Of a stretch of DNA of 64,000 nt, positions 1 to 64,000 are shown piece by piece. The notes under the pieces are model-generated. The model had not been told where the DNA came from, made no database searches, and saw only the letters and a list, made by a program, of their open reading frames with translations. This DNA is from Blasia pusilla (lineage: Eukaryota): positions 31,434,001 to 31,498,000 of the forward strand of contig CM114271.1 in the NCBI GenBank assembly GCA_050084515.1. Reading direction: 5' to 3'. The position numbers and the translations under genes are program-made. Numbering within the stretch: position 1 is the stretch's first letter; every line of letters starts with the position of its first letter.

Positions 1-255
1 AAGCTGAGGCCGTGTTTGTTTTGACAGAGTTAGAATGCTTTCTATTTTCAAGGTTGGCATGCGATGGGCTTTTATATTCATTGGGTGTCATTGTGCATGG
101 TCTAGTCCATATTCATTTCCTCAACCCTGTGAATGGAATCATTATCGTGGTATGTCGTGGTATGTCGTGGAGAGATTTCGGTTCATAGTTAATTTGAAGT
201 GCAAAGCCTTAGGAGTATCCTATTAGACAATGTCGGAATGCTTTCCATGTAAATT

Positions 256-449
256 TACAAGTCATGGGTTCAATACATTTGTGAATATCAGATTAAGACA
301 AACGTTTTTATGAACATGTTGATCCCTCCCCACCGATGCGTATACAAGTCATGGGTTCAATACATTTGTGAACATCAGATCAAGACGAACATTTTTATGA
401 ACATGTTGATCCCTCCCCACCGATGCGTATACAAGTCATGGGTTCAATA
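256..449. repeat. 87-bp tandem repeat, about 2.2 copies
   Basis: The unit start tacaagtcatgggttcaata recurs at 256, 343 and 430, and the two full units are nearly identical. Confidence 0.9.
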
Positions 450-1628
450 AATTTATCATGTTACTTTCGTTGTAAGCTGAGTTTTTTCATCACGGGAAGT
501 TCAAGAGCCACTGTATAGGATCTCACCTTATGTTATCTGTTGAGTTGTTTGGGTTGGGTGTGGATGCCAAAAGTGACCATGTTGCGGGAGGTGTGCTTTT
601 TGATCTATCGGAATTTGGGGCTATCATAATGCTTTCGATTTCATGAGAGAGGATTGTCTGAATGGTAGATTCTTATGCGTATTAAGCTATAATGTGTGAT
701 GTTTGAATAAAATGATCTATATATATGTAACGTACAATTGAGTGAATATTGTAAATGTTATATATCATTTTTTATGAGAAGGCAAAGCCACTTTGGAAAG
801 AATGTGTTGACAAACACATTCGTCCGGTATGATCAAGCAGGTTGAGATATATTATCTCAAATACTAGATTTTACTTGATATGTTCTCATAAGAAAGAGAA
901 GCACTCACAAAAAATACAATGTCCGTGAATGAGGAGATAGCCCTCATATGACGACCATATGAGAAGGTTATTTTGAGTGAACAATCACTTAGATAGATGG
1001 AATGTATTCCTTGTGATGATGTAGATACTATTGAGGCAAATGTAATTTATTAGAAGTGGACTAGTTTATAATCAAACCATTTTCTATACACCACCAGTGT
1101 TGTTGATGAAGTCAAAATTGATCATCCTATTATTTGTTCTCTTGATAATTGCTTCAAATACATTCTAGACCTTGAAACTTGCTTTAACTGAGTAGTGGTG
1201 ATATTTTAACTTGTGTTGTTTATGTTGTGAATGAAGGGTACGTACTGAAGGCGTATGGCTCCAAGTGAATCAGTTGAAAAAAGTTTGGCTACAAAGTCCC
1301 CCTAGTCAGAATTAGAAGAGCTAGTATAGAGGAAGAGATAGAGCTAGAAAAAATTGAGGAAGTGGAATAAGAGTTAAAACAATTTGCAGAGGAAGTTGCC
1401 AAGTTCTACATCGAATGTGCAATTGATGAGGAAGAGGAGAAAGAGAGGCTAAAGCTCTAGCATGGTTTATGGAAAATCAGTGGGAAGAACAACTTTCCAG
1501 ATACAAGAAGAAAATTGACGAGGAGGAGGAAAGGTGGCGGAATATTAAGGTTTGGTCGCCAAAATGAGGCATATTACAAGCAATTGTAGATTTTTTTCAG
1601 TGTAGTCTAGCAGAATGATGTAGTACGT

Positions 1629-2902
1629 TGTCGTATAGTAAAATCAACCAGTGTGTAAACTCCTTCGTCATTAAGTGTTAGATAGAGTTTCATTAGTATT
1701 AAGTAAATTGGCTTAGAAAAAGGAGATTCTTATGTTTAAACCTCTTTATGGTGCCTCTTTTATGCGGGCCCAACTTTAGGAAAAGGAGGTAATAAATAAA
1801 AGATGACTTTATAAAAGTAAAGTAGTTGCTTTAATGAAAAGCAAAAGTAGTCTTGGTTGGTGGCTAGGTTAGTTGGGGTAATTTGGAAAATATCATGTGG
1901 ATAAAAGAGGATATTTTGGAAGAGATAAGAGGAAATCTACTTGTGTCAAAATGTGATTGGCTAAGCCTTGAGAGGAAGCCATGTGACACAAGATAAGATA
2001 AGATCTATTTCTTACTCTTGTGGATCCCTTGTGAGTATATAAAGAGGAGGGATCTTCAAGGGTTCATCACCTTCTATTCCACATCTTGAGTCTCTCGTGT
2101 CTCTCTTGAGTGTATGGCTTTGGGATTGCTTGCTCTTCCAATGAGAGTGGATCACCCCTCTTGGGAGAGTAACTTGATCATGGTCTATTCTTCGAGAGGT
2201 TTCTAGAGTGTGGTGTGTGTGTGTGTGGGGGGGATGAGAGGTTTGTCACCGTAGAGGAGTTTAGTCATACTAAAATAGCGGATGTTTTGGCTTGTTACTT
2301 TCCCAATGAGAGTGGATTACCCCTCTTGGGAGAATAACTCGCCAAAACCCATTCTTGAGGAGAGTAGAGAATGTCAAGCATGGATAGGGGTGGAGCACAG
2401 TGTGCCCGACTTTCCTTTCCTCAATCCTTACTATGTCAAGGTACTCTTTGTAGATAGGCACCTTTGGTTCACTCACTATTTAGTTTATCACTTTGGGGGG
2501 CGTTCATGAACCAGGGTCATGCAATCTCCAACTCCGGTGATTCTTCCTATCGTCACATATGGAAGGACATGGGATTGTACTTTGTATGTCTTTATATAGC
2601 GATCCATGGATGTCAATAGGCCTGGTCAAGTAGGGTTTAACACTAGTTGTGCTATCTTCCTCGTGTACAAACGTAAAATAGTTTATAGGGATTTTATAGT
2701 TAGGAATTTCGGGGTCCGATGTTACGAAGAAGTGATCGCCTCGGCACTTCCATTTGTGATACCTGTCGTGAGAGAATGGAGAGTGTACATCATAATTTTG
2801 TATTGAAAAAGGAGAACTTATTAGAGAGTTCACCTTGCATCGACCGCATCTACCGCAGCTAGAAGGCCGGCCCTTGCTCGAAGAAAGATTCTCGACACGA
2901 CA
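1629..2902 (+). mobile_element. Putative solo LTR (~1.27 kb)
   Basis: Starts TGTCGT and ends ACGACA (6-bp terminal inverted repeat, TG...CA). Flanked by ACGT on both sides (1625-1628, 2903-2906). TATA-like tatataaa near 2036, an internal ~37-bp duplication (2138/2303) and no long ORF. Confidence 0.65.
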
Positions 2903-3199
2903 ACGTAGTAAAAATTACTATTGCTTGAGAGAGGGCTAACTCTCAAGTTGAAGAGTGAATGTCCTGGTGATTCATATTATGTCATACTTCCTAAATTGAC
3001 ATTGGATAAAGTTTTGACCATTTGGTAGGCTTTCCTTATGTGATATACCAAGCATGAAATGAAGCAATTGTATAAAGAATGGTTATATCTGGCAAACATG
3101 TCAAAGAACACAAGAACATTCCACCTTTGCCACAAACTCACAGACGCATATTATTTTGGTAGGAGAAAGAAAGCATTCTAACATTCCCATTGAGGAAAT

Positions 3200-4590
3200 G
3201 CTTTATATGCTTCGTATATAGTTAGTGGCCGTCCCATATGTGATATGGGCAAGATGGTTTGATGGATGTAACACTTGGAAGATGGGATTTCCAATTGCAA
3301 GTATAAAAGAGAAAGTATTTTGATATTGTATGTAACAAAACGTGCTAGTGATCAATCCTTTTATATATAAAATATTTAGCTTTTTAAGGCATGTAAGTAT
3401 TTTCTCATACAATAAGGACTATGTATTGGCCAGATCCTCAAATTTACCCAAACTATTTAAGAGATTAGCTATCTAAATCCAACGTGTTACGATGTTTTTT
3501 GGATCCATTATGATATGCAATATAAAGTACTCCAACAACTTGGAATATATGGAAGGGAAGGCATTATGCAATCATCTTCAACATGTTGAGTGCTTTAAGC
3601 TAAAAGTATAGTGTGTATAGTGCATGTGTAGGTGTATTTCAATACAGACTTAGCAGACCATGAATAGGATATGATAAAGGAAATATCATGAAGACACACG
3701 ATTCTGTGATTGATTTCTGATCATAAAGTTATTACAATATCTGTGTGACAGATAGATACATAAGATCATCTCCCAAGTATGCCAAGCCTACAACCAAAAT
3801 AAAGCTCAAATAAAGGTCGTCTGAGATAATCTGGATTCAAGATTGATGAAGAACTGGATGCCTAAACTTATTGGGGCAAAGATCAAAGGAAATCCGAGCT
3901 CGTAGAAATTCCCAAGCACTACGATTCTGATCTAAAAATTGCAAAACCTCGTTGTTTGCCATCATCAATTGTACGATACTCTCATGTGTCAAAAGAGCTT
4001 TCACTTGTAACACAAACTTCTCAATGATTGCCGACAAACCATCAATTGTTTTTTTCTAAACAGTAACTTTCTAGCTTGCCTAGCAAAATTCGTTGATTCC
4101 GAAATGCCTTCATAATAGACTCCATTGTATTGTAAACATCTGAGATTACTTTCAACCTGGTTGACAACTCTTGCAACTCTAAAAATGTTCCCTTATGAGA
4201 TTTAGGTGCCTTATTTCCTACAGGGTGCATGAAAATCTTCACAAATGCATCATCAAAGTTCCTATTCATATCTGATAAAGACAGATTGGTACTAGAAAAT
4301 GGAGAGTAAGAATTGGTGTGGTTGGATTTCCTCTGGCGTTTCCCAATGTCTTGAAGTGATGTATTGCCTCTATCGCCTTCATCCAATGCTTGTCCAGGTT
4401 TGGAATCTTGGCCAAGCTCGATCAAAACTTCTCTGGTCCTCTTTCTTGCATCAATACTTTCCATGGTCGCTGATGAAAATGGTTTTATTGAGACTGGAAT
4501 CAAAATTTTGGCACAGCAACTTGAAAATGGAGGATATGAGCGCGAGTCGAAGACTTCCTCACTAAGTTTCTCCCTGAAGAAGCAGTTCAC
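3200..4590 (-). pseudogene. Decayed coding region of unknown function downstream of the Mutator-like transposase
   Basis: Consecutive minus-strand frames (4042-4590, 3837-4037, and stop-interrupted frames to ~3200) on the same strand as the transposase. No domain recognised. Confidence 0.3.
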
Positions 4591-5043
4591 TCAATTTCTC
4601 CTTGCGATATCACTGGTATTACAGAACCCCGTGGCCCAAAAATTTTCTATTTCCTATCCAGAAATGCGCGTCTAAGAGTAGCCATACCAGCTCGTGCAGA
4701 TTGCCCCCCTGAAATCAAAACGCCACTCCTGATCGTGTTAGACCTTACAACTTTAAAACTTGAATGGGAATGGCTTGGTCCTAGTCCTACACGCACATAA
4801 AAAATGCCTCGTCCTGCAAGTTTGGAAGCATAGGGTCGGCGGTTGTGATAGACTAGGTTCCGCGATCCAACGCGGTGAAGAACTGTAAAGTAAGAATGCT
4901 TTCCTAACGACAAACCTGAAAGGCATTCTGTTAATTATTCACTACTCGTGGTGGGAAAAAAATTCAATGATATTCATTGTAAGGAAATGCATCATTTACA
5001 GGGCATAGGCATACCTTCCCACAACTGAAAAATACCATTGACA

Positions 5044-8000
5044 TTATGTGCCACCAACTACTCGGCTCGTATTGTTTAAGGTCGCTGACATTGCCTGTTT
5101 GTCCAACTCAGCTTGTGGTCCCAACTTCTTCTTCTTTGTTTTGGGCTTTGGAAAGCATGGTAACTTACTTGAAGTTTCGTCCTGTGCCTGAGCCATCACT
5201 CTGGTATGTCCTACTCCATATTGTGTACCTCGTCTGTTTGCTTGTTTAGACCATCGTTCGATGTTGGACTTTACTCGTCTAAGCGAATTATTATTTTGGA
5301 ACCCGTCCTTGTAAATCTGGAAGGAATTTCCAGGCTGATTAGTCAAGCCGTTCACAAACATAACTTTTGCGCTCTCAATCCGCCTGTTTATTTCTCTCAA
5401 CATTTTGGACGCCATCGTAAGAAATAACTCATTTCCTTGACACTGATTCCGCAACTCAAAGTAAAGCTTGTCCATAGCAACCTTCATATCCTTGTTACTT
5501 GGTTTGGGGATGTTCAGTGCTTCAACTATTGGTGTATCCTGAGTGAAAGTGCCCGTGTCCATATCTTCATATGGAATGCCTCCAAAATCACACCAAATAG
5601 TGCAAAAATACATGAGAATGTGATGAATTGCCAAAACACACGTCTATATGTATACAAGCAACCTCACAAGTATCCCCCTGAATCATGAGTAAATTTAGAT
5701 GGTGTCCATATCATTCACCTTGTGTATCATTGAGGTCCAGGATGTGATTGGACAACGGAAGGTCAAGAGTGACTGAATCCGTCCTGCTCATCTTTAATTG
5801 AGCAATTCCGCCATGCTTTGTGCCTACTCTCGTCCCAAGTATTTTCACAAGGTCCTCTTCGCTGTAATCATCTCGTAGTAGAGCAGAAATCTACAAAGAA
5901 ATGGAAGGAATCAATTGAAAAGATTCAATCAATAAAATGACGTGCAGAAAAAGGTGCACGATTGCTTAATTTTATGCTATCCAAGACAAACCAACCTTTT
6001 TCTTACCATATGTTTGCATATGTTTCCTTTTAGTGACCAAGGACACTCACAATAGCTCCATTCAGTGTCATAGTTGTAGACTTCATACCACTTATTGGGT
6101 ATGGTTTGGCTCCTCACCCGTGCCATCCTAACTTGCCCCCTAGATTCTGTAAGTTGCACATCATCTGCTGGGATTTCTCTTCCCTTCAGAACTGCATTGT
6201 TCATATATTGCTCCTCTATTGCATTTCGAACAAACCCATTTTTTTTTCAGCAAGTGTATATGGAAGTACCATGCCTCTACAAAACTACTGAGCTTCCAAA
6301 CCAAGTAGTCTCCTCTTCTTTGAGACATACTTATGTTGTCATCTGCTAGAACTGCCTTCATGCTTCCATGATATGCTTCAATTGCAGCATTTGTGTCCTG
6401 GTTTGCATGAAGGTAGTCCCTCGCTGCTTTAACCCACTTGTCTGCACACAAAAACAAATCACATTCTTATCTTGTACATGCTGGCCCTTGCAATGAGTGG
6501 CACAAAGTTAATGAAAGTGTGATAAAAAAGGGAACAATCATGGAAGGGGAAAAAAGGTAAAGTGTTTGTAGCCACCTAGTTTTGGCTCCCAATAAGTCTG
6601 TATATAGTTGATGAATTCCACTTCATCCCTGAAGTCTACATAGAATTGATGCAACATCATTCTCACATTGTCCAAGATCACACCTCTAGTGTACGTGCCA
6701 CATCGATTTACATACATAATCTCCCCTAGGCGTCGTGACATTTGAGCTTTCATTATCGCACATTTGACCTTCCGCTTTAGCTGCTTTAGCCAATCATGGC
6801 GTACATACCAAAGACAAAGTATGATATTTGACTTTGCAAAAGTTATCCTGCAAGTGAATATAACCATGTGCTTAACTTTCATTGAGATAACACTCTCGGA
6901 ATGCCTTTCCTAATGTAATCAATATCTGCATGACAGGAAATTTGACTCAGGCTTTTTCATTTAAGAAAAAAGTGTGATGTACCCTTTCAGCAAGATACCG
7001 CAACTTTAGGATCCCAATAATACCTTAATGCATTTTGCTCGGTGTTGGCATCATCCACTATGATTGCATTCGGCTCCTAAGATTTTTGTTGTAGTCTACA
7101 CTTTTTCGCCACTTCCCGCAACCATTTCACCAAATGCACCTCCTTTGAGCTACTAGTCAAAATCCAAGCTACAGGTATTCCAGTATGGTGCTTGTCGAAC
7201 ACCAAAATAGTGTACAAAGGAAACTGCACAAGAGTATACAACAGATGAGGTTTCTTACAAGTAGCAATGGCATCTCAAATACATCTTCCATTTCAATGAT
7301 GAAAGCACATTTTCATCATTGTGTACTTCAAAGACTACTTAACTTAGTACCTTGATTCGATTGGTACCAAACGTACTATCCATGCTCAAAACACTGTTGT
7401 GTCCATATTTCACCATCGCTTGCAACTGCCAAGTGCTTTGGAATCCCAGTATGAAAGGTCTGGCATCATCTAAATAAGGCTCATAAATAAAGACCTTCTA
7501 TGGATAGAGATTTACAAATGCACTTAATGATTGATTCTCATCTATGCAAGACTGGAACGTCTCCATATTCAACTCCTTTTTTGCATTTGCAATATCATGC
7601 ATTTGCATGAAATCATCCCTTATCATGCTTTTTTGAAAGTCAAGAGATGTTTCAGATCGATATTTTAGCATGAGGCCATGCTGCGACATAATCTGGTGGG
7701 GCTTTACCCCAAGACGAAGTCTCTCTTTTATGTAGCATCTCAACTCATTTGAGATCCTAGGAGCATACATTGTTGGAGTTCCCAAACTTGTTGGATCATT
7801 AGATCCATGGCATGGTTTTCCATCCTTGTCTATGTGCAATCTGTGTTTGTAAACTATTTTGGCCGCATGCATTGGAGACTTCAGTTCGGATACTGAAAAA
7901 TGACATTGGCATCCTCGCTTCCAACTCTCTCCTCGGATTATTTTTTGTGCACGAGGACGACTTCCTGGGCCTATCTTGGGAAGGTTTGACCTATTCAATA

Positions 8001-8565
8001 AACGCAGGAATACATTCTATCAAGAATAAATTGACCACTCAACTACATGGGACTACAATCATATGCTCTAAATTGAACGCGTGACACTTATTCAACCAAA
8101 ATATGAATAACGATTAAAATAAGGACTATGTAATTATATGTAAAAAATAATGAAACTTCTGCCTACTCGCCTGTTCACAATTGGTTGATGCAAGCGTCGA
8201 TTGTCTTGAGGCTCGTAAGCACAAAAATAAATAGTGTAAGATGCTTCCTCTCCTTCTTCTTCTCGTAACCTTTCTCCTATGCATTTCGATGTACCTTTCC
8301 AAAAGGTAGTGGGATTTATATTGTCTCCGATACCCTCACCTATAATGAAATCCTCGAGCCTATACCAAGGGATATATGCTGCATTATAGACATTCCACTA
8401 GAGGTCTTTTGCTGATATGTTCCCCGTCGGCATGCTTGTTTGAACCTCTGTCCTCTTCATGGCCAAAATCCTTTTTGTCAAAGCACTTTGTTGAATCCTT
8501 GTGTCCATGGCTTCATGTGATGGGGGAAGAGTCGATGTCAAGTCGATAGGATTATTGAGGTCCAT
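5044..8565 (-). pseudogene. Intron-containing Mutator-like (MULE) DDE transposase with SWIM zinc finger, At1g60560/At4g13970-like
   Basis: Exons translate to YIPWYRLEDFIIGE, RGCQCHFSV...HIDKDGKPCHG, LSMDSTFGTN (D1), FPLYTILVFD...GIPVAW...AIIVDDAN (D2), LCLWYVR, QDTNAAIEAYH (E) and CECPWSLKGNICKH (SWIM). An in-frame stop near 7078 and a frameshift at the poly-T near 6240 indicate a pseudogene. Confidence 0.8.
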
Positions 8566-8837
8566 ACTTCCCTGCTTACATTCATCATCTCTAGAGTTAC
8601 AATTAGTAAGAAGTACAGTAGAAAGATGGTGAAGAATTTTTTGAGAAGTAAAATTCGAGTCCCTACACATAGACTTAAGAAACTGAAAGTGATACAGTAT
8701 AGCCAGAATGCCATCTTCGGAGGACCATGCTATCATTAGGGAAAACATGATGGAAACTCTTGTGAACTTTCACACAAAAGGAGTGTAAACGTTCTATCAC
8801 CAACATAATGACTATTTCCAACTTATAAGTTCTTTAT

Positions 8838-9600
8838 TAGCAAGCCAGGTAGCACTCAACAAGATCAACCATTAAATGAATCCAAAAAATTATTCGGCTT
8901 ACAAAAGAAGTAGAGAAGAAAGCATGTCCAACAGGTTTTGGGGAAATAGAGAAATCTGAATCAAGACACATCTCCCAATTCACCATGATACCATATATAA
9001 CAAACCATACAACACAAAAGCACTCAAAACAATGGATGTGCCTGTAAAATAGGATACACGAAAATGCTTGTGAAGACAGTCCGCACACTCTCATAAACTA
9101 AAGTCACTCACAAAGATATTTTCTTCACAAAGAAAGGGTCGAAAGTTATGTGTCTAACAATCTGAGTTCTGTGTGAAAAAATCTGAGTGTTTCCAATCTC
9201 AGAACTTGTTCATCCTAAAAAGGACCATCTAGTCTAAAGCGTTAACTATGTATTCACCAAAACATGACAAGTACATCATCATGGTGAGTCAAATGCATCC
9301 ACTTGTAAACTTGCCTTGGAGATCAATCAGCAAGCAAGCTAGACCACAACAAGATCAACCATTCAATGAATCTAAATAATTAATTGTCTTACAAATGAAG
9401 AAGAGAAGAATGCATGTCCAAAAGGAGTAAGAGAAATAGAAAAAATCAAACCAAGACACCTTCCAATTCACCCTGTTTGATGAGTAACCAACCATACAAC
9501 ATGTAAACACAAAAAGATAGATGCACGCCCAATGAATGGGAATGGCAAAATGCCTTCTATAGACAATGCACGTGCTCTCATAAGTAATGCTTCTAATAAT
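8838..9600. repeat. Diverged direct duplication (~250-bp units starting near 8838 and 9329)
   Basis: The motif agcaagc..caacaagatcaaccatt.aatgaatc...gagaagaa.gcatgtccaa and the following sequence occur twice, about 490 bp apart. Confidence 0.75.
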
Positions 9601-10235
9601 CAATAGGATTCCAATCTCAGATTTTTTTCATCTAGAAAAAAAAACCAGATTTGTAACAAGTAAGGAGGTAAATGACCATCATTCTTGATACTATGATGTT
9701 CATAAGGTAACACTCTTGTTTACTCTCCTACTGTCACAAAGAAAGGGTGAAAATACAAAAGGTAAAGAAACACAGTACAAAAATCTGCAATAGTAGACAA
9801 ATACATTTGAATCCATAATCAACTCGCACCTGAAATGAAAAAATGAACAAACCACATCATGAGCACTTATCCTTTGTGGAAGTGATCTTCCCTATATGCC
9901 ATAAGAGAACAACTACAAAAAAGCAATGCTCTCAATACTAAAATTTGAAAGGTTACCTATTTCAAAGGCCGCTTCCGCCCAAGTTTTGATTTGCCATACA
10001 CATTCTTCGTTTTTGCCTCTCGAGTTGGTGGTATAATCAACATATCTTGAATAATCTCACCCTTGGACTTCCCTAGTTCTCTACATTCCTCCACTGTGGG
10101 GGATAATCCCGTATGGCGTAGAACTCTCTTGGGCCTCAAGTGGCTACCATCTACAAGAAGATTTGTGTCTGTTTCTGCCATGATCTGAGTAACATTAAGT
10201 TAGGAGGCATTTGGCAAATCTATTTGTACTTCCCC

Positions 10236-11867
10236 TTAATCAACAGCATCAGCAATTTGGCTCTTGGGTAGAGTAGCCCACTCATCATTTACCTCATTGA
10301 GATCTTTGAGAATTTGGCTCTCTAAAATCTGATCCATATCTTCATCTGAATGAAAGCCCCCCCAATGTTCATGTGACTCATCTTCAATCTGCACTACCAC
10401 ACTCTTCTTTCCTTTCCTCTTTTTGGATACATATGAAGATGAAACCTTCAACAAATTCTTCCTTAAAGCACAAAGATCATGGGAAGAAGGTCCCACAAGA
10501 GGTGAACATTCAGTAGGAGAAGCACCTTCATCATGAGTGTGACCCTCTTTGGATATCTCATGACCATCCAAAGCACCACCAACCGGGGTAACAAATGTAT
10601 CTTCTGCAGGGCTATGCATTATACTATGGTTTATGCTATCCACACGGCTCAGCAATGTCTCCACAATATCCACAGGGTCAACTACACTATCTCCCAACTC
10701 ATCAACAATCTCCGCATGCTCATCCTCCCCATGAAGGCTTGACCCCTGTTCCAATAGCCTCTCGGAGATGAAATCACATGGAAGACTCTCACTCCGTGAT
10801 GACCCGATCAGATCACCACCAACCACCACTGCAGGATTACCTTCCTCTGTTCGTGCAACACATGAAGCTACTCCAAAACCAACCTCATCCACTCCCACCG
10901 AAACCAACTTCTCTCTTGACGATGCAAGAGACCCACCAACATCTTGGTCACCCACAAGAGAGCTACATTGAAAGGTTTTCCCACATGGAATAGTCTCAAC
11001 AGATGGAGAGCCAATGCCAAGTTCATGACTCTGGTTTGCAAGAATGCCTTCCTCTGTTCCTGCAACACATGAAGCTACTCCAAAACCACCCTCATCCGCT
11101 CCAACTGAAACCAAGCTCTCTCTAGGCGAGGCAAGAGACTCACCAACATCTTCGTGAACAACATGTGGAAGTGCTTCCTTGGAAGAAGAGGCACCTCCCA
11201 TGGATCGAGTACGCATGCCTTTCTTCCTAGGCTCTTGCACAGATGCTGAAGCAAAATTCTCATCCCCACTCTTTGTTGTAATCTGCTCGGCAGCAGACCT
11301 AGAAGCCATCTTCGATCTTCTCCTTGGGCGCAAAACTTCAAAATCACTAATATCATCATTTTCATCTCCTTGTAAAGTGGGAGATGACTTCCTAGAGCTA
11401 CCCCCCATTGCAGATTCTTGAATAGTCTTCCTTGACCATTCCAACTCTACACCCCCCTTCTCTCTTGGGACATATGCAGAAGCTCGTTTTTCACAAACTT
11501 CTTTCATCTTCTCCACATTCCTCTTCTCCAACCATTCATTGAACTGCTGCCTAGCCATGAAATCTGCATACTTGGCTTGATCCCTCTCAAGCCAACCCAT
11601 CAAGTTTTGTTTTTTCCGAGCAATCCAAGCAAGTATTTCCTTCACTTGCTTTGATCTCTCTTCATTGAAATAAGGTGGAAGCAAACCCAATGATACTCCC
11701 TCTTTCTGCTCTATTACTCCCCAAAGTTTCTTCACCAACTCCAAATGTATGAAGTAAGTTTTTCCCCTTCCAAGGAGTTTTTCCCCTTCACAAATCATCA
11801 CCTCACAATGACCCAAGGGGATTACACCATATTTATCCCATTTCTTATGAGCAAGGAACATGCTCAT
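10236..11867 (-). CDS. 543-aa ORF of unknown function (charged/acidic, internal ~69-aa duplication), probably a transposon accessory gene
   Basis: Long open frame containing the duplicated peptide SLAS.RE.LVSVG.DE.GFGVASCVA.TEEG. It lies on the same strand as, and upstream of, the MULE transposase, and may continue into 9957-10181. Confidence 0.45.
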   Translation of the reverse strand: MSMFLAHKKWDKYGVIPLGHCEVMICEGEKLLGRGKTYFIHLELVKKLWGVIEQKEGVSLGLLPPYFNEERSKQVKEILAWIARKKQNLMGWLERDQAKYADFMARQQFNEWLEKRNVEKMKEVCEKRASAYVPREKGGVELEWSRKTIQESAMGGSSRKSSPTLQGDENDDISDFEVLRPRRRSKMASRSAAEQITTKSGDENFASASVQEPRKKGMRTRSMGGASSSKEALPHVVHEDVGESLASPRESLVSVGADEGGFGVASCVAGTEEGILANQSHELGIGSPSVETIPCGKTFQCSSLVGDQDVGGSLASSREKLVSVGVDEVGFGVASCVARTEEGNPAVVVGGDLIGSSRSESLPCDFISERLLEQGSSLHGEDEHAEIVDELGDSVVDPVDIVETLLSRVDSINHSIMHSPAEDTFVTPVGGALDGHEISKEGHTHDEGASPTECSPLVGPSSHDLCALRKNLLKVSSSYVSKKRKGKKSVVVQIEDESHEHWGGFHSDEDMDQILESQILKDLNEVNDEWATLPKSQIADAVD

Positions 11868-12173
11868 TCAATATAGGATACAATACAAGCTCCTAAACAT
11901 TACTAAAGGGAGAATTGTCTTATGTAGAATGCCTTCCATAATTTATAGAATGCCTTCTTATTCCACACCTTTATACTGATATTGACTACTAACAATCCCA
12001 TGTTAGAGGAAACAAGAGACATTCCTTGTGGAATGCCCTACATTTTCAGGCGTTTTCAAATATCTCACCGTAGAGCTGGAAGCTATGAAAAAAAACTTTA
12101 CTCTCAGTCCAATCCACCTAAAGGCGACCCATATATCCTTGGATTCATTGATTCAGGTTGCATTCTCTGAGTT

Positions 12174-12246
12174 GAGACTGTACTAATTAAGTAGTGCGTG
12201 TCGTAGCCTTGCGACCATACACCCCGCGCCCTGGTTGGACGGTGCT
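12174..12246 (-). mobile_element. Short (~75 nt) 3'-end copy of the (TC)n-associated LINE
   Basis: Reverse complement is gcaccgtccaaccagggcgcggggtgtatggtcgcaaggctacgacacgcactacttaattagtacagtctc, matching the copies at 30.3-32.3 kb and 43.3 kb. It abuts a (GA)n tract. Confidence 0.85.

Positions 12247-12248
<2 letters not shown>

Positions 12249-12330
<82 letters not shown>
12249..12330. repeat. (GA)n microsatellite, ~41 units
   Basis: Perfect dinucleotide run. Confidence 0.97.
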
Positions 12331-12342
<12 letters not shown>

Positions 12343-13677
12343 ATAATGTCACAGTAGTGCTTCCATAAAAGTTAAAGCCCGCAGCTGAAGAGCACTCGTA
12401 TTAGAGGACTCTCGGACTATCGTGAGGCGTATTAGAGCGTTAACGGGAAATCAAGGTGTTAATGTGCAATCAAGGGTTGATTACTTCCCTGTAGCAGCAA
12501 GTGCGTTCTCAACACAAAAAAGGAAAATGTTTTGATGGAGACGCGATTCACTTCTGCATAAGGTAGCGGCCAAGATAGGGTCAGCCGAGTCTATAGAGTT
12601 TCAGTATTTTTGTGGCTACTATGATGATGATCCGCCCGATTGCATTCTGGTGGATTTGACAAAATACAAACCCCATCACCCTCAATTCATTCCCTGCCCA
12701 ATTCATTCACATTCTTAACATGGAACGCCCACGGTAAAAGTACCCTCGAGGGGCAGTAAATAGAAAAAAGGAAATACTAACTACGGAGAGAGGAGAGGGA
12801 GGCAATTTCGTGGATACCTCGCAACGTCGATGCGAATAAAAAAACCGACAGTTCCGACAAATCCGCTTGGCTCCTTTCCGGCTTCTTTCCTTCAGTTGTT
12901 TCTCCTAGTCGACTTGGGCTTACTCGGGGCTTCCTCACGAACATTCCATTTGCAGACTCCCCATGACGATTAGCATTGGGGACAGCAAGCAACAATCAAC
13001 CCGCTTACAGATCCGCTTGTTGACGGAGAGCCCTTCTGACAGAAATGAAAAGTAACGCCGCAATGCAACCAAAACCTAGAAACTATTCTATCGCCTTGTC
13101 TTCGTCTCCAACTTCGGAAGTGTGAGTAGAGTGCAATGCCGAGCGGAAGCTATTCTGACATGGAAGGCATTCAAACAAGGCCCGGACCTTCATGCCCCTC
13201 TCGTCTTGGTCCAGGGAAAATGGAGAGGTAGGAGCCCTAACAAGGGGGGGGTCATTCAAAGAGTGTGGGTCATTTCCATTGTTGGATCTCTTGGGTTAAG
13301 AATCTGTACCGTTGATTGTAGACCTCCTACGATTGGTCGAATCTAAATGCGGTGGATCGACTCTTTAAGTTGGGAGAAATATGATTGGCTACTACACGGA
13401 TCGATTCAAGGAGGCCGGCCATCCTAGGGGTTTTATTTCCCTACATTTGGTGGATCAATTCAACTGTTCTCCGTTGTTTTGACACGCGTTCATGCAACCT
13501 CCATACTTGCCTCCAGGTAATGTCATCATGGATGGGATGGATGGGATGGGACGATTTAGATTGGGATGAGATGGTGGGATGAGATGGTGGGATGGGTCCG
13601 ACCTGGGTATCGGATATCCAACCCACAGGGCGGACATTTAGTCGTCGGCCAAAGGGTTTCCTCCGACAGACCACTCG

Positions 13678-14122
13678 TGTTAGAACTCGTGGGTCGGTGG
13701 TGAGGTTGCGGGTGGGTAGGGGGTTAGGACGGGTCTCGGAGCTCGTGGAGTTCCGAAGACCAGAGCCATAAAGGCTCTGGTCTCTCGGACTATCGACAGC
13801 CGTTGAGTTACCCGATTATCACGTGCGCTTGTCTGCCGCAGTGTGCCCTCATGTGCCGAGTCCGTCCGGCTATCGACCCGCCTGAGATACTGCCATGTCC
13901 CTTCCGGCTGGGAGTGCCAGTTGCCTCACCGCCGTAAGGCATTTGTAGCCTTTGTCGCTGGTTGCCTTTTCTTAACCCTGTCCGCATTGGTCGGCCCTCA
14001 CGGCTGCCCTTGCTGTGGCGCCGGCTCTGAAAATACGCCCCATACGACTCCGTCCCTTCCTTGCGACCATGACCATTCTTTCGACCGCCTACCGCGACCA
14101 CATCGTTTGTTGCTGCACAACA
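13678..14122 (+). mobile_element. Candidate 5' LTR (445 bp) upstream of the gag of Gypsy copy 1
   Basis: TGTT...AACA termini, GC/CpG-rich, an 11-bp stem hairpin at 13757-13783, and located ~110 bp before the gag ATG. No partner LTR is visible in the window. Confidence 0.35.
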
Positions 14123-14230
14123 TACGTCTCAGTGAGAGAGTGTAGATTGAGTGCCGCATGTTAGTTTGAGTGATTGAGTGATTACTCCCGAGGTTGAGAG
14201 TGATCATGTGAGAGGGGTACGAGTGTCATC

Positions 14231-17115
14231 ATGGTGTCCTTTCGGGACTTTGAGAGGCGAGGTGGTGGACCAGAGAGTAGCTCTAGAGGTTTTACCCAAA
14301 GTGGTGCGAGGTTTCGGAGGTCTCCACGTGGGAGACCACCTCGATCTCCTTCTATGTCATCTTCTACTGAGGGGGAGAGTTTAGAGGGGTGTGTTAGTGA
14401 TTCAGTGCAGACATGAGTGGTCCTACCAGTTGGGTGTACGAGATGGACGACTTGGATAGAGGACCACCTAGGTTTTTGGGTATTGTCAACACTATAGAGT
14501 TACACAACTTCATTGCGGAGTTTAGGAGTTGGTGTGACTCATAACGGGCTAGGCACTCTAAAGAATTCAACCCGTTTACAACATGGAATGGTATGTTCTA
14601 GCATTTAGAGGGGGCGCCCATGGACGATTACCATGAGTTCTCCCATAGATATGCCTAGGAGAAGGAGGCATGGCGACTCTAGTATGACCCACATTATGTG
14701 CCATGGCCTGAGTTGTTTCCCGATGAGGAGGAGCCAAGAGAGGCCTCTTCCTCTTCCGCGAGTGATGTTTTAGGAGGTGTAACTCGCACTGGAGCAGTTG
14801 CACCATCGAATTGGGTTTGTTACAAGTTTAACCATGTGGTTGAGTTCTTTGTTGAGTTGAGGAGGAGCTACAACGGGGTACGAACTGAGAAGTTGCGGAG
14901 CATCCACGACTTCCAGAGGCGCCCGGGTGAGAGTTTGCATGAGGCCTACATCCGCTTGCGCCGGTTGATTAATGTCACTCAGGGGATGACAAAGTCCCAC
15001 GCTATCCAATCATGGTATGCAATGTTGGATCGAACCCTGCGGACACGGGCGTGGGAGGGGGTGCTTCTTATGAACACCTCAACTATGTTGAAAGATGTTT
15101 TTAGGACCGATGAGAACATTGAGCGCAACATGGCATAGGAGAGCGTAGCCACCATGAGTTCTAGGCGAGAGCAGTCACGATTGTCTGCACCACCAATGCA
15201 GCAACGTGGATTCCAAGATAGGTTTGTGGCACCACAAGCTTAGGGAAGATACGGCGAGGCGATGCCAGACAGACCTGTGCCTTCATATGCTGCTTAGCAG
15301 CAGCCGCCTACGATTAATTGTTGGCCACGTGGTGGAGCCCATCACCAGCGCAATTGCACTCATGAGGGTTATGGACGCATGCCTCAGAATGGAGGAGATG
15401 GTGTTGCACAAGGAGGATATCAGTGTGACTTTTGTCAGAGGTACGGTCATACACGCGCCAGGTGTTTCAGCCAACACCGTGAGTTACGTTTGGACCGAGG
15501 GCCATAGAGGGCATTAAAGCAAGTTTCCGGTGTGGGTGGGCCTAGAGTTCGTGCACTATGTGGTCTCGTTGGGGAATGAGGAGATGGAGTTGCCCGAGGT
15601 GGTGGTGGAGTTGTTCGTGAAAGAGGTAGAGTCCCACCACCTAGACTCATCGAGGGAGACGCGGGGCGTGAGGCTGGGACGGCTACTTAAATACAATAGC
15701 TACAACAATAGATTGCCGCTATGGCATTCAGGTTACCCAATGCCGGAGCCGTGGCATTGACTTCTTATAGAGCAGTTGGAGATATGGAGGATCCTAGCAG
15801 GATGTGCGCGACTATCCAGTTGGAGGCAACTGCTGTTGTTACACATGGAGTCGCCGTGGAGTTGGATCCATAGCGAGGGGAAGCCAGGAAACAGATCAGG
15901 CTTCCTCTATCTTTCAAGTTGTTTGAGGCGACGAGGACCCCATCCATGGGTCCTGATTAGAGTTCCTGGAGAGTTGGTGATGTTGTTGGTGTGCAAACAC
16001 GGAGGGCGATGGGAGAAGCGAGTGAAAAAACTCCTATTGTTGATGCTCAAGAGGGGCATGTGTCGAGCACGTTGTTGGGGGCGGCCACCATTGTGTACCA
16101 CGCTCCACTATTTTCTGCTTCCGATGTTATGACGTTGGGAGGTACGTCTGCCGAGGTTTTCCGGCTGGACGCTATGTTATGTGAGCGTGGATATGGAGGT
16201 CTTGCATCACGTTCAGAGGTGCTTGCAGACAGGGTGATGGACATGCCCTTGGAGCCGATGCTTGGGCCTTCCACCTCACATTCATGGGAGGTTACGACTG
16301 CTAGGATGGCGGAGATGCCAGCTACACTTGCAATACAACATGCCATGGCTTCTCCTGGTGTTGTGTTGCTAGATAACCGAGGAGATATCTTCTGGTTGGT
16401 GATTCCAAGAGGTAGAGTTTTTAGTCTGTAGCGTGTCTTGCTAGATTCACAAGCACAACCCTTGATTTTAGGGAAATTGGCATTCAGAGGGTTGGGCTTG
16501 ACGAGAGCCGATGTGGAGCGTTGTCCATTTTGGATTCGTACATCCTTGGGTGGAGCGAGTACCACACAATTTATCACTCGAAAAGAGGTCGTGATGAGGA
16601 TTTTCCCGGGACATCCTACAGATGAGTGTGTGGTGCGAGCGAAGGCGACAATGACCGATGTAGAGTCCCACGACGTCTTGGTTGTTGGAGATGTGTTGTA
16701 TCCGATGGGTTTTCCCCATGATCACTAGGAGGAGTCAGCATCCTACAGACCAAGATGAGAGTCTGGTGATGGGCAACTTAGGTCATTAACCATTTGATTC
16801 ACGGGTGGAGTGATCAAGCGACATCTAGGATAGATGGAGACTTTGGCAGCATTTAGCAACGCCTAACACTTGTAGAGGAAGGCGTGTTTTGGTAGCGGCA
16901 TCATTCCGTGGAGGAGATGAGCCACTGTGGGGCTCAAGTGAGGAGCTCCAACGTTTAGATGATGAGCATGTGCAGATGGTGTGGAGTCAAGCGTATGCAC
17001 CAGAGCGTGCAGAGGAGGGTATTCGCGTGTTGGATCTCTTTAGCGGGATCAGCACTTGCTTAGTTGTTGTTTTGCAAGGAGGAATGCACGTGCATTAGTA
17101 CATGTACGTTAAGAT
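14231..17115 (+). mobile_element. Ty3/Gypsy copy 1 (decayed): gag, protease and N-terminal part of a DNMT3-like domain
   Basis: Gag capsid motif FQRRPGESLHEAYIRLRRL, zinc knuckles CWPRGGAHHQRNC and CDFCQRYGHTRARC, protease VLLDSQAQPLILG, and methyltransferase motif I EEGIRVLDLFSGIST (from 17012). Many stops. Truncated at 17115 by an LTR. Confidence 0.85.
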
Positions 17116-17663
17116 TGTCACGAATTTTAGGATAGATCGGCGAGATCTAGTAGAGCCCCTTCGGAGATACTGGAGGGCAGCCTCAAGAGGTCGAGGATGA
17201 CCTGCTCATGCCACGGGTAACCTGAGAGAACCAGTCTCGCCTTCGTTTCGGCTCATTTGGAGCCATATATAGGCACGTACTATTACGATTAAGTTTCTAT
17301 TTTGAATATAGTTGCCTTTCCACTTTGGGAAGTGGTCTTTGACCCGCTATAGCACGTCAAGAGCCAAGGAGATGACCTCCGAGCATAGGTTATCGAGGAG
17401 AGAGTTTGGGAGAGGGAAGGGGGTATACCTCCAAGAGAGAGAGCTTGAGAGCTCATTATTTTTTTGTTGAACCTCTTGGCATGAGGCAGCGGAGCTATGG
17501 TCTTGCTTGCCTTGTGTGTGTTACCCAAGCCTCTCATTAGAAGAGTGGGTTTGGTTTGACATGAGAGAGTGGACACCATGGAAAGCTTGGTGTGAGATAT
17601 TGATGTGAGACCTACTTGATTTATTGGAGATATTTTGGTATTTCTCGTTTTTTGGATGCATGA
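17116..17663 (+). mobile_element. LTR of the DNMT-Gypsy family, 3'-truncated
   Basis: Starts TGTCACGA and is the reverse-complement homologue of 18906-19543 and 57448-58234. Confidence 0.85.
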
Positions 17664-18147
17664 TCGTGCGTCATGATACATATGTGAGTCATATATCGAG
17701 TCATATAGGTTACCAAATTTTTTTTAAATTAATAGGTCGTGATACACGAGTCATATATTGAGACATGAAGGTCACCTAAAAGTTAGTCATGGTGGTCATT
17801 TGAGTCATATTGATTTCTTTGGTTTGTATGAATGATTGTGTTCTTAAGTCATAAAATATAAATGAGTCATATAGAGGACTCAGATTTTTCTGAACTGACG
17901 GATGATGATTATGTCATAAAATACCATTGAGTCATATTGATCAGTTTGATTTGAAAAAATGACATAAGTTGGACATATATGACTCTTGTAAATGACTCAA
18001 TTCCTTTGATATGACTTGAGACTTAGTATCATGTATGACAGTTTACATTACATGATGTTCATCATCTCCTGGAGATTAGGGGAAGATACTTGAAGTATGT
18101 CATTCAAGTAGGATACGATGCCCCCTCTACAAAACCCTTCCCTGTCT

Positions 18148-18374
18148 CAAACTTACAACATTGAATGAAGAAAGACAAGAAAGATCCAATAGAGAATACC
18201 TTCTATTTAGTAGCTAGTTATACTCCTACTAGCAAGTTTCAGATTGAAGGAGAGTGAGCACAAACTTACAACATTGAATGAAGAAAGAGAAGAAAGAAAA
18301 TCCAATAGAGAATACCTTCTATTTAGTAGTTAGTTCTACTCCTACTAACGAGATTCACCTTGAAACAGAGTGAG
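18148..18374. repeat. ~113-bp tandem duplication inside the CACTA remnant
   Basis: caaacttacaacattgaatgaagaaaga...tccaatagagaataccttctatttagtag occurs at 18148 and 18261. Confidence 0.85.
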
Positions 18375-18614
18375 AAGGGACATGATTTAATCTAAAACAT
18401 TGGGAAGAAGTAAGAAAATAGCTAGATAGAAATATAAGGGCATGCATATATTCATAGAAATGATTTACAAAATGGCCCATTGTTTATCGCAAAGATAACT
18501 TCATGTAGACTAATTCCTAGTGTTGGTATGGTGTCAAAATTGCATGTGAAACAAAATATCAGCAAGTATTACTAACTAAACTGCAACTACAACTAGAGGG
18601 ATGCTCTAATGTAC

Positions 18615-18892
18615 AACTTTCTTCAAGTTCATTTCAAGCCAGAGAATTAAACCCCCAAGAGCATCATCCAAGGTGTATTGAGGTGGCAAGTCATGCTCAT
18701 TTGGCTACCACAACTTATGATCCAAAAAAGCAAGATGGACTGTCTTGAGTTCCACTTGCACTATTCCCAAAGGAATATCACTTCCCTGAAACTTGTCTCG
18801 TCCACTCAAACCCCTCACCACACCGTTTCCCAATATTGTCCTTCTAAGCTTCGGTTTTGTGATGTGAACTTCATCTCCCACTTGAAGCTACA
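18615..18892 (-). pseudogene. CACTA TnpA/TNP1-like C-terminal exon remnant
   Basis: Translates to LQVGDEVHI...ILGNGVV...DIPLGIVQVELKTV...LW*PNEHDLPPQYTLDDALGGLILW, resembling the En/Spm TNP1 C-terminal pattern (T-L-x-D-A-x-G-x-x-I-L-W). Confidence 0.55.
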
Positions 18893-18905
18893 AACAGAAG
18901 ATGGA

Positions 18906-21900
18906 TGTCGTGCGCATACACATCGCTACACAACATACATCACTGTCATCGAACACACACACAAACACACACGATCCCATGCTAACTCATGGCATCCATA
19001 CACATAAGCGAGAAGTACCAAAATATGTCCAATAAAGTAAGATCCAATCTCTCTACACCATCTCACACCATAGCTCTCAAAGGTGTGATCCCTCTCTCAT
19101 CTCAAACCAAACCCACTCTCCTAAGGAGAGGCTTAGGTTACACTCACAAGACAAGGGACCATAGCTCTGCCGCCTCATGCCAAGAGGTTCAACAAAGAGA
19201 GAATGAGCTCTGAAGCTTTCTCTCTTGGAGGTATACCCCCTTCCCTCTCCCAAGCCCTCTCAACAATAACCTATGCTTGCAGGTCACCTCCTTGGCTCTT
19301 GACCTACTGTAGCGGGTCAAGGGCCAATTCCTAAAGTAGAAAGTCAACTATCCCCAATAAGGAAACTTACCCAAAATAGTAAATTCCTCTATATGGATCC
19401 AAATGAGCCGAAACGAAGGGGAAACCTGCTCTCTGAGGTTTCCCGGGGCCTCAATAGGTCATCCTCAACCTCCTAGGCATGTCCTCCACTACTCGTGCAG
19501 ACGCTTTGCTAGATCCCGTCGATCTATCCTAACAGTCGTGATAGTTGTCATGCGCATACACATCGCTACACAATATACATCGCTATCATCGAACACACAC
19601 ACAAACACACACAATCCCATGCTAACTCATGGCATCCATACACAAAGGTGAGAAGTTCCAAAATATCTCCAGTCGCCCCCCTAGATGGTGGTTAGGTCCC
19701 TCTAACTCCAGATAGCCATCTATCCCTACCTACCACAACATACATCTCTAGGATGCTAAGAGCAGAAAGGCCGGATGCTAATGTGGCCCCATCGTTAGTC
19801 GCCAACATGTCATCCATGTCACAAAAAAAGTCGGAATCAAAACCTACCTAGTATCTCCTCTGTGTACATCTGGGACACATCCATCATCCCCGAGGAACCT
19901 AAGTGAGAGGTGGCGTCATACATGCCATATGCCAACCTCTCGAACATCCATTACAAACTAGCATCGTGGCCGTACCACGAGCAGAACCATACAACATACA
20001 ACGCAAGCATGCAGGAACTATTGCTGAGCTCGGATCTACTATACCATCATGTTAGGAAGGTAACATGGCGAACAATTACGCACATGGTCCTTCCATACCA
20101 TACCATCGCGTCCCTCCATCAAGAGAACACCGGAGGACAAAACGTCACGCACTCTAAGGATAGTGCGCCCTATAGTCACATCCAATGTCGTCAGTGCCGT
20201 TTGCTGCAAGTAGACATAATCTCCGTGATGAAACCTCCGAATAGTTGGTCGGTAACCACCATCCCGAATAGTCGCATACCTCAACGTATCCCGATGCTGC
20301 GCAATCGCCAAGTTCTCGAACGTCATGGGCATCACTCATGACATTCAAGAACTTGTATGTATGGATACATGCTCGTATCCATACATATGGCTCATCAAGG
20401 TCCAACATCTCACCAGCATCTCGACGAATGGACGCTGGTAAATCTGGCTCTCGGCCATAAAGTAGGAAGTACAGTAAAAAAAGACGCTAAGGATGCCTGC
20501 CTGTTGAATGTGTATCACATCGCCAACCACGGCAACTGGAGGTCCCAATCTCCTAGATGACCTCTCTGCAAGCCATACTTGTGTAAACCCCTCTTCATCG
20601 TCTGCACAACTCTCTCCGCTAATCCATCCGCCTCAGGATGATCTCGCGAAGTCGTGCGGTGGTCGATCAGCGCCTGATCACAAAAGGCATGGAAATCACC
20701 GCGAAACTTGGTACCCTAGTCTGTCAACACCTCAGATGATGGGCCATAATGACTCAGCACTCTATCAAGGAAGGCATAAGCTACTCCCTCACTCGCTTTG
20801 TCAGGCAATGCAACCAACTCGATCCACTTCGAGAAGTGCTCGACCTTCACCAACACATAACGACTATGACGCTCCGTCAAAGGCAAAGGTCCTGCAAAAT
20901 CCAAACTCCATCTATACCCTAAGCCCATTATCGATAACGGATGCAAATGTGGAGTCGGAGCATTGAATGATGCTCGGACCCGATCACACACCATGCACCT
21001 GGCAACAAACTACTGAACGTCAGTCTACATGCCTCGCCACCAATACTAAATCTAGAGCAAGTTGTACGTCCGCTTCACCCCAAAGTGACCCAACTCCTCG
21101 TGGGCATGCTGCACTAGTCGTGCTCTTTGCAAAGGATGCAGCACTACGCGTACTCTGCCATCCTCCCAAACCCTCAAAACATGTATCCCCTCCCAACAGA
21201 ACCGTGTGGCCCGCTGTAGGATCCGATCCCGCTCTTTAGCACCCACGGTGCTCGCAACGCTGCAAGTACGAAGGTACTCCAAGACTACTCCATCATCATG
21301 AATATCTCGGCCACTTGTCGTCTCCTCACTAGCCTCGGGATCCAAGGACTCTCCACTAGACCTCGCCATTGAAGTCTCCACACTTTGGCTCTCCATAGCC
21401 AACATGCCTAAATAGGCTAATGCGTGCCATCCTGGCACTGACTTCTCATCACTCTCTCCATGCCATCGAGCTCCAGTCGCATCTCGCTGACTCGGGCATG
21501 GGTTACGACTCAACCTATCTGCATCTTGGTTGAGCGTCCCAAGTCTATGTAGCACCTGAAAATCATACTCCTCCAACAACAAAGCCCATCTCGCAAGCTT
21601 CCTTGTAAGCTTGTTGGACTCCATCAACCACTTCAGTGGTTGATGATTAGTGATGATGGTAAAGGGGTTGTCGAATAAGTAACACCTGAAATGCGCGACA
21701 GCCCACACCGCAACCAAGCACTCACCTCATACGAGTTGTATCTCGCCTCTACAGCGTTGTTCGAGCGGCTAGCGCAAGCCACCACAAACTCTCTACCCTC
21801 ATCATCATGCTGGGTAAGCACCGCTCCAAGCCCCAACATGCTTCAATCTGTGTGCAATTGGAAAGGATGCCCCTTGATCAGTCTCCTCAAGATGGGCGCG

Positions 21901-22745
21901 AACATCAACCTGTCCTTGAGCAACTGAAATGCTCGCTCCTGCTCATCCCCCCAGTGCCACTCATGATCCACCTTGGTCAACAAGGTCAGCGGCTTCACAA
22001 TCGAACTGAATCCCTTGACGTTTCGCGGATAGAAGTTCGCCAATCCCATGAATGCGCAAACACAGCTCACATCTATTGGGCGTGGAATGCGTGAGATAGC
22101 CTCTACCTTTGTCTACTGAAGACCAAGGCCCCTTGGGTATATCGTATGACCCAAGTACTCAATTTGGTCGTAGAAGAACTTATACTTACCTGGATGTAGC
22201 TTCAGCCCATGTAATTGCAATCATCGAGATACCTTCTCTAGATGTCGCTCATGCTCCTCAACAGTGGCGCTAAAGACTACGATGTCATCAATATATCACC
22301 TAGCAAAATCCAGACTAGCCAAGATCCTATCCATGACCTTGTAAAACTCAGCCGGGGCGTTCTTTAACTCAAATGGTAAGGACCGCCACTCGTAAAAACA
22401 ATCCTTCCCGTGAGGATCGATGCCCCAAAATGCGGTCTTCTGCCTGTCCTCCAATCTGATAGGTAGTTGATGGTATCCGGCTCGCAAATCCAATGAACTG
22501 AAGACCTTTGCATGACGAATCGCATCAAAGATCTCCTAAGGGATGGGCATGGTATACCTATCAGCCTGCCATGAATCTGACGTGGACGGCCCGAGCATCC
22601 GCTCTAAGGGCAGGTCCATCACCTCCTCTGCAATCACCTCTGAACGTGTCAGGCAACTCCAACTCCTCGTCCCCCAATGGGACCACCTGGTGTACGATCT
22701 CTAGGCCCACCCTGACCGGCTACTTGCTCTAGTGCCCTCTCTAGC
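18906..22745 (-). mobile_element. Ty3/Gypsy copy 2 (decayed, internally deleted): RT, RNase H, integrase, PHD and 3' LTR
   Basis: RT LDLRAGYHQL...YIDDI, RNase H FQLHTD...TNHQPLKWL, integrase H-x4-H...CMVC / WSLDFAGPLP, and PHD at 19865-20005. PPT at 19672-19685 and LTR at 18906-19543. Gag and pre-protease fragments (22565-22745) are fused directly to RT. Confidence 0.9.
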
Positions 22746-25700
22746 CCTCAAGCTCACTTTTTGACCATTGAGCATAAACTATATGCAAGGGAGCCAAACT
22801 TTTGCGATCGCTCTAGAAGCCTGCCGTGCAAATCGAATTACAATCAAAATTTTAGAAACCTTTCTACGTTTGAACAAAAGATAGAGAGGGAGGTAAGAAA
22901 ACTCACTTTCAATGTCCATTCATTATGCTGAACTGCTGTTACGGAGCCTGCGTTGTGAAGCTCAATCTTCCTAATGTAACAACAAGCATTCCTTGCTACC
23001 TCGTGCGATGTACTACATTGGCGCCTCAATCCCTCGTACTCATCAATCTCACGACTCCAACGTTAGCTTCCACGGTCTTCCTTGCTCCTTTGTTGTGGTT
23101 CTCTTCAACGCATGTAGTTGCCCTTGACCGCTCACTATTCACTTGGAAAAATTAGTGGAGTTTGATGTGCTCTTCCCATCTCCCGCACTCACTAAGGCTC
23201 TTCCTCTCTCCCGCATTCACGAGCCTCTCACGTGGTCTTTATGTTCCTTCAACGAGAATGGCGATTGCTCTTCCCCAATGCATACTTTGCTTGCAATGAG
23301 CCCCGATCTTGTGTGATTCCTGTGCTGTAGGTACGTGTAGGCATTCCTTGATCCCTAAATGGACTAATTCGAGCCCGCTCTTTCCCGCTCCATACACACT
23401 GCGTCTGCGTGATTGCTCGTAGGACTAGTGAGCCTCTATCTTCGAGCCTCGATCTCCTTTAATTTTCCCGGCTGCAGGTATATGTAGGCACTCCTTCATC
23501 CCTAAACAGACTAGCTACTTCGAGCCCGCTCTTCCCTCTAACGTTGTAGAGTCTCCTTGCCTTAGGAAAATTGACAACGGGTTTCTCTAGGTAGAAAAAT
23601 CCAAGGTTAGGTCATGACAAAGGGTTAAAGTAAAAATGTGGTTAGATACGTTTAGATGGAAAAGATATTTCTACATGATCAAATTGGAAATTAATTCCCT
23701 TTCCCCAAAATATTGAACTTTCCAAACCTACTTTGGATATCATCTTATGAGACTCTTGTAGGAATAAAAAATAAGAATCGAAATTGTTTTTTTTCATACT
23801 AAATGAATTTCTATACTAAAGATAATTTTCTACAATAGAGTCATAGCATCTCGTTACTCACTCATTGTTTAGAATGACTATCTAAGTCCTAGGAAATGTT
23901 TGGATATAACTTAGTCATATTCCGACGTAGTTTGATGACCAAGTCATATTTGTAAATGACTAAATTTTCCGTACTTTATATTAATATATGACTAAAGAGT
24001 GACTAAGAGACAATCTAGTCATAAGTTGAAGTCATGACGAACACTAGTCATACAAATCTTAGTCATAAAAGCCGGTTTTTCTTCTAGTGGTAGGAAATGA
24101 TTTTGAGGTAATGTCTATGGGAAGAGAGTGAGTTTATCTCTTCGCATATTATATCAATTTTGCTAAAGTAGGAGGCATTTCTTGCGTAGAACTGAGATCA
24201 AGAAAAACCAAACATGTTGATCTAGAGCTAGTAAAAGTAGAATTCGTGAGACCTTTCAACATTACATTGAGGTCAATTGCGGGGATAGATGAGTGTGTTG
24301 CGGATACTCAATCAAAAAGCTTACAATCAAATTAGATTCTCCACTCTCCTCAATTTTGTCCATTTGCATAAGGTCCACCTTCAATTTTATAGTTCTAATT
24401 TGATATGTAGGGGGTGTTATATCCTCCATCTCCCAAGGAGACTCAATTATCTCTTCGCACTTTTTGTGCTTCTTTTGGTCTAGTCGTTCTACAGAAGGAC
24501 ATCAACTTGGAATAGAATCTCTATGAGCATCTCCAAAATCCACGAGTTCACGTGAGCCTCATGATACATATCTTCTAGGTTTAGAAGGGTTATAGTATTT
24601 CCCATGTATTGGATTTTTTTTATTCTCTCCAATTCAGGACTTGTAGTGATCTTGATACATTCTTCTAGGTGAGAAGTCTTCCCTCTCGTCACATAATGTG
24701 TCCCCTATCTTAACTCCATATTGCTCTGTTGAGCAAGATGGGTAAGTAATGTACTTTTTAAAGTCATTTTTGTCTCCGACCCTTGGCATATTTCATAGCA
24801 ATCACTCTAGTTGTCATCTTGTAATTTGAACTTCTATTTTGATTTTTATGTAGAAATAGAGCATGTATAGTTATAACACATATACTAAACGCACCCTTAT
24901 TGTTTTCTATGCAAGGAACTAGAGCCTAATGAGTGAAAGTTCGGGGTTTAAAGTATAGTTGAAATCTTGTAGAGTCAGAGTTCTCTAATGGTAGGAATCA
25001 AAGATAGATGATCACGAGTAGAGTAGTGCACAAGGTGTGTCGTTATCCTTAGGGTTTATATGGTGGGACTTGAGGATCTACATCCAACAAAGACAAAGAA
25101 TATTAGACTGTATTCTAGGAAAAAGAATAGATGTGTAATTCATTGAGATTGTAAGAGTCAAGTTAATATTACAAAAGGTGCAAATACCCCTAATTGCACT
25201 CACCTAGGAAGTGCAATATACAATTGTATTTCCTAAAACCACAAAAAAATAAATTTCCAAGCCTTAATATCTATCCCAAATTTGAATCACACAATTGTAA
25301 AAAAATTGAATGAATGCACTATCACCACACCTAAATTGACACCCATTTAACACCAAATCAAGGTCGCTTGCTAAAGGTGTAAATATAGTATGCACGTGTA
25401 GCACCGAGGCTATACCCAATACCTTAATTATATACCTTAAAGTAAGGCGGAGATTAGATGAACGACCTAAATGAAATTATGCATCAACGATATGAAATAC
25501 TTAACCAAAAAAATGTACGTATGTTTGGAGCTACATTTTTGTATGTTCCAACCAAAACTTGGATATTTCCTCTTCAAAATAGTAGATCTTCAACATATGA
25601 AAATTCCTTAGTAACTACGCATGGAATGTGCAACTTGGTTTGAAAGGGATACATGTCATTCAACCAACTTTCATAGGAGACACGTGTAAAGCAGATACCA

Positions 25701-26149
25701 TTTTGAGTCCCACAACCCATCCCTCTTATAGTAATAGAGATATTAGGACAAGTATCAAAGAATGATCACATGGAAAAAAGTAAATAGAAGGATATGCATG
25801 TGAAAATATTAATCCCCAAACTATAAAACAACTTCTTTCTTGGAGGAAGATTATACTAATCTATTATCTTTATTGATGAAGAAGGTTGTTATATGAAGAA
25901 ATTCCATTTATAAAATAAATGAAGATTATTTCAGAGAGAAATTGGAGTTGTTAGTTAAAGTGAACCTCTAAATTACATGTGGTCGTGCATGAATAAAACA
26001 CTTATTTTTGTAATGTACTTAAAACTAAGAAATATCAATTCTATGGAGAAATCATACAAATATATGTGTTAGCTCAAGTGGAGGATTTATGAAGCATTCT
26101 TTATGTTAAATATAAATGGTGTTATAAATGAAACACTAAACGATAATCA

Positions 26150-26700
26150 TGAAATATTCCAAAGTCTTCCTCAATTTTTTTAATTTTTTAATTTTATTTT
26201 TGTGTAAAGGTTCATGAGGAAATCAAATTATTTTTAGGAAAGAAGGATGTCAAGTGAATGATGGGACAATAATTATTCTTCAAAATGATTGAAAGAGGTC
26301 GTAGAGAATTAAAGAGGTTCTCCACAGGTTGGGAGTGAAATTTAGTCCAAATTACGGAAAAGAAGATCAAAAGGAGAGATTTTATTTTCTTAATTGAGGG
26401 ATGGGGATTGGGAAAGGAACGATAACTTTTCCCCCCAAGTAATAAGGGATAAGATATGATTAAAAAAAGATAAAGTTAGAGATCATTTTTTTAATATGAA
26501 AGCCAAAATCAACCCGTGTTAATAAATTAGAAAGCACATGCAATTAAACAAAAAATATCACCACATTAAAAGATTATTTTTTCTCACCATGCATTGCATT
26601 TGACATGGACATTAAGGATGAGAGAGTGGGAAATTAAAGGAGGTTATACACCATGAAGGAGTTTCTCCGCTCTCTCAAATCTGATTTATGTGTATGAGCT
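26150..26700. repeat. Old AT-rich dispersed repeat shared with 53650-53990 (inverted) and 54680-54760 (direct)
   Basis: Segments such as ttcttcaaaat..tgaaaga / gggag.gaaatttagtcc and caccatgcat....ggacatta.ggatga align by eye between the two regions. Confidence 0.45.
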
Positions 26701-27678
26701 ATCACTTGAATACTATGATTTCTCATTTAAAAGAAAGGCGGAATTCTAGAATTTCGAAATTCATTAGCTCCACATTATGATTCTCCACATGTTTTTCTTC
26801 CACCATTGCAAGCTAACAAATTACTAATATTCTACTATTAAAAGAAGGAAAAAAAGAAAACTATATTTCTTTTAACACTAGTGAAGGTTGCATAGATGCG
26901 ATCTTACGACCGTGAAGACTAGATGCAAGCGAATATAGATAAGATAGAACTTGTTTCAAAATAGATTCATTTAAACCTCCGATGTGGAAAAGTGCAGTCG
27001 TAGAGACAATGTTTGGGTGTCTCGATAGGAAGAATATTACGGAATAGGACGTCGGATATGCATACAATGTAAAATAAAAAAAAATGAACCTCATTAAATA
27101 TGCATGATGGATACAAATAGGAAGACTGACTTACGAAGCTTTAAATTTCCGATTTGGAAAAATCTATGTACACGTGTTGCATGGAGGGAAATTAAACAAT
27201 AATAGAAGAAAATAGAAATTGCAGGAGATGTGGATTCGTTTATTTAATGTGACGGGTGGCTTCACATGGACATCCACCAAAAGTAAATAAATCAATTGGA
27301 ATTCTATGGGGCCCACAGCCGAGCAAAGTGGGAGGACCCTTACAAAAAATCGAGGAACGGTGAATACCACAGAAGGCAACTACGAAGTGTGGACAAGGTA
27401 CCACATCGCACTCGCTCGGGGGATGGACGGACGGATCTGAGGACTTGAAGACTCCGGAACTCTCGTTACAAGAACGAGGATGACCGGACGTGACAAGAGG
27501 CGCGATTTGAATGGTCGAGGCTCGGGTTAGGTCAGGTGAGGTGAAGAGTAGCGGAGGAGCGGATCGAGGAGGACGGGACGGGGGTGCCGGCGAACGGAGG
27601 GGAAGGGAGGGCAGGAAGGCAGGGGGAGGCAAGGGAGGTGGCTGGCTGGCTGCGAGGGAAGAGGGAGAGGTATGGGCC

Positions 27679-30600
27679 ATGGCGGACAAGGACAAGAAGA
27701 AACTGAAGGTCATTCTCAAGCTTCCCAAGTCTCATCAGAAATTTCCAGCAACAGCACCTTTACAAGGGGGAACACAGTCTGGAGCGAATTCGTCTGCCCC
27801 TGCTTTTTCAACCCCTTCTCATTTCTCAGCATCTCAAGATCACCGCAAAATTGTGCAATCTCATCATGGGGCTGTTGCATCATCCTTGGGGCTGCTGGCA
27901 CAGTCCGCTTCTGGGGCTTTCAACTCCTCTGTACGATCTACTTCCACCTCCGTATCAGGTCCGTCTCCGGCACCACTGGCCCATGTCTCATCCCCCAATC
28001 ACCCTCTCACACCACCTAAGAAGAGGAAGTTCAAGACTGTAGAGCAGAGCGGAGCTTTGGGGGTCGGAGCGTTAGTGGTTGGTTCTGGTGGTGTTAGCGA
28101 GGTTGTTGCAGCTGGCAAGGATGAGGGCATTAAGTCTGCAGGAGCAGCAACAGCGGCAGCAGTGGGAGGAGCTTCTTCCCCTGCGCCGCTGCCACCACCG
28201 GTCAAGAAATCTCACAAGGTGTGTATTCAACAATATAGTGTTTCACTCTTGCTGTAACGGTTTACCTGTTCGCCTAATTTAATAGCACAATCTGTAATAA
28301 CCTTTCTCGGTATACTTTTTAAAGCCCTACTTCAAGTCATTGTTCTGGAGCCGGAGTGTAACTCCACTTCCTTAACATGTTAACGAGAGCGAATTGTGAG
28401 GTACGTGGTATCAGTCACCTGTAGACTGTTGATAGACTCGTCAAGGACATCTTTGTCTGGTAGTTGGTAAGCATCTGAGGCCTTAGTTTCTCTAAAGGGA
28501 GTTCCAGGTCAATAAGTTCCGTCTTCGTGTAACTGTTGATTAGGTTTTGGACATTGTTGCACGGCTTGGGAGCCCGGGCACGGATTTCTCACTTTGAGGA
28601 GCAACATAGTCAACCTTCTGGCGGCCGCGTGACTCATATCTGGAATTATTTTGCAGAAGCAAGTCAAACCGGAGACCAAAATTGATGCACCACCACCTAA
28701 TGTACTTCCAGGTATGATGCAAAAAGTCCGATATCAAAAGATATTTATCTTTTCGTCTCTTGAAATGAGGAGCTATTCTTAATTTTGCGGCCTCATTCAT
28801 TTGGGGATTGATGGACAGGCTCATCGGCATATCTTCATGTTTCTTCCCAGCCTCTATCCAAAGTGCTTCTGGAAGGTGTCCTCGACAAATTGCAAAAGTA
28901 TGTCCACACAATCTTATTGTGCTAGTTATGGAGATGTGCTATGATGATTCACCCAGTGTCTGTGAGTTGTCTTCCCAATGTGTAAATTATGGGACTTTTG
29001 ATCTGGTTATTTTTGGTGAAATGTTACAGTCCGGTACTGGCAACATTGCAGTTGCCTCCTTGGTACCTGAATCATCTTGAAATTGGGCTCAGGGCTCTTT
29101 CTAGGAGCTCGAGTCTGCTGTCTGTTTGCACGCGTTTGGCATTGGACATGGAGCTGATATAATTGACATGCCATGGTACAGGAAAGACACATATGGGGTG
29201 TTTGCTGAACCTGTGGATGCTACCCAGGTGATCGCTGTGAATTGTTTGAGTTTGTTGAGGTGCATTCCATTAGCTTATTATGGTCCATATTTGATTAGTT
29301 TTAGTGTGGAAGTTGTTTGTACTACCTTACAATATTGGATATTCCTGCTGAAAGTGTGCCACTTCTCCAATTCTAACCTTAAAAATGTCGTGGTCACCAG
29401 CTACTTCGTTTCTCTCTGCTGATTTTGATGTGGTGTCTCCAGGTTCCAGATTATTATGACGTGATCAAGGACCCTATGGATTTTGGTACCATGAGGAAAA
29501 AAATAAACAAGGGCTCGTATGGGACAATAGAAAGTTTTGAGGTTTGCTCTCTCTCTCTCTCTCTCTCTCTGAGGTGATGGGGAAAACCTGGACCCAAAGA
29601 AGACCCGTAAAGCAGGCCAAATCTTGGACGAAAAAGGTTCAAGAGATTGTGCAAGCTCCCAGCAGGGCCTGAACTGTGGGAGCAAGATGAGACAGCATTC
29701 GTGGATACCATAACCAAAGCAGTAGGCAAACGCTCACAGCAGAACAGCATGGAGGAAGCCATGAAAATGTCTGACCTCTCTCTCTTGATGGTATATCCCT
29801 AGAAGTCAGAACTGAAGAACTATTTGCGGGGAACCCCTTGCTTGGGAACCCGGCTCAAGTTCAAGTTCAAAACGGGCGCAATCCCCTTGAACCATAAGAA
29901 AAGCAGGATGGGAACACAACTAAACTCTTGCGCCTTGTGTGACGATGGGGACGAAACCTCTAGTCATTACTTGGTCTCCTGCGCAAAATTCACAACACAC
30001 AGAGCAAGAGCATATGCTGATATTGCTAAGCTGGTAGCACCAGAATTGTTCAACACATTCAGTAGCCTTGATTCATTGCCCAAAGCTGCTGCACTGGTAA
30101 GTAATGTCTATTGGGGATCCCAATCAGGTAAAGTAGATTGTGTGGTGAAGAGTTTCTTGGTTGACACTTGGAAGCTGCGCACAAACACGTTATTTGGTCA
30201 GCACTCACACTATATGAGAGTGTCTCCCTCCTCTCATATGGTACCTTCTTCACTTGCTTCTCTCTCTACACCCATCCCAGTCTCAAGCACCGTCCAACCA
30301 GGGCGCAGGGTCTATGGTCGCAAGGCTACGACAGGCACTACTTAATGAGTACAGTCTCTCTCTCTCTGTGTGTGCACCGTCCAATCAGGGCGGGGGTCTA
30401 TGGTCGCAAGGCTACGACAGGCACTACTTAATGAGTACAGTCTCTCTCTCTCGCACAGTCTCTCGCCCAAGATGCGGTCATACCAGGGCTACTACACGAG
30501 ATCCCATCAGAACTCTGCAGTTAAAGCACCGTCCAACCAGGGCGCGGGGTCTATGATCGCAAGGCTGCAACAGGCACTACTTAATGAGTACAGTCTCTCT

Positions 30601-33600
30601 CGCCCAAAGCTGCTGCACTGGTAAGTAATGTCTATTGGGGATCCCAATCAGGTAAAGTAGATGTGTGGTGAAGAGTTTTTTGGTTGACACTTGGAAGCTC
30701 CGCACCAACACGTTGTTTGGTCAGCACTCACACTATATGATAGTGTCTTCCTCCACTAGTATGGTACTTCCCTCACTTCTTCCTCTCTCTACACCCATCC
30801 CAGTCTCAAGCACCGTCAACCAGGGCACGGGGTCTATGGTCGCAAGGCCACGACAGACACTACTTAATGAGTACAGTCTTGACTGGAGAGTTCAAGCACC
30901 GTCCAACCAGGGCGTGTGGTCTACAGTCGCAAGGCTATGATGGGCACTACTTAGTGAGTACAGTCTCTTGACTGGAGAAAAAGCTCCACCTGGTAACACC
31001 AGAATTGTTCAATTTTATTGTAGCCTGGATTCATTGCCCAAAGCTGCTGCACTGGTAAGTAATGTTAATTGGGGATGCCAATCAGGTAAGGTAGATGGTG
31101 TGGTGAAGAGCTTCCTGGTTGATACTTGGAAGCTCCGCACATTGTGTGGTCAGCACTCACAAAATATGAGAGTGTCTCCCTCATATGGTACCTTCTCACT
31201 TCTTCCTCTCTCTATACCCATCCCAGTCTCATGCACTATCCAACCAGGGCGCAGGGTCTATGGGTGCAAGGCTACAACAGGCACTACTTAATGAGTGCAG
31301 TCTCTCTTGACTGGATATCCTGAACAAGCAGAACGGAAGAACTATTTGTGGGGTACCTGTTGCTCGGGAACCTGGCTTCCAAAGTTTGAGTTCAGGATGA
31401 GGGCAATCCCCATGAACCACAAGAAAAGCAGGACTGGAACACAACTAAATTTTTGCACCTTGTGTGATGATGGGAATGAAACTTCCTGCCATTTCTTGGT
31501 CTCCTGCACAAAATTCATAGCACTGAGAGCAAGAGCATATGCCTAACATTGCCAAGTGGCTAACACCAGAACTGTTCAAGACATTCTGTAGCCTAGATTC
31601 ACTGCTCAAAGCTGCTGCACAGGGAAGTCGTGTGTATTGGGTACCCTAATCAGGTAAAGTATGGAGTGTTGTAAAGAGCTTCCTGGCTGACTCTAAGAAG
31701 CTTGGCACCAACACTTTGTATGGTCAGCACTCCAACTAAATGAGAGTGTCTCCCTCCTCTCATATGGTACCTTCTTCGCTTCCTCCCTTCTTTACACCTA
31801 TCCCAGTCTCTAGCTCTGTCCAACCAGAGTGTGGGGTCTATGGTCACAAGGTCACGACAGGCACTAGTTAATGAGTACAGTCTCTCTGTATTGGGGACCC
31901 AAATTAGGTAAAGTAGATGGTGTTGTAAAGAGGTTCCAAAAGTCAACTAGGAAGCTCTTCACAACACCATATACTTTACCTCCAACATTCTGTATGTTCA
32001 GCACGGACACTACATCAAAGGCTCTTTTCTCATACTCTCTGCATTTCTTCTTCTCGTGGCACCCATCCCAGTCTGTCCAACCAGGGCATGGGGTGTATGG
32101 TCGTGAGGCTATGCCACGCACTACTCAGTGAAACAGTCTGTCTCTCACTTTGTACCTTCGCCACTTCTCTCCCTCTGTGCACCCATGCCAGTCTCTAGCA
32201 CTGTCATATCAGGGTGTTGGGTGTTTCGTTGCAAGGCTATGACAGATATCTTTTAACGAGGACTGGCTTGCTTGTGATGATGGGGATGAAACCTCTAGAC
32301 ACTACCTGTGTAAATCTCACAACACAGAGTAACAGCTTATGCTGAAATTTCCAGGCTGGTAAGGATAAGATCTACCCAATGAGGATAGTTTCAGTTGCAG
32401 CAAAGTCAGTGCAAGCTTGGGATGTTTTCACCTAATGGAATCATATCTCAGGTGAAAGGAAATGTGACATACCACCAGAACTCTAATCCTTCAATGCTAT
32501 ACTCTACTCTTCTAAAGTCTGGTGCCCAGTGCCAAAGGAATGGCCCAAGATTCTCCACAAACTCTGTGGCAATGCTTGGGAATTTTGGAAAACGACTCCT
32601 CATGATACACTAATGGCTAGATTTGGTGTGGTACCAAAGGATATTCATTGCACAAAAAAATATGATCACATTCCTCCTTCACGTCTTGGTTACCATGAAG
32701 GATGACCCCAATGTCCTCTCTGCAATAGCCCTCAAAGCATCCTTGGAATGCTGCTACCAAAATAACAAATCATTACCACAGCTGCACAGAATGGCTCTGA
32801 AAATGTGGCATCAATTCATGATGTGTCAAGAAGGCTCTGTTAGAGGAGCTGTGCAAGACTCACACAGTTGGGATAAGCACAAAAGCCTTAGGGAAGGAGT
32901 TGCAGTAAGTCTTAGTCTTCTATTGAAAGGATGTGCAAAATTACCACTCTTTCATGAACACTAGAGAGATTGCATCTGTGTGCCTATCAGATAGAGTCCT
33001 GACTGTCCAAAATGTGGCCATTCTACAGGCTGATATATATCTAATATGTGGCAATGCAATGCGCTACAATGGACCAGACACGATATATTACAAGCAGGTA
33101 ATGTGTGAAAGGTTTTAGGCTGGGATGCTGATGATGTTAACCTTTCATGCATGCTGCATTTTGATAGCTTTATTTTGGTTCCTCACAGGATCTTGGTTTG
33201 TCCAGGCACGGGCTATCAAGGATATGGCTCGCAGGGCACTGGAAAGTATTAGAAGTCAGCTTGCAGGGGAAATTCGGAAACCTGTATCACACAAGAAGAA
33301 ACCACCTCCGCCCAAGAAACCTCACTCCAAGAAACCAACTCCAAGCAAAGTGCGGTTTGATGTTGCAGGTTCAGACTTTGCCTCAGGTGCAACACTGGCT
33401 GGGGATGGAGAGGTCGGGGGATGGTCTAATTCTACTGTGGATGCGGGGAAGGCTAAGAAAGGGGCATCAATGGAGAAGCTGGTGGGCATGGGTGAGGATT
33501 CTGAAAGTGCGTGGGCCTTCCAAACTGGTCCTACTGAAGTCAAAGTTGATGCACAAGACGAGCCCTCAGGTATATTCTTGTCAGCTTGTTTGTTGAGTTG

Positions 33601-36600
33601 TCTGTTGTGTATCCACCAAGTGAGTCAGCCATGTGTTGTCTCTAAAGGGTCTGGAGGTGTGAAAGTTACCTTCGGGGTAGGGCCCTGCTAGAGTGGGGTC
33701 CTTTTTATTTTTGGGTTGAGGAATTCAATTTGCTTCGGGCTCCTCGAGTAAGAGTTTTATGTGTGTGGTTGATGATGTCTGCATTGGAATGCTTCTTTAG
33801 CCATTCATTTCACTTCTAAGGGGCCTGGTTCTCTGCTGTAACTGCTTAATTTTGAATGAGTCATGTAATGAATACTAGAGAGTTTCTGTCTCCTTGCATC
33901 CACTCTCCTTAATAGTTCATATCGGTGTCTTCAGGTGGTTTGTGCTTTGTAATGAGTATGACCAATTGCTGTCACAGTGAACAAGAACACTGAATTTATG
34001 AGTAACATGGTTGGCAAGGGGCACAGTTTAAACGAGTGATGGTGTGATTTTGTAGGAGTTGCAGCTAGACCTATGGGCCCAAAGGATGGTCGACGCCCTC
34101 TTTCTACTGATGAATATCATCGGAATACTTATAAACCTAGACTGCTTCCAGCTCACGGCCAGGGTCCGCCTCTTGCGGCTGTTGGTGGGGAGCTACGACA
34201 ACTTTTACCTGTAAGTCCCTTTTTCAACCCAATAATGAGTTGAAGTGACCCTTTCTAGTTATTGACTGCAGTATCATCTGGGATCTGGTCTGGAGCTAAT
34301 GATTGGTTTGTGCCTTGTCTATTTATCAGGTGGGAAGCCAAGTGGAGCATGCATACTCCAAAAGCTTAGCCCAATTTGGTGCTATATTGAGTCCAACGGC
34401 TTGGCGGTTTGTTGCTAGGAAGCTGCAAAAGGTTATTGCGCCTAACACCCCGTTTGGCCCTGGGTGGATTGGAGAGCCAGGTGTCTCTGTGGAGCTAAAG
34501 AAGCCATTGGTTGTAAATGCTCCATCTCAAACTCCTCAGTCTGTTCAACTTGTTGTAGGATGTAACACTGCAAGTACTTTGGAGACTGCAAGTGTTCCAT
34601 CCCCTACAGGAGTCTTACCGAGAGCTGCTGCTCCGGTTAAGAGTTCTAGCCCTGCTGTTTTGGCCGGGGCATCTCCCGTTAGTTCACCCGCTTTGCCAAA
34701 AAATGCAGCAACTAATCAAGCAAGTGCTGATCGGTTGTCAGGTAGTAAAGCAGGGCCAGGATATTCATCGGGATCTCTGGGAAGATCATCCTCTAAAGCC
34801 AGTTCAAGTCAAACCGTTATCTCCAGCTTGTCCAAGGCTGCACAAACTCAGTCTAGCATCTCACCTAGTAGAAGTGTTGAGCCTGTCTTGAGTGAAATGA
34901 CATCAATTACAGCAGCCAGTGTTGTCTCTGGAACTATGGCAAATTTTTCCTCTGCAGTTTCAGAACAGGGGCACATAATGGGCGCCCATAGCAGTTACAC
35001 TGTTTCTGGACAGTCAGCTCCTGTTACTGTGCCTCCACCAAATTTCTCTCCAGGCACAGGTCAATCAGACTCTGCTGTGGTTTCCAATCCAGGCGTCAGT
35101 GGTCAATCAGCACCTATGAACACATCTGGTTATTCTCCAGTCGTTGGACAATCAGGATCTGCAGGGGGACAAGTGCCAGACTATGGGTCGGGTGTTGTGC
35201 AAGCTGGTACAAGTGCTATTATCCCAAAATCTACTGGAGCTCCCAAATCAGGTCCAATTACTGGCACTTTGTCTAGTTGCTCTACAGTAGGCGTCCAACA
35301 GAGCTCTGGTGCAGGTGCATTGTCCAACTATTCCTCTGCAGGTGTTCAAGCAGGATCTAACAGTTCATTGTCAGGCTTCTCCCCTGGCATAGCAAAGTCA
35401 ACGCTTGGTGGGGGTACCATATTGAGTTATTCTTCAGGAGGGTCACAGAGCATTTGTATAGGACCTTCCACCCTCTATCCTTCAATAGTTTCACAGTCTG
35501 GGTCAGGTGTCAGTAATGTATCGAGTTATGGTCCTGCTATTTCAAAGTCAGGGCATGGTATTGGTGCTGTGTCGAGTTTCAATACCACAGGTTTACAATC
35601 AGGTCTGCCTGAGCCCAACTACTCATCTGGAGCTTCTCAGTCAGGGACAGCAGGAGTTGCAAGTATGAATTATGCATCTGGAGCTGGGAAGTTGGGCTCA
35701 GCTGTAGGCAACATTACAGCCTATCAATCAGCAATTGGGCAAGCTGGGCTAGCTGTTGGGACTGGGTATCCGATGGCATTATCACAGCCTGGCCTCGGTG
35801 GAGGGGTGATCCCTAGTTTCTCTTCTGGAGTGGTTCAACCAAGTATGGTTGTGATACCTGGTTACTCTTCTGCAGGAAGTGGACAATCGGCACTTGTTAC
35901 AGGTGGGATGTCTAATTTCTCCTGCAGTCCTTCTCAGTCTGGTCAAGGTGTAGGCCACTCTCCAAGTTATCCCTCTGGGGTAGGTCAAATGGGCGTTTTT
36001 GACATGAAGTCGGAGAAGGTACTTCAGTCAAGATCACAGCTTGGTGGTCTTCCTGGCTCAATATCAGATATGCAGGCCAGAAATGGAGGATCGGAGGAAG
36101 TGATGGGTGCAGGGATTGTACATAATACTGGTGTGAAGCAGAATCGGTCAATTGATGGTGGAAGTTCCTCTAGTGATGGTACAGGTGGGCCCCGGTTAGT
36201 TTGGACTCAACAGGGTCCTAGTGGCATGAGTTCCCAGGAGCAGGCAGCTCGGGCAATGAACTTGATTGTTGGGGCGAAAGGATTCACTCCCTCATGGAAT
36301 GGCAGCTTGCCTCATGGAGGGACAAGTTATGCTTTCACTCCAGTTACATCATCAGTTAATCGAGGCGATGTGAGTTTACAGGCGAATGTACAAGCTTGGG
36401 CCCAAGCTCGGGTTATGGGTTTAGCTCAGCAGCAAGTCGAAGTTAAGCAAAAGATTTCTCCTGCAGTTCAAAGTTTTCACCCACAGACTTCTCAATTGAA
36501 ACTACCACCAAGCGTGCCACAACTGCAACCTCACATGTATGGAGAGTATAACGTTCATTCTTCCAGGCTTCCTTCACACAGTACAGGACCAGCACAGCCT

Positions 36601-36879
36601 AATTCAAGTCCTCAACACCTGGTTCAGCAAGTTGAGTCGGGAATGGCCAAGTCTGGTGGGCCAGAACTGATGGTGACCCTCCCTCTCCACTCTCAGTCTG
36701 GGATGAGGCAAATGGGGTCTATGCAACCAAGTTCATTGCAAGGCTCTGTACATCCTAGGTCTATGCCACCGGACTTGAATGTAGCATTGCAGTCACCTTC
36801 TGCTTTACAATCACCTCCCGTTCAACAGACTTCAACCATAGCAAATTCCCAGCAGCCTGACTTGAAACTCCAATTATGA
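27679..36879 (+). CDS. BRD1/BRD2/BRD13-like: Bromodomain protein of the plant SWI/SNF BRD1/BRD2/BRD13 type (~1318 aa, 9 exons)
   Basis: GT-AG exons 27679-28218, 28657-28711, 28819-28897, 29182-29227, 29443-29541, 33029-33097, 33206-33569, 34056-34210 and 34330-36879 join in frame (3957 nt). Bromodomain LDKLQKKDTYGVFAEPVD..VPDYYDVIKDPMDFGTMRKK...ICGNAMRYNGPDTIYYKQARAI. Family motifs PFGPGWIGE, PPDLN and C-terminal QPDLKLQL. Confidence 0.9.
29571..32360 (+). mobile_element. Nested tandem array of at least nine 5'-truncated non-LTR retrotransposon (LINE) 3' ends in BRD intron 5
   Basis: LINE ORF2 C-terminus with CCHC motif CALCDDGDETSSHYLVSC. The terminal unit ...ggtcgcaaggctacgacaggcactacttaatgagtacagtctc(tc)n ends near 30357, 30445, 30597, 30878, 30967, 31305, 31885, 32142 and ~32265. 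Starts right after (TC)n at 29548-29570. Confidence 0.88.
30471..30524 (+). pseudogene. 5' fragment (~54 nt) of cytosolic 5S rRNA fused to a LINE 3' end
   Basis: gatgcggtcataccagggctactacacgagatcccatcagaactctgcagttaa matches nt ~2-55 of plant 5S rRNA (bryophyte-like variant, from memory). The 3' half with box C is absent. Confidence 0.85.
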
Positions 36880-37685
36880 TTTATGGGTGAACATATCTGT
36901 ACAGATTACCATTTAAATGAGGAGGCTGACGCAGGATTTCTGCTTTTAATGAAGCGGGTTGATTCTCTTCCAGGTGTTCCCGTTAAGACACTCTTAACAG
37001 GGTGTGGTCTTATTACCTGTTATTTTACTGGTTCGGAGTTGAAGTTGGCTGGGACCCTTCACTCGAGTTTGTAAAATAGTGTATCTGAAAGAAAGTGAAT
37101 CGAGTTCCTCCCAGTTTGGTCATTATCAAATACTGAGGCACTGTCCATACATGTCTCATTTTGGCTTGCTTTTCCTGCAGACATGTGTTATTCCGTATCT
37201 TAAGTAGCGGAGAATGGAGCTGTCATTTTTACAGTGGTCTTTTGTTTGTCAATGCCTTTCCCCCGGTCCAAAGTCTGATGGGCTGAATGTAATGTGGTAA
37301 CGGTTCCCTAAAGTCATAGAAAACATGTTCTTATGGTTGCCCTTCTTTCTCTGCTAGCAAGCGAATCGAAATTAATTGAACCATTTAAGCATCTAGATCT
37401 TTTCAGAGACGATAAGTTCTTGATTTTCAAGAAGATGATCCTTCACTTTCAAAAGCTTTCTTTGACATCACCTTTTCTGTAGAGGTTCTGTGCTTGTGCA
37501 CAACGATTATCAATTCCTAAACATGAAGTCTAGTTTCTAAATCTGACCACCACCAAGGAAAATCTGAAGGTTAAGAATCGTTGGATCATTTAGTACGTAC
37601 CGACCCCCTAGCGCTGTCGTCGTATAGGGATCATTAGAAAGGGTTACTACGACAGCAGAGCTATGCGACCATTGCTACTGCCTTA

Positions 37686-37910
37686 ACTAATTAGGGACAG
37701 CCGGAAGTGACAGTAACAGAATACTAGTAAGGTGCCCGGCCGATGCAATCTTTTGTAAGGAATCTTTTGCAGTGCCCGCGAAAGTAGTAATGAAATTTTT
37801 GTGGTGATGCACTTGACTAATGAGGGACAGCCGGAAGCCGACAATAAAAGGAATACCAGTAAGGTGCCCGATGCAATTATTTTTAAAGAATTTTTGGTAG
37901 TGCCTGCGAA
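37686..37910. repeat. ~95-bp diverged direct duplication
   Basis: actaat.agggacagccggaag...agtaaggtgccc...gatgcaat...agtgcc.gcgaaa occurs at 37686 and 37817. Confidence 0.8.
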
Positions 37911-40900
37911 ATATAATGATGTTTTAAAATGATTTTTGCCAATAGCATCTCAAACAGAGTTTGTGTTTACAAACCAAGAAGGCAAATCAAGAATTGTCCA
38001 TAACATGATACAAATAGTGAGGCTGAACGCAGAGCCCAATACTGCAACACTATGAAAACGCTAATCTATTGGCGATACACGACTAGTACCTACTGTCTAC
38101 TGTCAGCACCTCGCTAATCTGAGGGGTGTTTCATATTTCTGGTAAATACGGTGTGAACTCGCTAAGAGGTTAGCATATAATTTACCGATGTTCTTCCGTA
38201 CCGTTATATCCAAGTGCTATGTGAGTCCATTGAAATTTGCCACGTCTCGGCAAATGTCCTCTTTCCTCCTCAGGGTAAGGGAATGTGCCGGTGAATATGT
38301 ATCAAAGTGGACAGGGAACACTGTTAATTCCAAGGAGCGTCTGGAGATGGTAAGGATCGATCTGCTGTTGAAAATCACCTTGCTTGAAGCGTCCCTTTCT
38401 TATATGTCTAAGTGTTGGATTTTGGCACACCATAGCTCGTATGGAGATCGTCTACTTGAGTCCCCTGTCTTTTGTAAAAATACTAAAAAAAGTTCAAATG
38501 GAAGTGTTTTTGGGAAAGGCTTACTTCCGATGATTCCCCATCACACTTCTATGCTGGCCTTGTCTTCCCTTTTCTATGGAGATCCGTCTGCTATCAATTT
38601 TTGGCCACGTTTCGTGTGTAAAATTGGAAGCACCGGTACCGTTAATTTCCATGCACCGGAACTTATGAACCATTAGTGCAGCAAGTGAAAGAATGGGGAA
38701 ATATTAGCTGCTCAAAGAATGGGCCACCAAATCTGGTGAGTATGTGTGTAGTTGACTGTTCCTGTCATACTGCACATATGCTACGGAATAGAGATACCAT
38801 TTGAGCTTTCACACCATGCTGGACTTATGTTCTGTTGACCAAAAGAGTAGATCAGGCGATACTGAAGTTACGGATGAGGGACTCATTCCTATTGCAGCGA
38901 CCAGTTAACTCTATGTAGGCAGTCGAACGAACTTGGATCGATTCTACAGCTTCTACAACTTTTTCTCCGATGCAAAATTGCTCCAAGTTTGGACATGTTG
39001 CGTGGGATTGTAGCTATAGGAAGCGGCTCCGTTTCCATCTAACTTGTCCACTTCCGTTCTCCTGCTGAATCGAACATTCTATGCCACTGCTGTGTCGTCG
39101 TGTTCAACATTCGATGGCACAGGAAGCGAAGTGGAGAGGCGTAAAGATTCGAGTCGTAGCAAGAAACCCGACAGCGAGGAAGACGACAGAGTGATTTGCT
39201 GCGTATCTCTCACACCGGAGCTCCATTTGTGAAAGCCGCTTTGGAGGGCTGCTCCGAATGCAATACATATTTCGGTGGGATGTGGTGGGTTTCTTTCCGA
39301 ACAGCTTCGTAGACGACTTCTCCTACACGATGTGCAGGGCCTGTTAGTGCGCTCCGGCAAAGGACGCTCCACTAAAACTCAAGGTAGTACACTAAAATTT
39401 GATCTTGAATCGAAAGGAGTCTTAGGAACATCATCCGCCCTTCCGAAGTTCCGAAGTTTAAGGGATTTGAGCTTTTCACTTTTGAGGTTTCGTTACACAA
39501 ACCGGTTCGTCTTTTGAGGCCTCGAAAAACTAACCAGAACAAGCTGTCCCCACAATCTGTTTGAGAATTGATGAGCGGTTTCTTGACATAAAGCGTAATA
39601 ACCTGAGCAAAACAACATATGTGTGATAGTATCCTAGTGATAATGATAAAAAGTGGTGGTCCACCGCGCTGTCGGTCTAAGCTTTTCAAGAAAGTACGTG
39701 ACAGGGGTGCATGAGAGCGCAGTTCAGAGGAAACTCATGAGGATCTACAAAAACTTAGAGTAGGCAAGAAAAAATTGTAGAAAAGAGCAAGAATAAATGT
39801 AGGAAAGAATAATGCAATACTGTACGGAATCAAGATTAGGATAAGAAAAACGATCCCGCAGCATTCCATGACAGAAAGCTCCGAATTTTCCACATATCTA
39901 GATGCCTAGGTTGGTATTCGAGATTGTTCGGAAAGGGGTGGCAATCCCTAAAGGCGGTCCAGGCCGAAGCTTCCGTAAAGTACCTTACCAAACAACCGAT
40001 GCGTTTCGCTGACAACGAAAGAGTCCAGCGTTAGCCCTAATCCAAGGTCACTACTGTTGTTGGAATTGTGCTGCCGGGCAACACAAGCAATCATACCTGA
40101 AGTTCGGGAGAGAGCTATAGAAAGAACCTGATCCTTGATAAATGCTCTAAGACTAACCAGACTTTCTGCCAGACAAACTGATGATACAATCTTCGTTGTC
40201 TCAAGCGGTGAACGTTTCCCCTTTCGAACCGCGGCCGATAGGCCTGCCGCATCCTCTCCGTCGCTTTTCAATACCTACCGATTCCAGGACAAGTCAAATT
40301 AACGGCATCTAGCCTTTTGCGTATGCGTACGAGGGCCGCACTGTCTGAGGCCCGGACGCACATTTGGAAGGAACGCTTCTGTTAGTCTTGGCCTTGATTT
40401 GTCATCCTCGCCAACTCGGAACTAGTACCTCACTTGAACTTGCTCGATCTCCGTTTTCTGTGGGAAAAAGAGGAAGACAGTTTCTTCCCATCCTAAACGA
40501 TTTCGTCTTCCTCTTTTTCCCACAGAAAACGAGGATGTCACAAATCAAAATACGTTTTACCCTTAATTTCTAATATAATATTAGGATCAGCTTCACTGCC
40601 CCCGATCAAGAACTCCTCACAAGAACGCTCACCGGTGCTAGCCGGTCGACGAGGTCCCAAGAGCAAGTTTGAAAGAGGGAGCGAAACGAGTGCAAGGGTT
40701 TGAAGAACCTCGGGGGCTGGTCGATTAGGTAACCGGTATGTGACTACACAGGCTCTGACTGCGACTCGTCGGAAGGTCTTTGCGCTCGTCCTCTTCAGGT
40801 GGAGAGCATCACCTCCACAGGCCGATCGCGAGGGTAGAACACGGAGAAGAAGCAGAGTATCGTGTTGCAAGCAGGAGGAAAGTTGCAACTGCTCATCAGT

Positions 40901-41449
40901 ACAAAGTCCTGTGGGGAACGTCGACCTATCTGATATCCGAGCAGGAGGATGGGCGGGCGAGAGGGAGTGCTTGAGATTAAGCTTCGTAATGTTTGCCAAG
41001 AAATTTTAGGTTGTGAGACTGATCGTTTCTTCGTGCCTCTTTTACTGGGCACTCACGGACAAGGATCGACCCGAGAGCCGCTTGAGGATCAGTGTTCAAT
41101 CTACCAGAGTGTACTTTGACTTCAAGCGATTGTGCAGCGCGAACTTATTAAGAAATGTTCTGCTGGAGCGAGGGTAGTATGGTGACCTTCGTCGACAGTG
41201 GTAATTTCTGACGAGTATGAGAAGTAAAGCGTTGTCGCTTTAGCTTGTGCGCCTGTGTGTGATGGTGAATTCTCCAGGGGATGCTAGGATGGGTTTTCGT
41301 TAGGAAGTAAAAGAACGATTACGACGTTGTGACGATCGGTTCCCAGGGGTAGCCTTTGTTGCCGGAGAAGATAGTGTCGTGTTGCAGGTGGGAAAGGAGC
41401 TGGAGGTCTTGGGATGTGATTTTCGGTCTAATCTTTTGGTCGGAGTGTG

Positions 41450-42592
41450 ATGCAGAGAGAGGCAAGTGGTAGAGATATGGACGCCGAAATATGGAAGCAT
41501 TTGCCGGACGAGTTATTGGAACCCATTCTTGGACGCTTGCCATGGTGGAGCAACCTGGCAATGAGACTTGTATGCAGATCATGGAACAGGCTGCTCCGCG
41601 GCTTGGAATTCTTGAGGAACACCAGGCCACCTTCTGACAGCGGACGACATCCTTGTTGGATCTCTCGAAGCAGGGATGCCAATTACGCCATCCGAGATTG
41701 GACAAGAAACAAAAGCAGCACGTTATCGAACTTGCCAGCCACAGACCCACCGTTTCGAGTGGTTGCTGCCGCTGGTGGCCTTCTTCTGATGGTAAATGAC
41801 ATCCAGCCTTCGAAAATGATCAGCATTATTGCTAACCCATTGAATGGAAGCCGAAAAGAGTTACCTCCTGTTCCGGAACTCGGTGACTCGTGCATGTGCA
41901 AAAGTCTAGGAATGGTGGAGGACAAGAAGACGAACACACACAAGATAACAAAGGTGGTCTATAGTGAGGTTGCCAGCTTTTCGGGCGTGACCGCGCAAGA
42001 AGCGATCTATGTCTTCGATTTGAAACGGGACTCCTGGGAGATGGCGTACAAGACGCTGAGACCACATGATGAGTACCGAGCTATCATAAAAGCGGTTTTC
42101 TTGCAAAATGATTTGTACATTCTGACTGCGATGCCATCGTCACATGAGGAGCGATGGCTTTACCGTGTGTTCAAGGTGCTACCCACTCACTGGGACGAAA
42201 TTGCTCCAGATTTTTCGTCCAACCATTCTCCCTCCGAACATCTGACAAATGTGCACTTGTTCTGCCATCGCCGAGGTCTCTTCTTGGTGGGAGACAGGAG
42301 AGTGTTGAATTCCTCCACTGTGCGCATTTGGAAGCTAAACCCCGCCATGACGGCATGGGAGATGGCTTTCGTGATGCCAGATGAACTGCTGCTGCGGCTT
42401 TACGTTCCACGCCGAGGGATTCGCTTCAAGGTTTACATGGAGGGGGATTACGCTTGTTTTAGTGGGGATTTCCGAGACACGATCATCACGTGTGATATCC
42501 TCTCAGGGGTATGGAGCTTGAGCACCGGAAGTTACAAGTTTGTTGGCGACTCGGAGTTTCTCCTTGAACCGAGACTAGAAATTGTTTTGTAG
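41450..42592 (+). CDS. Intronless F-box protein with a beta-propeller (FBA/kelch-like) C-terminus
   Basis: F-box MDAEIWKHLPDELLEPILGRLP...RLVCRSWN, then VVAAAGGLL...IIANPLNGSRKELPP, VFDLKRDSW and terminal EPRL, all typical of plant F-box families. Confidence 0.88.
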   Translation: MQREASGRDMDAEIWKHLPDELLEPILGRLPWWSNLAMRLVCRSWNRLLRGLEFLRNTRPPSDSGRHPCWISRSRDANYAIRDWTRNKSSTLSNLPATDPPFRVVAAAGGLLLMVNDIQPSKMISIIANPLNGSRKELPPVPELGDSCMCKSLGMVEDKKTNTHKITKVVYSEVASFSGVTAQEAIYVFDLKRDSWEMAYKTLRPHDEYRAIIKAVFLQNDLYILTAMPSSHEERWLYRVFKVLPTHWDEIAPDFSSNHSPSEHLTNVHLFCHRRGLFLVGDRRVLNSSTVRIWKLNPAMTAWEMAFVMPDELLLRLYVPRRGIRFKVYMEGDYACFSGDFRDTIITCDILSGVWSLSTGSYKFVGDSEFLLEPRLEIVL

Positions 42593-43199
42593 GTCTGCCG
42601 CACTCCATTGATGACTGCCGGAGAGGCAAGGCAGTTCGCGACGCGATTATGGCTTTCAAAATGTAATTGCTGTCAAAGGTGGGAGACTAGATTTCCTGCA
42701 CACCGCATCCACATCCCACAGGCGGTTCGCGACAGGGTTGCAGGTTTCGTGAAGAGTAAGAATAACACGAGAGACGAAGCCGCAATTTGGAGGACTTCCG
42801 CTCACACATACGCACGAACACACACAAGTTTTATCTGTGAATACGGAACGGGTGTAACGGTGAGTGACAGTGCAGGACCTGCATCGATTGATTGATACTG
42901 GGTCCCTCAGCACCGCACTGAATCCACCCGTTTCACCTGCCTAGATCCACCCACATTGGGTATTCCCTGCGAGCGCAGTACGCAGATGTAATGAAGTGGA
43001 GCGGAACGGGTAACGTATCGCTACGTGCAATGCATGGACTTGCGGTTTGTACGCGGGTACTGTACATTCCGTACAGCAATTTCCTCGCCATGGCGAAGTG
43101 GAGCGTGTCTGTTCAAATCGACCAACCTCGTCTTGTGAGAGAACTAATGGGTGTCTCCTTCCCTTCCTCCCTCCCTCCCTCTCTCTCTCTCTCTCTCCC

Positions 43200-43358
43200 T
43201 CTTTCCGTCCTTCCAAATCTCCCTCCTCTCATCTGTGGTACCTTCTTCACTTCTTCCTCTCTCTACATCCATCCCAGTCTCAAACACCGTCCAACCAGAG
43301 CGCGGGGTCTATGGTCGCAAGGCTACGACAGACACTACTTAATGAGTACAGTCTCTCT
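43200..43358 (+). mobile_element. 5'-truncated copy of the (TC)n-associated LINE 3' end
   Basis: tggtaccttcttcacttcttcctctctctacatccatcccagtctcaaacaccgtccaacc...gagtacagtctctc, preceded by a CT-rich tract at 43156-43203. Confidence 0.85.
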
Positions 43359-46300
43359 CCAGATCGGTGGTACTAGGAACTCTACCCACGACATGTCTGA
43401 CGCTCCCTTCCAAAGTTGAGGACTTAAAATACTTGTTCACCTTCCAACTGAAACGTCGTGACCAAATGGTGTGGCTTGTGTGTGCTGTAAACAGTTGTCC
43501 TGGTTCCCACAACTCTGCTACGTGTTTCATACAGAAGGAAACCCATGTGCTGACAGGGATTCGCTTGGCAATGCATGCAGTGGTTCTTGTATCTTGCGTC
43601 ACATTGACTGGACTTGTATAGATGACCATCTTGGGTTTCGCAATCTACATTAAAGTCGCTGCAAACTTTTCTGGTGCAAACTCTTCTGGTTCGTGGGTAC
43701 CATGATTTGATTCGAATGGTCCGCGCAGTGCGTGTGTAGGTGTGCAGTTACTGACTGCAGTATTGTCAGTCAGCTAATTTTGGATGTTCCAGACTCCCAG
43801 TTGTCTTGGGTTCTCTTGAGTTCCTCGAGTCGAGTGTGTTTCACTGTTTTGATTCGATAATGATCTCAGCGGGGTCCACATTTCTACTTGGATGAACAAT
43901 GAGCGAGTCTGTCGTAACTGTTTGCGTTCCTTCTGGGAAATCCTAAAATTATTTGTACCGCTGAGATTTCTCGTTTAGTCAATGTCGGGAGCCCCCTCGG
44001 TAGTGAAGGGTGTGTTCATCACATTTAAAGCCTTCGTTTGGACGTACAGTTTCCATCGTTTTGTTTTTTTTTTTGCATTAGAGGGGGCCTGGTTCTCCAA
44101 CCCGGACGCGTTCAGAATGCGGGGACTCCGAGTCTGCATATGGTGCTCAGACGCAGATTGAGACTAGCTAGCATTCGAAGCACCGGAAGCCCTCTGGAAG
44201 GCGGACCCAGTTGTGAGAAGGCTCACAGATGTCAGGCGGCTTTTTGATGTACCCAGCGAAGCGAATCAAGAATAGCTTGGACGCAGATTGCAGAGTGAAT
44301 GTGAACCATCCGACCTTTCGCCCCAAATTTTAATCATATACGATTTGCAAGATGTTAGTAAGAACGCTGAGATGAGAACGCACATGTCACAACACATGAG
44401 AACGCAGAGCCCATTTGGCACCAAATTTCATTAAACTCCCAGGCCGCGGTCGGATAGTTTTTCTTGAAGTATTTCCGATGCCGGTCGACTCTTTGATGGA
44501 ATACCTATACGTCGGCCGGGAATTTTGAAATGGAAATGGTAATTTGAGAGTGTGACCGGCCAAGTCAACACGTAACCCCCGTTCCCAGGTTGAGGGGTAG
44601 ACTGAGATCCTACTGTAGATATCAGAACGCTTGGCGAATCATATGAACTTTCGCCTAAAATCCCTAAGATTAATTAGCACAATGTCGAGGACGCTGGGAG
44701 CGGCCATTATTATGTACACTGTGAACGCAGATGTCAGAATGTATGTGAATCCTAAGACTCCAGAAACCTTTGTTGACGGGGACAGTCCTGCTGCAAACGA
44801 GTTTCTAAATCACCTTGATACCTTTTTACCCAAAATGTAAGACACTGCTCTGTGAGATTTGCGAGCATTACATTGAAATCAAAACCTTTCATCGGAGAAA
44901 TGGTTACAAGCACGCAGCGACGGAAGGACGCTCAAGAATTCCCTCGGTCGTCAATGCTCTGGACAATGACTTTCCGTGCAGCATCTTATTAATTTTAACA
45001 ACCAATGCTCAACTCGACGTCTCAGTGTATATACTATTAGGAGAAATGTGTCGCCGTAGTCATCGCAGACGTGCGGTTACCATTTTCTCGATCGATCACT
45101 AGATGCCCTGGAATGCTCCATCTACCGGGGTTGCTATTCAAGACCCGTGGTTCCCTCAAACAACATTAATAACTCTGGATTGTACGCACTTCGTAGTAGC
45201 CACACAAACGCAGAAGGTCGATCGAAGTTCCGAATGACCTGTGCCAGCTGAGTAACACGGGCAGATCTTCAGAGGTAGCGCAAACTGAAAGCTCTCGAGA
45301 GTGTGTGCACCAGGGATCAAAACAACCGTGGTGTCTCCAACTATGCACGTAATATCTTCCTCTCAATAATGTCCACCGACTTCAAATGAGTTCCAGATAC
45401 GGAGTACATCTCCTATGATCACCCTTTCTGTGCTCCCTGTGAACCTCCTTTACTATCTACGGACCCCGTGGGTGCTCTCTCTGGATCGACATACCCACTG
45501 TCTGCTCCTCCACCGTGTGCTCCCGCTCCGCTATCAACCTCTTTAGATATGGGAAAGTGTTCCCCATCCTTGCCCATTGTACTGAAGAAGCACCCCATGC
45601 CAAATAACTTCTTTCTTTGTCGAGTGCGAGCGGAATGACCTCAAATTTCTCGTCAGCAATCTGTCCGCAGACAATTGTGCCTTTCAAGGCACAGACAGCT
45701 TCTATCCAGATATTTTGCGATTTCTAGATTTCTAGTTTCTAAGCCCGCGTCGATCCTTCCCTTCTTTCTTTCTGCGGCATACGCACGATTTACGGATTCA
45801 TCTTCCCAAGTGCTCGTGCCCCGAATCCCCACTGGGCTGGCGATACCTTAGCCGCACAGTTGTGGCAGTAGGCATGGTACTGCTGTCCATCTTCCGCCGC
45901 GTCACAATCACATTGGGGCTTTCCATAGCAGCTCTGCTCAGGCCCAGCAAGTTCGGCCACGTTTCTGCCATCGAATCACCGCTGCTCGCGTACAAGGCGG
46001 AGGGGTTGGGGGCGTGTATGTTTCTGGATCCCTCAAGTTACAGCCATCCTTGTCGCTGCTCGCAATCCAGCTCAAGATCGACGTGGTGATGACTGCATTT
46101 GCGGTGTTCTAGGTAATTATGAGATGATATCGCGAAACCACATAAATCTACGGTCGTGAACCAACCTAAACTCGTTGTAGTGTCGTCCAGACACAGCGGA
46201 GACTGATGATGAAAGGGAGTCTCTTACGCGATCGAAGGTGGACCTCTGTAATCAAATGAGGGAGGATCCTTAGGCACGTACAAGTCATTTTGAAAGAGGG

Positions 46301-46731
46301 AATTGAATGAAGAAAGATAATAAAAAATTAAATATCATCCATATGTTGAATAATAGAAGTATTTAAGTATCATCTATATTATAATTTGAGGAGGGGTATT
46401 ACTTTATTTAGTAGTTCCCTTAAAAAAAATGGTCTTTTTTAAAAATATCAGAAAATAGTGGATGAGGTTAATATCCAAAACTTTGATAAATAAATCCAAT
46501 CATGATACTCTCTGATCTTTTTTCTATTTAACCTTTCCCACAATATATTTCAGCGATTCATTTGTGCATTGCACGGGCACCAACTAGTGTGTTGGAGAGA
46601 GGGGATTGAATGTTGAGTGTCATCCATGTGCGTTGAGCTTCACACAATGTAACTATGTATCTATGGGTTTCCTTCCTGGCAACACAATCACCACGCAATT
46701 TCATTGTCTGAAGCTCAGCACACATGGATGG

Positions 46732-47021
46732 AAGCCCATAGATTGCCCCGGTCTAACTTTTAATGCGAGACCGGGCAGCTTGGACACAGGCAAGCAAGTG
46801 AGGGGGAAGTGCCAAAACGATGAACGCAACCAGGTTCGATCACGGGTCTATGCACCGGCACTCCATAACCGTGTCCACTATTTTACCAGCATTGCACGGT
46901 GTTATGGAGAGGGCTTTGTTATTTAGTTGCAAAATTCTTTTTTAACTACCTGCCCGGGGCCCCTGCCGCTGAAAGTACCGGGTCTTGATTTAAATGCGAG
47001 ACTGGGGCAATCTATGGACTT
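46732..47021. mobile_element. MITE-like element (~290 bp) with ~45-bp imperfect terminal inverted repeats
   Basis: Left aagcccatagattgccccggtct... versus right ...agactggggcaatctatggactt. Each arm contains an internal hairpin. No clear TSD. Confidence 0.6.
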
Positions 47022-48060
47022 TGCATTGCCATCGGTATCACTGAAAGCAGCCTGAATAGGAGGGGGGGGAGGAGGGGGGTTCTACCCTTGGGACAAAGGA
47101 CGAGAACGGAGACAAACCTTTTCACCAACATCAACTAATATATCTCTCCGCAAGTCAGCGCACACAAGGCTACAAACTTAGGCTTACTTAATGACATTGC
47201 CTGCCTCTGCAGTGATTTCACGGGCTCAAATCCATGTCAAACTGTTAGACCTTCCAAATTTTTTTACTTAGTTTCGCAGATGAATTCTTCAACCTCGGCG
47301 AAGGCCAATTTTTTGGAGTTCGTCAGACGTCCGAAAAAAGAACGTCTCTTCTTTCCCACTGCGCACTGACGGTCACAGTGCTGACATTTGCTGCACTTGG
47401 CAGACGGTCATAGCGAACTCCATCAGTCTTCTGAAAGCGACACCCGGCAGTCCTGGTCGCCGTAGATGATCAAGCATAGACCAAGGGGTTGAAGAACTGT
47501 AGACACTGACGAAAGAAGATAACAGGAAACGTTTGCCCATCTTCCAGACGGGTTACAGAAAACCTAGACACAAGAGTAATGCCTTTCGCCTGGATGCCCA
47601 TGAAACATAGTGTAACAAGAACTGTATACATTTCCGGTGTCAAGCACATGACAGAAATCGTTTGCTCATCTGCCAGACGGGGATAAAGGAAACCTAGATA
47701 CAGCAACCATGATCCATTTGTCAGCAGCTCGGCATTTAATCGACCATTCGGACCCGGAAATTCCGAGTGTGCTTGAAGTTGGCCAGCAATATTGGACGAT
47801 GGCCACAGTTTTGGTCCCAAGAAACAACCTGACAACGGGATTATATGAATCACCCGTTTCAGAACCTCTTCTTAGAACACAGTGTGGAAAGACCCTGATA
47901 CTAACATCTAATCAGGGCAGTTATCAGACAATCCATGAATAACATGGACACTTTACCTAATGCCGCAGATGTCCCATACAATTAAACCTACCTCAATTTG
48001 CTGATTTGTCTGCCCCACAATTTGTCCCTAAAATACCCAGAAACCAACAATGCAGACAAT

Positions 48061-51000
48061 TTATGGCCTTGTCCACTTTGAAGTAGTTCTCTCAGAATTT
48101 CTCGCCACTCCACTAGAAGAGAGGTCACTGCGTTCTGCCTCAACAAGGTCCCGCAAGTCTTCAAGATCAATGCTCATTGACTTCATCGCTGCCGTAAGGT
48201 TATCCAAAAGCCTGTCCTTTTGTGCTTCAACCCAGTCTTGAATTTCCACAGAGTTGCGAATCTCCTGGAGGGAGCACTTGGGTGCCAAAGTTGCATGCCA
48301 TCTCTTGAAATCAGCAGTCACCTCACTCAATCTGCACAATGCGTCAAATTCACAATCCAGACACTTAGTCCATGTGGACTTTCACATCCCAGCTCTAGAA
48401 TCATCATGGAGAAGAATTGCTGCAAAGACCTTGGCCACATATAAATAGATGTCATGAAAAAATCTGCATATCTGCTGAGAACTTGGGGAACAAACGAAAG
48501 CCATCTGAGGTCTTCAAATATACCACAATACCTTTGGACAGGCACTCCAGTTTGTTATTAGTAACCCAAAACATTCAAGTCTGGTCTAGGAGATACAAAT
48601 CATCTCGTGATGTGAAAAAGGCACCTAGTTTATTACAGCCATAGAGGTGAAATAAGAGTTGTGGTGACGCAACTAACCTGTCTAAAATTTTCCGCATGTT
48701 TTTCCTCTCACTTGGATGATAATAAACATCAATCACACCTTCCTTCCGTTGAACTATATCTTCCACTCTTCCAAACTTTCCACACCTCTGAAGGATGAAA
48801 TTCTCAGATGCCTCAAAGCCAACATTTGAAAGTCTGACAACAGTTGTCACGATTGGCTCTCCTGTGGTGATGCGGCACCAGCGACCTCCCAGGTAAACCC
48901 TGCCAGCTGCCAATGCGCTCTCTCGAGCCTCATCTGTCTGATAGGTACATAAGTGGTAAATAAATTTGTCAGATAATAACACATACAAGTAAATAAGCTC
49001 GAGTAGTGTTCCCACTTCCAGATCAAAACCAAATCCTTCTGGGCACCTTCAAGGTTGATGTAGGAAGGTAAAGTTCATACACATCAGCATCTAGGCTAAC
49101 AGACACAGACGGATTACATACCACTGGGCATATGCACAGCTCTCTTAAATCTTATAAGCTCCATGGGATTCTCTCCTGAAATGAAATTCCGGGACAGCTG
49201 AGTTTGTTCACACCAAAATCTATCATTTAAACTTCTCTTTACACATTAACCTTCAAGGTTGATGTAAGAAGGTAAAGTTCATACACATCAGCAGCTAGGC
49301 TGAATGTCCTTTAAACTTCTTTTCATACAACTTCAAATCGGAGCTATGGAGAGTGAAAACATTTTATTGCTTTGTTTAGACAGTTTTCTTAACAAAGCCT
49401 AGAATGTCATGCATGAGATTTGGATAAACCAAATCCTACATGGTAGGTTATGTAAAATACAGTTAGTATTTTACATAACCTACCATGTAAAATACTAACT
49501 GCACCTCAGTATTTGTAGGGCCCTGGACTTTTATGTCATGAAAAGTTACTTTGAACTCAGTTTTCTCAGCCACTATACCACTTCAGATTTGCAAGGACTT
49601 CTAAAATAGGAGTAACTTTGATTGCAGATGTGTGAAATATGTACCTTAAATTCCACCTGAGCTGAGTAAGTAGCACCCTCTTCACGAGCCAATTCAGACC
49701 GGGCAATTTCTCCATGTGCTGACAGCATCTTTTCTATGGCACTTATGGGCATTGGATACGGCAAACCCTCAACAGCAACAAAATGAGATCCTTTAGAAGA
49801 AGTTGGGCGAACGCTGCGATCGTTACTTACTGGGCCATCCATTTGTCTAGGGCGATTAGGAAGAGTACTTCGGATCCCATTCACAGGTCTGCTACTTGAG
49901 AAAATTCTCTTCGATGGCTCTGCTATGGGATTTCGGACACTTGTAGGTCTGCTATCATACCTCCTGGGACCAGAGCATGGCTCTGTTATCACTGTTGAAC
50001 CCTTGATGAAAACCTTCTCTTTCCGAAGGGCTTTAGCTAATGCTTCAGGAGTCTGCAAATAAACAGAAGTGCCCATGTTACATAACTAAGATGATTACCC
50101 TTGATGTTTTCGGACGACCACACAGGTGCTTGTGAGGCAGTCAAAGTTTAAAAAGAGTGTCGCACCCCAAACCCCAATTGAAATTCTAGTGTCAAATCAA
50201 ATGAATTACACACTGACTGAGTTACTCCCTATCCGAAGGGCAACACCTTGAATATTCATGAAATCACAATAACTTAAAAAGACATTCCTGATTACATCTG
50301 GTATGAGAAAGTTCAAAGTAAGAGATAGTCTCTGGAGACCCTAAACAACTACAAACATGATTGTGGCAAGCTATAGTGCTTCTCTACAGACTAATCAATT
50401 AGCTCATTCCGAACAGAAAAGGGCTCGAGAGACTGCTACTCCCACTTGAACCATTTTCCATAAGCAGCTAAAAGAATTAATTTGCTAGGCACATCAAACC
50501 CCATTATTCCAGTGACACACATGAATGGAGACCTGTGTTGATACTTCAAATTTGTACTTCTGGTCTAGAAAATGTTAATACTGCACAGGTAAATGTGTGT
50601 GGAAAACGCACCGAAAAGTCCACAAAGCCATACGTGAATCGAAGACCTGAACCCTTCGGCTGCATAGCCTGTGCCCTGACGATCTCACCACAATCTTCAA
50701 ATGCTGCTCGGAGATCCACCTCAGTGGCAGAGAGGGGTAGGAAGCGGATAAAAAGCCCATGGCTCTCCAACACACTCACTGTTGACGAACCTGAGAATTT
50801 ACCATTAGTTGATCCTGATCCTGTGGCAACCTCTTGCTCTACATCTGATGCCTCCTCGTAGTCATCAGCTACAAGGTCAGAATCCTCCTCTTCGTCCAAG
50901 TCAGTATCGTAACTGTCAAAAGTCACTGGAGGAGACCTACCAACATGATCTGGACTTTGTCTGAGTGGCCCCCGCTTCGAGTCATTTTGAGAATCCTGTC

Positions 51001-52471
51001 TGGGATTTCCGAAATTTTGGAGGCGTCTCCAAGTGCTTGTGTCATTTGCAATCTCACCAAGACTGGAATTCGCCTTTCCAGAATCAGTGTGAAATTCATC
51101 GGAACCAAGCTGCAATTCTCCATTATTCTCAAATGTATCCGAGCTAGCTTTCAGTTCCACTCCTGCTGCTGAGATATCGCCCTGTTCCGAGTTTAAAGCT
51201 AACTTCACCTGCTCCTCTCTAACTTCTGGTGTTGCACCTGAGTCTGCTAGCAAATTCAGATCCTGCTGAAAACTGGAAGGTGCTGTACTGATACTAGATT
51301 TCCAGTTTGTTGTCAACTCGTCTACAATGTCTTTGACTATCACACGACTACCTCCGGTCTCTTTGAGAATTGTGGTGAGGCTGGGCCACTTTCCTTCATG
51401 GTCATCCTTGTGCCTGCAAACAGGCAATCCGACTTCAGAAACAGAGAAGGCGACCTTCACAAAAAAGAGACCTGGGTACCATCACCATCACGTGATTGAA
51501 ACTTTCCATCCAGATTCTCCACATCTGTGCGTGCACAGCCATACAATCAGCGACTGGGAATGAGGAGTAAACTGCTCCACCAGCTTGAGCGCTATATACT
51601 GTGAATACACCATGAATGTTCCAAATGACAAGTGGGATCTCACGAAGGGTACATACTTTCGGATAAAATTCTCTACAAGTGTGTATCTCTCTGCTCTTGA
51701 CAGCCGCTCTCCTCTCTTCTTCGGCAACTCTGCAGATTCTTCCAAAGCTGCAGCATGTGCAACGAATCTTGTATGCCTGGCATATGTTCTATTCTGATGC
51801 ACTGGCAATCAGATCAGGACGAGTGGGCGTTATTCAGTGCACTGAGAAATCGACGAAATGGACATTGCCAGGTTTCTTGAAACGACTACAGCCCGAGTCT
51901 GAGAAATTCATGGGAAGGCAAAAAAGGAATGACCTTCAGAGAAACGTGAATTCCACCGGTGCGATATTGTTATGAGACAGCAAACACATGCCGGTGTTCT
52001 ATATAAAAGACTCCTATCATGAAGAGCTGTGAATACAGAGACTAGGGGATTTTTAAAGCACTAGAGGTCGATCCCGCTAAAAGGAAATCAACCACACTCC
52101 ACAAAACTTCTGACGATTGACTTTCCAAACGTATGACAGCTTCATCTCGTGAAAGGAACAATCTCCTGAGCCGCGAACGCCCATGTTATAAACCAGAAAT
52201 AATGCCATGAGTTGGTAAGCTGAGAATAATTTGAAAGCGCATTTCAGCGACTGCGATTGAATTCGGAGAAACAGAGGTACCATATATCTCCATCTCACAT
52301 TGTAATTAGCTATTCCATACCAGCATTGAAGGGTACGATTCTTCGCAGAGAACACCTACCCACAGGTTCGAAGGCTGGCTGCGTCCATGTGCGAGAAACG
52401 GACACTGAGCTCAGGGAGTGTAGCCTGCGGAGGCCAGCAAAACTATGAGCCCATGCTCGAGAAACAGCCAT
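48061..52471 (-). CDS. Putative organelle-targeted nucleic-acid-binding protein: At3g52170-like HTH domain plus three RRM-like domains (~665 aa, 6 exons)
   Basis: GT-AG exons 52471-52360, 51801-51657, 51413-50612, 50052-49645, 48937-48678 and 48331-48061 join in frame (1998 nt). N-terminus is R/S/A-rich. Contains RLSRAERYTLVENFIRKHK..GKWPSLTTILKETGGSRVIVKDIVDEL and RNP motifs LFIRFLP...YGFVDF, VAVEGLP...AQVEF and VRLSNV. Confidence 0.8.
49437..49501. repeat. Two overlapping perfect inverted repeats in an intron
   Basis: 24-bp arms at 49437-49460/49466-49489 and 17-bp arms at 49460-49476/49485-49501. Confidence 0.9.
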
Positions 52472-55400
52472 GATGTCCCTTGATCCTAAACTGCATCCAC
52501 CCAAGTTCACGAGATGAACCAGCATTCTGAGCCGGCCTTGAAAATCGTGCTCAATCCCTCCCTCCTCTGCATATCTGCCTTCATTCTTCCAATCCTTCAA
52601 CTTCAATAATCGCAGCTCTTCCCGTCATTACTACTCCCCGAAGCTCCGTCGAACCCTCCCAAGAGCTTCCTAAAACCCTGAATCTTTGAGTGGGGACCGA
52701 AAATGATGAACAACCTGAATGCCTACACTCCACCACCAAAATTAGGGTTTTGGGCTCTTCGATCTAAACTCCAAAGGAACAAACATTCAACTCCGGGAAA
52801 TGCCTCTTCAAACTCAGGAGTGCGTACACCGTAAGATATTTCTTACAAGAGGGTCTCCAAATTTTATTCTCACTGGAACGACTTTCCTCTCATAGGAACC
52901 GTTTCGTAGAAGAGCATACGTTACTTCTACTGGTTAGAGAGCTAATTTAGAGGAAGAAAGGAATACTCATTGGATATGTTGAACAGGTGATGCTGAAAAT
53001 CTGCGGAAAATACCTGTAACCGATGGTCTTTCTGATTGCTAGAGAATAATCCGGATAACAATGGTGGTGGCCATCATTGATCCTTTTGTTTGTTTTTATT
53101 TTTACATTCTTTTCTTTTATTTACGGTCTCTATAAATTCCTCTCGTTTTTTTTCTAGACATCTAGATTATCCACGCGTCCTATGCACGAATGAATTATTC
53201 TCTTCTCCACCGAGTCCACCCCGTCCGTCGTAGAGGCCGCACATTGGTTATATCAACGCAATTCATGTGCGAGTTCAATCGTGCTCGTATGGGGTGCATC
53301 AATGAAATGAAGTCATTAGTGTTATCCACTATGCACTACTCAATTGGAAATAGTGTAGAGGTATAAGCCGTTTTCCATAGTTTCTTCTATTGTTGTTTGA
53401 AGAAGCTAATAAATTTTTTCTCGAATGGGAATGAAAAGATTCACATATGGGAGACTAGTATAATAATTTTCTCACGAGTGAAAATCACACTTGAGAACCC
53501 CGTATTTTAATCATATAGATGATAGTGTGAAATTAGTGGACATACGGTGAATAAGATTTAACCTTTAAAAAATGGTAAAAAATAAATTAAATAAACAAAT
53601 TTATAATAAATCTAATTTGGCTCAAGATAATTTTTCATGTATTTTCTTGTATTAAATTTGGGAAATAGTTGTTCCTTTTCTTTCAATAAGTGAAAGAAAA
53701 TCAGTAATTTTGATGAATTTTTTTCCCGAAAGTGGGACTAAATTTTTCTCCCAATCTAAATTGAAATTTTAAAATGATATATAAATAATGTGTCTTCCAT
53801 GATTTTGAAGAACGATTCTTGTCCTATTATCCTTTTCGTTCTTTCCCAAAGGAAAAGTTAATTTTCTCTCAAAATTAAACTTTAAATTAATTTTTGTTAT
53901 AATTTTGTTGGCATGAACCTTGAAAAAATAATTTTAAATTTTCTAATGAGAAAATATAATAAAAATGAAAGAGACTCAACAAGATTCCATCAGGAAAGAT
54001 GTTTTAATTTGATTTAATTATATTTAAATAATTTTAAAATATAAATAAATAACCTAATTATTAAAACCTTACCCATTCTCATTTTATGCTTAATATAAGG
54101 TAAAAAAAATTTTAAGATTCATGAAATGACTCCTTGGACAAATCCGATAGGTGTCCTTCATTCTTTGGTCTTCAAAATGAGCTACCGCCCTTAATACTAT
54201 AATTTTAAGGGTCTTTATGAACAAAAATATGAGATGTTATGTATATGGGTCTTAAAGGTTGTATGTTGTAGATGTTATTGGTATTGGACAAAAGTTGTGA
54301 TTTGAATCGAGCATAGGATGGGGTTACATAAGATCCTCATCCTCTTATCCCTTGAGGGCCCTCTTTAGGGGTCATGTGCTAATTTATTTGAGTGAGTTAA
54401 GTTAAGGGGCAGTTAAGTTAAGAGGGAGAAGATTGGCAAGGAAAGGTGGAAAAAACAATTTTTTCTATTGCATAAACTACAAGTATCACTTACATCCGAA
54501 TTGGACATCTTTCTCATCTTCCAAAATTATTGCTTTAAAAAGGTGACAAATAAAATTATAATATTATTCGCATTTGAAAAGACAAATGATATGTATGGAA
54601 TCATTTCTTTCCCTTAACCTTTAATATATGATATTAAAAAAGAGCGCCAATGCCACTAAACAACAAAATTGTCAACGTATTAAAATTTTATCTTCTTCCA
54701 CCATGCATAGCTTCTAAGGGGACATTAGGGATGACGAGATGGGCAATTGAGGGGATTCTCCACTACTCCAAGATGTGATTGCTGTAAAATTGAATACTGC
54801 AAATAAATATTAGATCTCACTCATTTTAGAGATCTCCCACGATTAACTATTTAGGGGAGATTAAGATCTTTTTACTTCAATTTAGTTTCATAACTTGATG
54901 TTTAAATAAAACCTTACTTTTCATCATCTTGACAATTTTCAATTGACCTATCTTATTAACAAGGCTTTTGTTTAGTAGCCTTTTAAGATTTTGGAATGAT
55001 GTTTACCTCATCCCTAACTCTAATAACCATTTGAGAAATTAACACAAATTTGGGGTAGGTAAAAGATGTGCATCTCTTCCGCACCCCCCTTACTAAAACA
55101 ACTTCTCCAAAAAAAGGTATAGGAAGACAAAAAAAACAAAAAAATCTGTTCACTAGACTTCACTTTCTTTGCATAAGACAAGCCCTCATTCATCTGAAAA
55201 ACTTTTGAAGGTCCTACTTCACAATAGAAGGGAACACTTTCCTCCCACAATTTTATTATCAACCGAGATGAGCTAGCATAATTACCACATCATCTCCCCT
55301 CCCCCTCCCATCCCTCATGAATAAGGGGAAGAGGGCTCATAACGGTGGCCAATGAGAAAAGCCAACATGAGTGACTTCTATAGATCCCATCTTTGTATGG

Positions 55401-56029
55401 TTGGGAGCCTATATAACCATAGGATTACCATACATCCCTACACATGAATACTCTAGATTGTTATGTCTTTTACATTCAAGCGGATAGCATCCGTGCAACT
55501 TATTTGAGAAGGTCAGATGGTGGTCCCGGTAGGTCAAGGATGATTTTTTGTGCATAGATATGTGAGAGATTCTACATTCGAACATCAAACCTTGTCTTTA
55601 TTTAAGGAGGTTTCCCGCTCGGTTAAGTGCATTGAGCAAAACATAGGAGAGGAGAGTGTGCCAACCTTGAGCAATTTGAGAGGGATTCCACGAGGGAAGA
55701 CCACACGAAATGTGCATTAGTGCACATCCCAAGAGAGAAGTACAAAACTTAGAATGCATGTTGATTATCACGAGATTGTGTAGTTGAGAGCCATAACATC
55801 ACATGTATATCAACAATAATCATGAGTGATTTTTTGTTTGTTTGGTGGTGCCCATTTTCAACACGATTGCAGATACTATGGTAGTGCACATACGATACCA
55901 CCCAATAAATATGATAGATCCCCTAACTATGAGTATTCCATTATGATCATAAATGCCTTCCTTAATTACGGAAATACTCGAGACATCGACGTGCTTCAAC
56001 TTTCATCCCAAGATATGCTCAAATAGAGT

Positions 56030-57447
56030 ACATGAGAAAGTTGGAGGTCTAGATGTAACCAAAGGCCGTGGAGCATGTGGTCTATTAGGTGGACAAGGTG
56101 GTGGATATGCCCATGGAGGAGATAGAGGCCCACAAGCTAGAGAGGTTGAGGGAGACCTTAGTTAAGGGGTTAGGATGGTCGCCAAGTTAGAGCAATGGCA
56201 CCAACAGATTCCAACGATGGCACTACGATTTCTTTGATTTCACATTAATGGCATCTACATCATATGGAGCAAGTAAGAGCACATATTATCCCAGATGAAT
56301 GTATGGGGCTACACAAATTGAAGAAATAATTGTGGTTACATGGGGATAAGTAGCATAGTTGGATCAAAAGTTAGAGATAGTCAATAGACAGACGAGACTC
56401 CCTTAGTCATTTACATTTCTCCGTACAATGAAGACTTCATCGATGGTTTCCAATCAAACTACTTAGAAGTTGGATGTCGGTGGTGTATAGACATGACGAG
56501 TGATGGATAAGATGAGAACTTTGATACCTATTACTGATACTCAAAAGAAGCTCCTGCCAAGTATGTTGTTGGTGCAGCCAGAACCATGTAATGTATCATA
56601 GACTACATCCATAATTTTCTTCCTAAGATATTATGATATTAAAAGGCATGTCCACCAAGTTTTTTTTATTGGTTGCCATGCTATATCTAGTCATGTAGAT
56701 GATATTACTACTTCATATTTGGAGGTAGTAATACCCTTAGAGCCCATGCTCGAGATGTCTACTTTTGGGTCATGGCATGCCATGATTGATAGGCTGGAAA
56801 ATATTGACTGGACTTGTTAAAGAGTCAGCCATGGTTGCACATGAAGTGGTGTTGCTAGATAACCAATGTGATGTTGTTAGTTGGGTTCCTCTGATAGGTC
56901 CAGTTTATTGTTTACAACATGTGTTTTTGGGATGCAACCGTTCATGCTAAGGAAGGCAGATTTTATATATGACACATTTGCTGTTCATATCCCAACAGAG
57001 ATGGGTGTCTTGAAGAGCATATATTTCCATGTAGAAGATGTTCCTTTTGGGAGCTCAATTAAGAAGCTCTAAAAATATTTTGATGAGCATATGCGAACGG
57101 CTTGGAATGAGGCCTTTTTATCAAGTTGAGAGAGGTCAAAGGAGCACAAGGTTTTAAGCAATGCTATGTTGTCATCCTTGGACACCACATTCATTGTGTG
57201 ACAATTTGTGGAGGAGGGTTTAAGAGTGTTGGATGTCTTTGGAGGGACCAACATTAGGTTGGCTACGGTGCTATAAGCGAGTATTTGTTTATACCAATAC
57301 TTGTATGTGGAACGAGGTGAAACTAATATGCAAGTATCACTTGAATAGGTAGCTTATTTGCGACTATAATTTTGGAAATTGTATCAACAAATGCAAGGTT
57401 ATTAGAGTTCCTTGCTATCTGAGATAGGATCTGGACCAGATGGGTAC
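56030..57447 (+). mobile_element. Ty3/Gypsy copy 3 (old, heavily decayed): gag end, protease and DNMT3-like N-terminal part
   Basis: Aligns with 15515-15730 and 16340-16470. 57211-57447 translates to EEGLRVLDVFGGTNIRLATVL*...YQYLYVE...QGY*SSL...DLDQMGTI. Confidence 0.75.
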
Positions 57448-58280
57448 TATCGTGAGCATACACATTGTTGTTACCAAACACACACAAAAACACTCATGAT
57501 CCCATGCTAATTCATAGCATCCAAACAACGAGACAAGAAGTACCAAAATATCTCCAATAAAATAAGATCCAATCTCTCTCACAACACCACAGTTCTCACA
57601 TGTGTGCACTCTCACATGTCTCTCTCAATGTCAAACCAAACCCACTCTCATAATGAGAGGCTTGGGTTAAACTCACAAGGCAAGGAACCATAGCTCCGCC
57701 GCCTCGTGCCAAGAGGTTCAACAAAGAGAGAATAAACTCTCAAGCTCTCTCTCTTTGAAGTATACCCCTCCCCTCTCCCAAGCTCTCTCTCCATGGTGAC
57801 CTATGCTCCCAAGTCACCTCCTTGGCTCTTGACCTGATGTAGGAGGTCAAGGGGCACTTACCAAAAAAATAAAGTCGATCCACAAGACACATCCTCAAGA
57901 AATTCCCCGACGTAGCAAACGAAACGGCAACCCAAAGTCTCTGGTCGGCGGCTATCGCCACTCCTCATCCACCCCAATTACAACCGTAGGCAAAGGACAA
58001 GAGGCTACTACCATCCACCGGGCCTCTACGCCCCGAGCCATATACTCAAAATGGTACTTACCTAAAGTATTAAGTTCCTCAATATGGCTCCAAATGAGCC
58101 AAAACGAAGGGGAAATCTGCTCTCTCAGGTTTCGCGGGGCCTCAGCAGGTCATCCTCGACCTTCTAAGCCTGTCCTCCACAACTCATGAAGGCGCTCTAC
58201 TAGATCTCACCGATCTATCCTAAAAGATGTCATACTTGTCGTACGCATAGATATTGTTACACAACATACATTATTGTCAC

Positions 58281-58506
<226 letters not shown>

Positions 58507-58834
58507 CATGCTAACTCATGGCATCCAAACAACGAGATAATAAGTACCAAAATATCTCCAATTTCCCCCTAGTTGGTGGTTAGGTCCCTCTAACTCGAGA
58601 TAGCCATCTATCCCTACCTACCATGACATACATCTCTCGCACGCTAAGAGCAAGAAGGCCGGATGCTCATGTGGCCCCATCGTTAGTCGCCTTCTTGTCA
58701 TCCATGTCACAGACACAAGTCGGAATGTAGAACTACCTACTCTATGTGCACCACGGGCATAACCACACAACATACAACGCAAGCCTATAACAACTACAGC
58801 TAAGCTCAGATCAACTGCACTGTCAATGTTAGTA

Positions 58835-58975
58835 TACATCTAGGATACATCCATCTTCCCTTAGGAACCCTAGTGAGAGGCGGCGTCAAACATGCCATAG
58901 GTCATCCTCTCGAACACCCATTACAGACTAGCATAATGCTTGCACCACGGGCGGAACCACACAACATACACCGGA
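58835..58975 (-). pseudogene. PHD finger (C4HC3) at the integrase C-terminus
   Basis: RCMLCGSARGASIMLVCNGCSRG*PMACLTPPLTRVPKGRWMYPRC. Copy 2 supplies GWHMAC and WMCPRC, giving a complete C4HC3 consensus. Confidence 0.85.
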
Positions 58976-61900
58976 AGCCTGCAAGAACTACCGCTAAGCT
59001 TGGATCAACTATACCATCAATGTTTGGAAGATGACATAGCGCAAAGTTACGCACATGGTCCTTCCAAACCATACCATCGCGTCCCTCCAATAAGAGAACA
59101 CCGGATGGCAAAACCTCTCACACTCTCAAGATGGTGCGCCTTGCAGTCACATCCAACGTCGTGGGTAGCGTCTGCTGCAAGTAGACATAGTCTCCCTGAT
59201 GAAACCTCCGGAGTAGGTCGATAACCACCTCCTTGAATAGTCGCATACCTCAATGTATCCCGATGTTGCGCAATCGCCAAGTTCTCAAATGGCATGGGCA
59301 TCACTCTCCCAAAAAACTCAGGCCTCTGAGAACATGCTCGCATTCATACATCAGGGTCATCAAGGTTCAACATCTCACCAAAATCTCAAGGAATGGCCAT
59401 AGGTAAATCTGGCTCTCGGCCATAAAGCAACAAGTATGGTGAGAAAAACGCTAAGGATGCCTGCCTATTGGATCTATATCCCATTGCCAACCACATAAAC
59501 TGAAGGTCTCAATCTCCTAGATGACCTCTCTGCAAGCCATACTTGCGTAGTCCTATCTTCACCATCTACACAACCCGCTCCGCTAGTCCATGCGCCTCAG
59601 GATGATCTTGCGAAGTAGTGCGGTGGTCGATCAGTGCCTGATCACACAAGGCCTGAAACTCCCCACAGAACTCTGTACCTTGGTCTGTCAACACCTCAGT
59701 TGGTACGCCGTAATGACCCAACACTCGATCTAGGAAGGCATCCGCTACTCCCTCACTCGCTTTGTCAGGCAATGCAACCAACTCCATCCACTTCAATAGG
59801 TGCTCGACCATCACCAACACATAACGACTATGGTGCTCCGTCAAAGGCAAAGGTCCTGCAAAATCCAAACTCCATCTATAACCTAAACCCATGATCGGAA
59901 GTGAATGCAACTGTGGAGTCAAAACATTGAATGATGCTCGGACTCGATCACACACCATGCATCTGGCAACAAACTGCTGAACATCAGTCTGCATGCCTTG
60001 CCACCAATACTGAATCTGGAGCAAGTTGTACGTCCGCTTCACTCCAAAATGACCGAACTCCTCGTGGCCATGATGCACCAAACGTGCTCTCTGCGAAGGA
60101 TGAGGCACTACACGCACTCTACCATCCTCCCACACTCGCAACACATGTGTGCCCTCCCACCGGAACTGTCTGGCTCGCTGTAGGATCTGATCCCGCTCTC
60201 TACTACCCACTAAGCTTGCAACGTTGCCAGTACGCAGATACTCCAAGACCACTCCATCTTCGTGAATATCTTGGCCACCTGTCGTCTCCTCACCAACCTC
60301 TGGATCTAAGGACTCTCCATCAGACCTCGCCATCGAAGTCTCAGAAATCTGACTCTCCATAGCCAACAAGCCCAAATAGGCTGACGCATGCCATCCGGGC
60401 ACCAACTCCTCATCACTCTCACCATGCCAACGAGCTTCAGTCGCATTTCGCTGACTTGCGCATGGGTTACGGCTCAAACCATTTGCATTGTGGTTGAGCA
60501 TCCCAAGTTTATGCACCACTTGGAAGTCATACACCTTCAACAAAAGAGCCCACCTCACAAGCTTCCCTGTAAGCTTGTTGGACTCCATCAACCACTTAAG
60601 TGGCTGATGATCAATAATGATGGTAAAGGGATTGTCGAATAGATAACATCTAAAATGTGCAACAGCCCACACTACAGCCAAGCACTCACCCTCATACGAG
60701 CTATACTTTGCCTCTGCAACGTTGTTCGAGCGACCAGCGTAAGCCACCACGGACTCTCCACCATCATCCTCATGCTGGGTGAGCACGGCTCCAAGCCCCA
60801 ACATGCCTAAATCGGTATGCAACTGGAAAGGACGCCCCTTGATCGGTCTCCTCAATATGGGTACGGACGTCAATTTGTCCTTGAGCATCTGAAATGCTCT
60901 CTCCTCCTCATCCCCCCAGTGCCACTCTTGATCCACCTTGGTCAGCAAGGTTAGCGGCTTTGCAATTGAAGTGAAACCCTTGACGTACCGTCAATAGAAG
61001 CTCGCCAATCCTATGAATGCATGAACTCGACTCATATCTGTAGGGCATGGAATGCGTGAAATAGCCTCTACCTTCGTTTGTTGCATACCAAGGCCCCTTG
61101 GATATATCGTATCATCCAAGTACTCAGTCTAGTCGTAGAAGAACTTGCATTTGCCTAGATATAGCTTTAACCTATGTAACCGCAATTGTCAAAACACCTC
61201 CTCTAGATGTCGCTCATGCTCCTCAACCGTGGCACTTAAGACTGCGATGTCATCAATATAACACCTAGAAAAATCCAAACATGCCAAGATCCTATCCATG
61301 ACCCTCTGAAACTCAACCGTGGCGTTCTTTAACCCGAATGGTAAGAATCGCCACTGGTACAAACAATCCTTTCCGTGAGGATTGATGCCCCAAAATGCCG
61401 TCTTTTGCCTGTCCTCCAATGTGATAGGCAACAGGTGGTATTTGGCTTGCAAATCCAATGAACTGAAGACCTTTGCATGCCCAATCGCATCAAAGATCTC
61501 CGCAGGGGTGGGCATGGCATATTTATTGGACTTTCTCTTCCAATTGATAGGTCAGTAATCTCCACACATTCGCCTATCTGTCCAGTTGCCATGCACATCC
61601 TTCTTGGCGGACAAGACAGTGGTAGATGCATACTCTCCATGCGACATCTCCACTAGTCCTGCTCCAACCAAGTCTTGGCTCCTACTCTGAATTAGAGCCC
61701 TTTCCATATTATTGTACCTATAGGGTCGTCGGAAGATCGGCGTATCACTCGACAACTCAATGCGGATCCATGGACCCTTCATCATATCCAAATCATGCAT
61801 ACTAAATGCAAAAAAACTCCTATAACTCCTAAGGAATTGGTGTATCCGACACCGCTCTCCTCCTGTCAACTTAGGGCCCATATCTAGCTCCCAAGTCTCC

Positions 61901-62214
61901 ATCGTGACTACGGTAGGACTTTCCGGCGTAGATGTTAGCGGTTGCTATGGTGCAACCTCGTTTGGGACAATAGAACTCTCATCTCCACATGCAGTACCCG
62001 GAACCACACTCGATGTTGTGGCTATCATCTCCTGGCGTACCTGCAAAACATCCCAAGAAGTCGAAGGATGTCTCTCCCGATCACCCTTGGTGTGTCGATC
62101 TCCTCAAGTATCGCCCCCAACCACTGCCTCATTCGTCTTGGTAGGCATGGGGCTCACCAACGCAACTTTTGTGAACTGTCACATCCTCAAACGACGTTGC
62201 TCAGCTACTCCTAA

Positions 62215-63165
62215 GCTAAAAAATCCATGACAAGCAGTTTAAGTCCATCGTCTGACCCAAGACATGACGCCGTGATGCCTCTCATAATGACGATACGACC
62301 GGCACTCCTGTGGAGAATCCCATCGCTCGCTCTCACTCATCGGCATTGGGCTCCACCAACCTCTGTACTTGGTCATCCGAAACCAAGCCAGGTTCGGCCT
62401 CCTTGAATGCATAGGCAGCGGGAAAACTCACCAATGTGGGAAAGGCTGCCCGTAGCCTGCCAGTCCTGTTGACCATAATCAATGGCAGTCAATCATGTAG
62501 CCTCACTGCCTAGGATCGACGGCCCGGATCTAATATAGAATCCACCAACAAATCGGAGGGGTGCTCCACTCTCGCATATGCCCTCCGCAACACCTCGTGT
62601 GGTTCCAAGTTGGTCCACCAAAGACGCGGGCGATGTGATTGTGAACCCACACTGGCCGCATCCAACAAAAATGTCGGGCCGATCCATGCGCGCACTTGAT
62701 GTGCACTTGTCACCACACAGGACCTCGAATCGCCCAAAATCAGTATATTCTCCGAATGTATGCTCAAGGATGAGATTGATGCTCTTGCAAGTGTCGCAAG
62801 ATCCGCATCATCTTCCAAAATAACCTAGACCAAGAATCAGCTAATCCGTTACCTTGTCCAGCACATGATTGGCCTTGACATAGCCAACCAGCAATGACCA
62901 AGTCTATGGTCCCTACCCGCTCCAAGTCCTGCACCCCCAACAATGAAATGTCCCTCGGTAGGGAACTTTGGTAGCCTTGAATGGCGGACGCATACGACGC
63001 GTCGGGAAAACGGAGGCGTAACTCCGCCACATGGTGAAGTGAAGCGCGCCTCGCAACATCATCAATCTCCACATATAGGTACTGCTACACGCACACTCCA
63101 GCCTACAAAAGAGCAGCTAACCCAATGTTGATCCCTCCAAAGAGATCCAACACCCGAATACCCTT
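62215..63165 (-). pseudogene. DNMT3-like cytosine-5 DNA methyltransferase domain within the Gypsy polyprotein
   Basis: Motifs in canonical order: I IRVLDLFGGI, II YLYVEID, III DI, IV IDLVIAGWLCQG (PC to LC), RLFW, VI YI.ENI, VIII LLDAASVGSQSHRPRLWWTNL, IX E*ERAMGF, X RRHVLGQTMD. Confidence 0.88.
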
Positions 63166-64000
63166 CTCTAGGATGCATCACACAATCCGAGTGGTGTCCA
63201 AAGGGGTCATAGCAGCACTCATGCCTACTTGGGGTGCCTCTAACCCGTCACACTCTGGTGCAAACGTCTCGCTCCACTCGGTCTGCACATGTTCAGTGGC
63301 TAAGCGTCGAAGCTCCTTAGTCGAGCCCCAAAGCGGTACCTCTCTTCCACGGACTGATGCAGCTACCATGACACTCCTCTACATAGAAATGTCAAGAACG
63401 TGAGTATCCTCTGCATGGACATGTCCCTCAATCAAATCACTAGGCCAAGTGATGGCACTGCTAAGTGCTGCTAAGGTCGCCATCTCTCCTGGCCGTCGCT
63501 CGATCACTGCACCTGTGAATCGAACGGGTAATGAGCTAAGGCGCCCATCACCTGACTCCCATCCTGCTCTATAGGATGCTGACTCATCCCAGTAACCTAG
63601 GGAAAATCCCATCGGTTATAACACTGCTCCACCAACCAAGACGTCGTAGGACTCTACATCAGTCACTATCGCCTTGGCTCGCACCACAGACTTATCCATA
63701 GGATCCTCACCATGACCTCTTGTTGGGTGATACTCGCTCCACCCAAGGATATCTGTATCCAAAATGGACAACGCTCCACATCGGCTCTCGTCAAGCCCAA
63801 TCCTCTGAATGACGCTTTTCCCAACATCAAGGATTGCCCTCCTGAATCCAACAAGACGCGTTGCGGACTAAAAGCTCTATCTCCGGGACTCATGAACTGC
63901 AAGATCTCTCCCTGGTTATCCAACAACACAATACCACGAGAAGCCATGGCACTCTCTATCACGGGTCTAGTGGATATCTCCGCCATCCTAGCAGCCGCAG

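Follow-up and report, generated by a model that had tools for sequence, protein, structure and literature searches.

A decayed PHD finger at the integrase end of a Gypsy-Dnmt3-type retrotransposon in the liverwort Blasia pusilla

A short stretch on contig CM114271.1 of the Blasia pusilla assembly GCA_050084515.1 raises the question of whether one retrotransposon can carry a histone reader on its integrase together with its own DNA methyltransferase, and whether the two domains work jointly. A sequence-only reading of this DNA had described a PHD finger directly behind the integrase of the element, and had proposed that the finger steers integration toward a particular chromatin state with a co-packaged methyltransferase marking the new copy. 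The subject offers a testable handle on how transposon-encoded methyltransferases and integrases choose chromatin, and on whether PHD fingers do for retrotransposons what chromodomains do. In this study, the finger, its element and its relatives were investigated in the window (the whole 64-kb stretch of DNA that was analysed, to which all coordinates refer) using domain searches, structural comparison and phylogenetic analysis.

The finger and its element in the window

Translation of the minus strand revealed the C4HC3 spacing of a PHD finger in two copies of the element, at 58836-58970 (copy 4) and 19866-20000 (copy 2), within 5 nt of where it had been placed before. With stop codons read as X, Pfam scans gave PF00628 matches of 25.5 bits (E 1.4e-5) in copy 4 and 34.6 bits (E 2e-8) in copy 2 against a curated cut-off of 24 bits, which indicates that neither match arose by chance; this search had been suggested as a check, and its outcome upheld the claim. 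The location behind the integrase, where chromoviruses carry a chromodomain, was likewise confirmed. In copy 4, the finger shares a reading frame with the C-terminal (SH3-like) region of the integrase and a short linker (58971-59213, minus strand; third-frame translation of 59618-58700), residues 913-1037 of the relative P0003 match 59213-58836 (tblastn), and in both copies alike tblastn places the finger 3' of the integrase. The same finger terminates intact relatives. Judged by homology, the stretch is shown to be the decayed C-terminal PHD finger of a Ty3/gypsy integrase.

Both fingers are damaged. Copy 4 retains six of the eight zinc ligands (His is replaced by Pro, and the sixth Cys by Tyr) and has one stop, which falls at the Trp preceding the His ligand in the alignment with intact relatives; copy 2 retains seven of eight (second Cys replaced by Tyr) and has two stops in the finger. 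Because each copy has lost ligands and holds stops, the consensus quoted in the sequence-only reading correctly describes a C4HC3 finger but is a composite of two damaged ones and not a single real sequence. An extra stretch of ~80-90 bp, found in copy 4 only and absent from copy 2, lies directly downstream of the PHD at 58740-58832 and duplicates the 5' part of the PHD-coding sequence (cf. 58940-59010).

Copy 4 (58836-64000, minus strand) continues beyond the window end. The region 63529-63998 is homologous to residues 101-242 of the Marchantia protein P0099 (tblastn), a part upstream of the DNMT in P0099, and is taken to be the aspartic protease region. A C5 cytosine methyltransferase remnant that appears DNMT3-like follows at 62219-63162; it was detected with PF00145 (28 bits vs a cut-off of 22) and by tblastn with P0011, P0027 and P0099, and it is spread over two frames with 7 stops upstream of the reverse transcriptase (RT). 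The RT remnant occupies 61189-61944 (PF00078, 54.7 bits; tblastn), and RNase H and integrase with its H2C2 zinc-binding domain and rve core occupy 59215-60990 (PF17917, PF17919, PF17921 and PF00665). Within the latter, 59566-60990 is a still-open frame of 474 aa that covers RNase H, the integrase zinc-binding domain and the rve core; stops are present in 59215-59565, and a frameshift lies near 59214. The order of domains shown by these homologies is protease, DNMT3-like methyltransferase, RT, RNase H, integrase and PHD. It contains the Ty3/gypsy Pol order of protease, RT, RNase H and integrase (Pfam and tblastn), and the PF00145 remnant between protease region and RT is the feature that defines Gypsy-Dnmt3 elements, a Dnmt3-type C5 methyltransferase inside Gypsy Pol.

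Chromovirus identity was considered and rejected: the integrase-to-end translations gave no chromodomain match (PF00385) at E up to 1, and the PHD occupies its place. Self-comparison of the window yielded no terminal repeat pair flanking any copy; the 5' end of copy 4 lies beyond the window, so that a pair is not definable there. A 3' non-coding tail at 57469-58835 (minus strand), common to the other copies according to blastn self-matches, follows the finger of copy 4. It includes a (CA)n/(TG)n microsatellite of ~220 bp at 58281-58502.

Copy 2 (19860-22604, minus strand) consists of partial RT, RNase H and integrase at 20054-22604, with 84% nucleotide identity to copy 4, the finger, and a 3' non-coding tail at 18944-19850 (minus strand) that matches 57469-58739 at 81-87% identity (blastn). 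It is 5'-truncated inside RT and for this reason lacks the DNMT. The claim that finger and methyltransferase belong to the same element therefore stands for copy 4, the only copy with both remnants, and fails for copy 2. Four copies had been reported; we found two that bear a PHD, an internally deleted fragment of the same family at 14845-17663 on the plus strand, and a further weak match (33-35%) at 57037-57314. The fragment has gag-like and protease-region matches, then jumps to the 3' tail, without DNMT, RT, integrase or PHD, and stands tail to tail with copy 2. The facing tails (17118-17662 on the plus strand and 18993-19541 on the minus strand) are 1.3 kb apart with 81% identity, and represent either two old insertions of the same family side by side or a rearrangement.

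The two PHD-bearing copies are pseudogenes and long dead. Copy 4 has 17 stops (10 from RT to the end of the PHD and 7 in the methyltransferase) in addition to its frameshift, copy 2 has 13, and the alignment of the two, over 2688 sites, has 421 differences (285 transitions and 136 transversions; K2P 0.18). Since they died long ago, their nesting among other repeats, which had been offered as support for chromatin targeting, says little about targeting; the copies are too old for an insertion preference to be read from them, and being dead they can do no more than point to the family.

Relatives and the history of the two domains

With the 474-aa frame as query, a search of longer proteins returned 496 matches, and the best 120 of the 496 were listed and analysed; domains were counted with family HMMs built on these proteins. 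For the 120 listed relatives, the counts were 83 with a PHD, 64 with a methyltransferase and 45 with both in one protein. The finger directly follows the integrase in 77 of the 83, starting a median of 9 residues past the end of the integrase model, and lies between RNase H and integrase in 6 of the 83. All eight zinc-ligand columns are intact in 76-77 of the 77 listed relatives with a C-terminal PHD, several other positions are near-invariant, and ligand conservation holds across relatives down to 31-40% identity in RNase H and integrase. This conservation is strong evidence of selection on the finger in live elements. Three intact relatives that were scanned (P0054, P0037 and P0062) reach 41.5-42.6 bits with PF00628. 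Of the 83 listed proteins with a PHD, 42 continue for more than 100 residues beyond it.

A Cys ~22 residues before the PHD is invariant among the listed relatives with a C-terminal PHD (77/77), with an adjacent His in 65/77 (columns 945-953), and a further Cys and His stand a few residues upstream. These residues may form an extra zinc knuckle ahead of the finger, outside the confident part of the structural model described below.

The trees rest solely on alignment columns from RT, RNase H and integrase; those of the PHD were excluded. A single branch, with a FastTree support of 99 (121 rows) and an IQ-TREE SH-aLRT value of 100 (52 chosen rows), separates all C-terminal-PHD sequences and their relatives without PHD from the other rows. 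This core clade comprises 105 of the listed rows and contains Klebsormidium, Closterium, Haematococcus, Tetrabaena, Tetraselmis and Marchantia proteins. The 15 rows outside are the six whose PHD stands between RNase H and integrase and, beyond them, nine without PHD; two of these nine, P0117 and P0119, bear a chromodomain and are among the nearest non-PHD relatives in the tree of listed rows. Two Marchantia polymorpha proteins form the sister group (support 97) of the window's RNase H-integrase frame, which shares 64% identity with P0099. Three Klebsormidium nitens retrotransposon proteins (P0038, P0053 and P0092) fall inside the core clade; their gene models do not extend far enough for a DNMT to be visible, and the same PHD terminates P0092. 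When the DNMT part of P0020 was used as a query for DNMT-bearing K. nitens proteins, four matches were returned, none of them named and all with a PHD; in a protein atlas, P0020 retrieved generic Gypsy clusters only (best score 0.89).

By sequence comparison, the methyltransferase of the clade is DNMT3-like: against solved structures, the top 27 rows for the P0011 domain are DNMT3C, DNMT3A and DNMT3B (best E 4.1e-9), with M.HhaI at 8.7e-6. The family HMM detected a DNMT in 64 of the 105 listed core rows and in none of the 15 listed rows outside. The other 41 core rows begin less than 450 residues upstream of RT and for this reason are not judgeable, and tblastn locates the DNMT of the window just upstream of where such short relatives begin. 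Relatives that seem to have the PHD only were accordingly rejected as proof that the DNMT is optional, and no core row among the 105 that is long enough to judge is without it. The co-occurrence of both domains in the family, which the sequence-only reading had named as a point to check, is thus well supported.

Two placements of the enzyme were found. It lies upstream of RT, as in the window, in 23 listed rows that include Marchantia, Closterium and Tetraselmis, and all named streptophyte rows showing a DNMT (Marchantia and Closterium) have this arrangement. In another 39 listed rows, among them P0054, P0037 and P0062, a DNMT-like domain lies between RNase H and integrase; these belong to a 43-row clade that includes Haematococcus and Tetrabaena. 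Three proteins with the latter placement have no PF00145 match at E up to 0.001, and the family HMM finds the domain there at E ~1e-79 with the catalytic Cys and an ENV-like motif retained. Pfam therefore under-calls the DNMT, because PF00145 misses domains that the family HMM finds.

The distribution of the two traits bears on the idea that the PHD and the DNMT3-like enzyme form one system, in which chromatin with unmodified H3K4 is sought and the new copy or its surroundings are methylated. We consider this idea unlikely. It gains from the clade-defining branch, which bears both traits, and from the 57 listed rows assessable for both, 45 of which have PHD and DNMT together. It gains also from the 43-row clade, in which the DNMT adjoins the integrase-PHD part, so that one mature DNMT-integrase-PHD protein is conceivable. 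Against it, a shared ancestral branch can mean a common history without a common function, and in the architecture of the window RT, RNase H and integrase, and probably protease cleavage too, stand between DNMT and PHD. Moreover, the remaining 12 of the 57 rows have a DNMT without a PHD, which argues that the enzyme does not need the finger. Among the 95 listed core rows with a complete integrase C-terminus, 18 have lost the PHD, including a 12-row clade containing Closterium, and the Tetraselmis rows, so the finger is dispensable; 12 of these 18 visibly keep the DNMT. On the sequence evidence, PHD and DNMT are separable domains, and the idea of a coupled reader and writer, strengthened by their common origin, is weakened by the persistence of the enzyme where the finger is gone.

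Reader class of the finger and its proposed role in integration

The C-terminal 68 residues of P0003 were compared with the PDB, and the best among the matches listed was CHD4 PHD1/2 (E 1.4e-19); PHF12, DPF3 PHD2, KDM5 PHD1, ATXR5, PHF21A, KAT6A, BAZ2A/B, UHRF1 and AIRE were also listed. An AlphaFold2 model of the P0003 C-terminus, made from a 7-row alignment, is a predicted structure of moderate confidence (mean pLDDT 70; 75-84 in the finger) and superposes on DPF3 PHD2 with an rmsd of 1.4-1.7 A over 48 columns (Foldseek, best of the rows listed). The Foldseek rows listed for this model are PHD-containing entries, with titles that include complexes with unmodified H3 or H3K4 peptides (ORC1b, BAZ2A and UHRF1). 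The nearest solved fingers among the matches listed mostly read the unmodified H3 tail, and we hold with moderate confidence, from sequence and predicted fold, that the finger belongs to this class. In the acidic loop before the first strand, successive columns are D in 34/77, D in 21/77 and E in 35/77 of the listed relatives. This loop, which follows the first Cys pair, is present in most listed relatives and absent from the subclade of the window, and specificity for K4me0 is therefore unsure for the window's element.

A finger that reads the active mark H3K4me3 could instead steer insertion to promoters or UTRs, like some gene-start-targeting retroelements; we regard this as very improbable. 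Parallels for such steering exist, since 25 of 86 new insertions of Gypsy-7a_cRei, a PHD-bearing Chlamydomonas element, lie in UTRs (PMC9940879), and fusion of the ING2 PHD or the HP1 chromodomain to the integrase-binding domain of LEDGF redirects HIV-1 integration, with the ING2 fusion directing it to transcription start sites (PMC8149907). No ING, BPTF or TAF3 entry, however, is among the matches listed from the PDB sequence search and Foldseek, and 69 of the 77 listed relatives with a C-terminal PHD have Gly two residues ahead of the His ligand. In H3K4me3 readers, this is the position that we take to hold the cage Trp.

The reading that we prefer, with a probability of about 0.6, is that in live members the finger on the mature integrase binds the N-terminal tail of histone H3 and anchors the integration complex on nucleosomes outside active promoters. 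Because the integrase is released from the C-terminal end of Pol, the finger should stay attached to the mature enzyme. The H3 tail would most likely be bound with K4 unmethylated, because the finger apparently lacks a residue of the aromatic-cage type and resembles that class of readers. Binding would then hold the complex on nucleosomes off active promoters, which are H3K4-methylated, and would fill the role that chromodomains fill in chromoviruses. The methyltransferase would be a second, separable accessory, whose coupling to the finger is possible and is unnecessary for tethering. Known cases of targeting include the chromodomain of MAGGY, which directs integration to H3K9me regions (Gao 2008, as cited), the LEDGF fusions described above that redirect HIV-1 (PMC8149907), and Gypsy-7a_cRei, whose insertions are intergenic 2.6 times more often than expected (PMC9940879), its UTR insertions notwithstanding; the PHD of the latter may be of the other placement, as the figure legend puts it before INT.

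Compared with such tethering, a non-histone role of the finger, in binding a host protein or nucleic acid or in the assembly or stability of the integrase, seems distinctly unlikely. PHD fingers are versatile, the matched PHF12 sits inside the SIN3B deacetylase complex, and the pre-finger Cys and His described above hint at an extended zinc module. The close solved relatives, on the other hand, are all chromatin proteins, and most of the structures listed are complexes with the H3 tail.

The reader class also bears on whether finger and enzyme are coupled. Animal DNMT3 joins a DNMT3-type catalytic domain to ADD, a zinc finger belonging to the readers of unmodified H3K4, and the window's element resembles it in combining a DNMT3-type domain with a finger that is probably of that class. 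The analogy drawn in the sequence-only reading is thus not empty, because the nearest solved fingers mostly read unmodified H3 and the methyltransferase is apparently DNMT3-like; both points would suit a transposon-borne counterpart of DNMT3 with ADD, itself a doubtful proposition. The element differs in that the finger is on the integrase and not on the methyltransferase, and we know of no allosteric link between a DNMT and an integrase finger. A broader scenario, in which one Ty3/gypsy lineage gained, on a single branch before the split of chlorophytes and streptophytes, a DNMT3-type methyltransferase and an unmodified-H3K4 PHD on its integrase and kept both into land plants as a jointly acting system, is speculative and probably does not hold in full. 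If true, such elements would read 'no H3K4 methylation', integrate there and methylate, and would thereby repeat in a transposon the logic of DNMT3 with ADD, and the chlorophyte architecture might even be a single DNMT-integrase-PHD protein.

Comparison with known elements and other features of the window

Judged by its sequence, the window's element belongs, as a dead copy of liverwort type, to the Gypsy-Dnmt3 elements. KnitGypsy-Dnmt3 of K. nitens likewise carries a Dnmt3-type methyltransferase within the Pol of a Ty3/gypsy element, and de Mendoza et al. 2018 (PMC5890265) treated the acquisition as confined to the lineage of K. nitens; a 2025 paper cites only this report for streptophytes. 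In contrast to that lineage-specific report, the clade here also holds Marchantia, Closterium, Haematococcus, Tetrabaena and Tetraselmis. The main text on KnitGypsy-Dnmt3 has no occurrence of PHD, although its Fig. 4c or supplements may draw one, whereas the clade of the window has a PHD. The charophyte Gypsy-Dnmt3 elements would therefore be no curiosity of one species, and would form part of a green-lineage clade, widespread and extending to liverworts, whose integrase typically bears a PHD finger of the histone-reader type.

Chromoviruses such as MAGGY resemble the element in having a small histone-reader domain fused to the end of the integrase. Their reader is a chromodomain that recognises H3K9me, whereas that of the window's element is a PHD with the H3 N-terminus as its expected ligand. 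PHD has been called a 'common accessory domain' of Chlamydomonas transposable elements (PMC9940879, PMC8557442). Among these, Gypsy-7a_cRei is similar to the window's element as a green-lineage Gypsy Pol with a PHD finger, for which its authors suggest a role in avoiding harmful insertions (PMC9940879). It differs in that no DNMT is reported in the text on the element, and in the order of the figure legend, with PHD before INT, which corresponds to the six basal rows here and not to the C-terminal placement. Across eukaryotes, PHD domains co-occur with reverse transcriptase and integrase, and no other chromatin domains are fused to domains of transposable elements as often as PHD and Chromo readers (Grau-Bove et al., bioRxiv 10.1101/2021.11.30.470311). 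That work is at the level of a survey, and its text names cnidarian PYGO-like PHD fusions, not this clade.

The EpiLTRs (bioRxiv 10.64898/2026.05.21.726589) are also LTR retrotransposons with a histone reader and DNA methyltransferase together. Those of Cymbomonas and Euglena combine a chromodomain, an adenine methyltransferase and a DNMT4-related cytosine methyltransferase, whereas the window's element has a PHD and a DNMT3-like enzyme without an adenine methyltransferase; Pfam scans of the element found neither a chromodomain nor a Dam domain. The basal relative P0105 has a precomputed match to the Dam adenine-methyltransferase family PF05869 and a PHD between RNase H and integrase, a combination that recalls the DAM-LTR elements of the 2026 preprint. 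In the texts consulted, Gypsy-Dnmt3 elements, PHD in green-algal transposable elements and EpiLTRs with reader and methyltransferase are already in print. We found no paper in the literature that describes a PHD-integrase fusion and a DNMT in one LTR element, although figures or supplements may show it, and the breadth of the clade (chlorophytes, streptophyte algae and liverworts) with its typical integrase-end PHD appears not to be spelled out in the published texts.

Several other coding stretches were observed in the window. An intact ORF of 386 aa at 41432-42592 (plus strand) encodes an F-box with a KIB1-4 beta-propeller, and its best named relatives are a Marchantia polymorpha protein (49% identity), then one from Calypogeia fissa (41%). 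Together with the place of the element beside Marchantia in the tree, this ORF points to a probable liverwort host distinct from M. polymorpha. An open frame of 311 aa at 50546-51481 (minus strand) has an RRM_1 match of 27.1 bits and may be an exon of a host gene. Four further open frames matched no Pfam family at E up to 0.01, namely 34303-36879 (plus strand, 858 aa), 10236-11867 (minus strand, 543 aa), 27511-28257 (plus strand, 248 aa) and 16047-16721 (minus strand, 224 aa). The first three may belong to other transposons, and the 224-aa frame shares part of its span with the protease-region match in the plus-strand fragment. A repeat block with units of ~300-580 bp and 77-88% mutual identity occupies 29779-31887.

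Follow-up and report, generated by a model that had tools for sequence, protein, structure and literature searches.

The window, by which we mean the whole 64,000-nucleotide stretch of Blasia pusilla DNA analysed here, holds four copies of one retrotransposon, F1 to F4 (Table 1). F4 occupies 57.5–64.0 kb on the minus strand and has the coding order protease–DNMT–in-frame stop–RT–RNase H–integrase–PHD finger followed by B-A-B repeats, where DNMT is a decayed DNMT3-like C5 methyltransferase domain and RT is reverse transcriptase. The Ty3/Gypsy Pol order of protease, RT, RNase H and integrase (PR-RT-RH-IN) with a DDE integrase is found in F4 by Pfam matches, with the protease recognised by alignment and its DSG motif. 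As Pfam is silent on the window's own protease and gag stretches, the protease call is made from alignment to the protease regions of relatives. F4 runs past the window end, so its gag and 5' repeat lie outside. The frame changes near 59211–59215, ahead of the PHD-bearing region, and 2 additional bases at 59211 are present in most DNA reads. No chromodomain was found at the C-terminus of the F4 integrase.

Table 1. Features of the four element copies (positions counted from the first letter of the window).
Copy	Feature	Position	Strand	Basis
F1	gag, protease, first ~34 aa of DNMT, then A repeat	14458–17663	+	tblastn to Marchantia gag-PR-DNMT proteins
F2	B-A-B repeats, PHD finger, integrase, RNase H, part of RT	18900–22568	-	blastn; tblastn; PF00628 E 1.6e-9
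F2	B repeats (91% alike)	18900–19031 and 19540–19671	-	blastn
F2	A repeat	19032–19539	-	blastn
F2	PHD finger	19851–20048	-	PF00628 E 1.6e-9
F3	Pre-DNMT linker and first ~73 aa of DNMT, motif I = LDVFGG	56962–57429	+	tblastn; translation
F4	3' terminal repeats B-A-B (B 58479–58562, A 57559–58478, B 57475–57558; B repeats 88% alike)	57475–58562	-	direct repeat; similarity to F2 3' end
F4	(AC)109 microsatellite inside the 3' repeats	58284–58502		TRF
F4	Integrase C-terminal region ending in PHD finger	58833–59210	-	PF00628 E 1.8e-6, 28.3 bits (cutoff 24); tblastn to PHD-bearing relatives
F4	Open 474-aa stretch: RNase H, integrase zinc finger, integrase core	59566–60990	-	PF17917 4e-32, PF17919 7.6e-30, PF17921 9e-17, PF00665 6e-10
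F4	RT with several stops; YIDD at 61249–61260	61000–61944	-	PF00078 E 3e-15; tblastn 55–65% to Marchantia proteins
F4	In-frame TAG, then CAA CCG; ORF1/ORF2 border, candidate read-through site	61945–61947	-	window sequence
F4	Decayed DNMT3-like C5 methyltransferase domain	62222–63165	-	translations; PF00145; collinear tblastn with relatives
F4	Motif X, RRHVLGQ	62252–62272	-	F4 translation
F4	Motif IX, ERAMGF	62315–62332	-	F4 translation
F4	Motif VIII, SHRPRLWWTN	62609–62638	-	F4 translation
F4	AYI then ENI	around 62735–62763 (motif VI 62735–62752)	-	F4 translation
F4	Motif IV, GWLCQG (Leu-Cys replaces Pro-Cys)	62872–62889	-	F4 translation
F4	YLYVEID	63061–63081	-	F4 translation
F4	Motif I, LDLFGGI	63130–63150	-	F4 translation
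F4	Aspartic protease N-part, DSG motif at 63837–63854	63732–63998	-	tblastn 39–47% identity to protease regions of Marchantia and other relatives

With stops written as X, the minus-strand translation shows the F4 domain to have the non-permuted C5 cytosine methyltransferase motif order I-IV-VI-VIII-IX-X, and every motif listed in an earlier, sequence-only reading of this DNA is seen there in canonical order. That reading had also proposed a PF00145 profile check; the N-terminal half of the domain (62764–63165) matches at E 1.4e-7 and 31.7 bits against a cutoff of 22, and the C-terminal half alone gave no Pfam match at E ≤ 0.1. By tblastn the C-terminal half aligns with the C-terminal halves of intact relatives at 42–59% identity. 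The domain had been described as placed between protease and RT, which holds for F4 and for intact relatives, where all three lie in one polyprotein frame.

The catalytic motifs of F4 do not stand in an open frame, given Leu-Cys, ENI, seven in-frame stops (three in the N-terminal half and four in the C-terminal half) and frameshifts. The reported single frameshift is correct for the interior of the domain, where two bases are left over at 62753–62754, but a second one lies near 62222, at its C-terminal border. Intact relatives keep PCQ and ENV, which are invariant in one family alignment, and an Arg-rich motif VIII that is invariant or nearly so. The window copies of the element are dead, as had been concluded from the same lesions. 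F4 as a whole carries 22 disabling stops and 4 frameshifts; 12 of the 22 stops align with Arg, Trp or Gln of relatives, a pattern compatible with C-to-T decay though not strongly indicative of it. Stops number 7 in 314 codons of DNMT versus 10 in 1003 codons of the tail-RT-RH-IN stretch, counts too small for a claim of faster decay.

Two further domain starts claimed from the sequence were recovered on the plus strand. The one in F1 (17015–17116, 34 aa, 53% identity, E 5e-6) has gag and protease ahead of it, and the one in F3 (57214–57426) extends for 73 aa (49% identity, E 9e-14). The A repeat of F1 (17118–17662) is joined directly to the DNMT start and has an inverted match at 19541–18993 (80.7%). 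Since ~34 aa from the start of DNMT remain in F1, this copy is a deletion derivative, in other words an internally deleted copy as judged from this junction; no 5' A repeat was detected for it in 12000–14700 (local alignment score 26, shuffle maximum 29). F2 is 84% identical to F4 across 2.7 kb and is truncated inside RT, so it stops short of the DNMT position. F3 adjoins the 3' end of F4, an arrangement most simply read as a nested insertion.

Several comparisons support the assignment of the domain as a C5 methyltransferase of the DNMT3 type, as the earlier reading had held. All 29 of the sequences of solved structures (PDB) that matched at E ≤ 0.01 are DNMT3A/B/C, and a profile built from 20 family sequences places DNMT3 (3e-26 to 2e-20) ahead of DRM (3e-15 to 8e-13), M.HhaI (5e-9) and DNMT2 (1e-7). 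An AlphaFold model of relative P0172 (pLDDT 80.5, pTM 0.79) gave DNMT3A/B/C chains as the top hits of a fold search (E 8e-20, target TM 0.79–0.81). Animal host DNMT3A/3B/3C and plant DNMT3/DRM are thus the best matches in catalytic sequence and fold, although plant DRM motifs are permuted whereas those of the element are not. Unlike host DNMT3, the element domain is embedded in a retrotransposon polyprotein and has no adjoining PWWP or ADD, neither reader domain being found by Pfam in the window or in relatives' polyproteins; the only module that resembles a reader is the PHD finger, far away at the end of the integrase. These companion domains are absent from many non-animal DNMT3s too (PMC12344493).

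That the domain is a family trait rather than a one-off had been claimed from the three window starts, and comparison with relatives bears this out. DNMT is present in 3/3 window copies that span the PR-RT interval. Single gene models of Marchantia polymorpha contain DNMT-RT-RH with protease upstream, or gag through to DNMT, and relative P0235 is a single 2352-aa ORF with the order CCHC-PR-DNMT-RT-RH-IN; DNMT also lies within a continuous frame at locus L062. Among 80 related metagenome loci, 54 have RT or RNase H after DNMT in the same orientation, 24 have DNMT by itself (mostly on contigs <10 kb) and 2 have DNMT followed by integrase. An ORF of at least 900 aa occurs in only 3 of the 80, and most relatives are therefore decayed; a stop-free DNMT was seen in 7/52 loci with full-length single-HSP DNMT. 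Between diverged intact copies DNMT dN/dS is 0.09–0.24, a purifying signal (for L062 and L073, dN 0.032 and dS 0.259, ratio 0.13), and between close copies it is 0.62–0.88. These observations show DNMT to be integral to the element lineage and inherited with it, rather than nested in single copies.

Land-plant proteins of the family are found by name in Marchantia polymorpha, Calypogeia fissa and Sphagnum jensenii, and every named host represented by a long contig is a green plant or an alga. Trees built from family members only, one of 95 and one of 56 rows, unite the window DNMT and the Marchantia rows in one clade (SH-aLRT 99). One family member is filed under a bacterial MAG, 'Candidatus Obscuribacterales', on a 2.4-kb contig.

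An in-frame stop followed by CAA lies at the homologous site between DNMT and RT in 37 of the 42 sequences with the anchor; four of the others have a double stop and one has Tyr. The stop-CAA is present in 6/6 loci with an open DNMT frame, and the divergent loci L062, L071 and L073 have it as well. With this conserved stop between DNMT and RT, DNMT sits in the gag-protease ORF, and we propose ORF1 as gag-PR-DNMT and ORF2 as RT-RH-IN-PHD, the stop being a candidate for programmed read-through. A search for conserved RNA structure 3' of the stop returned only a weak hairpin 50 nt downstream (-4.8 kcal/mol, 1 compensatory pair). The terminal repeats have an unusual layout. Complete A-coding-B-A-B repeats are seen in related loci L019 and L061, and B-A-B at the 3' ends of F2 and F4; no plain LTR pair was found in the window, where the 5' end of F4 is outside, or in L019 and L061, the repeats being split instead.

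A non-rearranged Dnmt3-type domain inside a Gypsy polyprotein has been described in KnitGypsy-Dnmt3 of the alga Klebsormidium nitens (de Mendoza et al. 2018, Nat Commun 9:1341, PMC5890265), and the K. nitens retrotransposon copies were placed there among Dnmt3-related sequences, forming a clade that has diverged further than host Dnmt3. K. nitens protein KFL_009030040, which is probably a copy of KnitGypsy-Dnmt3, contains PR-DNMT-RT-RH-IN in one ORF, the same order as F4, and its RT-RH-IN aligns contiguously with the window family at 42% identity over 895 aa. We therefore take the window family as a probable extension of a lineage already described and as no new class; on domain order and alignment it is of the streptophyte 'Gypsy-DNMT3' kind first described in K. 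nitens. The earlier proposal of a land-plant Gypsy lineage stands as far as its hosts go, given the Marchantia, Calypogeia and Sphagnum proteins, but was overstated, since the element is of the same kind as the charophyte one.

The likeness extends to the repeats, which are DIRS-like A-coding-B-A-B in KnitGypsy-Dnmt3 (PMC5890265), the layout complete in L019 and L061 and seen as its B-A-B part in F2 and F4, and to selection on DNMT, with Ka/Ks <0.2 reported there (PMC5890265) and 0.09–0.24 here. The two differ in that the host of KnitGypsy-Dnmt3 is an alga whereas those of the present family include land plants, in that the stop-CAA interrupts the window clade whereas the K. nitens model is an uninterrupted ORF, and in the PHD finger after the integrase, for which Pfam gives none in KFL_009030040. 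Neither a PHD finger nor read-through is mentioned in the main text of de Mendoza et al. 2018 (PMC5890265).

Gypsy elements of green algae (Scenedesmus, Haematococcus, Monoraphidium, Cymbomonas) also carry a DNMT3-like domain (35–42% identity) and share RT-RH-IN (34–43%) and the C-terminal PHD finger, but their order is RT-RH-DNMT-IN-PHD, with DNMT between RNase H and integrase rather than between protease and RT, and their DNMTs form a separate clade (SH-aLRT 99–100). These elements are known as public proteins, and we found no printed description of them. An element of Closterium has the same order as the window family, yet its DNMT belongs to a different clade. Further afield, SymbioDIRS-Dnmt3 of Symbiodinium bears a Dnmt3-type domain within Pol that performs de novo CG methylation in yeast (PMC5890265), but its backbone is DIRS, with a tyrosine recombinase, its hosts are dinoflagellates, and it is held to be an independent acquisition (PMC5890265). 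The literature searched, which did not extend to subscription papers or Repbase/REXdb, contained no description of a DNMT-bearing retrotransposon in a land plant, and bryophyte presence, the stop-CAA between DNMT and RT and the post-integrase PHD finger were likewise not found in print. The family sequences are already in public bryophyte annotations, unremarked.

The element is high-copy and transcribed in the window's species. Stranded RNA reads from three runs place 1197, 1436 and 1241 reads on it, with far more first mates on the plus strand than on the minus strand, and they derive almost entirely from copies other than F4.

We put at roughly 85% the explanation that F4 is a dead Ty3/Gypsy copy of the Gypsy-DNMT3 lineage in which DNMT is integral, with the following inferred roles in live members, roles that the dead window copies cannot fill. 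ORF1 (gag-protease-DNMT) would be the main translation product, and RT-RH-IN-PHD would be made through occasional read-through of the conserved stop-CAA. As DNMT is encoded in ORF1, the main product, it would be present in Gag-like amounts within the particle-forming precursor. It might methylate cytosines in fresh cDNA or in the DNA where the element integrates, and the integrase PHD finger might read histone tails and so steer integration. That methylation of cDNA, or of the element itself, is what DNMT actually does is a tentative suggestion to which we give somewhat less than an even chance; we know of no enzymatic activity for this lineage.

A reading in which the DNMT stretch is a one-off, whether a host DNMT3 pseudogene that was captured or a separate insertion nested in this copy, could draw on the absence of most of DNMT from F1 and on DNA depth. 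At ≥90% likeness, depth per direction is 57–93 on DNMT versus 200–600 on the flanking protease or RT/IN, 4–8 times lower. The dip may reflect either faster divergence of DNMT or many copies without it, as in the deleted F1, and F1 itself retains its ~34 aa remnant, as a deletion derivative would. Against a one-off also stand the shared position in every window copy spanning the interval, continuous ORFs in Marchantia, K. nitens, P0235 and L062, the metagenome loci in which RT or RNase H follows, and purifying selection between element lineages, so that we find this reading hardly credible. An orphan bacterial or viral C5 methyltransferase that merely resembles DNMT3 is very improbable too. The member with the bacterial label and the restriction of our DNMT trees to family members would leave room for it, but both sequence profile and fold rank M.HhaI, M.HaeIII and other bacterial enzymes far below DNMT3A/B/C, the named hosts with long contigs are all green, and the K. 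nitens copies are Dnmt3-related in de Mendoza et al. 2018 (PMC5890265). Somewhat less remote, though still improbable, is convergent capture, in which elements of the bryophyte type gained DNMT3 at the same position independently of the K. nitens element. In the DNMT tree, the grouping of K. nitens with the PR-DNMT-RT set has an SH-aLRT of only 80 and K. nitens sits on a long branch, the Closterium element of the same order lies in another DNMT clade, and captures of DNMT by retrotransposons recur (PMC5890265). Common descent is favoured by the shared insertion point between protease and RT, the shared A-coding-B-A-B repeats and the contiguous RT-RH-IN alignment.

A more serious contender, unlikely as we judge it, accepts DNMT as a real part of the element but gives it another role: RNA methylation, the blunting of host silencing via chromatin, or a structural or oligomerising function in the Gag-PR-DNMT precursor. 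The K. nitens domain produced no DNA methylation in yeast, a null result that its authors called inconclusive because DNMT3B failed too (PMC5890265), and RNA methylation was raised in the same paper for a LINE-borne DNMT (PMC5890265); placement in the Gag-side ORF, upstream of the stop, would also fit an abundant particle-associated protein. However, PCQ, ENV and the Arg-rich motif VIII are near-invariant in intact members, low dN/dS together with kept catalytic motifs is what a working enzyme would be expected to show, and CG methylation in yeast is seen with the related DNMT3 domains of DIRS elements (PMC5890265). Returning to the integral DNMT of a Gypsy-DNMT3 lineage, a bolder version, which we regard as speculative and on balance doubtful, would have a single old Gypsy lineage carry a DNMT3-like enzyme and a PHD finger across the green lineage, its domains ordered one way in green algae and another way in streptophytes. 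This lineage would be alive in bryophytes, with near-identical intact copies in Marchantia and sense transcripts in the window's species, and its DNMT, made at capsid-protein levels and packaged, would place 5mC on its own cDNA or around insertions. If true, land-plant genomes would gain a transposon-encoded de novo methylation activity that is absent from the literature searched.

Plants fight transposons chiefly by cytosine methylation, which makes a transposon with a de novo methyltransferase of its own a paradox. Documentation of such an element in green plants has so far come from one alga, whose enzyme was not shown to work. Marchantia polymorpha is a genetically tractable land plant; with intact catalytic motifs in its annotation and a high-copy, transcribed family in the window's species, the purpose of the enzyme becomes testable. 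The stop between DNMT and RT offers a handle on expression level and the integrase PHD finger a handle on chromatin targeting. In genome annotation, ORFs of the element can be taken for DNMT3 genes of the host; one Marchantia entry is named 'DNA (cytosine-5...'.

We translated the minus strand across 62210-63165 with stops read as X and recognised a C5 cytosine methyltransferase domain (DNMT) in F4, one of four copies and fragments (F1-F4) of one Ty3/Gypsy family in the window, with its motifs in the canonical, non-permuted order that the sequence-only reading had placed at 62215-63165. The N-terminal half scores above the Pfam threshold against PF00145 (E 1.4e-7, 31.7 bits; cutoff 22), the profile hit expected from that reading, and the C-terminal half, which gave no Pfam match when searched alone, aligns with the C-terminal halves of intact relatives at 42-59% identity. 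F4 is a dead copy with a broken methyltransferase domain, as had been claimed: the catalytic Pro-Cys has become Leu-Cys, seven in-frame stops interrupt the domain, and an internal frameshift leaves two bases over (62753-62754) between AYI and ENI; to the single frameshift counted earlier a second has to be added near 62222, at the C-terminal edge.

Coordinates of the family copies, the F4 domains and other features of the window, with stop positions in related metagenome loci
Feature	Position	Strand	Detail
F1	about 14458-17663	+	gag, protease, first ~34 aa of DNMT, then direct joint to A repeat
F2	18900-22568	-	B-A-B, PHD finger, integrase, RNase H, part of RT
F2 A repeat	19032-19539		
F2 PHD finger	19851-20048	-	PF00628, E 1.6e-9
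F1-F2 spacer	17663-18900		1.2 kb
Tandem duplication in spacer	18148-18258 = 18261-18374		111 bp, 89%
F3	56962-57429	+	linker and first ~73 aa of DNMT; adjoins F4 end
F4 B-A-B repeats	57475-58562	-	3′ end, after PHD finger
F4 microsatellite	58284-58502		perfect (AC)109.5, within A
F4 PHD finger	58833-59210	-	after integrase; PF00628, E 1.8e-6
F4 RT motif YIDD	61249-61260		
F4 inter-ORF stop	61945-61947	-	TAG CAA CCG at 61939-61947
DNMT motif X	62252-62272	-	RRHVLGQ (translation)
DNMT motif IX	62315-62332	-	ERAMGF (translation)
DNMT motif VIII	62609-62638	-	SHRPRLWWTN (translation)
DNMT motif VI	within 62735-62752	-	ENI (translation)
DNMT motif IV	62872-62889	-	GWLCQG (translation)
DNMT motif I	63130-63150	-	LDLFGGI (translation)
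F4 protease motif DSG	63837-63854	-	
Inter-ORF stops in related loci	L002:12905, L013:4509, L062:5083, L071:4661		
Direct-repeat cluster	29779-32153		units 300-590 bp, 66-88% alike
Host gene	41432-42592	+	plant-type, single exon; F-box (PF00646), KIB1-4 beta-propeller (PF03478)
RRM host-gene exons	50546-51481	-	PF00076, E 3.9e-6; neighbouring ORFs 48575-50085 (-)

The protease, identified through 39-47% identity to the protease regions of relatives, lies 5′ of DNMT on the same strand, and RT (PF00078, E 3e-15) lies 3′ of it, together with an open 474-aa stretch of RNase H and integrase (PF17917 4e-32, PF17921 9e-17, PF00665 6e-10). The whole copy holds 23 in-frame stops, one of them a conserved feature, and 4 frameshifts; its gag and 5′ repeat are not seen because F4 runs beyond the window end. 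F1 is a copy with an internal deletion, F2 shares 84% identity with F4 along 2.7 kb, and the F3/F4 junction is most simply a nested insertion. Given these contents, methyltransferase sequence is present in all three copies covering the protease-RT interval. The A repeat of F4 (A and B being the terminal repeat units) contains a microsatellite, the homologous A of F2 is ~400 bp shorter, and the spacer separating the tail-to-tail F1 and F2 carries a tandem duplication.

A one-off nested insertion of DNMT is ruled out for practical purposes because relatives' proteins have the domain between protease and RT and metagenome loci have it ahead of RT or RNase H, which upholds the earlier view of a family trait. 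Searched exhaustively with HMMER, the broken N-terminal half of F4 matched 937 proteins at E<=0.001, of which 205 reached E<=1e-10; word-indexed searches that started from the domain of an intact relative yielded 60 near-length proteins and 95 longer ones. When domain order was scored by phmmer over the 303 proteins collected, DNMT followed protease and/or preceded RT in 59 and lay between RNase H and integrase in 111; 132, mostly fragments, had DNMT alone and one had integrase only. Named hosts of the PR-DNMT-RT order (PR, protease; RH, RNase H; IN, integrase) are all streptophytes: Marchantia polymorpha with 12 entries, including MARPO_0091s0058 (PR-DNMT-RT-RH), Mp_2g26090 (DNMT-RT-RH) and Mp_4g09160, Klebsormidium nitens with KFL_009030040 (PR-DNMT-RT-RH-IN), and a Closterium protein. 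Those of the RNase H-DNMT-integrase type are the green algae Scenedesmus, Haematococcus, Monoraphidium and Cymbomonas. Close matches also occur in Calypogeia fissa and Sphagnum jensenii, in proteins too short for order scoring. The related protein P0235 is a single 2352-aa ORF (CCHC-PR-DNMT-RT-RH-IN), and F4 is collinear with Marchantia proteins from protease through RNase H at 46-66% identity. In JGI metagenome contigs 354 pattern matches were detected, 303 of them confirmed by tblastn; among the best 80 of these 303 loci, RT or RNase H comes after DNMT on its strand in 54, DNMT stands alone in 24 (mostly contigs <10 kb) and it is paired with integrase in 2.

One 455-aa family member (P0163), from a 2.4-kb MAG contig, bears the name 'DNA cytosine methyltransferase [Candidatus Obscuribacterales bacterium]'; it is probably a piece of a plant or algal transposon that was binned wrongly. 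Two 1400-aa proteins, P0065 and P0087, combine distant relatives of the DNMT domain with a Dam-type adenine methyltransferase (PF05869), reminiscent of DIRS-like elements having two methyltransferases; P0087 also has a weak RT match just under the Pfam cutoff.

By ranking rather than phylogeny, the domain is DNMT3-like, as had been proposed. All 29 solved-structure sequences matched by the intact relative P0013 at E<=0.01 are DNMT3A, 3B or 3C. A profile built from 20 family members ranked DNMT3A/B/C first (3e-26 to 2e-20), ahead of tobacco and Arabidopsis DRM (3e-15 to 8e-13), M.HhaI (5e-9) and DNMT2 (1e-7), with DNMT1 and chromomethylase absent among its 58 rows at E<=10. The AlphaFold model of another relative, P0172 (mean pLDDT 80.5, pTM 0.79, residues 1-328 confident), likewise best matches DNMT3A/B/C chains (E 8e-20, target TM 0.79-0.81). 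The motifs of DRM are rearranged, whereas those of the element-borne domain are not.

De Mendoza et al. 2018 (PMC5890265) report DNMT-bearing retrotransposons in Symbiodinium and, independently, in K. nitens, much as the sequence-only reading had stated for dinoflagellates and charophytes; they describe KnitGypsy-Dnmt3 of K. nitens as a Gypsy element with a non-rearranged Dnmt3-type domain inside its Pol ORF, repeats 'the same as that of a DIRS retrotransposon' and Ka/Ks <0.2. The window family has the domain order of the K. nitens protein, and RT-RH-IN aligns contiguously between the two (42% over 895 aa). DIRS-like repeats occur in the family too: in the metagenome locus L019, A recurs at 7569-7905 and 16322-16658 (90.8%) and B at 16203-16317 and 16658-16772 (93.9%), L061 is arranged likewise, and B-A-B stands at both 3′ ends in the window. 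Purifying selection on DNMT is shared as well, with Nei-Gojobori dN/dS of 0.09-0.24 between diverged intact copies (cleanest pair L062 vs L073: dN 0.032, dS 0.259, ratio 0.13); close copies, in which neutral decay follows insertion, give 0.62-0.88. DNMT trees (IQ-TREE with a short search and SH-aLRT as the sole support measure) place the window domain with Marchantia (support 99) and the algal RT-RH-DNMT-IN elements in a separate clade (99-100), and in them the K. nitens domain joins the PR-DNMT-RT group at support 80 only. The window element is therefore a member of the known Gypsy-DNMT3 kind, and common descent with the K. nitens element is likely.

The earlier proposal of a land-plant Gypsy lineage stands as to its hosts, which the literature searched does not report for such elements; the element kind was already known from KnitGypsy-Dnmt3. 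Full-text literature, subscription journals, Repbase/REXdb and supplements aside, yielded no DNMT-bearing retrotransposon in a bryophyte or other land plant, and later papers, in the passages available, write 'streptophytes (Gypsy-DNMT3)' with de Mendoza et al. 2018 as sole citation. The known kind is extended to land plants, with two new anatomical details.

A post-integrase PHD finger (PF00628) is common to the window family and the algal RT-RH-DNMT-IN elements; chromoviruses have a chromodomain at this position. Retrotransposon PHD fingers as such are already known (PMC6673714).

Where DNMT has an open frame (six loci), that frame extends about 100-130 aa beyond the domain, is closed by one stop and then leads on, unshifted, into RT. 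At the homologous site TAG (25) or TAA (12) is followed by CAA in 37 of the 42 sequences in which the anchor was found (F4 included), with a double stop in four and Tyr in one, counts that reflect conservation within a family rather than independent events since the loci are related copies; the anchor was absent in 40 of 82 sequences (short contigs or regex miss). Divergent loci read TAG CAG TTA (L062) and TAG CAA TCA (L071). The stop contexts are similar to stop-CAR-YYA, a read-through signal in plant viruses, and the conserved stop is a candidate programmed read-through site, which would make DNMT a candidate part of the gag-protease ORF; a search downstream of the stop found no conserved RNA structure. 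Gene models from Marchantia and from metagenomes often stop 10-170 aa beyond DNMT, in agreement with an ORF1 of gag-PR-DNMT.

Raw reads bearing the same species label (three RNA runs, one WGS run) were compared with 58600-64000 at >=90% likeness. RNA reads on the element numbered 1197, 1436 and 1241, of which only 9, 4 and 3 were >=99% alike to F4; almost all of the transcripts therefore stem from copies other than F4. They are strongly one-sided (run X20, depth 154.6 vs 0.3, first mates on the + strand), indicating sense-strand element RNA given usual stranded chemistry. WGS depth over protease and RT/IN was 200-600 per direction from about 1% of the run, which points to a high-copy family. 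Over DNMT it was only 57-93, a 4-8 fold dip covering exactly the linker-DNMT part (62220-63305). The dip may reflect faster divergence of DNMT, whose DNA identity between the window and L002 is 64% vs 71% for RT-IN, or many copies may lack the domain, as F1 does; it is the main point against every member carrying DNMT.

Catalytic motifs are conserved in intact family members. In the model we propose, ORF1 would yield a Gag-PR-DNMT precursor and stop read-through would add RT-RH-IN-PHD; the enzyme would travel with the particle and methylate either freshly made cDNA or the DNA around the point of integration, and the PHD finger might bias integration according to histone marks. Such particle-borne methylation was proposed for DIRS elements in de Mendoza et al. 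2018 (PMC5890265); the Gypsy-borne DNMT is not known to be active. Self-methylation of DNA or cDNA is a tentative reading (probability roughly 0.4), with RNA methylation, action on host chromatin and a structural role as possible alternatives. Interest is moderate and comes mainly from Marchantia, a tractable system for the purpose of a transposon-borne de novo methyltransferase.

The host is a streptophyte. Elsewhere in the window, the atlas neighbours of the F-box/KIB1-4 gene are all Streptophyta. ORFs of the direct-repeat cluster have a weak zf-RVT match (PF13966, E 4e-4, under cutoff), and the repeats are probably the 3′ ends (tails) of a LINE family.
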